Shown here piece after piece: positions 1 to 32,364 of a DNA stretch of 32,364 bases. The notes beneath the pieces were generated by a model, which ran no database searches, had not been told where the DNA came from, and was given only the letters and a program-made list of their open reading frames with translations. Source of the stretch: Thermoplasmatota archaeon (lineage in GTDB: Archaea; Thermoplasmatota; Penumbrarchaeia; Penumbrarchaeales; Penumbrarchaeaceae). Location of the stretch: the NCBI GenBank assembly GCA_965234725.1, contig CBDDUX010000082.1:1-32364 (forward strand), written 5' to 3'. The translations under genes were made by a program, and so were the position numbers. The number at the start of each line of letters is the position of its first letter. Position 1 is the first letter of the stretch.

Positions 1-106
1 CGTTGGTACCGTGGGTCCTGTCCATCAGGGCAATCGTGGTAAAAGCTGCAAAGAACAAAATTGCAGCCATAGCAACTATGATCCTTTCTTTGAATTTTCT
101 GTTCAT
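1..106 (-). CDS. 5' end of a secreted or membrane protein (runs off the window)
   Basis: ATG at 106 preceded by GGAG; reads MNRKFKERIIVAMAAILFFAAFTTIALMDRTHGTN, a basic N-terminus plus hydrophobic stretch; open to the window edge. Confidence 0.65.
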   Translation of the reverse strand, partial: MNRKFKERIIVAMAAILFFAAFTTIALMDRTHGTN

Positions 107-310
107 CCGGACAACTCCATCCTTATGATCACAATACAATGTGATCCCATATTTCAAGAGAGCATTATTGCACTCAGGTGCCGCTCAATTTGCGGGTCAT
201 ATAAAAAACCTTTCTCCCCCATTATCATAATGGGAAGTGTGGACAATAATAACAATCTTATTTTGAACACCCTGAATATTTGATGTTCATTTCCCGATTG
301 TCCAGAATCC

Positions 311-553
311 CTATGTTTGCAATATCAGATAGATCTTCCTCACCACAATTGCAGCGAAAATGAAAAGGAAGGTATAAATGAAGAAATTGACCCTGTCTTT
401 GAGCGGACCTGAGGTGTACATGTCCGTTAACTCCCTCAGGACAAGGATGCCGAGAAGCATCAGAACGAAAAATACCTCCAGTGTGGAGACAAAAATGAGG
501 CAAATGACCATCCAAAGGCCGAGCATAAGTACGAGTCTTGCCTCGGGCCTCAT
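311..553 (-). CDS. small three-TM membrane protein (80 aa)
   Basis: Hydrophobic ORF; ATG at 553 forms an ATGA overlap with the upstream stop and has GGAGG at 562-566 (ORF track starts at 568). Confidence 0.75.
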   Translation of the reverse strand: MRPEARLVLMLGLWMVICLIFVSTLEVFFVLMLLGILVLRELTDMYTSGPLKDRVNFFIYTFLFIFAAIVVRKIYLILQT

Positions 554-1347
554 TTGTGCTTCCTCCATAGTTTGTATTCCACACTATCCCCGATCCTCTT
601 CACATCCTCGATCCTCAGTGGAGCTGATACGATCCTTGTTGCTGCACATAGAACTGCCGAGCAAGCAGGACAACCCACCTGGGAATGGAGCATCGGATAT
701 TCCTTCCAGATGGTATCACAAACCTCTGAAGCGGCATCATGGATTATCTTCAATTCTATGGATTCTTTCCTGTCATGCATCTCAATTTTTTTGAACATTC
801 CCGTACCTTTGGAAAGCTTCTCGAGTGCCTCTGTACCATCCCTTACAAGGTCATCTCGGAAGAGCGTTCCGTTGAGTTCCTCTACCTTGTCCACGAATCC
901 CTTACCAGGGGGGATTATCGACATTCCCATGGAAGGACCTGTTGAACCAACGTTGAATACCGTCCCATCTGACAGGTCAGGAAGTGGAAGGTCATGTTTT
1001 TCGAGGGGGAGATAAACGCGGTCCTCCTTCAACCTCCCCGTAGGTGGAAGCAATACACCCTTTCCATGAAGGTTCATCGCTTCTACCATACGACCGAGGT
1101 CCCTTCCCTGGGTAAGCATGAATGATGAGGATACTTCCCTGGGAACCGTTCTGAAGGAGAACAGGAAAAGGATGAGGAGACCCATCAGAAGAACGCCGAA
1201 TCCACCTCTAAGGGCAAGATCGGACAACCTGCTTCCAGGTATAAGGTCCCAGGAGTGGATGATCTCTCCCGAAAAGAGGATAAGCAGTAATCCAGCAAGG
1301 GCAATGGGAAGCCCGCCAAACCTCATGCCCGCCTCCTTGATATCCAT
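550..1347 (-). CDS. conserved archaeal membrane protein, two N-terminal TM helices and C-terminal C..GCPxCS motif
   Basis: 265-aa ORF; resembles proteins that accompany archaeal MoxR/DUF4350 clusters; divergent from the 1421 operon. Confidence 0.7.
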   Translation of the reverse strand: MDIKEAGMRFGGLPIALAGLLLILFSGEIIHSWDLIPGSRLSDLALRGGFGVLLMGLLILFLFSFRTVPREVSSSFMLTQGRDLGRMVEAMNLHGKGVLLPPTGRLKEDRVYLPLEKHDLPLPDLSDGTVFNVGSTGPSMGMSIIPPGKGFVDKVEELNGTLFRDDLVRDGTEALEKLSKGTGMFKKIEMHDRKESIELKIIHDAASEVCDTIWKEYPMLHSQVGCPACSAVLCAATRIVSAPLRIEDVKRIGDSVEYKLWRKHK

Positions 1348-1420
1348 TACCCAACCATGGATTTGAAATAGATAAACATGTCGAAACCTTTATCCGCTAA
1401 GCTTCTCTATTCCATTTTCG

Positions 1421-4400
1421 ATGGGCAGGTTCAAGGTCCTTGCGGTATTGATCACGATTCTGTTCATATCTCAATTGGTATCCGCAGAGGTCCATCACGA
1501 GAACTATGACGAGGCAGGAACTGACCTCCTGGCCCTCATTTACTATCTTCAATCCTCGTTCGAGGTACTGAATAGAACACTTACAAGTGTCATCTCCCTG
1601 GACCTGGAAACTTCAATTGAGACGAGTGATGAATTTACATCGATGGTTGAAAATGCCAAAATAACTCTGTCACACATTCCCCCGGAAGTTGATTCCTATC
1701 CACCCTTGAACCTAAGTGTTGAACTTCTCGGTTCCATTGACTACCATCTATCAAGCCTGGTCATGGGTCTTAAGGAAAATCTGGATGCTATCTCCGACCT
1801 AGAAACTTACTCATTCAACCTCTGGACCATTCCCTCGATCAGAGAGAACCTTACCATGGCAGACTCCGCCCTTGTCTTCTTCGAAGAGGGCCTGGTTTCA
1901 ATGAAAAGTGGCAGGTCCAGTTTGAAGGACGATCTCGAGACATTTCTATCTTTTGATTGGACCCGAATCGACAAGGACCTGAAAGAAGTGGACCTTGGTA
2001 TAGGATCAAAATTGACCATGGTACAGGAAATCATTGGTACAATAGATAACCTTGATGAGAACCGGTCCTCCGTCCAGGAGGTACTAAAGGAACTGATGAT
2101 AACCCCCATCAAGGATTGGGACCGGAGCCTCAAAGACCTGCTTGAGGAGAGGAACCCTGATGGTTCATTGACAAGGGACAATGACATCATCTCAGCTTCG
2201 GATCGGGACCTCTCCAACGAGATGACCTCGATCCTCGAGGAAAGGATGATCTCACTTGGTGAGGCTGAAAACTCCACTTTCGATCTCCGGGAACGACAGG
2301 TGATCTTCCTGGAACATATCTCGGTCCTTGAAAAGGACCCAGGATCATCTCCCGCAGAGAGGATCGCAGGATTCGAGATCTGTCTTGATTCCCTTGATGG
2401 AATGAGGAAGGAGGTTGGGATCTCCAGGGATATCCTGATGGATCTCAACGAATATGATAATGGGACCATCTCCCAGGACCTGGACGACCTTGAGGACCTG
2501 ATCAAAGTATATGCGGCCAGGCTGGACAGGATCGAGATATGGGTTCCTGACCTTCAGTCCATTATCGATGATATGGAGATGATCCTCTGGATGAACGTTA
2601 TCAAGGCCGACAGGGACGAGAACGGATCACTGGATAACGGAGAGGTCGATCTCCTTGTTCTGGATGAAGAAGTGTTCCTTCAAATATCGAATATTTGGGA
2701 CATACTGGAGGATGCAAGGTCAGAACTAACCTTCCTGCCGGCAGAATATTTCCCTGAGGTATCCAGTGTGATCCCCATGGTCGAGGACTGTCTCTTCAGG
2801 ATTGAAGGATTCACAACATCCCACAGGGACCTGATAGTGTCCATGAAGATCATCTCAGATGGAACTACAAGGGGTCTGTTGGAACTTCAGATGGAGCTTT
2901 TCGAAGCCCTTGCATCCCTGTCCAGATTGAACAACTATCTCACTGGTACAATTGCACTTTCGGGGACACTGGTCACCCAAGGACTTGTACTCGAGACCGA
3001 CTGGGAGGGGCCCCTCAAGGACCTTATTTCACTTTATCAGGACTATCTACTGACCAAGAGGGAACTCATTGACGGCCCTATCATTTACCTTTCCTTGGAT
3101 AGGAACACCGTTCCCTATGACACTTCAATGGGTTACAGTGTAATAGCGGTCGATGTGGATCCCATTACCGGGGCCTACCTTCCGGAAGGAAGGGAGGTCC
3201 TACTCTATCTGGATGGAGAGGGTTACAGGACCCTTCAACTGGATCACGGGTCCTCAAGCGGAAGGATCGAGATAGAGAGGACCTTTTCCTTGGGCCATCA
3301 TGACCTGAATGCCACGATGCTGTCCGGATCCGGATCATTTGTATGGTCAGAGGCATCCTTCAGTGTCAGAAAGCTCTTGACAAATGTCATAGCGGACCCC
3401 TCTGTAACCATGATCGATCACAAAAAAAAAGGAGAGATACATTTCGAGGTGAAAGATGAACTCTTCAGGGTCCTGGAAACGAACATCAGCATCGAAAATG
3501 GGGATCTGGAGATCGATACGCCTTCTGATCAGACACTTGGTCCTTATCCTTTGGGCATCAATATTCTAACAGCTTCATTTCTCGGATCGGAGATCTTTGA
3601 GGGATCCTCAACGGATTTCAGGATCGATGTCATCCAGGACCCCAAGATCACGATCTTTTCTGACAGGACACTCTATGGTAAGAACGACACCATAAACATC
3701 TCGATCTCTCAACAAAGGGGAAATGGTTCCATAAGTGTTCATTTCGATGCGGTATCGTTCGAACTTGGAAAGATGGCCCAGGAGGAGGATCATTCATTCC
3801 TTCTGGACCCCTCGGCCCTTGGCAACGGGACTTTCATGGTCAAGGCCAGATTCACTTCCCTGGAACCCTGGACAAAGGACGGCTGGTCGAATGCGATCTA
3901 CATCATAATAGATCTCTCCATCGATAGTGTGGATGAGATCCCTGGTGACGATGATGATACACCGGCAGATGATGATATTCCCATCGATGATGATGACATT
4001 CCCATCGATGATGAAGGTGATGATCCATTCTGGGACCCTCCCGGGCCGGTCGGACCTATCAGAAAGGATATCCTCCAATGGCTCCTTTTCGTTCTCCTCA
4101 TAGCCACAATACTGATAGTGAGCTCTTACTTTATTTTGAAAAGAAAAAGGGGAAGGACGGAGAAGACCACAAAAAGGGACCATTTCAGGCTTCCATCCAT
4201 CTATACCGGACTGCCAACAAGGGCGCTCCAAGCCCCCATACCATCCGATCAAGAGGTCAAACCGGTTGTGGCTAGATCGATCAGGACCATCGACATGGAA
4301 AGGGAGAAGCTCATTCGTTATTACCTGGAAATGATCGAATCCTCCCCCGAACAGATCGGCATCTCAAGATCAATGACACCAAGGGAGGTGTCTGTGAAGC

Positions 4401-4606
4401 TCATGGACAGCGGACTCGATCCCGACCTTTCACAGAGGATAGCAAAGGATTTCGAATGGTCCATCTACAAACTTGGAAGACCCGATACCGATACTCTGGA
4501 GAGGTTCAATGGGGACAAGGGCAAGGTCAAGGGTTGGTTCTCCTCACTTCTGAGAAGGATCGGGATAGGTAATGAAGACCCACCCGAGGATGGGAGGGAT
4601 CCTTGA
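1421..4606 (+). CDS. large membrane-anchored protein: signal peptide, helical region, Ig-like beta region, acidic linker, TM, C-terminal DUF4129-like domain
   Basis: 1061-aa ORF; TM WLLFVLLIATILIVSSYFIL followed by KRKR; C-terminal SMTPRE...FEWSIY pattern typical of DUF4129; first gene of the MoxR operon. Confidence 0.75.
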   Translation: MGRFKVLAVLITILFISQLVSAEVHHENYDEAGTDLLALIYYLQSSFEVLNRTLTSVISLDLETSIETSDEFTSMVENAKITLSHIPPEVDSYPPLNLSVELLGSIDYHLSSLVMGLKENLDAISDLETYSFNLWTIPSIRENLTMADSALVFFEEGLVSMKSGRSSLKDDLETFLSFDWTRIDKDLKEVDLGIGSKLTMVQEIIGTIDNLDENRSSVQEVLKELMITPIKDWDRSLKDLLEERNPDGSLTRDNDIISASDRDLSNEMTSILEERMISLGEAENSTFDLRERQVIFLEHISVLEKDPGSSPAERIAGFEICLDSLDGMRKEVGISRDILMDLNEYDNGTISQDLDDLEDLIKVYAARLDRIEIWVPDLQSIIDDMEMILWMNVIKADRDENGSLDNGEVDLLVLDEEVFLQISNIWDILEDARSELTFLPAEYFPEVSSVIPMVEDCLFRIEGFTTSHRDLIVSMKIISDGTTRGLLELQMELFEALASLSRLNNYLTGTIALSGTLVTQGLVLETDWEGPLKDLISLYQDYLLTKRELIDGPIIYLSLDRNTVPYDTSMGYSVIAVDVDPITGAYLPEGREVLLYLDGEGYRTLQLDHGSSSGRIEIERTFSLGHHDLNATMLSGSGSFVWSEASFSVRKLLTNVIADPSVTMIDHKKKGEIHFEVKDELFRVLETNISIENGDLEIDTPSDQTLGPYPLGINILTASFLGSEIFEGSSTDFRIDVIQDPKITIFSDRTLYGKNDTINISISQQRGNGSISVHFDAVSFELGKMAQEEDHSFLLDPSALGNGTFMVKARFTSLEPWTKDGWSNAIYIIIDLSIDSVDEIPGDDDDTPADDDIPIDDDDIPIDDEGDDPFWDPPGPVGPIRKDILQWLLFVLLIATILIVSSYFILKRKRGRTEKTTKRDHFRLPSIYTGLPTRALQAPIPSDQEVKPVVARSIRTIDMEREKLIRYYLEMIESSPEQIGISRSMTPREVSVKLMDSGLDPDLSQRIAKDFEWSIYKLGRPDTDTLERFNGDKGKVKGWFSSLLRRIGIGNEDPPEDGRDP

Positions 4607-5721
4607 TGATCGAGGAGATCAAGACAGCTTATCGGTTCCTGATAGTGATGGGGATCGGGGCTCTTTTCTTCCTGTTCTCCGTCATAGTGCCTGTACTATC
4701 ATCCAATGCGGACTTCTCCATATACAACAGTTCCTGGAACGGTTGCTCCAGCCTTGGAAGGGAAGCTTACGGGACCGGCTCCTTTCTCCCTACGATAGAT
4801 ATTTCCTCTTCAAGCGAGGAAAGGGTGGTTCACTCCTCCTTCTCGGACCTTGGTTCACAGGTTGACCCAAAAGGGACTGCCATAATGATCATTGGTCCTG
4901 AACTGGACTTTGATGGTGACGAGGGAGACTTCGCTCACGATTTCCTGATGAAAGGAGGTATTCTCTTCCTCGCGGATGATGTGGGTTCGGGAAATCAGCT
5001 ATTGGGATATCTGGACACTAACACCAGGATATCCGGGGAAATCATGATCGATCTCTCCTTCATGAAGAAGGCGGAGTTCGCGGTGACGAACGACCTCACA
5101 CCCCATAATATCACAGAGGGTGTAGGGACCATTCTTATGAACTTCCCCTCCACAATATCACCTTCAAAGGAAGCGAAGACCCTGATCAACTCCTCCGGGG
5201 CATCATGGCTGGACAAGACGAGGAACCAGAAGAGGGACATCGATGAACCGCTTGGACCATTCAGTATTCTCACCATTGAAGACTACGGAAAAGGTACACT
5301 GATCGTTCTCTCCGAACCGAGTCTCCTGATCAATCAGATGAGGGATGAGTTCGACAACAGTATCCTGATCTCCAATCTCATAGATTTCATAACGAAGGAT
5401 AGAGATTCACTTGTGATCGATGAATCACACAGGGACCTCACCAATCCGGTCCAGGTTGCCAATATATTCGTTGGCAGGCTCAACATCCAGGAAAAGATGG
5501 GGGTTCTCATCGGTCTATCCCTTGTCTTTATTATATTATCCACACCCTATCCCAAGAGGTTATGGAAGAGGTTGGAAATGCTTTTGAACAAGCTACTCTC
5601 TGAGGAAGAGAAGACCAAGCCCCATCCATCCGAAATATTGGATACGGTCATGACCAGGCACCCGGATTGGGACAGATCGGTACTTGAGAGATTCATCAAT
5701 GAGATAGGTGGAACGAGATGA
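4606..5721 (+). CDS. DUF4350 domain membrane protein
   Basis: FSIYNSSWNGCS, GGILFLADD.GSGNQLL, EPSLLINQM and IDESH motifs; TGATG overlap with the upstream stop (alternative TTG start 4603). Confidence 0.8.
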   Translation: MIEEIKTAYRFLIVMGIGALFFLFSVIVPVLSSNADFSIYNSSWNGCSSLGREAYGTGSFLPTIDISSSSEERVVHSSFSDLGSQVDPKGTAIMIIGPELDFDGDEGDFAHDFLMKGGILFLADDVGSGNQLLGYLDTNTRISGEIMIDLSFMKKAEFAVTNDLTPHNITEGVGTILMNFPSTISPSKEAKTLINSSGASWLDKTRNQKRDIDEPLGPFSILTIEDYGKGTLIVLSEPSLLINQMRDEFDNSILISNLIDFITKDRDSLVIDESHRDLTNPVQVANIFVGRLNIQEKMGVLIGLSLVFIILSTPYPKRLWKRLEMLLNKLLSEEEKTKPHPSEILDTVMTRHPDWDRSVLERFINEIGGTR

Positions 5722-6656
5722 CCAGATCAGCACAGATATTCAACAAGGTTAAGGAGGGGACCTCCAAGGTGATCATAGGGTATGAGGATATCATAGAGGA
5801 TTTCCTCATCTGCCTGGCCGCGGGAGGACATATACTCCTGGAGGGGGTTCCAGGCGTTGCAAAGACCACCCTGGCCAAGACAATGTCACAACTGGTAGGT
5901 CTCCACTTCAAAAGGATACAGTTCACCCAGGACCTACTTCCATCGGACATCACAGGACACTATTTCTTCAACCAGAAGAAGCAGGAGTTCGAGTTCCGTT
6001 CAGGTCCCATCTTCGCAAATGTAGTCCTCGCTGATGAGATCAACAGGGCTCCTTCAAAGACACAATCGGCACTTCTAGAGGCAATGGAAGAGAAGCAGGT
6101 CACTGTTGAAGGGACCACCTTTAAACTTCACGAACCGTTCCTGGTCATAGCCACCATCAACCCCGTTGAACTGGAAGGGGTTTACACCCTTCCGGAGGCC
6201 CAGCTCGACAGGTTCATGATCAAAGGAAAGATGGACTATCTCAATAAGGATGATGAGTTGAAGTTCCTGAACCTCAAGAACAAGGAATGGAAAGGGGCCG
6301 ATATCACCGTCGTCAACGAAGAGGTCTTCTCGGTCCTGAGGAAGGAGGTCCTGGAATGCAGGGCTGATCCGTCCATTGTCAGGTATATCAGGGATATCAT
6401 CTCAGAGACCAGGACCGATGATAAGGTCGTTCTGGGAGCCTCTCCTCGAGCAGGCGAGCAGGTCCTTTACGCTTCGAAGGCCACCGCAACTCTCTCCGGA
6501 AGGGATTATGTGATACCCGATGATGTGAAAAGAGTAGTGGGCAAGATGCTTCCACACAGATTGTCCCTATCCCTTGACAGCGAACTGGAAGGGATATCGC
6601 CGGAACTTGTGATCGAGAAGATACTTGAAAGGGTCGAGGTCGTCCAGAGGGGATGA
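5718..6656 (+). CDS. moxR: MoxR-family AAA+ ATPase
   Basis: Walker A GVPGVAKT, RIQFTQDLLPSD, Walker B LADEINRA, LPEAQLDRF, GASPR. Confidence 0.95.
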   Translation: MTRSAQIFNKVKEGTSKVIIGYEDIIEDFLICLAAGGHILLEGVPGVAKTTLAKTMSQLVGLHFKRIQFTQDLLPSDITGHYFFNQKKQEFEFRSGPIFANVVLADEINRAPSKTQSALLEAMEEKQVTVEGTTFKLHEPFLVIATINPVELEGVYTLPEAQLDRFMIKGKMDYLNKDDELKFLNLKNKEWKGADITVVNEEVFSVLRKEVLECRADPSIVRYIRDIISETRTDDKVVLGASPRAGEQVLYASKATATLSGRDYVIPDDVKRVVGKMLPHRLSLSLDSELEGISPELVIEKILERVEVVQRG

Positions 6657-6669
6657 TGGGGTGAAAAAT

Positions 6670-8028
6670 ATGGGATCATCACCTTTTTTGGCATATGACA
6701 TCAGGGGAAAGATCGGAGAACAGCTGACCGAGGAAATGGCATATGATATCGGTCTCGCCTTTGCTGAACTGTTCACACCCAAGAAGATCGTTGTCGGGAG
6801 AGATATCAGACCCTCCTCTCCAATAATGTCCGAGAAGGTAATGGATGGTCTGAACGATGCCGGTGTCGATGTAGTTGACATTGGTCTTTGTGGAACCGAG
6901 GTCGTCTATTTTGCCACACCCCACCTGGATGCTGACGGCGGGATCATGGTTACGGCATCCCATAATCCAAAAGGCTACAATGGTATGAAGCTGGTCTCAA
7001 GGGGATCCGTTCCCATCTCCAAGGATAACGGTCTGCACACCATCAGGGACATGGTGGAAAAGGGCGGGTTGAAGGGATCCTCTTCCAAAGGCAGCAGGAA
7101 GGAGGCCGATATCTGGACTGCATATACGGAGAAGGTCCTTTCATTCATGAAGGACAGGGGCTCTCTCGAGGGTTTGAAGGTGGTGACCGATCCGGGACAC
7201 GGATGTGCGGGTCCTGCCCTTGACCTGATATCTGAACCGCTTGGATTGGACCTGATAAGGATGCACCATGAACCAGACGGAACCTTTCCCGCAGGGATAC
7301 CGAATCCCATTCTTCCGGAGATGAGAGGGCCTGTTTCGGATAAAGTAAGGTCCTGTGGAGCTGATGCAGGGATAGCCTGGGACGGGGATTTCGATCGATG
7401 TTTCCTCTTCGACGAGGAGGGGACCTTCACCGAGGGATATTACATAGTCGGGCTCCTGGCCAGAAAGATGCTTCAACTCCACCCGGGTTCCAAGATAGTT
7501 CACGACCCCAGATTGATCTGGAATACAGTGGAGATCGTGAAGGAATTCGGAGGAATACCTCTCCTGAACAAGACCGGGCATGCTTTCATCAAGGACAGGA
7601 TGAGAGCAGAGGATGCGGTTTACGGTGGAGAGATGTCCGCACATCACTACTTCAGGGATTTCCACTACTGTGATACCGGAATGGTCCCATGGTTGGTCGT
7701 TCTGGAACTGATGGCAGAGGAGAACAAGAAGCTCTCCGAACTTATCGGTGAGAGGATGAAAAGATTCCCTGTATCCGGCGAGATCAACAGGAGGGTCCAA
7801 GACCAGCACCGGGTCATCTCGATGGTGGAAGAGACCTTTTCTCGAGGGGCCCTATCCATGGACCATACGGATGGAGTCTCCATCGAGCACCGGGATTGGA
7901 GGATGAACCTGAGATCTTCCAACACGGAACCGTTGATCAGGCTCAACCTTGAAACAAGAGGTGATCCTGACCTCCTTAAGGAGAGGACAGATACTGTCCT
8001 TCAATTCATAGATGACCTGGAGAGGTGA
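6670..8028 (+). CDS. manB: phosphomannomutase/phosphoglucomutase (CpsG/ManB type)
   Basis: AYDIRG, catalytic TASHNP, metal loop DGDFDR, sugar loop GEMSAHHYF, RSSNTEP; ATG 6670 follows GGGGTGA. Confidence 0.93.
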   Translation: MGSSPFLAYDIRGKIGEQLTEEMAYDIGLAFAELFTPKKIVVGRDIRPSSPIMSEKVMDGLNDAGVDVVDIGLCGTEVVYFATPHLDADGGIMVTASHNPKGYNGMKLVSRGSVPISKDNGLHTIRDMVEKGGLKGSSSKGSRKEADIWTAYTEKVLSFMKDRGSLEGLKVVTDPGHGCAGPALDLISEPLGLDLIRMHHEPDGTFPAGIPNPILPEMRGPVSDKVRSCGADAGIAWDGDFDRCFLFDEEGTFTEGYYIVGLLARKMLQLHPGSKIVHDPRLIWNTVEIVKEFGGIPLLNKTGHAFIKDRMRAEDAVYGGEMSAHHYFRDFHYCDTGMVPWLVVLELMAEENKKLSELIGERMKRFPVSGEINRRVQDQHRVISMVEETFSRGALSMDHTDGVSIEHRDWRMNLRSSNTEPLIRLNLETRGDPDLLKERTDTVLQFIDDLER

Positions 8029-8855
8029 TCCTCCTGGATGGGTTCAGACTTCTCAATGATGGATATTGTTCCCCTGCCGAGAACATGGCAAGGGACGAGA
8101 CACTTCTGAGAAGGGTGATCGCAGGCGAATCACCACCTTGTGTCAGATTCTACATGTGGGATCCTCCCGGTCTTTCAATCGGCCGTTTCCAGAAGATCGG
8201 ACATGGAGTGGACCTGGAGGCCTGCAGGTCCCATGGTGTTGAAATGGTAAGGAGGCTGACAGGAGGAGAGGCTGTCCTCCATGATGACGAGATCACCTAC
8301 TCGATGATCGTTCCCTTTACCCATCCCAGATTCGATGGCAGAGGTGTAATAGACACCTACAAGACGATATCCAGAGCACTGGTCAAGGGGTTGGAGCTGT
8401 CAGGAGTGGAATCCACAATGGCCGGAAATGCTCCCACAAGACCTGACCCCGCAGGTCAGGGTGTATGCTTCTACACTCCTACGGTGAACGAGATAGTCGC
8501 CAGTTGCAAGAAGATCATAGGATCTGCCCAGACAAGGGAGAAGCTTGTGATACTTCAGCATGGTTCGATACCCATCGATTTCGATCTGGACAAGCAGTTC
8601 GATGTGATGGGCATCCCAAAAGAGAACCGTGAAATGTTCAAGAACCTCTTCAAGAACAGGGCCACCACGATATCGGAACAACTGGGAGGAAAGAGACCGG
8701 ATCCCGCCGAACTGGCCAGGAATTTTTCAAAAGGCTTCGAGGAGGTCTTCGATACGGAATTGGTCAGGTCAGAATATTCCCTTCCCGAGAAGAAAATGAC
8801 AGAGCACCTAATCAGGACAAAATATGGAAACGACAATTGGAACCTGAAGATCTGA
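8025..8855 (+). CDS. lipoate-protein ligase A / octanoyltransferase (LipM-like) family, catalytic domain only
   Basis: NMARDE, RRLTGGEAVLH, KIIGSAQ, LQHGSI motifs; GTGA overlap with manB. Confidence 0.88.
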   Translation: MILLDGFRLLNDGYCSPAENMARDETLLRRVIAGESPPCVRFYMWDPPGLSIGRFQKIGHGVDLEACRSHGVEMVRRLTGGEAVLHDDEITYSMIVPFTHPRFDGRGVIDTYKTISRALVKGLELSGVESTMAGNAPTRPDPAGQGVCFYTPTVNEIVASCKKIIGSAQTREKLVILQHGSIPIDFDLDKQFDVMGIPKENREMFKNLFKNRATTISEQLGGKRPDPAELARNFSKGFEEVFDTELVRSEYSLPEKKMTEHLIRTKYGNDNWNLKI

Positions 8856-8856
8856 T

Positions 8857-9243
8857 CTATATCGGGACCACATCAGAATTCCCCGAGAAATCATTATCTT
8901 TTGTAAGAAGCATTTCTGAATACATTCTGGCTGTGGCAAGAATGATCCCGTCCGTTAACGAGAATTTGTTCCTTCCTTTCATCCTTGAATGATGCTTCCA
9001 TCTGGAAGCCTCCCCCATCATTTTCTCATCCATGGGAAGGACCTCGCATATTGACCGGATGTGGCTCAATACCGTCTTTGGATCGATTCCGTTCCTGTAG
9101 GACCAATCCGAGATCTCTCCGATCTGTATCATGGAAATGAAGAGGTCCTCATCCTGGATCTTGTCCAAGATATTATTGAACTGTTCCGAATCCTCATCAT
9201 GGAGGAATATTTCTATAAGGACCGATGTGTCCAGAATCATCAA
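8857..9243 (-). CDS. vapC: VapC PIN-domain toxin
   Basis: ILDTSVLI, GEI, SLTDGIILATA, LLTKDNDF acidic PIN residues. Confidence 0.9.
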   Translation of the reverse strand: MMILDTSVLIEIFLHDEDSEQFNNILDKIQDEDLFISMIQIGEISDWSYRNGIDPKTVLSHIRSICEVLPMDEKMMGEASRWKHHSRMKGRNKFSLTDGIILATARMYSEMLLTKDNDFSGNSDVVPI

Positions 9244-9461
9244 TACCGGTCCTCCTTCTCCCTCTGGAAAGGTCTTCTATTCAGGTATATACCTGCAAGG
9301 GACCTCAGGACCTCATTTCTATGTGTCAGGTCCTTTTCCGGGATCTTGATAGTCACCACCTCATCAAGGTCTAAGTCCATATCCTCGATGATCTCTCTTG
9401 GTATGATGACTCCCTTTGAATTTCCCAGCTTCCTGATCTTGGCCTGGAATACCTTTGCCAT
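9240..9461 (-). CDS. vapB: AbrB/MazE/SpoVT-type antitoxin (VapB)
   Basis: KIRKLGNSKGVIIPREI swapped-hairpin motif; overlaps the toxin start. Confidence 0.88.
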   Translation of the reverse strand: MAKVFQAKIRKLGNSKGVIIPREIIEDMDLDLDEVVTIKIPEKDLTHRNEVLRSLAGIYLNRRPFQREKEDRY

Positions 9462-9472
9462 GAGATCATATT

Positions 9473-9492
9473 ACGTTATAACGTTATAACGT
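9473..9492. promoter_or_regulatory. perfect 20-bp palindrome over the vapBC TATA region (probable autorepression operator)
   Basis: ACGTTATAACGTTATAACGT is its own reverse complement, 12-31 bp upstream of the antitoxin ATG. Confidence 0.7.
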
Positions 9493-9498
9493 TTTCTC

Positions 9499-10797
9499 TC
9501 AAATCTCTCTGATCTTCACCATATGTGTTGCACACGAGATGCAGGGATCATAGGCCCTTGCGATCAGTTCCATCTTGGACCTTATTTCCTCTTTTGTCAA
9601 TCCTCTGTCGCTCAGGGTCTTTCCAACCTTCTTCATATCCTGGTCGATAATGAGATTGTTGATAGCGGTGGGAGTGATGATGTTAGCATCCGTCACCTTC
9701 CCCTCCTTATCCATGCTGTATTCATGGTAAAGGGTACCTCTTGGTACCTCAAGCGACCCGATCCCATGACCTTCACCAGGCTCGACCTGGACAGGCCTTT
9801 CGTCAGTTATGCCATCCTCTAAGATGAAATCTATCAGCTCCATTGCCCTCTCCCAGGCATATATACCCTCGAATGCCTGACCGAGATTGTTGTGGAGTAT
9901 GTTCTTGGATGGGAAGGGGAAGAATATATCCTTGGCCTCCAGAACATGGGGATGTGTGAATTCCTTCATGATGTTGAGCCTTGACAGGGATCCAACCATC
10001 ACTGCCTCACCCTGGGAGTTCTTGGAGACCTTTGCAGTGGACCAGGGTATGATCTCCTCCCTGATCACCTGACGGTAATCCTTGAGGTCGAACCTCTTCT
10101 CATCCAGTGCGATCGTATCCCCCATCAGGGTAAAATCATCGCTTACAGAGGAAACCAATGTTGAATACGGTGCTTCAAGAACCATTTCCTCCGGGTATGT
10201 CAGTGATGCGAACAGTTTGTAGGCCTCAAGTGTATGGTGGACGTTCTCCCTTAGCTTGTCACGAAGCTCCACCAGCTGTCTCCTGGATGGGAACTGGGTA
10301 AAACCGCCAATAACCGGCTTCTCCGGATGGATGGGCCTTCCGCCTATGAGCTCCTGGATATCATTGCCAATTCCCTTGAGCTTGAGGGCCCTGTTGACCT
10401 CCTCTGGATAGTCCTTGTAGAGGGCAATGGCGTTTGGCATACCCAGGAAATCAGGGAGGGCAAGAAAATATGTGTGGAGGTAATGGCTCTCTATCATGGA
10501 ACCCATATGGATCAATTCCCGGAACAGCTCCGTCTGTTTGGTCACCTCGACATCGAATGCATTCTCGATGGCCTTGATGGATGCCAGTTTATGTGAAACA
10601 GTGCATATGGCACAGATCCTGGTTACAATCGATGGAACATGCCTGAAGTACTTCCCCCTCACAAGGACCTCGAAGAACCTGGGTCCTTCAGTGATGGAGA
10701 AATTGACATCCTTCATCCTGTCCCCGTCGAATTCAAGGAATATCTCCCCGTGTCCTTCGACCCTGGCCACAGGTTCTATCTCCACATATTTCTTCAT
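9499..10797 (-). CDS. hyhL: [NiFe]-hydrogenase large subunit, group 3 (3b-like)
   Basis: ARVEGHG, L1 RICAICTVSH, EVPRG, L2 YDPCISCATH followed by a 7-aa C-terminal extension. Confidence 0.95.
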   Translation of the reverse strand: MKKYVEIEPVARVEGHGEIFLEFDGDRMKDVNFSITEGPRFFEVLVRGKYFRHVPSIVTRICAICTVSHKLASIKAIENAFDVEVTKQTELFRELIHMGSMIESHYLHTYFLALPDFLGMPNAIALYKDYPEEVNRALKLKGIGNDIQELIGGRPIHPEKPVIGGFTQFPSRRQLVELRDKLRENVHHTLEAYKLFASLTYPEEMVLEAPYSTLVSSVSDDFTLMGDTIALDEKRFDLKDYRQVIREEIIPWSTAKVSKNSQGEAVMVGSLSRLNIMKEFTHPHVLEAKDIFFPFPSKNILHNNLGQAFEGIYAWERAMELIDFILEDGITDERPVQVEPGEGHGIGSLEVPRGTLYHEYSMDKEGKVTDANIITPTAINNLIIDQDMKKVGKTLSDRGLTKEEIRSKMELIARAYDPCISCATHMVKIREI

Positions 10798-11486
10798 TTC
10801 CGATCACCCCTTATTCGCTGGATCTCCTCAATGACCTTCTTTCCCTCTTCCGAATAGGAGAATAGCTTGATGACATCTATGACATGGTCAAGGTTTATTC
10901 CCTTCTTCTCATAATCCCGAACAGCGAACTTGATCAGGTCCTCATGGAAAACGACACCCCTGCATCCGATGCAGGTGGACCCGTTCCTGGTGCAGTAAGC
11001 ATTGCATCCGGAATAGGTCAGAGGTCCGAGACAAATGTTCCCCCTGGACAGGTTGCACGATTCTCCCTGAAGAGGGCACATTGCACAGACTACTGTTGAG
11101 GAGATATCAAGGTCCTGACAAAGAGGAACATAGGGACAGTGGCCCGATGTCGGACAATCCCTGCATGCCTGTTCGTGCTGTGCCATTGTCAATTGGAGAA
11201 CCGTCCTTCTGAGGTCGTAGATCTTCCGAGATGTGGTGTGGATGACCATATTGGCTTTGACCAAGGTCTGACAGGCTTCCCTGACGATCTTGCTCTCTCC
11301 CTCGCCGATCTCCACAAGACACATTCTGCAGTTTCCCGTATTCCTCTTTCCAAGGATGGGATTGTAACAGATGTGGGGGAGGTCTATGTTCCTCTCTATG
11401 GAAGCTTCCAGGATCGTCTGGTCAGGTCTGACGAAGTATTCCTTCCCGTCAATTGTGACCTTCACCCGATTTTCGACCATTGTCAT
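10794..11486 (-). CDS. chimeric Fe-S subunit: NuoG/HydA-type [2Fe-2S] and His-ligated [4Fe-4S] domains fused to the C-terminal two-cluster domain of a [NiFe] small subunit
   Basis: LPHICY..GNCRMCLVE..ACQT; HEQACRDCPTSGHC (HxxxCxxCx5C); VCAMC..C..CLGPLTYSGCNAYC..CIGCRG. Confidence 0.88.
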   Translation of the reverse strand: MTMVENRVKVTIDGKEYFVRPDQTILEASIERNIDLPHICYNPILGKRNTGNCRMCLVEIGEGESKIVREACQTLVKANMVIHTTSRKIYDLRRTVLQLTMAQHEQACRDCPTSGHCPYVPLCQDLDISSTVVCAMCPLQGESCNLSRGNICLGPLTYSGCNAYCTRNGSTCIGCRGVVFHEDLIKFAVRDYEKKGINLDHVIDVIKLFSYSEEGKKVIEEIQRIRGDRK

Positions 11487-13232
11487 CTAATCCACCCCCT
11501 CTTCGGTGCAGGCTTTGTCGGGAAGGATCCCTTCAAGCTCCTTGTACAATCTTGCCTTCAGGAACCTGTTGGACCAATGGAGGGCTCCCTGATTGTAGGC
11601 CTCCATCTTGGTCCTTCTCTCCTTTACCACCAGTGGATCTAGGGTGGGATACTGCCCTCCACCTGTGAGGCAACCTCCCAGGCATGGTATGAACTCGACG
11701 AAATCGTAGGTATCGATGGTCTTTAGCACCTCATCCGCAGTGGTCAGGTCCGTGACCGTTGCAACCTTGAAATGGACATCCTGAAAATCAATGGTCCGCA
11801 CAATGGTCCCTTCCGGGGTTGTGAACCTATGGAACACGTTCTGTTTGGACTTAAATGCCATGGTATAATCCACCACCTCGTCACCCATGCCATCAATGGC
11901 GGGAGTATCGGCCAGGACATCTATCATGGGTTCCGTCATCACGAACCTATCAAAGGATACCTCTTCTATATCACAGAGGTCTATGTTGATCCTGTTCTTC
12001 TGAATGAGCCTGGAAACCTCCTTTGTCGAGATTACGGCATCGTAATCGCTCATCTTCTTCTGAGCAGTACACGGTGTGATAAGTACGATGAAAACAGGTC
12101 CGTATCTCTTCTCTATCAGGTCCCTGGCTATGGGTCCTGGCCTGTTTCCCATATCAAGATAGGATGCGTATTCCTTCTTCAATTTGGATATCCAAAGATT
12201 CGCTGATGGACACCAGGAAAGTATCTTCGTCGTTCCCGGATGTTCCATTGAATCCTGGACGGATCTGAATACGGAAATATGCTGGGCAGCGGCAAAATTG
12301 AATACCTTCTTTGCTCCCAGGTCCTTCAATGCCACTATGATCTTTCTCATCAATGCATGGGTGTTCTCCGGTTCATCGGTGAAAAGGTTCTCTGTCAGGG
12401 AGGCAAGTATCATGGGGTCGACAAGAGCAACGACATTCTTGCCTTCCTTTACCACTTTCTCGAAAAGCTCCAGGTTACCTTCCCTTTCTTTCAGAGCACC
12501 ACAGTAACAGCTCTGTATGCACTGACCGCAAGCGATGCATGTGGTGTCGGCAAAATCCTTCGAAAATGGGGTTGAAACCCTCTCCCCGTAGTTCCTGCCC
12601 ACCATAGATATGGCATTCACCCCTAGTCCCTCGGAGCATACATTCACGCATCTCCTGCAGGATATGCATTTCTCCGGAAGATAATTGATGACCTGATCGT
12701 TCAGCTGCTGGTAGGTCTCCTCTACTCCCCTGTCAATGGGCAACGGTAGTGTCTCGTTCTTTTGAGGGTCCATTGTGGCGAACTTCTTGAAATAGTAAAT
12801 GACCTCGCTCTCCCTGATAGGACAGCCCCGGATCATGTAATCCACTTCTATGAAATAGTCCAGTGCATAGGCCTTCTTCAAGGTGGTTGTGTTTATCATC
12901 GTCTGACCATAGACAGCCTGGTATGCTTCCTTTGCACCAAGGATATCCTTTCCGGTTGCAACTCCTCCCGATGCAGCGCAGGTCCCTATGGCAACGACCT
13001 TTCTGGAGTTCTTCCTGATATTGTGGAGAACCTCTATGTCCTCCTCCGTGACAACCGCACCTTCGACGAATGCAACATCCAGCATACCGAAATCATGACC
13101 TGATGATGCCATTGAGAACACTTTGATATCGATGGCATCAAAGATCTCGAGAAGCTGCTCCTCGCAGTTCAGGATCGCCAGTTGGTCCCCGGCACAGGAG
13201 GTCAGACCGAAGATACCTGCCTTGACCTTCAT
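11487..13232 (-). CDS. fusion of [NiFe] small-subunit N-domain, 2x[4Fe-4S] ferredoxin and degenerate [FeFe]-hydrogenase H-domain (group F-type hybrid subunit, 581 aa)
   Basis: LTSCAGDQ/FVEGAV/IGTCA/GCP; CISCRRCVNVC and CIACGQCIQSC; SWCP, TPCTAQKK, EFIPCLGGCLTGGGQ; ATG 13232 in ATGA overlap with GGAGGTGG upstream. Confidence 0.9.
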   Translation of the reverse strand: MKVKAGIFGLTSCAGDQLAILNCEEQLLEIFDAIDIKVFSMASSGHDFGMLDVAFVEGAVVTEEDIEVLHNIRKNSRKVVAIGTCAASGGVATGKDILGAKEAYQAVYGQTMINTTTLKKAYALDYFIEVDYMIRGCPIRESEVIYYFKKFATMDPQKNETLPLPIDRGVEETYQQLNDQVINYLPEKCISCRRCVNVCSEGLGVNAISMVGRNYGERVSTPFSKDFADTTCIACGQCIQSCYCGALKEREGNLELFEKVVKEGKNVVALVDPMILASLTENLFTDEPENTHALMRKIIVALKDLGAKKVFNFAAAQHISVFRSVQDSMEHPGTTKILSWCPSANLWISKLKKEYASYLDMGNRPGPIARDLIEKRYGPVFIVLITPCTAQKKMSDYDAVISTKEVSRLIQKNRINIDLCDIEEVSFDRFVMTEPMIDVLADTPAIDGMGDEVVDYTMAFKSKQNVFHRFTTPEGTIVRTIDFQDVHFKVATVTDLTTADEVLKTIDTYDFVEFIPCLGGCLTGGGQYPTLDPLVVKERRTKMEAYNQGALHWSNRFLKARLYKELEGILPDKACTEEGVD

Positions 13233-14527
13233 CTTTTCCCACCTCCCATGGGACAGACATGGGCAGGACATTCACCCTTGACGTGTTCTTCCACATCTTC
13301 TTTGAAGTTATTGTAAAGCGATTGGAACGGGGTCGAGGCCGTCTTTCCCAGACCGCAGATGGATGCCTGGTCCATAGCTCTCGCGATCTCCATTGTTTTT
13401 TCAAGTTCCTTTTCCTCTGCCCTCATGTTCCTCAGGTCATCAAGGATCCTCAAGATGTGACGGGTCCCGGTCCTGCAAGGGGTACATTTACCACAGCTTT
13501 CGAAGGCGAAGAAACCCATAAGGTTGTGAGCAAGGTCCACGGGACATGTCTTTTCGTTGAAGATGACGATAACTCCCGAACCGAGGGACAAACCAGCATT
13601 CTCCGCATCCTCCATGGAATATTTCATATCCAATTTGAAGGGAGTTATCAGCGATCCGGAAGCACCTCCCAGGAGAACGGCCCTGATATTATTCCCATCC
13701 ACACCTCCTCCGATCTCATCTATGATCTCACGAAGTGACCATTTACCCATTTCCACTTCGTAAGCTCCCGGCTTTTTCACATGGCCGGACAGGGATACGA
13801 TCCTTGTTCCGGTGGATTGTCTGGTCCCTATTGAGGCGTAGTTCTCTCCTCCTTCCTTGATGATATAGGGGACATTGGCAAGTGTCTCCACATTGTTGAC
13901 ACATGTCGGTCTGTCGAAGAGACCGGAGACAGCGGTCCTTTTTGCCTTTATCTTGGCCTGACCGGCCCTTCCCTCTATGGACTGCTGGATAGCGGAGGAC
14001 TCACCGCAGATATAGGCCCCGGCACCTTTTACTACCTCTATATCGAAATCGAATCCCTTTCCCATAATATCCTTACCAAGGAGGTTCTTCTTCCTGGCCT
14101 GTTCGAAGAGGTTCTCGAACATGGGTGGGAAGAACGGGTATTCACCTCTGTTGTAGATGAATCCCTTGTTGATCCCCATTGCAAAGGCGCCGATGGTCAT
14201 TCCTTCAATTAGCTTGAATGGATCTGTCTCCACCAGTGTTCTGTCCTTGAAGGTGCCTTCTTCCCCTTCGTCGAAATTGGTTATCAGGACCTTATCTTTG
14301 TTAGGCTGCATGGCAACCGATTCCCACTTGAAACCTGCATGGAAACCGGCTCCGCCTCTCCCCCGGATCCTGGATTTGGAAACCTCATTTATCACCCATC
14401 TGGATCCCTTCTCCATTGCCTTTTTGAGGGATGTGTATCCCCCTTCTCTCATGAAGTCAACTATGGACCTTGGATCATAACCTTCCTTTCCCCTGTTCTC
14501 AAGGAGAATGAGCCTTTCACTGACCAC
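13229..14527 (-). CDS. NuoF/HydB-like FMN/NAD(H) diaphorase subunit
   Basis: GRGGAGF, DEGEEGTFKDR, GAGAYICGE, NNVETL, ESCGKCTPCRTG..CGLG; GTG 14527 follows GGAGGTG (ORF track starts at 14536). Confidence 0.93.
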   Translation of the reverse strand: MVSERLILLENRGKEGYDPRSIVDFMREGGYTSLKKAMEKGSRWVINEVSKSRIRGRGGAGFHAGFKWESVAMQPNKDKVLITNFDEGEEGTFKDRTLVETDPFKLIEGMTIGAFAMGINKGFIYNRGEYPFFPPMFENLFEQARKKNLLGKDIMGKGFDFDIEVVKGAGAYICGESSAIQQSIEGRAGQAKIKAKRTAVSGLFDRPTCVNNVETLANVPYIIKEGGENYASIGTRQSTGTRIVSLSGHVKKPGAYEVEMGKWSLREIIDEIGGGVDGNNIRAVLLGGASGSLITPFKLDMKYSMEDAENAGLSLGSGVIVIFNEKTCPVDLAHNLMGFFAFESCGKCTPCRTGTRHILRILDDLRNMRAEEKELEKTMEIARAMDQASICGLGKTASTPFQSLYNNFKEDVEEHVKGECPAHVCPMGGGKR

Positions 14528-15011
14528 TTGACCCACCTCCTTCTTTGATCAGGTTGTCAATGATCGATAGTGCTTTTCCAGCATCCAAATTCCTGTATAC
14601 CTCGTGATTCACCATCATGGCAGGTCCACCGTCACACTGACCGATACAGGAGGCTCCCTCAAGTGTTATCAGACCATCGGGGGTAGTCTCTCCGTCTTCA
14701 ATACCCAGCCTCTGCTTCAATGCATCCAGTATCTTCGAGGATGCATGGGCGTGGCAGGAGATCCCCCGACAGACCCTTACAATATGTTTCCCTGTATGTT
14801 CCAGCCTGAACTCATCGTAGAATGTTACGGCTGAAAAAAGTTCGGAAGGGGGTCTTCCAAGTTTTTTAGCGAGGTAATGCACATGGTCGGAGGATATCAT
14901 CCCGTACCTGTCCTGCAGTTTATGGAGCAGGTATAGAACGGGAGACTCCAACCCTGATGATCCTTCAAGGATAGCATCCAGGAACTTCCGGTCTTCAGTT
15001 GAGAGGGCCAT
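14517..15011 (-). CDS. NuoE/HydC-like [2Fe-2S] subunit
   Basis: VTFY, VCRGISCH, CIGQCDGGP motifs. Confidence 0.93.
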   Translation of the reverse strand: MALSTEDRKFLDAILEGSSGLESPVLYLLHKLQDRYGMISSDHVHYLAKKLGRPPSELFSAVTFYDEFRLEHTGKHIVRVCRGISCHAHASSKILDALKQRLGIEDGETTPDGLITLEGASCIGQCDGGPAMMVNHEVYRNLDAGKALSIIDNLIKEGGGSSGQ

Positions 15012-15044
15012 TGTCTGACACCGCGAGCGGTTACTTCACCATTG

Positions 15045-15101
15045 TATTAAAGCTATTGGTATGGATAATATCCATTGACACTTGATTATGATCTTATCAT
15101 A
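15045..15101 (-). promoter_or_regulatory. hydrogenase operon promoter with two upstream palindromes
   Basis: Minus-strand CCAATAGC-TTTAATA (BRE/TATA-like, 15045-15059); ATGGATA-A-TATCCAT at 15061-15075; TATGAT-CTT-ATCATA at 15087-15101. Confidence 0.55.
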
Positions 15102-15215
15102 CCATATCTGGGGTCTGTAGGCATTATAAAAGTGCGGATCGTGAATTATATTTCATAGTTTCAGGACGATCTGTAACAATGGTTTTGAGATCCCTTCCAT
15201 ATGGTTTGGAATGGA

Positions 15216-16283
15216 TTAACAGATCCTGGGGACCGGGTCCCCGTAGGGAGCATCCATTATCCTTCTGCCTCCGATGGCGGTCTCGATAACCACTCTGGGC
15301 TTGCCTTTGATCACCCTTCCGATGATCTCAGCATCTCGTCCCAGAGGATGGGCCTTGATCGAGGATAGGACACTATCTTCCATTCCATCGACCACGGCTA
15401 TAATGGCCTTCCCCTCGTTACCGATCTCGAACGGGTCCAGTCCCAGCATGTCGCAGGCGCTCACAACCTGCGGTTTGACCGGGATCGATCCCTCGTTGAC
15501 CTCGACCCCATATCCTGATTTCGAGGACCATTCGTTCAGACCGTTGGCCAAACCTCCCCTTGTAAGGTCCTTTGCCGCTGTTATTCCCCCAACCTCTATC
15601 GCTTCATCCATAAGAGAAGTGAGGGGTGCAACATCCGATCGGAGGTCCGTATCGAATCCATAGCCCTCCCTGAAAGATAGAAGCGAGATCCCGTGGTCTC
15701 CCACAGAACCTGTGAGAATGATGTGATCATTGGGTCTGATGGAATCATCCCGAAGCCATGATTGTCCCTTGGGTCTTGTTGATCTTCCCGAAAGGTCAAG
15801 ACATCTTTCAAGGGACGGATGCCTGAAACCTATCCCTGCTGTGGTGACCACCATCCCTTTTACCCCTCCTCTTTCCACAACCTTGGTATCACCTGTGATC
15901 ACAGCAACGCCAGCTTCCCTGGAGGATCTCCCTATTGACTTTGACACCCTTTCAAGTAGTTCCATTGAAAGGCCTTCCTCAATGACCATGGAAAGTGCCA
16001 AGGCCCTGGGGACAGCACCAACGACCGCCAGGTCGTTCACGGTTCCGCATACGGAAAGGGAACCGATGTCCCCTCCGGGAAATTCAAGCGGCCAAACAGT
16101 GTGACCGTCTATTGTCATGGCAACATCGTTGATGACAGCTGAATCATCCATGAGGTCAGGGGCCAATCCGCTATCCTCGATCTCGATCGAACCCCTTATG
16201 TTCGGAATGAGGATGGTCCTTAAAAGCTCCTGCATGAGCTCTCCCCCGGCCCCTTGTCCGAGCTTGACACCGTTACCTTCCAT
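15216..16283 (-). CDS. hypE: hydrogenase maturation carbamoyl dehydratase HypE
   Basis: GAGG, FPGGDIGSLSVCGTVNDLA, TGDTKVV, DLTRGGLA, NEGK, C-terminal PRIC; start placed at ATG 16283 (ORF track 16328). Confidence 0.95.
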   Translation of the reverse strand: MEGNGVKLGQGAGGELMQELLRTILIPNIRGSIEIEDSGLAPDLMDDSAVINDVAMTIDGHTVWPLEFPGGDIGSLSVCGTVNDLAVVGAVPRALALSMVIEEGLSMELLERVSKSIGRSSREAGVAVITGDTKVVERGGVKGMVVTTAGIGFRHPSLERCLDLSGRSTRPKGQSWLRDDSIRPNDHIILTGSVGDHGISLLSFREGYGFDTDLRSDVAPLTSLMDEAIEVGGITAAKDLTRGGLANGLNEWSSKSGYGVEVNEGSIPVKPQVVSACDMLGLDPFEIGNEGKAIIAVVDGMEDSVLSSIKAHPLGRDAEIIGRVIKGKPRVVIETAIGGRRIMDAPYGDPVPRIC

Positions 16284-19200
16284 TGTTACCTGCCCCATTA
16301 CTGTCCGGAACGGGAACATCTTCATCAAGGTTGTCCTTGTAAGCCTTCAGGAACACACCCTTTCCAATGATGAAGACCACGATAAGGATCACTATGGCTA
16401 TCAGTGAAAAACCAAGAAGTATCACTAGTAGGAAGGTCTCAGGGGGCCTTCTTTCATTATTTCCCTTAACCTCCAGGGATTCATTGATCTCCAATTCACC
16501 TGCATAGGTCCCGTTCAATGTCTCACCGTTCACTTTAAGTTCCAGTTCGAGAACAGAACCTTCCTTGAAGGGGCCGACAATATCCATGAACAGATCACCG
16601 GTGGAAGATGGTCCGACCAAGATCCCCCTTTCTCCGACGATCTGAGAGGTAGAGATGTCATTTGCTGATACGATGAATGTGAGCTGTATCGGTCCATCAT
16701 TCCTTATTCGAACTGTAAATTGTCCCCCTTCCTCCGTTGCCTCGGAGGATAGGATCCTGGCACTCCATGGGAACTCTCCCCACCCCCATAATGATACAAG
16801 GACCCTCACCTTTCTCTGAGCCGTATTCCCTGTGGAATCTGTTACATCTAATGTGATATTGTGGATCCCGGGAGAAAGCGTGGTATAGAGATGCTCCTTG
16901 ATGGAACCGGGACCGTTCAATGCACCATCTATGTCAGATGTCCATCTGTAGGTCAGATTATCACCATACTGGGTATCCGGATCGAACGCATCCGCCAGGA
17001 GCAGGACAGATCTTCCGGGAAGGATCACCGATCCGTTTACCGGGGAGAGGATCGTAACACCTGTTGGAGGGTCCGGAATACTTTGTATGATTATTCCCAT
17101 TATCAGGAAGGAGGAAACCTCTCCGTCGGATACCTTGACCTTGACAAAACCTTCTCCGGATTGGTCCTGTTGCGGCAGAATGTTCAGCAGATCATCCGAT
17201 ATCTCAGCGAGGAATGGATAGTAATCCTCCACCGAGATTATCAACGGATCACCGTCAGGATCGTAGGCGATCTTATCCAGGTCCATTGAAAAGGATCCGT
17301 TGTCCTCTATTAGGTAAATCAGGTCGATACCCCCGAAGAACTCGGGTGGTCTGTTGATGTGTTTGGTGGTTACCTTTATCGGACCTGCCATCTCCGAGAT
17401 GGGACCATCATCGTCAACAGCGGAGACCCCGTACTCGTATGTGGTATTGTCCTTGAGACCCCGATCGACAAAATGAATGGCGGTTTGGGATAGGTTTCCA
17501 ACCAGTTTGAAACCGTTCTCATTTGGTCCCTTTCTGTAAACCAGATAGGCTGAGATATCCTGGATGAAAGGAGGGTCCCAGAAGATCTCCACGGATGTGT
17601 TGGTCAACGGTTGGGCATACAGTGAACGGGGAGGGGGTGGTGGTACCAGGTCGAAAGGGGTACCTGTCACATTCGGGGCAAGGCTAGATATCTGCCCGTT
17701 GTGATCTTCGGTAAGTATGGAGATATTATAGGCTACCCCGTTTTCAAGATCACTGAGAATTACCTCGTTCTTTGGATAGGTCACATATTCATTTGGTGAG
17801 GGTCCGGCAGGGCTTGAATACTTTATGATCGTCCGATTGATATCTTCCCCAACGAAATCCCAGCTGACTTTCAGGGAACTTCCCTCATTGAGGGATTCCA
17901 CAACGATGTTCTTGGGAGGGAGAGGGGCCTGGTCCACGTTGATCCTCAGATCATGGGACCATCCCCTGTATCCTCTGGAATTGTAACCTGTGATCCTGAA
18001 ATAGAGGGTGGAGTTGGGATTGTTCTCAATGGTGATGGAATCCCCGGAAACAGACCAGATAGTGAGGTCCTTTGAAAAATCCTTCTGGGTGGATCTCTGT
18101 ATGAGGACGCCATCAATATCATTCGTTGTCCAGGTAATATTTATTCTTCCTGTTCCGGAGAAATGGTATGCGGTGAAATCAGGGATATAGGGCATCTCCC
18201 AGTACAAATCCTTCATGAGAGGATAGAGGTCCCGGCCATTGTGAGGGAGATCGGTATCACCGATCCCGTCCTCTCTGATCCGATCACCGCTTCCGTCATC
18301 CTTTCCCCTGTAAGACGTGTAATAGTTGCCTTCCTTCAGGTCGGAATCATACCACATGGAATCAGGAATGCCCTCGGTTTCCCTGAAGTTAAGGATGAAA
18401 GCATTATGATAGATCAGACAGTCCTCGGGTTCCGAGATCGCAACTCCGCATTCGATGAACCGGGACCTTGTAACGGTCACACTTTTTGGAGATATCAGTC
18501 CTGCGATACAATCGATGAACGTGGAGTTGACCACCCATCCAACCTGTATCATATCTATTCCATCGATCTCGGTGAATACCGTATTAAAAGAGACAAGTGA
18601 CTTCTCCCTCATGTTGATGGAACCGTTCACCACTTTCGAATCTTTGATGTCTATCAACCCAAGAGAATCAATGGGGACCTCCGATCCGATTATCGATGAG
18701 GACCTGATGTACGTCCTTGTGGCGATATTCGTTGTGATCCCACTAGAGCAGTTGATCAGATGGCAGTTGTTGATGTTCAGGGCGCCTTCCTGGTTCATTA
18801 TCCCATTTTTATGGTCTATGACGGTCAGGTTCTCAAGGTTGATCATGGAAGTGGAGACCGTTGTCACGGCGTGGTTGGGGTCCATGTTACTGCTTCTGAA
18901 TGTGGAATTGGCCAGATGTGAGTCATCATTAAGGATGACCCTTGTATCCTCGAGTAGATCCGAATCAAGAATTAGCAGATCTCCTTCCAAGGACAGATTG
19001 GAACCGTATGAGTTGGTTATGGAAATATTTCCTGTTGTACCGGTGCTCAATAGCGTTCTCCAAGTCCCATTTCCGATTATCTCCGATCTGTCCTCTGTGG
19101 TCGTTGGATCGTTATCCAGATCGGTGATCTCAACTATACCTTCCGTATAGATCTGATAGGAAGAGTTCACGGTGACCGTGGTGTTCCTCAATACCAATTT

Positions 19201-19404
19201 CCCGAGAATAACGAGGAGAGCGTCAAGGAAGATGGACTGGTTCTCCCAGACCTCTGTATCTCCTGATTGTATGTAGTAAGTGTCATTGATGATGATATCC
19301 GAAGATGGGATATTCATTCCATCCACTATTTCGATATTTTCGGTAAATAGTTGTACAGAGGATATCAAGAGAAGGATGATGATGAAATAACCCTGGGATC
19401 TCAC
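16273..19404 (-). CDS. cell-surface protein: signal peptide, right-handed beta-helix (NosD-like), three FN3-like domains, cadherin/PKD-like Ig domains, C-terminal TM
   Basis: 1043-aa ORF; GNYY..Y.G.D...DGIGD..DLYPL, PPPPRSL..W.P..Y.VYR..GLKDNTTYEYGVSAVD, LTYRWTSDIDG..LSPGIHNITL.VTD. Confidence 0.82.
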   Translation of the reverse strand: MRSQGYFIIILLLISSVQLFTENIEIVDGMNIPSSDIIINDTYYIQSGDTEVWENQSIFLDALLVILGKLVLRNTTVTVNSSYQIYTEGIVEITDLDNDPTTTEDRSEIIGNGTWRTLLSTGTTGNISITNSYGSNLSLEGDLLILDSDLLEDTRVILNDDSHLANSTFRSSNMDPNHAVTTVSTSMINLENLTVIDHKNGIMNQEGALNINNCHLINCSSGITTNIATRTYIRSSSIIGSEVPIDSLGLIDIKDSKVVNGSINMREKSLVSFNTVFTEIDGIDMIQVGWVVNSTFIDCIAGLISPKSVTVTRSRFIECGVAISEPEDCLIYHNAFILNFRETEGIPDSMWYDSDLKEGNYYTSYRGKDDGSGDRIREDGIGDTDLPHNGRDLYPLMKDLYWEMPYIPDFTAYHFSGTGRINITWTTNDIDGVLIQRSTQKDFSKDLTIWSVSGDSITIENNPNSTLYFRITGYNSRGYRGWSHDLRINVDQAPLPPKNIVVESLNEGSSLKVSWDFVGEDINRTIIKYSSPAGPSPNEYVTYPKNEVILSDLENGVAYNISILTEDHNGQISSLAPNVTGTPFDLVPPPPPRSLYAQPLTNTSVEIFWDPPFIQDISAYLVYRKGPNENGFKLVGNLSQTAIHFVDRGLKDNTTYEYGVSAVDDDGPISEMAGPIKVTTKHINRPPEFFGGIDLIYLIEDNGSFSMDLDKIAYDPDGDPLIISVEDYYPFLAEISDDLLNILPQQDQSGEGFVKVKVSDGEVSSFLIMGIIIQSIPDPPTGVTILSPVNGSVILPGRSVLLLADAFDPDTQYGDNLTYRWTSDIDGALNGPGSIKEHLYTTLSPGIHNITLDVTDSTGNTAQRKVRVLVSLWGWGEFPWSARILSSEATEEGGQFTVRIRNDGPIQLTFIVSANDISTSQIVGERGILVGPSSTGDLFMDIVGPFKEGSVLELELKVNGETLNGTYAGELEINESLEVKGNNERRPPETFLLVILLGFSLIAIVILIVVFIIGKGVFLKAYKDNLDEDVPVPDSNGAGNNGR

Positions 19405-19451
19405 GTTTAAACAGTTGTCCGGGTTTTATTTGAACTTTGTTGTATGTTCCA

Positions 19452-19787
19452 TCAACCTAGGGGGCCCGCCAGGCTCCTCCCCAGGTCTGTGACTGAGTAG
19501 ATGATGAACTTCCCCTCCTTTCTGGAGGTCAGGACCGAAGCGCTCTGAAGTTTCTTCAGATGGAAGGATAGAAGATTGGGTGCCATGCCTGTCAGGTATG
19601 CCAGCATACCCGGGGTCATATCGCCGAAGTTCAGGAAGTAGAGTATCTCTATCCTTCCCTTGGCTGATAATAATGAGTATACCCTTTCCAGTCTGCGAAG
19701 TACGCTGGGGTCCGGTCTCATCCTTTTCAATCCTTCCAGCCCTCCGAGTTCTTCGAGATCGTCGATACTATCCGGTACTTCCACCAT
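19452..19787 (-). CDS. ArsR/SmtB-family transcriptional regulator (111 aa)
   Basis: RIEILYFL..LSFHLKKL..RKEGKFIIYSVT wHTH; true start probably ATG 19787 (TGATG overlap with the upstream gene), not 20060. Confidence 0.85.
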   Translation of the reverse strand: MVEVPDSIDDLEELGGLEGLKRMRPDPSVLRRLERVYSLLSAKGRIEILYFLNFGDMTPGMLAYLTGMAPNLLSFHLKKLQSASVLTSRKEGKFIIYSVTDLGRSLAGPLG

Positions 19788-21241
19788 CAGAACATCCCCC
19801 CCATGTCCCAGGGAGGATACGAATTGAAATGGAGAGGACCTGACATTATAAGGAAGGTCCACCCGATCCTCGGAGAGGCCGCTATTGCAAACGGGGCAAT
19901 CCAGATAAGATACCATGGATGGAACTGTGCGGATGTGATCAGAAGCAGTATCAAAGCAAGGGCTGAGAGACCGGTTAGGTTTTTGGAGTCCATTGACCAT
20001 GTCAGGATCTCCTTGATCCTGAATATATTTGGAATATTGTTCTCCCTCTTTCTTGACCACAGCAGGATGCTGAAAATGATAGATGAAATGGTCAATGTAA
20101 TTGGTAGGATGCCAAGAATGAGCAATGGTCCTTTGGTCCCGATCAGGAGAATGGACAGGAAATAACCCAGGGGAATGATGGATAGGATGGAAAGTGCGAT
20201 CATGATAACATGGGAATGTTTTCCTTTGCCTCTTGAAATAAGAAGAATGGTTCCGATGATGAGCAATAATGTTGCCAGCAGGAATGAGAGCCCTTCCATC
20301 AGCCCAATCTCATTGAAAAGAATATCCAGGATAAATTGGAATGAATTGGAGGAACCCCAGCCTGATGACTGATAGATCAGATATCCGAAGATCCCTGAAG
20401 GGTCACGTATGATGAACGGTAATGCTGACAGCACGGGAACAATAAAGAATCCAAGGAAGAACATGGACCTCCCCTTCCATTTCTTAATTGTGAAAAAGAA
20501 GAATGGAGTGAGGATGATCGGGAACATCTTGAGAGCGAATCCGGCTCCCAGGAATATTCCTGAGATCAGGTTGCTGCTCTTTGACAGGAACAGGAATGAT
20601 AGAAGGACCAGGGTTGCAACCACCGGATCGAAATGTCCTGCGATCCCGGTCTCGATCAGAGCCACAGGCCACAATGCATATGCTGCGGCTCCCAGGTCCC
20701 AGCCGATACCCATCGGTGAGGTTCGGATCTTCCCGATGGACCACATTATGGGTGGGATCAGTGAGTTGAATATGATGAATACCAGTCTGAATGAGAGCGG
20801 GTCAGGACCCAGAAGGTGTGAAATGGAAGCCACCATCCAGATGTAGAGAGGCGGTTTGTTGATCTCAAAATCCTCGTAGGGAGTTAGTCCATCGAGGAGG
20901 GCCTCTCCTCTGAACTGGAGCCTCATGATATCCTGTGAGAAGGAGGGTTCGAACATAAGAAGGAATAACTGGAGGATGAAAGGGATCAGAAATAGTGGTA
21001 TGAAGGACCATTTCTTCTTCAACAGGTCCGCTGTTATTTCTGATCTGGAGAGGGAGAGGACCAGTCCCAAGTAGAGAATGAAATTGATGGAGAAGAATAA
21101 TTGATAGTAACCCCATCGATTGCTGAAATAAGCTGAAAGGAAGAATGTGAACAGATAGAAAATGGATATCAGAACGAGGAAGGACCGCTTTGAAACGATG
21201 GAGAGGACCTTCTGCTTCAGAGGACCTCCTCTTTCATCCAT
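19787..21241 (-). CDS. GT-C fold polytopic glycosyltransferase (GT87-like)
   Basis: Many TM helices; SQDI, PY..NKPP, GHFD, LKMFP, FHPWYLIW motifs; leaderless start about 25 bp below TTTTAAAA. Confidence 0.8.
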   Translation of the reverse strand: MDERGGPLKQKVLSIVSKRSFLVLISIFYLFTFFLSAYFSNRWGYYQLFFSINFILYLGLVLSLSRSEITADLLKKKWSFIPLFLIPFILQLFLLMFEPSFSQDIMRLQFRGEALLDGLTPYEDFEINKPPLYIWMVASISHLLGPDPLSFRLVFIIFNSLIPPIMWSIGKIRTSPMGIGWDLGAAAYALWPVALIETGIAGHFDPVVATLVLLSFLFLSKSSNLISGIFLGAGFALKMFPIILTPFFFFTIKKWKGRSMFFLGFFIVPVLSALPFIIRDPSGIFGYLIYQSSGWGSSNSFQFILDILFNEIGLMEGLSFLLATLLLIIGTILLISRGKGKHSHVIMIALSILSIIPLGYFLSILLIGTKGPLLILGILPITLTISSIIFSILLWSRKRENNIPNIFRIKEILTWSMDSKNLTGLSALALILLLITSAQFHPWYLIWIAPFAIAASPRIGWTFLIMSGPLHFNSYPPWDMGGMF

Positions 21242-21286
21242 GGGTCGGGGAAGGTCCGATGATTTTAAAAGGATTGCTTAAGAGGA
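21201..21286 (+). repeat. 86-bp direct repeat, copy 1 (glycosyltransferase 5' end plus promoter)
   Basis: 85/86 identical to 23106-23191 (single mismatch 21243 G vs 23148 T). Confidence 0.95.
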
Positions 21287-21390
21287 CCTTTTGTTGGAAA
21301 CGGATGGTCCACAGGACAGGATCGATGACTTGCCCGAGGGATGGATCCTGAGGGAGTGGGTGACCTTATAGGCACCAATGGGATCCGGAT

Positions 21391-21474
21391 GATCATATCC
21401 TGACATTGATCCTCCTTACCCCTGTAATGATCCTCATCGGGAGGACGAAGAAGAGGCCCATATCGGAAGAATGA
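21391..21474 (+). pseudogene. remnant of a C-terminal membrane anchor
   Basis: Reads DHILTLILLTPVMILIGRTKKRPISEE*, a hydrophobic stretch plus basic tail with no start. Confidence 0.4.
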
Positions 21475-21566
21475 TGAAACAACCGATCATCAATAATTTG
21501 TAAAATATGGGCCATACAAAATTACCGGGATTTCCCTTTAAATATTCTATTATTAAATACTTTCTT

Positions 21567-21604
21567 CAATCCCGGGAAATATTTGGTGATTGTTCCCGGG
21601 ATTG
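21567..21604. promoter_or_regulatory. 12-bp inverted repeat upstream of the HATPase TATA box
   Basis: CAATCCCGGGAA-N14-TTCCCGGGATTG; TTTTATATATATAAA follows at about 21616-21630. Confidence 0.6.
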
Positions 21605-21652
21605 CCGGTGATTATTTTTATATATATAAAAGTATATGCTATTCCCGGTAAA

Positions 21653-22615
21653 ATGAAGGCATTCATTCCCAACAGTGCTTTCCTTGGAAATATCGATCCC
21701 TTCATCAGATCCCTGGACCTATCGGACCCAAATAAACTTGAGGTGACTGGTAACAGGAAATGGATCTCCATTCATCCTGTAATTCTTACGATCATTGCAT
21801 CAATGGGATCGAATTTGCAACCGGAAAATGTCAAGATCGACCTGGAGGCAAGGTCCGGTCATTATCTGGAAAGAATGGGATTGCACAGCATGCTTGGAGT
21901 CGAACCACAGAATCCCGTGATCGAGCATGAACCATCCGGAAGGTTCATCCCCATTTCACGGATCAAAGGATCCGATGACCTGAGCGGGTTCATAACCGAT
22001 GTCATTCCTCTTCTTCATCTTGAACCGGAAATGGCCCTCCCTATAAAATATACATTGAGCGAACTCGTTCGGAATGTACTGGAGCACTCCGAATCACCCG
22101 ATGGAGCGATCGTGGCGGCGCAATATTACGCAAAGAGCAATACGATCAGATTGGGAATAACCGATAATGGTGTTGGGATCAGACGGACGATCAGTAGATC
22201 ACACCTTACAGGCTCCGATCTTGAGGCCATCAGGCTTTCCCTCATGCCCGGGATCACCGGAACCACCAGGAGAGAAGGAGGTACAGAACAGAACGCCGGG
22301 GCAGGTCTGTTCTTCATCAAATCCATAGCGACAGTGAAAAGGGACTTCTTCATGGTCTATTCAGGAAATGCCATGTATAAACTCCTCAGGTCCAGGAATT
22401 TGAGAAGAAAACGAAAATTGAATGCGGATCCGTTCAAGGATAGACATTCCTGTGGTGAAGAATATCCCTATTGGGGAGGTACAGTGGTCGGAATAGACAT
22501 ATCCTTATCCGAAACAGAGGAATTCTCGGATCTACTGGATGATATCAACAGGACCTATATTCAAACTATAAAGGAGAGGAAAAAGGCAAGATACAGGAGA
22601 CCCAGATTTCAATGA
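21653..22615 (+). CDS. GHKL/HATPase_c domain protein (anti-sigma kinase-like)
   Basis: N box ELVRNVLEHS, G1 ITDNGVGI, G2 NAGAGLF; ATG 21653 lies about 25 bp below the TATA box. Confidence 0.85.
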   Translation: MKAFIPNSAFLGNIDPFIRSLDLSDPNKLEVTGNRKWISIHPVILTIIASMGSNLQPENVKIDLEARSGHYLERMGLHSMLGVEPQNPVIEHEPSGRFIPISRIKGSDDLSGFITDVIPLLHLEPEMALPIKYTLSELVRNVLEHSESPDGAIVAAQYYAKSNTIRLGITDNGVGIRRTISRSHLTGSDLEAIRLSLMPGITGTTRREGGTEQNAGAGLFFIKSIATVKRDFFMVYSGNAMYKLLRSRNLRRKRKLNADPFKDRHSCGEEYPYWGGTVVGIDISLSETEEFSDLLDDINRTYIQTIKERKKARYRRPRFQ

Positions 22616-22905
22616 CCGAAGTATCCATTGTGGAAATGGCTGGTACATTTGCAGAGAATAAGGATGTGGCCAGAAGGATAAGGGAAGAGATTTTGTTCCC
22701 CGCTCTTATCCGGAACGAGGAGATAACAATGGATTTTGAAGATATTGAATCTGCAACACAATCATTCATTCATGCATTGATCAGCGAACCGATCAGAAGA
22801 TATGGTAGCGGTGTCCTTGATCACATCATCTTCAGGAATTGTAATGAAAATGTCAGGAAGATCATCCTCATCGTCTCTGATTACATGCAGGAAAGTGAAT
22901 CCTGA
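22612..22905 (+). CDS. STAS-like (DUF4325) protein
   Basis: ITMDFEDIESATQSF motif containing the conserved Ser; ATGA overlap with the HATPase. Confidence 0.85.
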   Translation: MTEVSIVEMAGTFAENKDVARRIREEILFPALIRNEEITMDFEDIESATQSFIHALISEPIRRYGSGVLDHIIFRNCNENVRKIILIVSDYMQESES

Positions 22906-23105
22906 AATATTCTAAGGACCGTTAAGGTAACCAGGCAGGGTATAGAGAAGAATGGACTCGATTCAGGGCTCCGATCTGGGACCTCTCAAAGATACCCATA
23001 TAGGGGCTATGAATGGGTAAAAGGAATTCGGGTCCTGAAGTTCGTTTTTAATCCTGCTTAAATAACCAGACAGAATCTCCGGAAGTATATCTCCAATAGC
23101 CACCA

Positions 23106-23191
23106 GAGAGGACCTTCTGCTTCAGAGGACCTCCTCTTTCATCCATGTGTCGGGGAAGGTCCGATGATTTTAAAAGGATTGCTTAAGAGGA
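23106..23191 (+). repeat. 86-bp direct repeat, copy 2
   Basis: 85/86 identical to 21201-21286; carries a second copy of the TATA box and ATG on the minus strand. Confidence 0.95.
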
Positions 23192-23426
23192 ACTTCTTGG
23201 GTCAATGAGGAGAATATGATTATGGGTATCAGTGTGTAACCATTGCGGGCCCAAGGAATATGGATAGGTTTCCAGTACAGTTCTGTTTTCGACTGACCTT
23301 TGAGGAATATACGGGTTTATGATCACAAAATGTGACCTTAGAAAGGAGATGTGTGAGTCAGTGTTCTGACCATGATCACAGAACGTATAAAGGGATAGTG
23401 GAATCTTCTCCGTTAACAGGATGTAC

Positions 23427-25217
23427 TCACTCTTCGACCAGATTATTCGTGCGCTTTCTCATCAAGGACCATACGACGGTGATCCCCAGGCCAGTGACGA
23501 CCATAGCCCCAACTACCGCTACGACTAAGATCATCACATTCAGCCAGCCGCTATCATCTTCAGCGGGTTCGGGTGATTGGTATCCAACGATGTCCTCAGC
23601 TTCCAGATACATCTGTTCGATCTCCTCAGCAGTGAGCTCAACATGGTAGTCTTCCGGAGTTGCGCTCCGGGTGGCCAGTCCAGTCCCCCGGAAACGATAT
23701 ACCAGGTTTCCCCAATCGTCATGGTCTGTCAATACTTCGTTGGCTGGACTGGGGTGTCTCACTTGATTGTTCAGGTTAATATTCACTCCCTCCGAGGTCA
23801 CGTTGTCGTTGTCCCAGTTTATCCGCATATCGACTCCATCGTTTGTGTACATAAGACCGTCCGGCCCGGTCCACACTGTCACTTCCGTAATGCCGATCCC
23901 ATCGTTTTCATTCAGGTTCGACTCGTCCAGGTCCCAGCAATTACCATGGGAATAGTCCAACGGCCGGTTCGGTTTCCATGAATTGAATTGGAAAGCATAG
24001 TTCATGATGCTCAGATAGTTCGGTTTGTAATTGACTTCGACATCTCCTCCGTGTTCTAGGCCGAGCGCATGGCCGAGCTCATGCATGAAGACTGCTGCCT
24101 GGCTCTTACGGTTTCCTCCGTTTTCCAATGCGCCGAAGGCGAGAATGAAGTCATCACAAGGGGCGCCTTCTGCCACACCAGGACAAGTGTAGTTTGGGGG
24201 ATTCAACCATATCTTATTGACGAACAAGCAGTACCTGAAAGCTAGTTCCTTGGCCTCCAGGGTCTTCGGGTTGGACCGCTCATCAGGAGTTCCAAAATTG
24301 ATCGCTTTTTGGAGATATAATCCCTCAAAACTTTCCATTATGCCTATTGCGGGTAAAGATTCATCGATTACAACATGCAGGTTGATGCCGTTCACCCCGT
24401 CCGGATTTGAGACAGGTGCATTCGCGAAGGCGTCTTTGACATCTTCGATGGCCTCCGGTATGGGACGTCGGCCGGTGTAGTAGTCGGCTTCGACGAATAC
24501 GTCCTTGTGTTCCGAGTCTGCGCCCAGCATGGGTAGGTCCAGGTCCACCGTTCCGTCCTTGTCGAGGTCGATGCCATAGATCTCCCACGAGTCCGGGAGG
24601 CCATCGCCGTCGGTATCCTTCTCGATGGTCACTGTTATTGAACCCTTGTTGTCCTGGAAGTAGGAGTCCGCTTGGGAGATGAACAGAAATCGGGCGTTCC
24701 TGGGTACTTCGATCCAGGAACCCGTCTTAGGCTTAATAGAGAAATCCTCCGGGATGTCAGTGGGTTCCTGGTTGAAATGTGTGGTCCCAGTATCTGCATC
24801 ATACATTCCGCCATCGATAGCCCCAGGTACCCTGTGTTCCTCACCGACGGACAGGAGTTGGCTATTCATACTGAACACACCGATCAGCCCTGTCACATCC
24901 CTATAGACGAGAGGCCTGCTGTCCCACCCAGCATCATTACATACCTCCCCTTTGAAACTGATACAAATGTTGTCTCCGGGAAGGAAGCCAAAAGCTTGAA
25001 GATCGACCATAGCAGGTGATTCGATCATGCCTACGCCGCCCTGATATTCTTCAGTGTGGAGATAGGTCCCTCTGACCGGGACATCGATCTCGGCAATTCC
25101 ATCCCCTGGACTACCAGATTCCGCCGCAACTTCCGTAACCTCTATCTGAAAAGGAAGCGAGCTCAGGACCAGCAAGAAGAGTAGTCCGATGATCGTAATT
25201 CGGCGTAAAGCGATCAT
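23427..25217 (-). CDS. membrane-anchored secreted zinc metalloprotease (metzincin-type, 596 aa)
   Basis: Signal peptide from ATG 25217; DTDGDGLPDSWE Ca-binding motif; HELGHALGLEH; Met-turn SIMNY; C-terminal TM plus RKR. Confidence 0.85.
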   Translation of the reverse strand: MIALRRITIIGLLFLLVLSSLPFQIEVTEVAAESGSPGDGIAEIDVPVRGTYLHTEEYQGGVGMIESPAMVDLQAFGFLPGDNICISFKGEVCNDAGWDSRPLVYRDVTGLIGVFSMNSQLLSVGEEHRVPGAIDGGMYDADTGTTHFNQEPTDIPEDFSIKPKTGSWIEVPRNARFLFISQADSYFQDNKGSITVTIEKDTDGDGLPDSWEIYGIDLDKDGTVDLDLPMLGADSEHKDVFVEADYYTGRRPIPEAIEDVKDAFANAPVSNPDGVNGINLHVVIDESLPAIGIMESFEGLYLQKAINFGTPDERSNPKTLEAKELAFRYCLFVNKIWLNPPNYTCPGVAEGAPCDDFILAFGALENGGNRKSQAAVFMHELGHALGLEHGGDVEVNYKPNYLSIMNYAFQFNSWKPNRPLDYSHGNCWDLDESNLNENDGIGITEVTVWTGPDGLMYTNDGVDMRINWDNDNVTSEGVNINLNNQVRHPSPANEVLTDHDDWGNLVYRFRGTGLATRSATPEDYHVELTAEEIEQMYLEAEDIVGYQSPEPAEDDSGWLNVMILVVAVVGAMVVTGLGITVVWSLMRKRTNNLVEE

Positions 25218-25582
25218 TCCCCTGACATCATCCTCTCGAAGGTCACACGATATCCTATGAGCGATACCCTGCTGATAACAGTGACCGTAACCTTCCCTCG
25301 ATAGATGTGGTTGAACCATTTGCCTGGAAGAGCCAGTCCACTTCTGGATCTCGATTTTTGAGGGCGGCCGGCCTAAAAAATGTTTATTTCTTCGCATACC
25401 CATGACGATACCCCTACTGGACCTTAAATGAGAAACCGATAGAAATAATCTGTTACATTTCGGTCCGACATTAAAGGAATAAAAAATTGACAGTGAACGA
25501 GTAGCTTTATTCAAAGATATTTCTTCTATTTTTTTCGTTAATGATCATTCCATGACATAAAACCACAATGGGATCCTTGCTG

Positions 25583-25700
25583 TGGGCAGAACAGGTCTCA
25601 TTGTGATACTCAGGTGATGATTAAGAAACGTTTATTGCACTCGAGATTTTATTGGTATTTTTATGAAATATATGAAATGTTGATGGCTCGCGATGGGGCC
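25583..25700 (+). repeat. 118-bp intergenic block Y, copy 1
   Basis: Ungapped match to 29345-29462, 95/118 by hand count. Confidence 0.9.
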
Positions 25701-25722
25701 TCGGATGGGTATAGGAATAATG

Positions 25723-25750
25723 GGTCCTATATCAAGGGTATAAGGACCCC
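25723..25750 (+). repeat. 28-bp block W (second copy at 28312-28339)
   Basis: GGTCCTATATCAAGGGTATAAGGACCCC vs GGTCCTATATCATGGGTATCAGAACCCC, 25/28. Confidence 0.7.
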
Positions 25751-25825
25751 CCTCACATCACGCACCCACCGGAAAGTTATATTCTCCACCCCCCATTACC
25801 CACTCAAGGTGCGGGATAGAGAAAG

Positions 25826-25879
25826 ATGTTCATCTACCAGTCAAACAAGCGGGGATTCCTCGATCCGGTCCTCAAATGA
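25826..25879 (+). pseudogene. possible 5' stub of a DUF2075-type helicase gene
   Basis: MFIYQSNKRGFLD resembles the MIVYxxxKxxFLxD N-terminus I recall for that family; TATA-like GAAAGTTATAT upstream; truncated after 17 codons. Confidence 0.3.
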
Positions 25880-26074
25880 TACAAATGAAAGATTCGCATA
25901 CCTCTCTATTCACATAATTAAAAAGGATAATATCATGATGAGACCTGATAATGATGAGAATGGATATTGGGTCTGATCAAAAAGGAAAATACACATGCCA
26001 ACAAAAAGGAACTTTTCCCACCTCCCGGAACGAATTCTCAAGTTTTTTAGTCCCATTACAGAGGTGAGGACCAT

Positions 26075-27130
26075 ATGAGTTCACGTAAAGATCAGGATAA
26101 GAAAAAAGATCCCGGAAAGGGGCAATTTCTTGTATATCAAGCCGAGGATGGGGCACTCAAACTGGAAGTGAGGCTGGAAAATGAGACAGTTTGGCTTTCT
26201 CAGAAGCTAATGGCCGAGCTATTCCAGAAGGATGTTCGGACCATAAATGAACACATACGGAATGTTTACGACGAGGGAGAACTTGATCCAGATTCAACTA
26301 TCCGGAAATTCCGGATAGTTCAAACCGAGGGCAGAAGACAGGTTGCCCGTTTGGTCGAATTCTACAATCTTGACATGATAATTTCAGTTGGATACCGTGT
26401 GAAAAGCCATGTTGCTACCAGATTCAGGATCTGGGCAACTCAGAAGCTGAAGGAATACATAATCAAAGGATTTGTCCTGGATGACGAGAGATTGAAAAAC
26501 CCGGATCAACCTTTCGATTATTTCGAAGAGTTAACACTCCGCATTCAGGACATAAGAACGTCCGAGCGACGCTTCTACCAGAAGATAACGGATATCTATG
26601 CAACAAGTATTGACTACGATCCAACAATGAAGATAAGTATTGATTTCTTCAAGACGGTTCAGAATAAAATGCACTGGGCCATTACAGGCCTAACTGCAGC
26701 CGAACTCATTCATTCCAGAGCGGATTCAACAAAGCACCATATGGGTTTGACAAATTACCGTGGAACAAAGGTGCGAAAACAGGATGCGATGATTGCAAAA
26801 AACTATCTTTCGGAGGATGAACTGTCAGCTCTGAATAATCTGGTCGAACAATATCTGATCTTTGCTGAAGGGCAGGCGATGCGCCGCATTCCGATGTACA
26901 TGAAGGATTGGATAAAGAAATTGGATGGCTTTCTATCCATCAATGATCGGGACATATTGAAAGATACCGGAAAAATATCTCATGAAATGGCGGAGCAACA
27001 GGCCAGAGATGAGTATGAGAAGTTCAATGCCAGAAGGATTGCGGAGATTAAGAATCACCTGAGTGACTTTGATCAATCGGTAAGGCAAATAGAAAGCGGG
27101 AAATCCAGAAAAAAGGATGAGGACACTTAG
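26075..27130 (+). CDS. rhuM: RhuM-family (Virulence_RhuM) DNA-binding protein
   Basis: ETVWLSQKLMAELF, YNLDMIISVGYRVKS, FRIWAT, IRTSERRFYQK, VQNKMHWA, AKNYL; GAGGTGA RBS. Confidence 0.92.
   Translation: MSSRKDQDKKKDPGKGQFLVYQAEDGALKLEVRLENETVWLSQKLMAELFQKDVRTINEHIRNVYDEGELDPDSTIRKFRIVQTEGRRQVARLVEFYNLDMIISVGYRVKSHVATRFRIWATQKLKEYIIKGFVLDDERLKNPDQPFDYFEELTLRIQDIRTSERRFYQKITDIYATSIDYDPTMKISIDFFKTVQNKMHWAITGLTAAELIHSRADSTKHHMGLTNYRGTKVRKQDAMIAKNYLSEDELSALNNLVEQYLIFAEGQAMRRIPMYMKDWIKKLDGFLSINDRDILKDTGKISHEMAEQQARDEYEKFNARRIAEIKNHLSDFDQSVRQIESGKSRKKDEDT
26296..26320. repeat. perfect 25-bp coding palindrome inside rhuM
   Basis: AACTATCCGGAA-A-TTCCGGATAGTT, encoding TIRKFRIV. Confidence 0.9.
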
Positions 27131-27160
27131 GACCTGTGGATTGGAAGGAATGGTCAATAT

Positions 27161-27240
27161 AGTGCCGGACAGGCCCAATGTATCGGATTTATTCAAGCTC
27201 TAAGGAGGTCCACGGGTTTTGGGGTGGGGCCTCGAATGGG
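27161..27240 (+). repeat. post-gene repeat Z, copy after rhuM
   Basis: AGTGCCGGACAGGCCC...CTCTAAGGAGGTCC...TGGGGCCTCGAATGGG; starts 31 bp after the stop. Confidence 0.8.
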
Positions 27241-27384
27241 CATGGGTGTAAATACCTTATTAAAAAGGTATTCCCCATACCAACAAATGGTGTTGAACTA
27301 CACGACATCATCAGAATTTGATAAATCATTATATAATCCCAATACAGATTCCAGGAACCATCCAATGAAAAGGGAAGTAACAAG

Positions 27385-27675
27385 ATGAACAATATCATGG
27401 AGATATTGGAAATATTGAATCAGGTCAAACCTGAAATTAAGACCAGATTCAAGGTTAAGAATATTGGAATATTCGGATCTTATGCCAGGAATGAAGAGAC
27501 CGAGGACAGTGATGTGGATATTCTTGTCGAGCTCGAAGAACCCATCGGTCTGGATCTTGTGGAGCTGATATTCTTCCTGGAGGAGAAATTGGGTAAGAAA
27601 GTCGATCTGGTCACGACAAAATCACTGAGATCGGAATTCCAGGAAGTTATAAGCAAAGAGGTGGTCTTCACTTGA
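27385..27675 (+). CDS. minimal nucleotidyltransferase (MNT/MntA-type antitoxin)
   Basis: IFGSYARNEETEDSDVDILVE, LGKKVDLVT. Confidence 0.92.
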   Translation: MNNIMEILEILNQVKPEIKTRFKVKNIGIFGSYARNEETEDSDVDILVELEEPIGLDLVELIFFLEEKLGKKVDLVTTKSLRSEFQEVISKEVVFT

Positions 27676-28007
27676 ACAGGACCAATTCTCATTTCTTAAG
27701 TGACATGAAAACCTCGATCGACAGGATCGAGGAATATACCCGGGAAATGGAATTGGAGGATCTCAGGGATGATCAGAAAACAATGGATGCAGTGATAAGG
27801 AATCTGGAGATCATCGGAGAAGCAGCGAGAAATCTGGATTCCGATATTCGTAAGGATCATCCCGCCATACCCTGGAGAAAGATAATCGGACTTAGAAACA
27901 TCATTTCACATGCGTATTTCGGAATCGATTGGGAGAATATCTGGAAGATAATAAGAGAAGATATTCCGGAATTCAGGGACGAACTGGAATCCATTCAGGT
28001 CGAATAA
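27672..28007 (+). CDS. HepT-like (DUF86) HEPN ribonuclease toxin
   Basis: DAVIRNLEIIGEA, IPW..GLRNIISHAYF (Rx4HxY). Confidence 0.92.
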   Translation: MNRTNSHFLSDMKTSIDRIEEYTREMELEDLRDDQKTMDAVIRNLEIIGEAARNLDSDIRKDHPAIPWRKIIGLRNIISHAYFGIDWENIWKIIREDIPEFRDELESIQVE

Positions 28008-28037
28008 TAATTCCGGGAAATTCAATCTCCATTTCAC

Positions 28038-28233
28038 AGTGCCGGACAGGTCCTATATTTTTGTTTTTTTTTAAAACTCTAAAGGAGGCCCTATATGTCT
28101 CGGATTGGGGCCTCGAGTTGGGTAAAATAGGTCTCGAAATAGGTCACTACTGACACCATAGGTGTCAGGGTGCGAAATGTCTCGGGACAGGGCAGGGGTG
28201 AATCGATGAGATCTATAATGCCAGAGGTCCTTC
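28038..28233 (+). repeat. post-gene repeat Z plus 106-bp block X (longest copy)
   Basis: Starts 31 bp after the HepT stop; 28128-28233 matches 30590-30695 at 94/106; hairpin CTGACACC-ATA-GGTGTCAG at 28150-28168. Confidence 0.9.
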
Positions 28234-28306
28234 TTCCACCCCAACTTGACATCACAGTTTGTGATTTCAAGTTCTCATGTTCATTTTCCGTAAGTTGAAA
28301 GCAGAA
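28229..28306 (-). pseudogene. isolated 26-codon ORF6N-domain fragment
   Basis: FCFQLTENEHENLKSQTVMSSWGGRR aligns with FCFQLNEEEFIKWRSQTVISN..GLRR of 29519-30439; contains a 31-bp palindrome at 28243-28273. Confidence 0.8.
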
Positions 28307-28522
28307 ATATTGGTCCTATATCATGGGTATCAGAACCCCTTTCATACCCAAACATCGAGAAATATTGATCACCAAAATCACGGCTTCTGCATATGCACCA
28401 CTGAGAAGAGCCCCTTTGTCCGCGAATGAGGTCCCTTTCATTGTTCATTTGATTCGATGAAGTGAAGGTTAAACATAATAATTAAAAGAAGAATATCATT
28501 TCAGTAACAGGGTAGTGTATAA

Positions 28523-28834
28523 ATGGAAGATATACTGAAGCAGATCATTGAAAGGATCGTTAACATAGTTGATCCAGATATGATCCTCCTCTTCGGATCC
28601 AGAGCTTCAGGGAAAGAAAGTGACGATAGCGATATTGATCTTCTTATAATAAAATCCGGATTGAAGAATTCAAGGGAATTGGCAAAGAAGGTCTATTCCT
28701 CCCTTTCCGGTATCGGTGTTCCGGTCGATTTTATATTGGTTGACAGGAGAAGAATGGATGAACATCTGGACGATCCTTATATGATATACGGGCAGGCGTT
28801 AAAGGAGGGTAAGACGCTCTATGCAAAGGCTTGA
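28523..28834 (+). CDS. minimal nucleotidyltransferase (second MNT)
   Basis: ILLFGSRASG..SDIDLLII, PVDFI. Confidence 0.9.
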   Translation: MEDILKQIIERIVNIVDPDMILLFGSRASGKESDDSDIDLLIIKSGLKNSRELAKKVYSSLSGIGVPVDFILVDRRRMDEHLDDPYMIYGQALKEGKTLYAKA

Positions 28835-29237
28835 GGATGTCAATATATGGATGGCCCGGTCCCTCAGCAACCTTGAAAAGGCCAGGATCAAAAGGGAGGA
28901 TAATAAGATCCTCTTTGAGGACCTCTGTTTTGACATACAGCAGTCTGCGGAAAAAGCATTGAAAGCGGTTTGCATAAAAGAAGGTATAATCTTCAAGAGG
29001 ACCCATGATATTTCATATCTTATCGATCTGGTCGAGAACAGTGGAATCGATGTATTCGATGTTGTCAAAAAGGGAAGGTACCTCACTCAATATGCGGTTG
29101 AAACCAGATATCCTGGTGTTTACGATCCGGTTAAAAAGGATGAATATGAAGAAGCTTTGAATGATGCTCAGGAGATATACGAATGGGCAAAAGATATTAC
29201 CGGATTTGAGATCCCGGATGAACCTGAAGAAGAGTAA
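28821..29237 (+). CDS. HEPN domain protein (QQxxEKxLKA subtype)
   Basis: LCFDIQQSAEKALKAV, THDI, YAVETRYP. Confidence 0.9.
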   Translation: MQRLEDVNIWMARSLSNLEKARIKREDNKILFEDLCFDIQQSAEKALKAVCIKEGIIFKRTHDISYLIDLVENSGIDVFDVVKKGRYLTQYAVETRYPGVYDPVKKDEYEEALNDAQEIYEWAKDITGFEIPDEPEEE

Positions 29238-29266
29238 ACCGGATCAATATTCATGTAATGGATGAC

Positions 29267-29462
29267 AGTGCCGAACAGGCCCAAGGTTTTGGATCTTATA
29301 CATGCTCCAATGTGTTCCCCAGGTCTCGATATGGAGCCTCGAGATGGGTAGAATAGGTCTCGACGTGATACATAGATGAGAGTTAAGTAACGTTTATTGC
29401 ACTTGAGATTATAGTGGTATTTTTATGAATAATATGAAATGTTTTTATCTCACGATGGGACC
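29267..29462 (+). repeat. post-gene repeat Z running into block Y, copy 2
   Basis: AGTGCCGAACAGGCCC starts 30 bp after the HEPN stop; core TGGAGCCTCGAGATGGGTAGAATAGGTCTCGA at 29332; 29345-29462 matches 25583-25700. Confidence 0.88.
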
Positions 29463-29518
29463 GTGATTGAAAAATTAGAATTCTTCAAGATGAGTTTTTT
29501 AACCAAACATAATCATTT

Positions 29519-30439
29519 TTAATTCAACAACTTCTCTATTCTTGAGAGGACCTCTATTGAATCGATCTCCATTTTGGAAAAGGCGAACCATTTCTTTCCA
29601 AGGTCTTTCAAGGAAGCTCCGAAATGGTAGATCTCTGAATTGTCGATTATTATGAATCTATCATGTGAAAGATCGAATTTCTCTATTTTCAGGTTCGGAT
29701 ATTGTTGATTGAATTTAAACAGATCAAGTTTAACTGCATCTGGAATCCTATTTGTCAGGATCTTGACATCTACACCCTTCCTCCTTTTTGATAGCAAAGT
29801 GAAAACGCTATCGTCAATGTAGTTGTCAATGATCATGATGTTGTCTGAAGCGGTCCTTATGAGGTCGGAAATGAATTGGTATGCATCATAGATCTGACCA
29901 TCGAAGAATATTCCCTGTCTTGGTTTGATGTCCTCGATCTCTATTATCGATAGAACCTCTTCCATCTTTCTTTCTGTTGTGATCTGCCTTTCTTCAAGAT
30001 TATTCAATCTTTGAAATATACCTGCATTGATGGTGGTCAACTTTCTCATTTCAACAAACGCTCTCATGATGCCAATATTCACTTCGATAGCTTTCTTACT
30101 TCTCAGAACAGATGAAAGCATTGCAATCCCCTGTTCGGAAAAAACATATGGTGGTCTCCTGAGTCCCATTCTATCCGAATTGGAAATAACAGTTTGTGAT
30201 CTCCATTTTATGAATTCCTCCTCATTTAATTGGAAACAGAAATCCTCCGGAAATCTCTCCTTATTCCTCTTTACTGCTTGATTAAGTGCTCCGGTATTTA
30301 CACCGTATAAAAAGGAAAGGTCCCTATCCATCATTACGAGAATATTTCGGAACTCGAAGATCCTACCATAAAACTCATTTTTGATCCGCGATGAACCATT
30401 ATCCAATTCATCTGTAACTTCTTCGATCTTGGAAGACAT
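29519..30439 (-). CDS. ORF6N DNA-binding domain protein with C-terminal PLD-like domain
   Basis: VMMDRDL..LYGV..LNQAVKRNKERFPEDFCFQL, PYVFSEQGIAMLSSVL; IIDNYID and HDRFIIID..GASLKDLGKK. Confidence 0.88.
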   Translation of the reverse strand: MSSKIEEVTDELDNGSSRIKNEFYGRIFEFRNILVMMDRDLSFLYGVNTGALNQAVKRNKERFPEDFCFQLNEEEFIKWRSQTVISNSDRMGLRRPPYVFSEQGIAMLSSVLRSKKAIEVNIGIMRAFVEMRKLTTINAGIFQRLNNLEERQITTERKMEEVLSIIEIEDIKPRQGIFFDGQIYDAYQFISDLIRTASDNIMIIDNYIDDSVFTLLSKRRKGVDVKILTNRIPDAVKLDLFKFNQQYPNLKIEKFDLSHDRFIIIDNSEIYHFGASLKDLGKKWFAFSKMEIDSIEVLSRIEKLLN

Positions 30440-30551
30440 TCTGTTTCACCGTATCTTCTTCTCTGTTGAGGTGTGTGTTATGTAGGTTTGTATTTATCTG
30501 AATCCGGGGGAGGGATCTATAAAAAGTGAATTAATCCCGATTTACTCTTTT

Positions 30552-30695
30552 GGGTTTTTGATTTATAAAAGACCTCCAAGGAGGTCCTCTAGGTCTCGAC
30601 ATAGGTCACCACTGACACCATGGGTGTCAGGGTGAAAAATGTCTCGGGACAGGGGAGGAATGAATCGTTGAAATCTGTAATGCTAGAGGTCCTTC
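30552..30695 (+). repeat. internally deleted repeat Z plus block X, copy 2
   Basis: GACCTCC-AA-GGAGGTC hairpin at 30571-30586; CTGACACC-ATG-GGTGTCAG at 30612-30630; lacks the segment between the two GTCTCG motifs of the 28038 copy. Confidence 0.88.
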
Positions 30696-30727
30696 ATTGC
30701 GAATTCCAGATATTTATTATGATATGA

Positions 30728-30799
30728 TCAGTGATCTGAATCTCTGTATGTGAAGATAGCCTTCAATTCTTCCAATGATCTACGAGCTATCGGCTCCAT
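30728..30799 (-). pseudogene. 23-codon stub of the gene coupled to the AbiEi-like gene (probable collapsed partner toxin)
   Basis: GGTGA RBS and ATG overlapping the upstream 3' end; MEPIARRSLEELKAIFTYRDSDH*. Confidence 0.5.
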
Positions 30800-31772
30800 A
30801 ATTCTTCACCATTTCAATTAGAAGGTCCTTCCCCGAATAACCCAATCCTGCTACATCAAGAACAGTCTGTTCTTTGGATGTGATCCTTATTCCATCTATG
30901 ACAATGGAATCATCATTCACATCTCTGTCAGGGTTGAATATCTTAAGTTTGATCCCTTTGTCATTGTTTGAGGAGAACTCCTTCCTTATGATCTCTCTGG
31001 TTTCAATGTCACTGATATAACACTGGACAAGATCGCTTCTTATCCCCAACCCGAAGTGCAAATTGGAGGCAATGTAGGCACACATGACAGCAGGCAATCT
31101 CCTCCTTTCAGACCAATCTGTCAAGGTTCTTGCCAGGTCGTGGGTTGAATCGAATGAAGTTACTATTTCAAAATCTTCCAGGTCCTTCAAAGGCCTTTCC
31201 CAGGCTACTGCATTCAACAAATTATCCAGGTCTGCGATCTCGATAATGTTATTTTTTCTGTCTACAATATCTCTTGAGATCAAATTGGTGATAACACCAT
31301 GAGTCCAGCCATATGATATTCCCTCGGATCTTGAAATGCTTCTGATAGAGCATGGTGATCTTTTGATAAGATGAAGTATGATCCTCCAAGCTTTTTCGGA
31401 TGTTAATTTACCCCTGGGTCTTTTGTTTTCCTTTTGAATGAATATGTTTTCGGGAAGATGAATTATATCTATGTTCAGCTGACTTGCTCCTCTCTGGATG
31501 GAATCAGGGATGATCCTACCGGCAACAATAGTGTCGGTTACATTGATCTCAAGTTCTCTGGCCAAGAGAAGATGGGATAACTTCTCCCAGGATGCTGTAT
31601 GACATAGTTCAACTAGCACCTTTCTATTTTCATCCTCTATCAATATGTCAATACGAACCGGAAGATCATTTGAGATGGGAGTTTCGAAATGAAATCTCGC
31701 TCTGGATGTGAGGTCAAGGTTCTTTATCAATACCTCCTTCAAGAGGTTTTCATCCCGATCTCTGGTTTTCAT
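30780..31772 (-). CDS. AbiEi-like (type IV TA antitoxin-like) protein: degenerate PD-(D/E)xK-like N-terminus, wHTH, AbiEi-type C-terminus
   Basis: RIDILIE..VLVEL; SIRSISRSEGISYGWTHGVITNL HTH; DGIRITSKEQTVLDV. Confidence 0.6.
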   Translation of the reverse strand: MKTRDRDENLLKEVLIKNLDLTSRARFHFETPISNDLPVRIDILIEDENRKVLVELCHTASWEKLSHLLLARELEINVTDTIVAGRIIPDSIQRGASQLNIDIIHLPENIFIQKENKRPRGKLTSEKAWRIILHLIKRSPCSIRSISRSEGISYGWTHGVITNLISRDIVDRKNNIIEIADLDNLLNAVAWERPLKDLEDFEIVTSFDSTHDLARTLTDWSERRRLPAVMCAYIASNLHFGLGIRSDLVQCYISDIETREIIRKEFSSNNDKGIKLKIFNPDRDVNDDSIVIDGIRITSKEQTVLDVAGLGYSGKDLLIEMVKNYGADSS

Positions 31773-31840
31773 AATGGGTATCGGTAATTAGTGTGAGTTA
31801 TATATAATTATCAGTGATATGTATATCTGTTATTGGAGAT

Positions 31841-32106
31841 ATGTATGATGAATTGTCAGTGATATACTTCGATCTACATTTTCGAATATTTCTTCTTCTC
31901 TTGAAAGTATAGAATTGATATTCTCCCAGATCACAAGAGATTCCGAATATCGGAGGATCGTCACAGATTTCACCCAACGAGCAAAGACGGACCAATCTCT
32001 AAAGGGCATCAAGGGCCTCTATGGAAAAGATCCTAGAAGAGCAGAGAGGATCGCCGACGACATCATCAAGAGTTTCAGTTTCCTGATGGGGCCTCGATCG
32101 GGGTAA
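31841..32106 (+). pseudogene. frameshifted or collapsed gene remnant, divergent from the AbiEi-like gene
   Basis: GGAG plus ATG (MYDELSVI) in one frame, protein-like SDILRS...DDIIKSFSFL in another; the 3' end runs into the repeat core at 32085. Confidence 0.4.
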
Positions 32107-32119
32107 AATAGGTCTCGAA
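32085..32119 (+). repeat. core of repeat Z
   Basis: GATGGGGCCTCGATCGGGGTAAAATAGGTCTCGAA matches 28104-28138. Confidence 0.8.
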
Positions 32120-32178
32120 GGAAGGTCCAAATGTTAATGATATTTAGAAATAGGATAGATGTACATTATTTCAAGGAT

Positions 32179-32364
32179 CTACTTGAATGTATTAATCATC
32201 TCGACCAATAAATAGACGAGTGTAAGAGGAGTTGAGTCCCTACTCATTAAAACTGTATTATTCTTCAGATGAATTCTTTCAATTTTCTTTCCATTCATAA
32301 TAGCATTTTTAAGAGCCTGTCCGAGAATTAGCCTACTGGAACCTCCTATCGATCCATAGTACCA
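32179..32364 (-). CDS. 3' end of an unidentified protein (starts outside the window)
   Basis: 61 open codons WYYGSIGGSSRLILGQALKNAIMNG...VEMINTFK* ending TAG at 32179-32181. Confidence 0.55.
   Translation of the reverse strand, partial: WYYGSIGGSSRLILGQALKNAIMNGKKIERIHLKNNTVLMSRDSTPLTLVYLLVEMINTFK

Follow-up and report, generated by a model that had tools for sequence, protein, structure and literature searches.

The window, a stretch of 32,364 nucleotides, carries on its minus strand a tight operon with the gene order nuoE, nuoF, gene A, gene B and a [NiFe] large-subunit gene. The cluster opens with a nuoE/hydC-like gene (14517..15011) for a thioredoxin-like [2Fe-2S] subunit of 164 aa (Pfam 2Fe-2S_thioredx, E 2e-41), followed by a gene for a nuoF/hydB-like flavoprotein of 435 aa (13229..14536; Pfam Complex1_51K, SLBB and NADH_4Fe-4S) with an FMN/NAD(P)H site and one [4Fe-4S] cluster. 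Gene A spans 11487-13232 (581 aa) and gene B 10794-11486 (230 aa), and the interval 10794-13232 consists exactly of gene B and of gene A when the latter is started at its second ATG. The mechanical ORF of A extends to 13271, but the start at 13232 is preferred because of its ATGA overlap with the nuoF stop, the presence of GGAGGTGGG just upstream and the length of its close homologues (580-581 aa). The TAG stop of A directly precedes the ATG of B, and a second ATGA overlap, between the B stop and the large-subunit start, underlines the tight coupling of these genes. The large subunit (9499..10797, 432 aa) is 3b-like, with a NiFeSe_Hases match and the motifs RICAIC and DPCISCATH. Directly upstream of the cluster, the gene at 15216..16328 (minus strand) is read by us as encoding a probable HypE-like [NiFe] maturation protein, named from its AIRS and AIRS_C domains and its C-terminal ...PRIC.

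An earlier note had described gene A as a [NiFe] small-subunit N-domain followed by two [4Fe-4S] clusters and an H-domain, and gene B as [2Fe-2S] and His-ligated [4Fe-4S] clusters joined to the medial/distal-cluster domain of a small subunit. Pfam and solved-structure matches well beyond chance bear out both descriptions, the C-terminal part of B being a two-cluster domain of the group 3b type, and every motif named there is found in the translations. Gene A matches Oxidored_q6 (E 1e-21), Fer4 dicluster families and Fe_hyd_lg_C (E 2e-24). Its residues 1-160 (12753..13232) form a small-subunit N-domain with a proximal [4Fe-4S] cluster, spanning columns 1-161 of the whole-small-subunit profile and, among the solved structures searched, matching the delta subunit of Pyrococcus furiosus sulfhydrogenase (A 12-164 versus delta 9-159, E 5e-23). 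The motifs LTSCAGDQ, IGTCAASGG and IRGCPI supply candidate cluster ligands C13, C85 and C137; CAGD aligns to the CxGC of ordinary small subunits, D16 replacing their second cysteine. Residues 161-262 (12447..12752) comprise a HydA-type linker and the 2x[4Fe-4S] F-domain (CISCRRCVNVC...CIACGQCIQSC), whose eight cysteines (C189, C192, C195, C199, C232, C235, C238 and C242) are invariant in 32 A-type proteins. This part aligns contiguously with HydA1 of 8a6t (A 182-553 versus 126-519, E 8e-38), as does the predicted H-cluster domain that occupies residues 263-581 (11490..12446) and carries the Fe_hyd_lg_C match. Here, the motifs SWCPS, ITPCTAQKK and IPCLGGCLTGGGQ provide the H-cluster cysteine ligands C341 (SWCPS), C388 (TPC..K) and C517 plus C521 (PCLGGCLTGGGQ), while a tryptophan stands at the position of the first cysteine of the CpI-type TSCCP.

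In gene B, residues 1-128 (11103..11486) match Fer2_4 (E 5e-16) and NADH-G_4Fe-4S_3, and the translation of B as a whole contains the [2Fe-2S] pattern together with HEQACRDCPTSGHC and VCAMCPLQGESCNLSRGNICLGPLTYSGCNAYCTRNGSTCIGCRG. The ligands of the [2Fe-2S] cluster (C40, C53, C56 and C72) and of the His-ligated [4Fe-4S] cluster (H104, C108, C111 and C117) lie in invariant columns. This module aligns with HydA1 of 7q4v (B 9-130 versus 5-122, E 3e-15, solved structures searched); in its AF2 model (pLDDT 85), Foldseek and VIA matches to the N-termini of NuoG and HydA span about residues 5-131. Residues 129-230 (10797..11102) constitute a small-subunit C-domain with medial and distal [4Fe-4S] clusters and a helical tail, the eight cysteines (C134, C137, C144, C152, C161, C165, C172 and C175) being invariant in 39 B-type proteins. 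Since the C-terminal ~100 residues of B can be aligned with the C-domains of small subunits, the objection that the earlier note would have drawn from a failed alignment does not arise: B 132-222 matches sulfhydrogenase delta 162-255 among the solved structures (E 1e-14), and the last 102 aa alone match delta 163-255 in a PDB sequence search (E 3e-15). At E <= 0.01, this search returned only [NiFe] small subunits, namely sulfhydrogenase delta in three forms (55-59 bits) and three chains of the MvhG type (20-27 bits); of the nine matches up to E = 10, the other three come from unrelated proteins (E 0.017-2.5). With the C-part model alone, the sole sensible Foldseek match was 9e1j_A, again delta (E 0.22, prob 0.94, TMq 0.57, 101 columns).

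The five subunits, NuoE-like, NuoF-like, A, B and the [NiFe] large subunit, correspond to a system already described by Greening et al. (Cell 2024, PMC11216029), the archaeal hybrid hydrogenase of group F [FeFe] and group 3f [NiFe]. The window shares with it the five genes, the HyhS-HydA fusion (gene A, a HyhS N-module followed by the F-domain and H-domain of HydA) and the four-cluster "HydD" (gene B, a HydA/NuoG N-module followed by a small-subunit C-module), all of which are in print, as is an AlphaFold2 model of the five subunits with a converging [4Fe-4S] cluster on the fusion subunit. Table S2 lists an orthologue of gene A at 77% identity, NJDO01000061.1_4 (class EX4484-6, group F, subclass M3d), whose locus shares the window's gene order; the window's own protein gave no match in that table when the longer of two peptides was searched. 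The main text names the counterpart of gene B a "NuoG-like conduit" and, as far as searched, does not state that HydD contributes, in its C-half, the part of the small subunit that the fusion lacks, while the methods use 7T2R chain A and 5ODC chain E, the latter a small subunit, to place the HydD cofactors. Novelty is thus lower than the earlier note assumed: an explicit statement of reciprocity is alone what was not found in the searched text of this paper or in the other literature searched. The group F enzymes that Greening et al. modelled and assayed are those of UBA147, of subtype T2, with the gene order A-E-F-B-L (E and F, nuoE and nuoF; L, large subunit) and with NuoF and a GltD-like part fused into one protein of 1055 aa, whereas the window, of subtype T1, has a core-only NuoF of 435 aa with non-bifurcating motifs and an aspartate for the second cysteine of the proximal cluster.

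Across the family, the two genes complement each other. On the whole-small-subunit profile, the tree set places A at columns 3-155 and B at 154-239, with an overlap of two columns; on that of whole HydA, columns 2-121 fall to B and A begins at 133, 11 linker columns being in neither. The medians over complete proteins (50 A and 83 B) are similar (A 3-156 and B 156-239 on the small-subunit profile; B 2-121 and A from 137 on the M3-HydA profile), and the break points are identical across all subtypes. An A-type ORF is present in 65 of the 89 loci with a B-type ORF, a count biased by the gathering of loci mostly through B. Four of the other 24 hold pieces of A (three have part of the H-domain at the end where they are cut, one has frameshifted pieces), and the rest look to us short or cut, two of them less clearly so. 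In L161, ~2.3 kb without a hydrogenase-module match separate a cut B from a large-subunit-like ORF; in the short contigs of L094 and L149, B is followed by a protein in which the small-subunit C-domain is repeated, with two copies. Conversely, B is present in 6/6 loci found via A and in 3/3 swapped loci found via the H-domain. Four gene orders occur (E-F-A-B-L, A-E-F-B-L, E-F-B-L-A and E-F-B-A), and the locus has therefore been rearranged repeatedly.

Colinear operons in which the modules are not exchanged were found in Thermoproteota. L166 and L170 contain nuoE, nuoF, an M3 HydA (frames of 553 and 559 aa), a whole small subunit (238 and 249 aa) and a large subunit, in the gene order of the window; L167-L169 contain HydA (M3), small subunit and large subunit, the HydA and HyhS of L168 being those listed for group G in Table S2 of PMC11216029. 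Group G (Brockarchaeia JAAOZO01, with unfused HyhS and HyhL) and L166/L170 share all modules with the window but have not exchanged them, so that the M3 HydA and the small subunit are each whole. They also differ by an L1 motif SPACP or SAECP/SAACP and by a NuoF of 613-621 aa that has a dicluster domain at its C-terminus (in L166) and carries bifurcating-type motifs. In trees, both HydA halves of the family grouped with the un-swapped genes, L166/L170 included. All 37 bacterial M3 HydAs were split from this assemblage with SH-aLRT supports of 88 (N-half) and 93 (F+H half), and of 98 when both halves of each locus were joined in one row. The inner splits of the two half trees agree (T1+T2, 99/96; T3+T4, 90/96), while support for the family as a single clade is weak (16, 71 and 65).

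The exchange of N-terminal halves between two parents, as claimed in the earlier note, is thus supported by the break points and the un-swapped operons for an M3-type HydA and a three-cluster small subunit, but not for the CpI-type parent that it had named. The closest un-swapped HydA is the HydBC-linked archaeal M3 HydA (group G of Greening et al. and relatives) rather than monomeric CpI, and solved bifurcating HydA1 proteins outscore CpI for both halves. Those of 8A6T (T. kivui), 7Q4V (A. woodii) and 7P5H (T. maritima) are the best solved relatives of the F+H part of A (134, 90 and 97 bits; CpI 74) and among the best for the N-half of B (57, 59 and 53 bits; CpI 34). Unlike the window, these bifurcating HydABC enzymes have a single-chain HydA with TSCCP and no [NiFe] module.

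Taken together, we consider it likely that A and B are the chimeric Fe-S subunits of a five-subunit cytoplasmic hybrid hydrogenase, derived from a reciprocal exchange of N-modules, wired across both chains and non-bifurcating here. The ancestral operon would have held nuoE, nuoF, hydA (M3; [2Fe-2S], His-[4Fe-4S], 2x[4Fe-4S] and H-domain), hyhS (proximal and two-cluster domains) and hyhL, and the adjacent hydA and hyhS would have swapped their N-terminal modules to give A and B. Its working can be sketched from homologous solved enzymes, cluster distances and A-B contacts resting on homology and the published model. The N-domain of A would dock on the large subunit and carry the proximal cluster, and the C-domain of B would provide the medial and distal clusters, so that the [NiFe] wire would pass from A to B. 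The N-module of B and the F-domain of A may jointly recreate the Y-shaped cluster junction of HydA, where the [NiFe] wire, arriving via the His-ligated cluster of B, would meet the [FeFe] wire, which leads from the H-cluster through the F-clusters of A. From there, electrons would be exchanged with NAD(P)(H) through the [2Fe-2S] of B and the [4Fe-4S] and FMN of the NuoF-like subunit. As each wire would need both chains, joint assembly of the two catalysts should be obligatory.

The lack of bifurcation is expected for the T1 subtype, a simple NAD(P)H-linked enzyme on this sequence evidence, because the domains and motifs that mark bifurcating HydB are missing from its NuoF-like subunit. Pfam detects neither N- nor C-terminal ferredoxin domains in this core-only subunit, which displays GTFKDR and GGASG. 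Such motifs and clusters are those named by Feng et al. (2022, PMC8880783) as distinguishing bifurcating from non-bifurcating NuoF/HydB: GT[FI]KDR with GGASG occurs in 7/7 T1 loci, AFM with GGPSG in 28/29 T3, 6/6 T4 and 2/2 un-swapped loci.

The halves of the small subunit are less telling for the origin. All 40 C-modules of B fall in one clade (95), but in the N-half tree the T1 clade of the window sits in a polytomy on a long branch (1.29), and T2 lies among ordinary 3b small subunits; mean identities of the window's modules to any outgroup are flat (23-36%). Grouping the family with the un-swapped genes was rejected neither for the C-half (p 0.76) nor for the N-half with T2 left out (p 0.59), both constrained trees scoring slightly above the free search. 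Of the separate trees per half called for at the outset, those of the HydA halves place the family with the un-swapped genes, and nothing in those of the small-subunit halves speaks against this. A single clade for all N-modules of A is borderline rejected (AU p = 0.043). This feeds the alternative, possible though doubtful to us, that the genes arose piecemeal, by separate split and re-fusion events or from more than two source genes, "reciprocal swap" then describing an outcome and not an event. The T2 N-module indeed groups with ordinary 3b small subunits, beside the genome's own (supports 92, 88, 89 and 97), and is 44% identical to them versus 37% to T1, which suggests that it may have been replaced from such a gene. 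The repeated rearrangements would also fit, as would the occurrence of proximal-only small subunits elsewhere, such as the single-cluster HydS of Acetomicrobium mobile. Against this, no locus with a single chimera was found wherever context sufficed, all subtypes share their break points, and the C-module of B forms one clade. Moreover, joining the small-subunit rows per locus made the family one clade (87), with T1+T2 and T3+T4 split as in the HydA trees, and T1+T2 as one N-half clade was not rejected (p 0.315). More than two parental genes, which the earlier note held to be damaging, find no sign in the window's subtype and a possible instance in T2.

It is rather unlikely, in our view, that the H-domain of A is no working [FeFe] site here and that the complex is in effect an NAD(P)H-linked [NiFe] hydrogenase with a fossil or purely electron-carrying HydA remnant, comparable to the H-cluster-free HydA of A. 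mobile NiFe-HydABCSL. HydE, HydG and HydF were not found above curated cut-offs in this genome (97.65% complete), but maturases are absent from most [FeFe]-hydrogenase-bearing archaea, a cultured H2 producer included (PMC11216029). SWCPS replaces TSCCP, yet artificially matured T2 fusion proteins made H2 (Th1 5.1% and Th2 0.36% of the reference enzyme, same source), the former also with SWCPS. In T3/T4 relatives, the L1 cysteine is not conserved (C341 lies outside the invariant columns; L011 has IIPSSEAEA) and the H part is much shorter, with a Pfam match only at profile positions 124-245, whereas all four H-cluster cysteines are kept in 8/8 sequences of the window's subtype.

Very improbable is the reading of A as a complete FrhG-like three-cluster small subunit (ferredoxin-like 2x[4Fe-4S]) with a bare H-domain, the C-clusters of B being an unrelated extra. 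3zfs_B aligns weakly to A 12-212, up to the first CxxCxxCxxxC (E 4e-5), but the HydA1 alignment runs in a single stretch from residue 126, including the ~30-residue insert between motifs; A enters the M3 HydA profile at column 133 and leaves the small-subunit profile at 155, and the C-module of B, matching only small subunits at E <= 0.01, fills columns 154-239. A Hox-type (group 3d) arrangement, with B an ordinary HoxU/NuoG-type conduit, A a HoxY-HydA fusion and the small-subunit C-domain nowhere, has next to nothing to recommend it beyond the NuoE-/NuoF-like genes and a HoxU match (5xf9_B 14-119, E 4e-12) confined to the N-half of B, since the C-half matches small subunits and neither HoxU, NuoG nor ferredoxins even at E = 10, and HoxH/HoxY rank under 3b and 3c for the large subunit and both small-subunit modules.

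Among known systems outside groups F and G, A. mobile NiFe-HydABCSL (PMC8880783; PDB 7T2R) likewise wires a NuoE/NuoF/NuoG-like module to a group 3 [NiFe] dimer; its HydS matches the N-module of A (E 5e-14) and its HydA the N-half of B plus the F-domain of A. It differs in having a single-chain HydA without H-cluster, a one-cluster small subunit whose C-domain is nowhere, and a HydB with extra bifurcation clusters and motifs that are absent from the window's NuoF. The best solved relative of the [NiFe] part is P. furiosus sulfhydrogenase I (group 3b; 9NEZ, 9E15 and 9E1J; 85 bits for the N-module of A, 59 for the C-module of B), whose delta is one chain and which contains no HydA part. Its partners are beta and gamma subunits, not NuoEF. 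For the large subunit, sulfhydrogenase alpha scores 250 bits, ahead of MvhA (214), A. mobile HydL (192) and HoxH (163), 3b ranking first and 3c next as for the two small-subunit modules. The genome also holds a 3b small subunit of its own.

Gene A (581 aa) and gene B (230 aa) together equal a [NiFe] small subunit and a HydA with their N-terminal modules exchanged, a reading proposed in the earlier note that is well supported by complementary profile coverage and by un-swapped relatives. Indeed, among the sequences of solved structures, residues 12-164 of gene A match residues 9-159 of the P. furiosus sulfhydrogenase delta subunit (E 5e-23) and residues 182-553 match residues 126-519 of HydA1 from 8a6t (E 8e-38); residues 9-130 of gene B match residues 5-122 of HydA1 from 7q4v (E 3e-15), and residues 132-222 match residues 162-255 of the delta subunit (E 1e-14). 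It follows from these four half-domain matches that the break points are complementary on both parents. Pfam recognizes Oxidored_q6 (residues 26-162), Fer4 dicluster families and Fe_hyd_lg_C (278-538) in gene A, the first and last of them within one ORF, as well as Fer2_4 and NADH-G_4Fe-4S_3 in gene B, and no family in the last 100 residues of the latter. Together, Pfam and the solved-structure matches show that the domain make-up originally stated for both genes is correct. In gene B, 15 Cys and one His fall into four cluster patterns, 15 of these residues being invariant and C111 nearly so. A three-cluster small subunit holds the proximal domain and then the eight-Cys medial/distal domain in one chain, and an M3-type (CpI-like) HydA likewise holds [2Fe-2S], His-[4Fe-4S], 2x[4Fe-4S] and the H-domain in one chain. 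In the window, by contrast, the two domains of the former, both best matching group 3b, are divided between two polypeptides, and the latter is split between gene B and gene A.

The tail of gene B, whose alignment to small-subunit C-domains the earlier note had singled out as a check, matched only small subunits at E <= 0.01. When the last 102 residues were searched alone against the solved-structure sequences, nine matches were obtained up to E = 10, the six best being [NiFe] small subunits (three delta-subunit forms scoring 55-59 bits and three MvhG-type chains scoring 20-27 bits) and the remaining three unrelated proteins (E 0.017-2.5). HoxU, NuoG and ferredoxins were absent from the matches of this half up to E = 10. 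Structural modelling is in weak agreement with the small-subunit identity. The AF2 model of whole gene B (pLDDT 85.3) gave NuoG/HydA N-terminal matches over approximately residues 5-131 in a Foldseek search of the PDB and in a wide VIA search; since these filled the lists and were uninformative on the C-terminal half, the latter was folded alone. The resulting model (pLDDT 75.4) had no Foldseek match at E <= 0.001, and its sole sensible match was the delta subunit (E 0.22, prob 0.94, TMq 0.57; 101 columns at 33% identity). Because this structural support is weak, the small-subunit claim is carried by the sequence match. Two other readings were rejected. Gene A as a FrhG-like small subunit with a bare H-domain was discarded. 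Gene B as a HoxU-like conduit would place the complex near the group 3d Hox enzymes (HoxEFUYH), which have ferredoxin-type C-terminal clusters in HoxU, a proximal-only HoxY and no small-subunit C-domain; the window lacks this organization, and the C-terminal half of gene B matches small-subunit C-domains, not HoxU, at E <= 0.01.

The complementarity extends to the whole family. On profiles of whole small subunits (247 positions) and whole M3 HydAs (574 positions), the median of 50 complete A proteins spans small-subunit positions 3-156 and HydA positions 137-517, and that of 83 complete B proteins spans positions 156-239 and 2-121, respectively. In the set used for the trees, A and B overlap on the small-subunit profile by two columns (154 and 155), A ending at 155 and B starting at 154. 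On the HydA profile, the eleven linker columns 122-132 are covered by neither protein, and A starts at column 133.

The enzyme itself is a group F [FeFe] / 3f [NiFe] hybrid hydrogenase, a kind already published (Greening et al. 2024, PMC11216029), to which the window adds one more member. Five minus-strand ORFs follow each other without spacing: a NuoE-like gene (14517-15011), a NuoF-like gene (13229-14536; 435 aa, core NuoF domains only by Pfam), gene A (ORF reaching 13271, start set at 13232), gene B (10794-11486) and a [NiFe] large subunit (9499-10797; Pfam NiFeSe_Hases). Three operon boundaries are tight junctions: the nuoF stop overlaps the gene A start in ATGA, the gene A TAG is followed by the gene B ATG with zero spacing, and the gene B stop overlaps the large-subunit ATG. 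Both Cys pairs are kept in the large subunit, whose closest solved structures are of group 3b. According to the main text of PMC11216029, the hallmark of group F is a HydA catalytic domain at the C-terminus that is joined to a HyhS-like domain at the N-terminus (resembling a group 3 [NiFe] small subunit), as in gene A, with contiguous HyhL, HydB and HydC genes. The large subunit, NuoF-like diaphorase, NuoE-like thioredoxin subunit and four-cluster HydD that adjoin it there are all found in the window, and the H-cluster-ligating Cys are likewise present (C341, C388, C517 and C521 of gene A). In addition, gene A shares 77% identity across 568 residues with the A protein of a locus with the same gene order, L008, which is entered in Table S2 of that paper as NJDO01000061.1_4 (class EX4484-6, group F, subclass M3d). 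The window's own protein is absent from this table (0 matches for the longer of the two peptides searched). Source names place the close homologues in Thermoplasmatota, and the assayed enzymes Th1 and Th2 are from UBA147 (Table S5, PMC11216029).

The module-exchange reading is sharper than the published description of this known enzyme. The main text of PMC11216029 has no wording on a swap, reciprocity, a split or domain shuffling, and no further paper on a reciprocal exchange was found in the literature searched, outside which many subscription journals lie. Other mentions of 'HydD' proved to be the database name HydDB and not the subunit. The methods of PMC11216029 place the HydD cofactors with 7T2R chain A and 5ODC chain E. 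As the latter is a small subunit, the authors therefore saw the structural likeness and left it unspelled. What may be new here is that the origin of the hybrid is given a simple explanation, namely a reciprocal module exchange between neighbouring genes and not an add-on fusion. Such an account gives handles, through the junction cluster and the chain that serves each step of the wire, on why two unrelated H2 catalysts share one complex.

Relatives were collected by a gene B search (13 full-length among 72 matches), a metagenome scan with the gene B alignment (80 loci kept), a genome-contig search with the gene A alignment, and a scan of 401 Thermoproteota genomes for the H-domain (15 with a match, the best 8 of 15 being taken). 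Because its search patterns are shared with bacterial HydA, only 6 of the 80 loci kept from the gene A alignment search are archaeal A-type; the other 74 formed the outgroup pool. When every ORF was classified with the half-domains of the window, 86 proved to be B-type and 65 A-type, and A is also present in 65 of the 89 loci that bear B, whole or in pieces. Among the 24 B loci without A, three show the H-part of A at a cut end and one has frameshifted pieces of A. The remainder we take to be short, or cut at the place where A should lie, with two less clear cases. In one of them, L161, a cut B is followed by ~2.3 kb without a hydrogenase-module match and then by a large-subunit-like ORF. The other is that of two short contigs (L094:1324-1863 and L149:1738-2484), on which the ORF directly after the B-type gene has two tandem small-subunit C-domain copies and nothing else recognized.

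Four gene orders occur in group F loci (E, nuoE; F, nuoF; L, large subunit). Of the 49 loci in which the pair is complete, E-F-A-B-L (T1) is found in the window and 6 more, E-F-B-L-A (T3) in 28, plus 7 cut forms, and E-F-B-A (T4) in 7. The order A-E-F-B-L, with a NuoF of ~1055 aa, characterizes 10 loci of the UBA147 type (T2), all of which end within A.

The state that preceded the exchange is illustrated by un-swapped relatives living today. Five of the eight Thermoproteota loci examined are not swapped, and two of these, L166 (G339:C13) and L170 (G074:C6), are colinear with the window operon: nuoE and nuoF are followed by an M3 HydA (frames of 553 and 559 aa), a whole small subunit (238 and 249 aa) and a large subunit. 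Pfam confirmed the architecture of L166, and the nuoF of both loci has bifurcating-type motifs. Among 1.84 billion representatives, no more than two clusters come close to the L166 HydA (54% and 46% identity), and the matches after them are at <= 39%. The other three loci (L167-L169) consist of an M3 HydA, a small subunit and a large subunit. The proteins of L168 are group G entries of Table S2 in PMC11216029 (HydA 530 aa, HyhS 244 aa), where the group G HydA is given as [2Fe2S]-(His)[4Fe4S]-2[4Fe4S]-H. In contrast to L166 and L170, group G is described in parts of that paper for the genus JAAOZO01 only, with no adjoining hydB/hydC. Such natural operons could serve as un-swapped controls. A small subunit near-identical to one in operons of the L166/L170 type (P0120) carries the source name 'Nitrososphaerota archaeon'.

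Trees of the separate halves were made with IQ-TREE in 'quick' mode under the PMSF model, and all supports are SH-aLRT values. The group F rows stand for 40 loci, i.e. 34 of the 49 complete pairs (B clustered at 88% identity) and six T2 loci with an N-terminally cut A. The small-subunit trees add 13 locus small subunits and 14 of 120 database small subunits (62% clustering), and the HydA trees add the five un-swapped loci, seven bacterial-locus representatives and the first 32 of 70 representatives from the L166 search (two un-swapped). For the N-half of HydA, all 37 bacterial rows split from group F plus the un-swapped group with a support of 88, and the un-swapped loci (99), T1+T2 (99) and T3+T4 (90) are recovered. 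Matching groupings appear for the F+H part (93, 100, 96 and 96 in the same order) and for the halves joined per locus (98, 100, 99 and 99), where F forms one clade with a support of only 65. As judged from these trees, both halves of HydA have a common history, and their nearest relatives are the un-swapped HydAs of archaea.

The small-subunit halves are compatible with this history, although the trees resolve them poorly. In the C-half tree, 40 of 40 B modules form one clade (95) and T1+T2 is again found (96). In the N-half tree, T1 (100) forms a long branch within a polytomy, T3+T4 (83) and the un-swapped loci (99) are recovered, and T2 falls within ordinary 3b small subunits, beside the 3b small subunit of the window's own genome (92). 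AU tests gave p 0.043 for all A N-modules as one clade and p 0.315 for those of T1+T2. Grouping with the un-swapped loci gave p 0.763 for the C-half of F and p 0.593 for the N-half of T1+T3+T4, the constrained trees being better by 3.8 log units (than the free search) and 1.3 log units, respectively. With both halves joined per locus, supports are 87 for F, 93 for T1+T2 and 98 for T3+T4. Mean identities fail to discriminate between candidate parents for the T1 subtype. Since the A N-module of the T2 loci (L089-L109) goes with ordinary 3b small subunits and their three other modules group with T1, T2 may have replaced its small-subunit N-module at a later stage.

How the exchange came about can be proposed only tentatively. 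In a scenario that we consider possible but on balance unlikely, both chimeras would come from one intramolecular recombination between the inter-domain linkers of adjacent hydA and hyhS in an operon of the L166/L170 type. Gene B (HydA N-module plus small-subunit C-module) would be what the deletion left in place. Gene A (small-subunit N-module plus HydA F+H) would come from the excised circle, opened again in the former hydA-hyhS spacer and integrated close by. In the Thermoplasmatota lineage, the interlocked pair would later have been joined to a non-bifurcating NuoEF. A single event would explain why the complementarity is exact, why half-swapped intermediates are absent and why B precedes A in most loci. 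If true, the interlocked pair would force the [NiFe] and [FeFe] catalysts to assemble on one NAD(P)H module.

The putative electron wiring of the complex is based on three sources. Two are the cluster chains of the homologous complex I, Hox, CpI and HydABCSL, as treated in parts of PMC8880783, and the published five-subunit model, whose main-text description puts a converging cluster on the fusion subunit (PMC11216029). The third is the textbook geometry of small-subunit clusters. Concerning the diaphorase, parts of Feng et al. (PMC8880783) give AFM, GGPSG and extra HydB clusters as marks of bifurcation, the HydB of bifurcating HydABC and NiFe-HydABCSL having an N-terminal [2Fe-2S] and C-terminal 2x[4Fe-4S]. 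The window NuoF differs on each point: Pfam finds no N- or C-terminal cluster domains, and the motifs are GTFKDR and GGASG, as in 7/7 T1 loci. AFM and GGPSG occur in 28/29 T3, 6/6 T4 and 2/2 un-swapped loci, and T2 has AYM or AYA with GGPSG. Since its NuoF is core-only with GTFKDR and GGASG, the Thermoplasmatota T1 subtype is expected not to bifurcate and probably does not, which bears on how the metabolism of these sediment archaea is interpreted. In this respect, T1 would differ from the UBA147 subtype modelled in PMC11216029.

At the [FeFe] site, the four ligating Cys of gene A align with the ligand Cys of 8a6t_A and are invariant in 8/8 close relatives. Motif L1 reads SWCPS versus TSCCP (gene A 339-341, window 12210-12218), so that Trp replaces its first Cys, which we take to be the proton-relay Cys of CpI. 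The assayed UBA147 protein also has SWCPS, and un-swapped relatives have SPACP, SAECP or SAACP. The A-type proteins of T3/T4 are 430-500 aa long, lack the L1 Cys and match Fe_hyd_lg_C only at profile positions 124-245. This applies to the A-type gene of L011 (7001-8320), in which L1 is IIPSSEAEA, and to most T3/T4 loci (e.g. L110-L164). From their sequences, it is doubtful that these proteins bind an H-cluster, although they are counted as group F. In L011 (Bathyarchaeia), none of ATG, GTG and TTG occurs from the TAG in front of A to its conserved N-terminus (6995-7010), and the frame opens with CTG after a G run, so that the start codon may be unusual or A may be reached by read-through from B. 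Proximal motif CAGD of gene A (residues 13-16, window 13185-13196) departs from the ordinary CxGC, with Asp for the second Cys in 7/7 Thermoplasmatota sequences. A distant relative (P0088) has CCAGEE, and other subtypes keep CxGC (CSGC in L011). These residues suggest a 3Cys+Asp ligation of the proximal cluster, for which FrhG is reportedly a precedent. Finally, none of the maturases HydE, HydG and HydF reaches the cut-off in the window's 97.65% complete genome, in agreement with the main text of PMC11216029, where they are missing in most such archaea.

A ~97% identical stretch with the same arrangement is found in another study's marine-sediment contigs (X2 record 8: 2963 bases, 83 differences), where one contig carries the large subunit, B and two-thirds of A from its 3' end and two more carry the rest; small-share metagenome holders are left out of habitat statements. 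Two metatranscriptome libraries of a single study contain contigs that match sections of the large subunit, of B and of the 3' portion of A, and two of these contigs bridge the B/large-subunit and A/B junctions (X16 records 4 and 5). As DNA may occur in such libraries, these contigs are at most a hint of expression, and the stretches without contigs are uninformative. The window's genome encodes two more [NiFe] small subunits (G000:C58:34137-34577 and G000:C52:24084-24425), both with a large subunit behind them: an ordinary 3b-type protein of 248 aa and a long-branched form of 330 aa. Around the operon, a HypE-like gene (15216-16328) lies directly upstream and is overlapped by the end of a gene (16273-19404) for a 1043-aa, likely surface protein that combines fn3 and PKD domains with a hydrophobic stretch at its C-terminus. 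The large subunit is immediately followed, in the same orientation, by a PIN-domain gene (8857-9243), which possibly forms a toxin-antitoxin pair with a short upstream frame. Positions 26001-32000, which have a G+C content of 0.40-0.43 versus ~0.49 elsewhere and contain RhuM-family and ORF6N-domain genes, may be an integrated mobile element.

Follow-up and report, generated by a model that had tools for sequence, protein, structure and literature searches.

Archaeal integron cassette arrays and CALINs, as described in the survey by Ghaly et al. 2022 (PMC9668308), consist of short gene units, many with TA or defence functions, each followed just past its stop codon by a repeat of ∼100 nt; the sites are of one polarity and, in CALINs, the integrase need not adjoin the array. 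The pdif modules of Acinetobacter plasmids have been described as discrete modules, often carrying TA genes, that are bounded by short recombination sites and shuffled by a host recombinase in trans, again as arrays without a dedicated integrase, and archaeal dif sites have been described with an 11-6-11 palindrome geometry (PMC2958812). MITE, REP and PATE repeats are described as small, non-coding, hairpin-forming and intergenic, often lying behind genes. Integrative and cis-mobilisable elements accrete in tandem at one att site, where older copies decay, and direct att-like copies then separate gene blocks that have no integrase of their own. The array described here resembles each of these systems in part.

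The window (the whole stretch of DNA analysed) comprises all 32,364 nt of a contig that belongs to an uncultivated archaeon of the Thermoplasmatota. Its final 7 kb form a low-GC island of defence and TA genes (GC 0.406 for positions 25515–32364 against 0.489 for 1–21200), inside which the contig ends. Gene units in the island are ∼0.9–1.5 kb each, with intergenic spacers of 254–560 nt. The + strand carries a RhuM-family gene (26075–27130; E = 8e-113; PADLOC candidate PDC-S05), an MNT nucleotidyltransferase and HepT pair that is type VII TA-like (27385–28007; NCBIfam MntA and HepT matches below cut-offs) and a second nucleotidyltransferase paired with HEPN (28523–29237); the two nucleotidyltransferases can be aligned over 40 residues only, with 37.5% identity. 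On the − strand, opposite to the repeats, lie an intact ORF6N and PLD-like gene (29519–30439; PDC-S05) and a gene for a 330-aa protein of unknown function (30780–31772; weak HVO_A0114 match).

The initial annotation had proposed that repeats recur at a fixed distance behind these unrelated genes, and this holds for the motif P1 (AGTGCCGRACAGGYCC), which has three exact matches, all on the + strand, at 27161, 28038 and 29267. Because the stops of rhuM, HepT and HEPN end at 27130, 28007 and 29237, P1 starts at the 31st, 31st and 30th base past them, in agreement with the offsets reported before. Allowing up to three mismatches yields six matches against 0.62 expected, a number reached by none of 100 shuffles; the remaining three, with three mismatches each, fall inside coding sequence (5992, 13954 and 14904). 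P1 is invariant at 14 of 16 positions while the spacer has drifted, and it is followed by T-rich runs such as TATATTTTTGTTTTTTTTT at 28054.

A second motif, the core, is 32 bases long, and its full pattern, TGGRGCCTCG-N4-GGGTA-N-AATAGGTCTCGA, occurs at 28106, 29332 and 32087 (expected 0.00); TGGRGCCTCG alone is weak evidence, with eight matches at up to one mismatch against 3.6 expected and that number reached by 2 of 100 shuffles. At 25694 and 27225, where recurrence had also been claimed, only the common part TGGGGCCTCG is found, joined to a variant right half that is 81% alike between the two. The former of these (25694–25720, +; core variant B) lies at the right end of the first copy of block Y and is followed directly by the first copy of block W; its score of E = 1e-8 comes from a core profile built with that copy included. 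As to the weaker copies proposed at 25569 and 23002, the first survives as the leftmost part of the aligned Y copies, a degenerate core (25571–25607, +) that alone gives E = 0.28 and is supported only through the pairing of 25571–25700 with 29333–29462 (78% over 130 bases), and the second is not distinguishable from chance (p = 0.10–0.38 in local alignment with 300 shuffles as control; no profile match). The copy at 32087–32118 (+; profile match 32078–32119, E = 7e-6) is a core without P1 or spacer.

P1, the T-rich spacer and the core make up one discrete, directional element of ∼100 nt, arranged as P1, T-rich spacer, GTCTCGR, 24 nt and TAGGTCTCGA, the final GGTCTCGA of which is usually adjoined 3′ by one hairpin block, X or Y. 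P1 and the left core half occur together three times at a gap of 48–52 nt, each time behind a different unrelated gene. Copy 1, behind rhuM (27161–27251, +), comprises P1 (27161–27176), a T-rich spacer and core variant B (27225–27251) and is without TAGGTCTCGA; copy 2, behind HepT (28038–28137, +), comprises P1 (28038–28053), an oligo-T spacer, GTCTCGG and a core (28106–28137) that terminates in TAGGTCTCGA; and copy 3, behind HEPN (29267–29363, +), comprises P1 (29267–29282), a spacer and a core (29332–29363). A copy of the spacer part at 30554–30599 (+) lacks P1 and the 33 bases between two GTCTCGR repeats, matches element positions 41–90 over 30554–30605 in a profile search (E = 1.8e-4) and ends in TAGGTCTCGA, after which the second copy of X follows.

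Both ends of the element are sharp. Ungapped identity among the three copies is 20–33% per 10-nt bin over the 60 nt before P1 and rises to 93% over its initial 10 nt, while the last 10 nt up to the end of GGTCTCGA are 100% identical in six of six pairs, five of which drop to 20–40% beyond it and the sixth of which runs on as block X; at both ends, that is, identity jumps from about 25% to 93–100%. The element, at 75.6% identity over 82 nt (27161–27240 against 29267–29348), has diverged far less than the genes preceding it. Every significant repeat copy lies on the + strand, as had been stated, and the second X and the 30554 copy remain so although they lie between − strand genes; polarity is a property of the array, not of the genes. 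The ends of TAGGTCTCGA at 28137, 29363, 30599 and 32118 divide the island into units of 1226, 1236 and 1519 nt, and profile searches found no copy with E < 1 in positions 1–21000.

The array had also been called hairpin-rich, which is true of X and of the stem in Y and not of the P1-to-core element. That element does not exceed shuffles in fold stability, whether as RNA (z = −0.55, −0.36 and +0.88) or as single-stranded DNA of each strand (z between −1.20 and +0.82), and it has no inverted symmetry or terminal inverted repeat. Block X occurs at 28128–28233 (X1) and, between two − strand genes, at 30590–30695 (X2), both on the + strand, with 88.7% identity over 106 bases (94/106). X1 begins its hairpin at the GGTCTCGA junction and abuts a truncated ORF6N fragment on its right. 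The CTGACACC-N3-GGTGTCAG stem is, as noted previously, identical in the two copies with different loops (ATA and ATG). Block Y occurs at 25583–25700 (Y1) and, directly behind element copy 3, at 29345–29462 (Y2), again on the + strand and with the 95/118 identities counted before (80.5%); in Y1, a long stem joins the right half of one core to the left half of the core that follows. The Y pairs show five one-sided changes, mostly to or from G-U, and two two-sided changes, and it is on the + strand alone that G-U pairs preserve the stem. Block W (25715–25755 and 28304–28344, +) is shared as had been claimed, with 80% identity over 41 bases rather than the 28 bp first given; its first copy contains an imperfect palindrome, GGGTCCTATAT-CAAGGG-TATAAGGACCC, and its second begins where the ORF6N fragment stops.

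That fragment (28226–28306, −; Pfam ORF6N, E = 0.0036) is a decayed stretch of 27 codons, sharing 22 of its 27 residues with P0121 and lodged exactly between X1 (end 28233) and the second W (start 28304). The block edges are breakpoints, falling where a decayed ORF6N gene is truncated. Another decayed piece of an ORF6N gene, interrupted by an in-frame stop (23215–23334, +; Pfam ORF6N, E = 0.0012; E = 8e-5 to P0121 and 0.001 to the intact gene) lies just behind a copy of repeat A, a direct repeat (21201–21290 and 23106–23195, +) that is 97.8% identical over 90 bases. Repeat A spans the upstream region and first 14 codons of an adjoining GT87-like gene (− strand), of which the second copy duplicates residues 1–14 at 100% (23146–23105), and it brackets a two-gene unit (21590–22905, +) of an HATPase_c-like gene, with a partial DrmA-like match, and a DUF4325 STAS-like gene. 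Judged from sequence, repeat A may be the footprint of a recent insertion, as expected from recombination at a short shared sequence.

The resemblance to the described systems is limited in several respects. In integrons, the attC consensus pair is RYYYAAC...GTTRRRY. Our own heuristic scan for this consensus (boxes 47–157 nt apart; not IntegronFinder) found no such pair in any intergenic region, the sole pair complementary at 6 or more of 7 positions lying inside rhuM. The array is without R″/R′ boxes or an imperfect-palindrome hairpin; what is conserved is sequence blocks, not structure, and two of the units run opposite to the sites. The long spacers, together with TATA-like boxes seen by eye before genes, suggest that, unlike cassettes, the units carry their own promoters. 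pdif sites are described as 28-bp XerC/D sites in alternating orientation, whereas the element here is ∼100 nt, asymmetric and always direct; the 11-6-11-like geometry of archaeal dif sites is found only in block W, and at the corresponding position of unit 2 the palindrome has another sequence (read by eye). Compared with tandem accretion, the units are far smaller (∼1 kb, one or two genes), the window holds no tRNA and shows no integrase, and there is no tRNA or other target gene at the array edge. X and Y share imperfect inverted ends with MITE-, REP- and PATE-type repeats, but the main element does not, and across the 32 kb examined the copies occur in a single island only.

On balance, we tentatively favour the view that the repeats are joints left by serial Campbell-type insertion of small gene units, a reading that is plausible rather than probable and is drawn from one contig. 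Small circular units would insert at common sequence: an incoming unit would bring one element copy, recombine with a copy in the array and become bracketed by copies, and the joints would probably be re-used for further insertions. Recombination could be homologous, over 100–180 nt of common sequence, or could rely on a recombinase whose gene lies elsewhere. Deletions, and joins at microhomology, may later have eroded the array into core-only copies, P1-less copies and gene fragments. We infer insertion as the origin of the pattern, as well as the re-use of sites and the identity of the acting enzyme. Observations in its favour are the sharp common ends, the single polarity, the position at unit borders, the restriction to the island, the debris at edges and the 90-nt duplication. 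The initial annotation had likewise read the repeats as recombination or landing sites, an interpretation that is partly supported by the discrete directional element, the unit borders in a low-GC island, the ORF6N truncations and the 90-nt duplication; no recombinase appears among the 30 ORFs scanned on the contig, which ends inside the island. Against insertion, neither circles nor alternative junctions were seen, the constant 30–31 nt from three stops to P1 is left unexplained, and the lack of inverted symmetry and of a fold better than shuffles deprives the element of the usual look of a recombinase substrate. X is also more alike between copies (89%) than its flanks (roughly 70%, read by eye), which points to X spreading or being selected by itself, and the T-rich tract after P1 and the +-only stem of Y fit a role in transcripts.

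The last of these points leads to an unlikely alternative, in which X and Y are cis-acting or expressed RNA modules, either structured 3′-UTR elements or small RNAs of + strand sense, and P1 with its T-rich tract terminates transcription of the upstream gene. Recurrence would then arise because genes from a common pool came with their expression signals, or through homogenisation by intergenic gene conversion. Archaeal transcription termination uses oligo-T tracts, and the constant placement of P1 after stops, with T-rich runs behind it, is consistent with such a role. So are the Y stem, with 31 of 31 predicted pairs kept in both copies and a consensus fold of −16.7 kcal/mol for the + strand, compared with 7 pairs and −2.0 kcal/mol for the − strand, and the folding of X1 and X2 (z = −2.27, 4 of 200 shuffles as good, and z = −3.64, 0 of 200). 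However, the Y covariation, from two sequences, is not significant, being matched by 115 of 500 shuffles, X has no compensatory change among 28 pairs, and Rfam returned no family at gathering score, its four chance-level matches (E 0.9–3) all lying off the repeats. X2, sitting between two − strand genes, is therefore in no obvious 3′ UTR, and a purely regulatory role leaves the sharp ends behind unrelated, horizontally acquired genes and the edge fragments unexplained. RNA modules and serial insertion can be compatible.

Just as unlikely is an origin of the junction element, X and Y as small non-autonomous mobile elements of MITE, PATE or REP type. The repeats would then have moved while the genes stayed, landing by preference behind genes or 3′ of GGTCTCGA with the help of a transposase supplied from another locus. 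The ends are discrete, two unrelated inserts, X and Y, each begin right after GGTCTCGA, and the imperfect inverted ends that bound them (GGTCTCGA... with ...TCGGGAC or ...GATGGGACC) form their outer stems; the X copies, at 89%, are younger or more constrained than the flanking spacer. IS200/IS605-type single-strand transposons typically show a single orientation, as is seen throughout the array. No target-site duplication is visible by eye at the borders of X, Y or the junction element, however, and that element has neither a terminal inverted repeat nor a significant hairpin. The 21 kb of housekeeping DNA contain no copy and the window no transposase. Scans with two patterns found no copy in 185,579 species genomes, a collection that does not include the source genome, and among the matches listed from plasmid and phage collections none fell on a repeat, the matching records (17 and 12) all lying under the rhuM or ORF6N-PLD coding sequence.

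Somewhat more doubtful still is a neutral origin, in which segmental duplications and deletions left the repeats behind as the island decayed and they now serve neither as sites nor as RNAs. Debris is abundant (two ORF6N fragments, copies without P1 or core, a p330-like fragment with E = 0.79), the X1/ORF6N joint and the X2 end have 8 nt (GAAGGACC) in common, resembling microhomology, and GGWCC words, at 196 in the window against roughly 63 expected (our own estimate, assuming equal base use), are ∼3-fold over-represented, which would favour microhomology joins. Random duplication, on the other hand, would not set the same two end points, matching to within a few bases, behind three unrelated genes, and neither a P1 invariant at 14 of 16 positions despite spacer drift nor one orientation in every copy is expected from it.

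A true integron or CALIN with unrecognised attC sites is very improbable: three of its short units share one orientation and have a repeat just past the stop codon, and archaeal integron cassettes carry TA and defence genes more often than any other annotated cargo (PMC9668308), but attC identity was rejected for want of R″/R′ boxes in the heuristic scan and of any hairpin more stable than shuffles on either strand, as the initial description of an array without attC had it, the 30 ORFs scanned include no IntI or other tyrosine recombinase domain, and Thermoplasmatota are named nowhere in the main text of that survey. At the far end of the array, the weak p330-like fragment lies inverted at 31807–32031, and a short open frame (31915–32106) extends into the core-only copy at 32087.

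The repeat pattern behind the genes of the island is real and non-trivial. The 16-nt P1 box is exact at 27161, 28038 and 29267 and begins at the 31st, 31st and 30th base past the stop codons of rhuM, HepT and HEPN, respectively, just as the initial annotation had it. Five strong copies of the core had been put forward; the full 32 bases are found on the (+) strand at 28106, 29332 and 32087 (0.00 expected), but 25694 and 27225 have only a variant that agrees in its left half. Three times P1 is accompanied by the core motif TGGRGCCTCG, 48–52 nt apart, and P1, the T-rich spacer and the core are a single junction element with sharp ends. On the left, the three copies are 20–33% identical per 10-nt bin across the 60 nt preceding P1, against 93% over the first 10 nt of P1. 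On the right, 6/6 pairs match perfectly over the final 10 nt up to the end of GGTCTCGA, while past GGTCTCGA five of these pairs drop to 20–40% identity and the remaining one runs on as block X. Every copy lies on the (+) strand, in agreement with the earlier description. Two weaker core copies had also been proposed: the one at 23002, behind the DUF4325 gene, also considered as a degenerate fourth copy of the composite element, is not above chance (p = 0.10–0.38 against 300 shuffles), and that at 25569 finds support only as part of an extended Y alignment. Profile HMMs built from the copies gave no further match at E<1 in 1–21000.

An eroded fourth copy does exist at 30554–30599 (profile E = 1.8e-4), retaining the spacer and the terminal TAGGTCTCGA but lacking P1 and the 33 nt that separate two direct repeats of GTCTCGR. 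The end points of TAGGTCTCGA at 28137, 29363, 30599 and 32118 delimit island units of 1226, 1236 and 1519 nt, and directly 3' of it stands X twice, Y once (a degenerate form of the motif precedes Y1) or unique sequence. The identities claimed for X (28128–28233 and 30590–30695; 94/106) and Y (25583–25700 and 29345–29462; 95/118) were reproduced; the W pair (25715–25755 and 28304–28344; 80%) is also genuine but extends over 41 nt, not 28 bp. Since the ends of Y resemble the two core halves, the core reads as the right end of Y joined to its left end. A coding origin of the element, with P1 and core in a shared open frame in two of three copies and conservative changes between them, was rejected for want of support: copy 1 does not share the frame, a start codon and a parent gene are both missing, and amino-acid identity is ∼47% at ∼70% nucleotide identity (hand count). 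Exact look-up of ten spurious ORFs over the repeats returned 0/10 in the public protein collection.

The region carrying these repeats is a defence and toxin-antitoxin island. Positions 1–21000 bear housekeeping genes for a MoxR ATPase, a phosphoglucomutase-type enzyme, lipoate ligase, a NiFe hydrogenase accompanied by NuoE/F-like proteins, and HypE; the HypE-like protein (15216–16328, −) has its closest named relatives at 62–67% identity in metagenome-assembled Thermoplasmatota archaea, with unnamed ones up to 76% and one cluster at 99%. Ten of ten proteins of the window, looked up exactly, occur in the public protein collection on a contig of 32,364 nt, and the window thus corresponds to an entire contig. 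GC content is 0.489 in 1–21200 versus 0.406 in 25515–32364. After the housekeeping genes come a HATPase_c-like protein with a partial DrmA-like match (21590–22615, +), a DUF4325 STAS-like protein (22612–22905, +) and a metalloprotease-like protein (23427–25514, −). These are followed by a RhuM family protein (26075–27130, +; Pfam E = 8e-113), a PADLOC candidate of type PDC-S05, an MNT nucleotidyltransferase with HepT (27385–27675 and 27672–28007, +), a second nucleotidyltransferase with a HEPN protein (28523–28834 and 28821–29237, +), an ORF6N and PLD-like protein, also PDC-S05 (29519–30439, −), and a 330-aa protein that matches HVO_A0114 only weakly (30780–31772, −). The last gene (32182–32364, −) is cut by the contig end; its C-terminal part resembles RloB very weakly (E = 0.082), and the defence island thus probably extends past the contig end. 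Neither a tRNA nor a tmRNA gene, as expected at a tRNA-linked integration site, was found in the window.

Long stretches that appear intergenic are partly dead genes, as two ORF6N fragments reveal. The first (28226–28306, −) comprises 27 residues, of which 22/27 are identical to residues 63–89 of the ORF6N database protein P0121 (Pfam E = 0.0036); its identity with the intact ORF6N-PLD gene in the window is 57%. It fits exactly into the interval from the X1 right end (28233) to the W2 left end (28304), and the second (23215–23334, +) carries an in-frame stop; repeat blocks thus end at truncation points. When the X1 region was translated and compared with the protein database, P0121 was the single match, which was traced to the adjacent gene fragment and not to another copy of X. 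Counting RhuM, ORF6N-PLD and the two fragments, the island contains, or once contained, four or more genes of the PDC-S05 group. A further trace of rearrangement is a 90-nt direct repeat (21201–21290 and 23106–23195; 97.8% identical) that flanks the HATPase_c-like/DUF4325 pair. It includes the upstream region and the first 14 codons of a GT87-like gene (−), and these codons are therefore present twice. When a circle inserts by the Campbell mechanism at a short sequence common to both partners, a flanking direct repeat results, and by its arrangement the pair looks like a recent insertion of this kind.

The three genes followed by the element are unrelated, and even the two nucleotidyltransferases can be aligned across just 40 residues (37.5%), whereas their downstream elements are ∼75% identical in DNA. 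Three unrelated genes behind one 100-nt sequence with the same end points cannot be explained by descent; either the genes or the element moved. We tentatively favour the reading in which genes moved next to the element, because the copies are confined to the low-GC island, mark each unit border and keep a constant polarity even where genes are inverted, and because insertion and breakage at block edges have left direct signs in the island. The recombination behind such an array could be either homologous or site-specific. A relative of HepT within its 90% cluster, P0276 (84 aa, from another data set), shares residues 44–111 and has 15 unrelated N-terminal residues that find no match in the window. 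Integrons differ in cassette content among strains and yield excised circles; P0276 may be one hint of such variation, or an assembly or gene-call artefact.

A role of the element and of Y as a terminator or structured RNA is a less probable explanation, and one that can coexist with gene movement. It would account for the constant 30–31 nt between stop codon and P1, for the T-rich tract and for a Y stem confined to one strand. The outer helix of Y consists of 12 pairs (AGGTCTC... with ...GATGGGRCC), and 31/31 predicted pairs are intact in both copies, with five one-sided and two two-sided changes; covariation between the two sequences is not significant (115/500 shuffles equal it). The Y consensus folds at −16.7 kcal/mol on the + strand versus 7 pairs and −2.0 kcal/mol on the − strand, so that whatever structure Y adopts, in RNA or in single-stranded DNA, is one of the + strand. 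X forms a long hairpin starting at GGTCTCGA (z = −2.27 and −3.64), with 28 consensus pairs, two one-sided changes and no compensatory ones. The junction element itself folds as RNA no better than shuffles (z = −0.55, −0.36 and +0.88). The Rfam 15 covariance models gave no match in the window at the gathering score and four at E 0.9–3, none of them on the repeats; by-eye ideas of the core as a group II intron domain V, a C/D-box RNA or a tRNA-like structure were dropped for want of Rfam support. A scan for bacterial-type promoters and terminators, which is not applicable to archaea, was set aside with counts near the shuffle level (25 versus 23.0 and 14 versus 9.7).

We give the same weight to a MITE-like family, as suggested by the discrete ends and the common GGTCTCGA target. 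MITE copies are flanked by target-site duplications, whereas none is seen at X1, X2, Y1, Y2 or the three junction elements (flanks read by eye); they are numerous, dispersed over the genome and in both orientations; within the available 32 kb there are no copies in 1–21000 and all copies are (+). Terminal inverted repeats would be expected of a MITE; Y and the first 58 nt of X have imperfect inverted ends that form stems, and the junction element has no inverted ends. Neutral decay, to which we give still less weight, accounts for the gene debris and leaves the shared end points unaccounted for.

The junction element is not an attC site and matched no other known site. attC sites are defined by the inverse core sites R'' (RYYYAAC) and R' (GTTRRRY), 50–150 nt apart. 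Our scan for them, a regular-expression heuristic and not IntegronFinder, returned two candidate pairs per strand in the window, none of them intergenic; the only pair complementary at ≥6/7 positions (26292–26393) lies inside rhuM. A single strand of attC folds into a long imperfect hairpin; the DNA from stop to core folds no better than shuffles on either strand (z = +0.82, −1.20 and −0.11 on −; +0.70, −0.96 and +0.07 on +). With no intergenic R''/R' pair and no hairpin above shuffles, the absence of attC stated in the description is borne out. An integron has the tyrosine recombinase gene intI and an attI site beside its array. No integrase, transposase or other recombinase domain was found among the 30 ORFs or in the six-frame translations of 79 intergenic pieces of the window, a contig that ends inside the island. 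As outlined in PMC9668308, the archaeal integrons described so far share the structure of bacterial integrons, with attC sites of bacterial type that are recombined by the bacterial IntI1. That the island is a true integron is very unlikely.

Three units begin with an imperfect palindrome of 26–30 nt placed behind the core (27254–27275, 25721–25749 and 28308–28337). Units 1 and 3 share block W as their palindrome, and that of unit 2, AATACCTT-ATTAA-AAGGTATT, occupies the same place with unrelated sequence. Each Xer/dif module is bounded by 28-bp sites in which a 6-bp spacer separates inverted arms of 11 bp; W1, GGGTCCTATAT-CAAGGG-TATAAGGACCC, was compared with them by geometry, its arms matching at 7/11 positions, and W2 is more degenerate. 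These palindromes could be operators or recombinase sites.

We rate the pattern as a variant of cassette or accretion arrays, for whose architecture 'integron-like without attC' is a fair label, with mobility putative. A stronger version, which we consider improbable, is an archaeal counterpart of the integron with another type of site, in which a recombinase encoded outside the contig would stockpile and shuffle promoter-bearing defence and toxin-antitoxin cassettes in Thermoplasmatota. The proposed site would be directional and non-palindromic, ∼100 nt long, with the P1 box 30 nt past the cargo stop, followed by a spacer that does not vary in length and a core that terminates in GGTCTCGA; the proposed crossover point would be spanned by X or Y as a strand-specific hairpin. 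To our knowledge, defence and toxin-antitoxin genes pile up in islands by mechanics that are mostly obscure outside integrons and a few phage and satellite hot spots, in Archaea above all. If the stronger version is true, cassette arrays would have a second and independent route of assembly, through a directional repeat, sharply delimited and distinct from attC, that borders every small defence unit, and P1 plus core would provide a sequence handle for finding arrays and the recombinase in metagenomes. If the element is a terminator or small-RNA module, or a local MITE family, it is an ordinary lineage-specific repeat.

Among 185,579 species genomes, a collection that does not include the genome of this archaeon, there were no matches to the core pattern CTCG-N4-GGGTA-N-AATAGGTCTCG or to P1-N{40,62}-TGGRGCCTCG. 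A blastn search with 25500–32364 retrieved 17 plasmid and 12 phage records; among the matches listed, all fall under the rhuM or ORF6N-PLD coding sequence and none under the repeats. Open-access full text yielded integrons, dif modules and MITE surveys, with no comparable element described.

Several minor features accompany the array. rhuM (26075–27130) shares 66–72% nucleotide identity with rhuM on bacterial plasmids of several phyla, and by this comparison the archaeal gene may be either unusually conserved or swapped across domains. Its frame stays open for 85 codons past the TAG stop, across junction element 1 (27131–27385), and the extension does not resemble protein sequence. A 22-nt inverted match (77%) between 32204–32225, just behind the last core, and 25635–25656 in the interior of Y1 has no profile match and may be due to chance. 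GGTCC and GGACC occur 103 and 93 times in the window, together 196 versus ∼63 (an estimate for equal base use), a ∼3-fold excess seen in coding and non-coding DNA alike that could reflect a codon-pair or restriction-related bias. Beside the island lies a soluble bidirectional-type hydrogenase operon (9499–16328, −) comprising the NiFe large subunit, a NuoG-like 2Fe-2S protein, NuoF- and NuoE-like proteins, HypE and a fused NuoB-like/Fe-hydrogenase-like/ferredoxin subunit.

Follow-up and report, generated by a model that had tools for sequence, protein, structure and literature searches.

A palindrome within RhuM and ORF6N genes appears to be kept as symmetric DNA and may be a target of the encoded winged-helix-like module

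The window analysed here, a stretch of 32,364 nucleotides of archaeal DNA, contains a rhuM gene and an intact ORF6N gene (Table 1), and profile searches upheld both identities, which had been assigned from the translations in the original prediction. The rhuM product matched PF13310 (Virulence_RhuM) over residues 74-321 with an E-value of 8.3e-113 (376.3 bits, against a cut-off of 33.7), and the intact ORF6N product matched PF10543 with an E-value of 3.5e-29 (101.4 bits, cut-off 27.8); PLDc_2 stayed below its own cut-off in the latter, the C-terminus of which was similar to Nuc, NucT and SauUSI (Z 10-12.6) when its predicted structure was compared. The RhuM structure model had a pLDDT of 83. 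Both genes also matched the PADLOC candidate defence family PDC-S05 (E 1.6e-145 for rhuM and 8.1e-111 for ORF6N-PLD). In addition, two remnants of ORF6N genes were present. The first translates as DQYFCFQLTENEHENLKSQTVMSSWGGRR and continues into unrelated sequence; no Pfam family matched this fragment, and its assignment to ORF6N comes from the translation only. The other carries an in-frame stop codon.

Table 1. Genes, gene remnants and palindromes in the window
Feature	Position	Strand	Description and evidence
Third ORF6N remnant, in-frame TGA	23251-23345	+	Translation RFPVQFCFRLTFEEYTGL*SQNVTLE; genome search match E 3.1e-5
Decayed ORF6N palindrome copy in third remnant	23315-23343	.	Read from sequence
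rhuM gene, 351 aa	26075-27130	+	ORF; N-terminal winged-helix-like module, then RhuM domain
rhuM palindrome, perfect 12-1-12	26296-26320	.	Codes T75-V82
Repeat D2	28128-28233		Abuts dead ORF6N fragment
Dead ORF6N fragment, about 28 codons	28228-28315	-	Translation; adjoins repeated intergenic module
Palindrome in dead ORF6N fragment, 14-3-14, 1 mismatch	28243-28273	.	Read from sequence and window scan
ORF6N-PLD gene, 306 aa	29519-30439	-	ORF6N domain and C-terminal PLD-type nuclease fold
Degenerate family palindrome in intact ORF6N gene, 11-3-11, 2 mismatches	30181-30205	.	Codes W79-S86

Three long palindromes had been reported in these genes and the first remnant, and all were found in place when the sequence was read directly. 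The rhuM palindrome reads AACTATCCGGAA-A-TTCCGGATAGTT, in frame with the peptide TIRKFRIV, which maps in the predicted model to the first strand (E76-85) of a beta-hairpin after the helix-turn-helix. A scan of the whole window ranked this palindrome and that of the dead ORF6N fragment as the top two, and they are also two of only 27 palindromes with a score of at least 11 in the genome (3.54 Mb). As single-stranded DNA, the rhuM hairpin folded with -10.4 kcal/mol (z -4.6 against shuffles) and the fragment hairpin with -10.2 kcal/mol (z -4.4); the latter palindrome was the best match to the ORF6N half-site matrix in the whole genome. The palindrome of the intact ORF6N gene, the sixth-best such match, scored 5, one of the lowest values in the 102 ORF6N segments, and its fold (-3.0 kcal/mol, z -0.8) was equalled by 43 of 200 shuffles and is not significant alone. 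In the third remnant a TCACA-AAA-TGTGA core and a few outer pairs were left (-4.6 kcal/mol, z -2.3).

Each of these palindromes is by itself weak and unremarkable evidence, because first-order Markov shuffles of the window reached a score of at least 12, the level of the rhuM palindrome, in 6 of 100 cases and of at least 11 in 21 of 100. The compensatory change that had been proposed for the two ORF6N copies is likewise weak within the window, since the palindrome of the intact gene is degenerate, but it was borne out at the level of the family. Within the window, the site is intact in rhuM and retained by one dead ORF6N piece, and little of it is left in the intact ORF6N gene; judging from the gene sequences collected, it is through comparison across the RhuM and ORF6N families, and not in the window alone, that the observation exceeds chance.

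In this comparison the best palindrome score per segment was required to be at least 8. A palindrome of this quality lay at one codon-aligned site in 81 of 94 RhuM genes from Bacteria and Archaea; of the distinct ORF6N segments, 92 of 102 had one too, and the codon phase of its centre was identical in every one (81/81 and 92/92). Among genes having any palindrome, the top one fell in identical codon bins in 74 of 78 RhuM and 84 of 88 ORF6N genes, and palindromes with scores of at least 8 elsewhere in the genes numbered 10 in 87.7 kb of RhuM and 11 in 55.6 kb of ORF6N. The family palindrome spans 25-31 bp, has an A/T-rich centre and arms that vary widely in sequence between genes, and is close to universal, with its register unchanged, in both families over Bacteria, Archaea and phages; our literature searches found no description of it. 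It has been lost from 13 of the 94 RhuM and 10 of the 102 ORF6N genes, the window's intact ORF6N included, without obvious decay of the gene. The segment had been described as the variable part of both families, which fits RhuM (consensus T-x-x-K-F-x-x-V) and only partly ORF6N, where L-R-S-Q-x-V-T-S is fairly conserved. Profile-profile comparison (hhalign) of the RhuM N-module with ORF6N gave probabilities of 5.7 % and 2.2 %, confined to the helix-turn-helix, so that homology was not shown and the two were not joined in one superfamily.

The proposal that the DNA symmetry itself is kept was strongly supported by scoring against synonymous-codon controls, which did not reproduce the symmetry. 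The mean palindrome score was 10.2 in RhuM, compared with 4.6 for uniform synonymous codons and 5.2 for pooled codon usage, and 11.0 in ORF6N, compared with 4.8 and 5.2; 84 of 94 RhuM and 91 of 102 ORF6N genes exceeded their controls at p <= 0.05. Paired third codon positions were complementary in 88 of 92 genes (54.4 expected) and in 90 of 92 (42.2 expected), and the peptide TIRKFRIV was encoded by three different codon sets, each perfectly paired. The arms contained 919 Watson-Crick, 3 G-T, 7 A-C and 7 other pairs in RhuM, and 1187, 10, 24 and 24, respectively, in ORF6N. The halves change together, at synonymous sites as well, which shows that symmetry is kept at the nucleotide level in both families while the sequence and the peptide that it encodes drift. 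This is an unusually clean case of a nucleotide-level constraint overriding the choice of both codon and peptide, with covariation of paired synonymous sites and amino-acid pairs that obey the base pairing.

The constraint appears to act on DNA and not on mRNA, because the mismatches had no sense-strand G-U bias (13 G-T and 31 A-C among the 2181 pairs of both families). If the palindrome instead formed a hairpin in the mRNA, within the coding region and in some 5' leaders, to control translation or stability of a toxic product, its stem would be stable, and some non-coding copies could fall in a 5' leader. However, a transcript stem should tolerate G-U pairs on the sense strand, the loop was found in both orientations, identical copies occur in either orientation in unrelated phage DNA, and an Rfam search returned no match at E <= 1, which together make this explanation very improbable. 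A structured RNA element was rejected on the same pair counts and Rfam result.

Perfect Watson-Crick symmetry even at variable and synonymous positions would also be produced by a functionless quasi-palindrome that perpetuates itself. In this view an ancestral palindrome, once in an essential region of the gene, could not be deleted without a frame shift and would stay there, intrastrand template-switch correction keeping it perfect, with the arms evolving in concert and the peptide following. The correction rates assumed for this come from the E. coli literature, and quasi-palindrome template-switch mutagenesis and hairpin-loop inversions have reportedly been described by Ripley, by the Lovett laboratory and for chloroplast hairpins. 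Such a process accounts for the concerted arm changes and for loop variants that are reverse complements of one another (ATC 8, GAT 7; centre A 31, T 25 in ORF6N), and rare ORF6N alleles resemble flipped loops (S-H-F versus S-Q-N and S-R-F versus S-Q-I); the losses without gene decay are in keeping with it as well. Under mutational drive alone, however, free-standing copies should be no worse preserved than coding ones, whereas the two freely varying pairs were both complementary in 29 of 30 coding and 54 of 71 free-standing copies (mismatches in 1/30 and 17/71). This better upkeep of the coding copies argues for selection tied to the gene. To our knowledge, template switching is a mutational hotspot mechanism and is not known to keep a palindrome at one codon position across domains of life, as is seen here in near-universal and constant register in two families. 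With non-coding copies at a regulatory position as well, we regard this explanation as distinctly unlikely.

The least probable reading is that frequent flipping or template switching varies the recognition peptide within populations, as had also been suggested. Both centre letters exist, giving K or N in RhuM and I or F in ORF6N, and some loop pairs are reverse-complementary, but only about 2 centre changes were placed on a tree of 13 flank haplotypes from a phage cluster, none of them within identical flanks, and no variant was present at the sites in contigs of the likely source sequencing run, which cannot show rare alleles. In all 9 coding ORF6N copies compared (9 of 9), both halves of the gene were on one strand. 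The idea of a flip device that diversifies the peptide was thus not supported.

Copies of the palindrome outside coding sequence were of two kinds. First, the ORF6N family motif was present upstream in 17 of 106 ORF6N loci, as compared with downstream in 4 of 102 and a background of 26 matches per 3.5 Mb in the window's own genome; 15 of the 17 upstream copies lay 237-296 nt before the coding copy, and in 11 of 12 loci checked the centre preceded the predicted ATG by 21-70 nt. Flanks of the upstream copies were unrelated to the coding flanks, and in two loci (L178 and L192) the palindrome was identical to the coding one. Second, of 62 exact matches to the rhuM palindrome of the window, 45 were free-standing in phage DNA, including proviruses, sharply bounded and flanked by coding-like bases.

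A recombination or attachment site, acting as an att core or inverton arm through which a site-specific recombinase integrates elements into, or inverts, parts of the gene, is scarcely probable. Recombinase core sites have a dyad symmetry of about 9-7-9 that the palindrome resembles, and the exact copies in proviruses would suit such a role. RhuM genes are also reported to be enriched beside inversion-targeted hsdS genes (PMC9881135). Against this, none of the 73 ORFs lying up to 700 nt from a free copy matched an integrase or recombinase family, the arms differ widely between genes, and the coding copies were collinear. Programmed inversion (inverton or shufflon) was rejected on the collinearity of the 9 coding copies and the flanking ORFs, a small sample, and a phage attachment site on the latter.

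A somewhat unlikely alternative, of more weight than those above, is an element in which DNA hairpin or cruciform extrusion matters with no sequence-specific partner, and which is tolerated or exploited by the gene families. Such an element would make replication or transcription pause, or be a preferred breakpoint for recombination, deletion or cassette exchange. Covariation at every arm position, with the sequence itself free, is what a structure would produce, and the A/T-rich centre and the arms of 17-19 bp in some non-coding copies fit as well. In five archaeal ORF6N genes a second palindrome stands in frame and in tandem 39 nt away, other duplications occur, and gene remnants are centred on the palindrome in the window and upstream of intact genes (L289 and L002). 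The sharp boundaries of the free copies would be expected if deletions end at the base of a hairpin. The upstream ORF6N copies, however, cluster before the ATG and carry the family consensus, which looks regulatory and not like random scarring, and free copies decay more than coding ones. For the hairpin recombination site originally envisaged, the tandem duplications and free-standing copies leave a modest probability.

We tentatively favour, short of an even chance, a selected cis-acting DNA site that is most likely the target of the gene's own putative dimeric winged-helix-like module. The palindrome would be an operator or anchor for this predicted module, and autoregulation would act through an intragenic roadblock or jointly with a promoter-proximal copy. 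The predicted N-modules of RhuM and ORF6N matched the same set of winged-helix-type domains, namely the DdrC N-terminal domain (Z 7.8 and 4.5), pSK1 Par (7.5 and 4.6) and Dachshund (6.1 and 5.7); all of these scores are below 8 and may reflect only a common arrangement, and the common list of structural neighbours is suggestive only. The site has the dyad symmetry of an autoregulatory operator, and the original proposal of a self-encoded operator gained some support from the copies just before the start codon. A promoter operator cannot be the general role, however, because such a copy is missing from 89 of 106 ORF6N and 69 of 70 RhuM loci; none was found near a promoter in the window's own genome, and promoter scans gave results no better than shuffles. 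Perfect symmetry over 12-19 bp, at positions where orthologues differ, is not something that an operator normally requires, and the 17-19 bp arms fit better with a hairpin process than with a protein site. None of five phage records holding a free copy encoded the N-module. As symmetry is near-perfect at positions that vary between genes, hairpin-templated correction (template switching) would probably also be needed, on top of selection.

An unlikely extension of this autoregulatory reading is that each gene stores a DNA site, as duplex or hairpin, recognised by its own winged-helix module, the copy in the gene marking self as anchor or autorepressor and the free phage copies being non-self targets or decoys in an arms race. 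If so, wing peptide and DNA site would be written by the same bases and change together.

A comparable arrangement is that of auxiliary operators located within genes, for example lac O2 in lacZ and gal OI in galE. These too are dyad-symmetric sites in coding sequence, protein-bound there and a candidate here, and in some cases a second copy lies near the promoter at a distance of a few hundred bp, which is what the 17 ORF6N loci show. Unlike those, the palindrome occupies one conserved codon position in the regulator's own predicted DNA-binding module throughout two families, with near-perfect symmetry over 10-19 bp, a sequence that drifts with compensating changes and mostly no promoter copy. 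In the YefM-YoeB toxin-antitoxin operon, which is autorepressed at paired palindromes (PMC1802561), a toxic module is likewise controlled by a DNA-binding part at palindromes near its own promoter, as we propose here, and RhuM has been predicted as a toxin domain in restriction-modification-linked defence loci (PMC3710099); the genes described here differ in encoding one polypeptide, with no known antitoxin, and in having the site within the coding sequence. In E. coli B, one Virulence_RhuM PDC-S05 gene is reported to have cut the plating efficiency of T7 and T5 by about 1000-fold and that of T4 by about 10-fold (preprint 10.1101/2024.09.26.614923), so that phage protection is reported for another RhuM-domain gene of the family that both window genes match, but the system is defined by protein models only and the available part of the preprint does not mention the palindrome.

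Restriction-modification operons, defence islands and prophages very often contain RhuM and ORF6N genes, and an element whose conservation within the coding sequence of these genes extends over Bacteria, Archaea and phages offers a concrete handle, since it can be altered while the protein stays the same. For annotation, short intergenic palindromes of phages and "conserved motifs" of these two Pfam families may reflect selection at the level of DNA and not of protein. Palindromic DNA both inside coding sequence and free between genes is also a property of selfish elements such as the Rickettsia palindromic elements, which lie in frame within genes, and REP elements. The unit described here differs from these in being 25-31 bp long, in coding for a strand integral to the fold in almost every family member, and in occurring as a single copy per phage record and not as a dispersed high-copy repeat.

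All three palindromes that the original prediction had placed in RhuM and ORF6N sequences were present in the window exactly where claimed and with the claimed arms (listed in the table below), and two of them were the best two in a palindrome scan of the whole window. Markov shuffles of the window reached a score of at least 12 in 6 of 100 cases and of at least 11 in 21 of 100. The whole 3.54-Mb genome contained 27 palindromes scoring at least 11, two of them from this window, and the palindrome of the intact ORF6N gene folded no better than shuffles (z -0.8). Judged alone, the window palindromes are not compelling as evidence. Contigs of other organisms, from unrelated sediment metagenomes, aligned to the window only at 26295-26332 and 28236-28273, with both flanks diverging.

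Palindromes, genes and repeats located in the window
Feature	Position	Strand	Basis
rhuM gene	26075-27130	+	PF13310, E 8.3e-113
Perfect 12-1-12 palindrome in rhuM	26296-26320		read from sequence
ORF6N gene, PLD-nuclease fold in C-terminal half	29519-30439	-	PF10543, E 3.5e-29
11-3-11 palindrome, two mismatches, within intact ORF6N gene	30181-30205		read from sequence
14-3-14 palindrome, one mismatch, within dead ORF6N piece (~28 codons)	28243-28273		sequence and translation
Third ORF6N remnant, decayed, in-frame TGA	23251-23345		sequence and translation
Intergenic repeat AGTGCCGGACAGGCCC...	27161, 28038, 29267
41-nt intergenic module	28097, 29323, 32078
106-nt repeat	28128/30590
130-nt repeat	25571/29333

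Comparison across the two gene families was far more telling: in both, a DNA palindrome was shown to be kept under constraint at one codon position. The RhuM sample drew on the window's own class and phylum and on a wide range of bacterial and archaeal phyla, the latter represented by the best 80 of 606 confirmed stretches; the ORF6N sample comprised the window's own class, the best 80 of 590 metagenome loci and 80 viral loci, which were highly redundant and were reduced to distinct segments. The codon-aligned site held a best palindrome scoring at least 8 in 81 of 94 RhuM segments (64 of these with perfect arms; arms 9-15 bp) and, for ORF6N, in 92 of the 102 distinct segments (48 perfect, arms 9-19 bp), and its centre fell in a single codon phase in 81/81 and 92/92 cases, respectively. 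Among genes having any palindrome, the one at this place was the top one in 74 of 78 RhuM and 84 of 88 ORF6N genes; elsewhere, only 10 others scoring at least 8 were found in 87.7 kb of RhuM genes and 11 in 55.6 kb of ORF6N genes. The arm sequences differed widely between genes, and the encoded peptide changed along with them (TIRKFRIV, TVKKFLTV, TCAKFAQV and SVVKNFFTTA in RhuM; LRSQIVTS, LRFQNGTS and LVSQNAIP in ORF6N). Remoter relatives of the N-terminal winged-helix-like part of these proteins (N-module), in one Bacteroidota genome, had no palindrome at the site.

The original prediction held that the DNA symmetry itself is selected, and the comparison with synonymous controls that it proposed revealed an excess in both families, with 84 of 94 RhuM and 91 of 102 ORF6N genes at p <= 0.05. 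After synonymous codons were redrawn, the mean best score of 10.2 in RhuM fell to 4.6 (uniform usage) or 5.2 (pooled usage), and that of 11.0 in ORF6N to 4.8 or 5.2. The register of the RhuM palindrome pairs third codon positions with one another. For two such pairs, complementarity was seen in 88 and 90 of 92 genes, respectively, where column frequencies predict 54.4 and 42.2, and several pair types occurred among them. One peptide, TIRKFRIV, was encoded by three different codon sets, each perfectly paired. The synonymous controls, together with the pairing at third positions, rule out the palindrome as a product of chance or as an artefact of the peptide.

A hairpin in the mRNA could also hold paired arms together, and G-U pairs would then be expected to be tolerated on the sense strand. 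No such tolerance was seen: of the 936 positions paired in RhuM arms, 919 were Watson-Crick, 3 G-T, 7 A-C and 7 other, and ORF6N arms had 1187 Watson-Crick, 10 G-T, 24 A-C and 24 other pairs. An Rfam search of 25500-31000 at E <= 1 returned no match. For both of these reasons we place the constraint on the DNA, and the mRNA hairpin has little or no support.

In the predicted RhuM structure (pLDDT 83), a helix-turn-helix at residues 43-66 precedes a beta-hairpin with strands at 76-85 and 88-97; the palindrome encodes T75-V82, the first of these strands. In the model of the window's ORF6N protein (pLDDT 82), it encodes the last part of helix 73-82 together with a loop modelled at low confidence. 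The N-modules of both matched one set of winged-helix-type structures, the DdrC N-domain, pSK1 Par, Dachshund/Ski and CpGV Orf22-N, all at Z below 8, and profile comparison with hhalign found no significant similarity between RhuM and ORF6N and thus did not show homology. Equivalence of the two sites is for these reasons no more than plausible. A PDB sequence search with the RhuM and ORF6N profiles gave no relevant match. Both window genes matched the PADLOC candidate defence family PDC-S05, which includes a model with a RhuM-type N-module fused to a C-terminus of the PLD type; a preprint (10.1101/2024.09.26.614923) reports strong phage protection by one RhuM-domain PDC-S05 gene.

The most economical function for the palindrome, which we put forward tentatively and at somewhat less than even probability, is that of a putative cis-acting site for the DNA-binding module that the gene itself encodes. 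Such a site could be an intragenic operator or anchor, and in some ORF6N genes it may be paired with a promoter-proximal copy. A half-site matrix (background in the window's own genome, 26 matches per 3.5 Mb), built from the ORF6N coding palindromes, detected an additional upstream copy in 17 of the 106 distinct ORF6N loci, 15 of them 237-296 nt before the coding copy, and a downstream copy, just past the stop codon, in only 4 of 102. In 11 of the 12 ORF6N loci checked, the distance from the centre of the upstream copy to the predicted ATG was 21-70 nt; the flanks of this copy were unrelated to the coding sequence, and in two loci (L178 and L192) it was identical to the coding palindrome. A comparable upstream copy was present in 1 of 70 RhuM loci. 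Promoter scans of three loci gave results no better than shuffles.

Several other arrangements were seen near these genes. An intact rhuM in loci L289 and L078 had, directly before it in non-coding DNA, a RhuM-type palindrome that differed in arm type or had arms of 17 bp; it preceded the coding palindrome by ~277 nt (from its centre) in L289 and by 275 nt in L078. In loci L073, L087 and L106, palindromes resembling those of ORF6N (GGTTACAAATTGTCACC and the like) lay downstream of RhuM genes, ~1.15-1.35 kb from the RhuM palindrome, a sequence arrangement which suggests that RhuM and ORF6N genes may adjoin there. Five archaeal ORF6N loci of the window's class (L004, L008, L009, L011 and L015) had, 39 nt before the main palindromic unit, a second one in frame with it, and the protein accordingly reads LKSQIVTS...LKSQTVTS; the better palindrome was usually the copy closer to the GGRR motif.

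Phage DNA also carried palindromes outside RhuM and ORF6N coding sequence. The 25-mer palindrome of the window's rhuM gene was matched exactly, either letter being allowed at the centre, in 62 viral contigs, in 17 of them in RhuM coding context and in 45 alone at unrelated, mostly intergenic places. Thirteen of these free copies came after a DNA methylase gene, and further ones lay near Q, Rha, small terminase, TnpB or tail genes; a search of annotated phages with one free-copy context gave a single partial match, under a methyltransferase gene. A second RhuM palindrome type was found in 20 contigs (6 in coding context by script, with L379 a seventh by eye), and the commonest ORF6N type in 12, as 9 coding copies, 1 directly before the ribosome-binding site of an ORF6N gene and 2 orphans. 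None of five phage records with a free copy contained an N-module gene, only two of these records being at least 90 % complete. In two viral contigs, L373 and L387, non-coding DNA held a tandem of two overlapping RhuM-type palindromes that differed in arm type; as peptide they would read TVAKFTTVRNFRTV.

We compared decay at two arm pairs that the search had left free. Both were complementary in 29 of 30 coding copies versus 54 of 71 free copies; free copies decay and coding copies are maintained, from which we infer that selection tied to the gene keeps the palindrome. Hairpin-templated correction probably also helps to keep the symmetry, because variable and synonymous positions, too, are perfectly symmetric, mutually reverse-complementary loop alleles both occur, and in-frame tandem duplications exist. 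The cis-acting site has two main rivals. That the palindrome is self-perpetuating and has no function at all appears improbable; likelier than this, though less likely than the cis-acting site, is a hairpin or cruciform that would act independently of its sequence and mark where recombination and deletions end. A max-chi-square search for recombination breakpoints at the palindrome was swamped by rate differences between domains.

An att or inverton site has little or no support, as none of the 73 ORFs flanking free copies was an integrase and none of nine coding copies had an inverted allele. The flip device of the original prediction fared no better: the same nine copies lacked inverted alleles, the centre had changed about 2 times over 13 haplotypes of a phage cluster, and the device likewise has little or no support. 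No variants at the palindrome sites were present in contigs of the likely source run, which cannot show rare alleles.

A cis element inside coding sequence is of a known kind; no conserved version that drifts yet remains symmetric, in a DNA-binding module of defence genes, is known. In literature outside subscription journals, a search covering RhuM, ORF6N, KilA-N and PDC-S05 found no description of the palindrome. New here are the RhuM palindrome, the covariation at synonymous sites, the case for DNA rather than RNA, and the promoter-proximal and free-standing copies with the faster decay of the latter.

In the window, the stretch from rhuM through the ORF6N gene (25571-32118) is a cassette-like array with repeated intergenic modules after each unit. 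Between the palindrome-bearing genes (27385-28007 and 28523-29237) lie two nucleotidyltransferase/HEPN-type pairs, NTP_transf_2 with HepT and Polbeta with HEPN, and the transferases of both match PADLOC PDC-S09. On the minus strand, a 695-aa protein (23427-25514) gave weak zinc-metalloprotease and TSP3-repeat signals and a 330-aa protein (30780-31772) a weak HVO_A0114-type match, all below cut-offs. A Klebsiella rhuM gene was matched in 4752 of 5426 complete E. coli genomes, and full-length rhuM (at least 80 % of the query covered) was present in 843 E. coli genomes. Among 12 E. coli matches listed, 7 were short and carried the annotation 'rhuM: RhuM family protein'; one such E. coli locus (L296) is a 162-nt pseudogene without the N-terminus and hence without the palindrome site.
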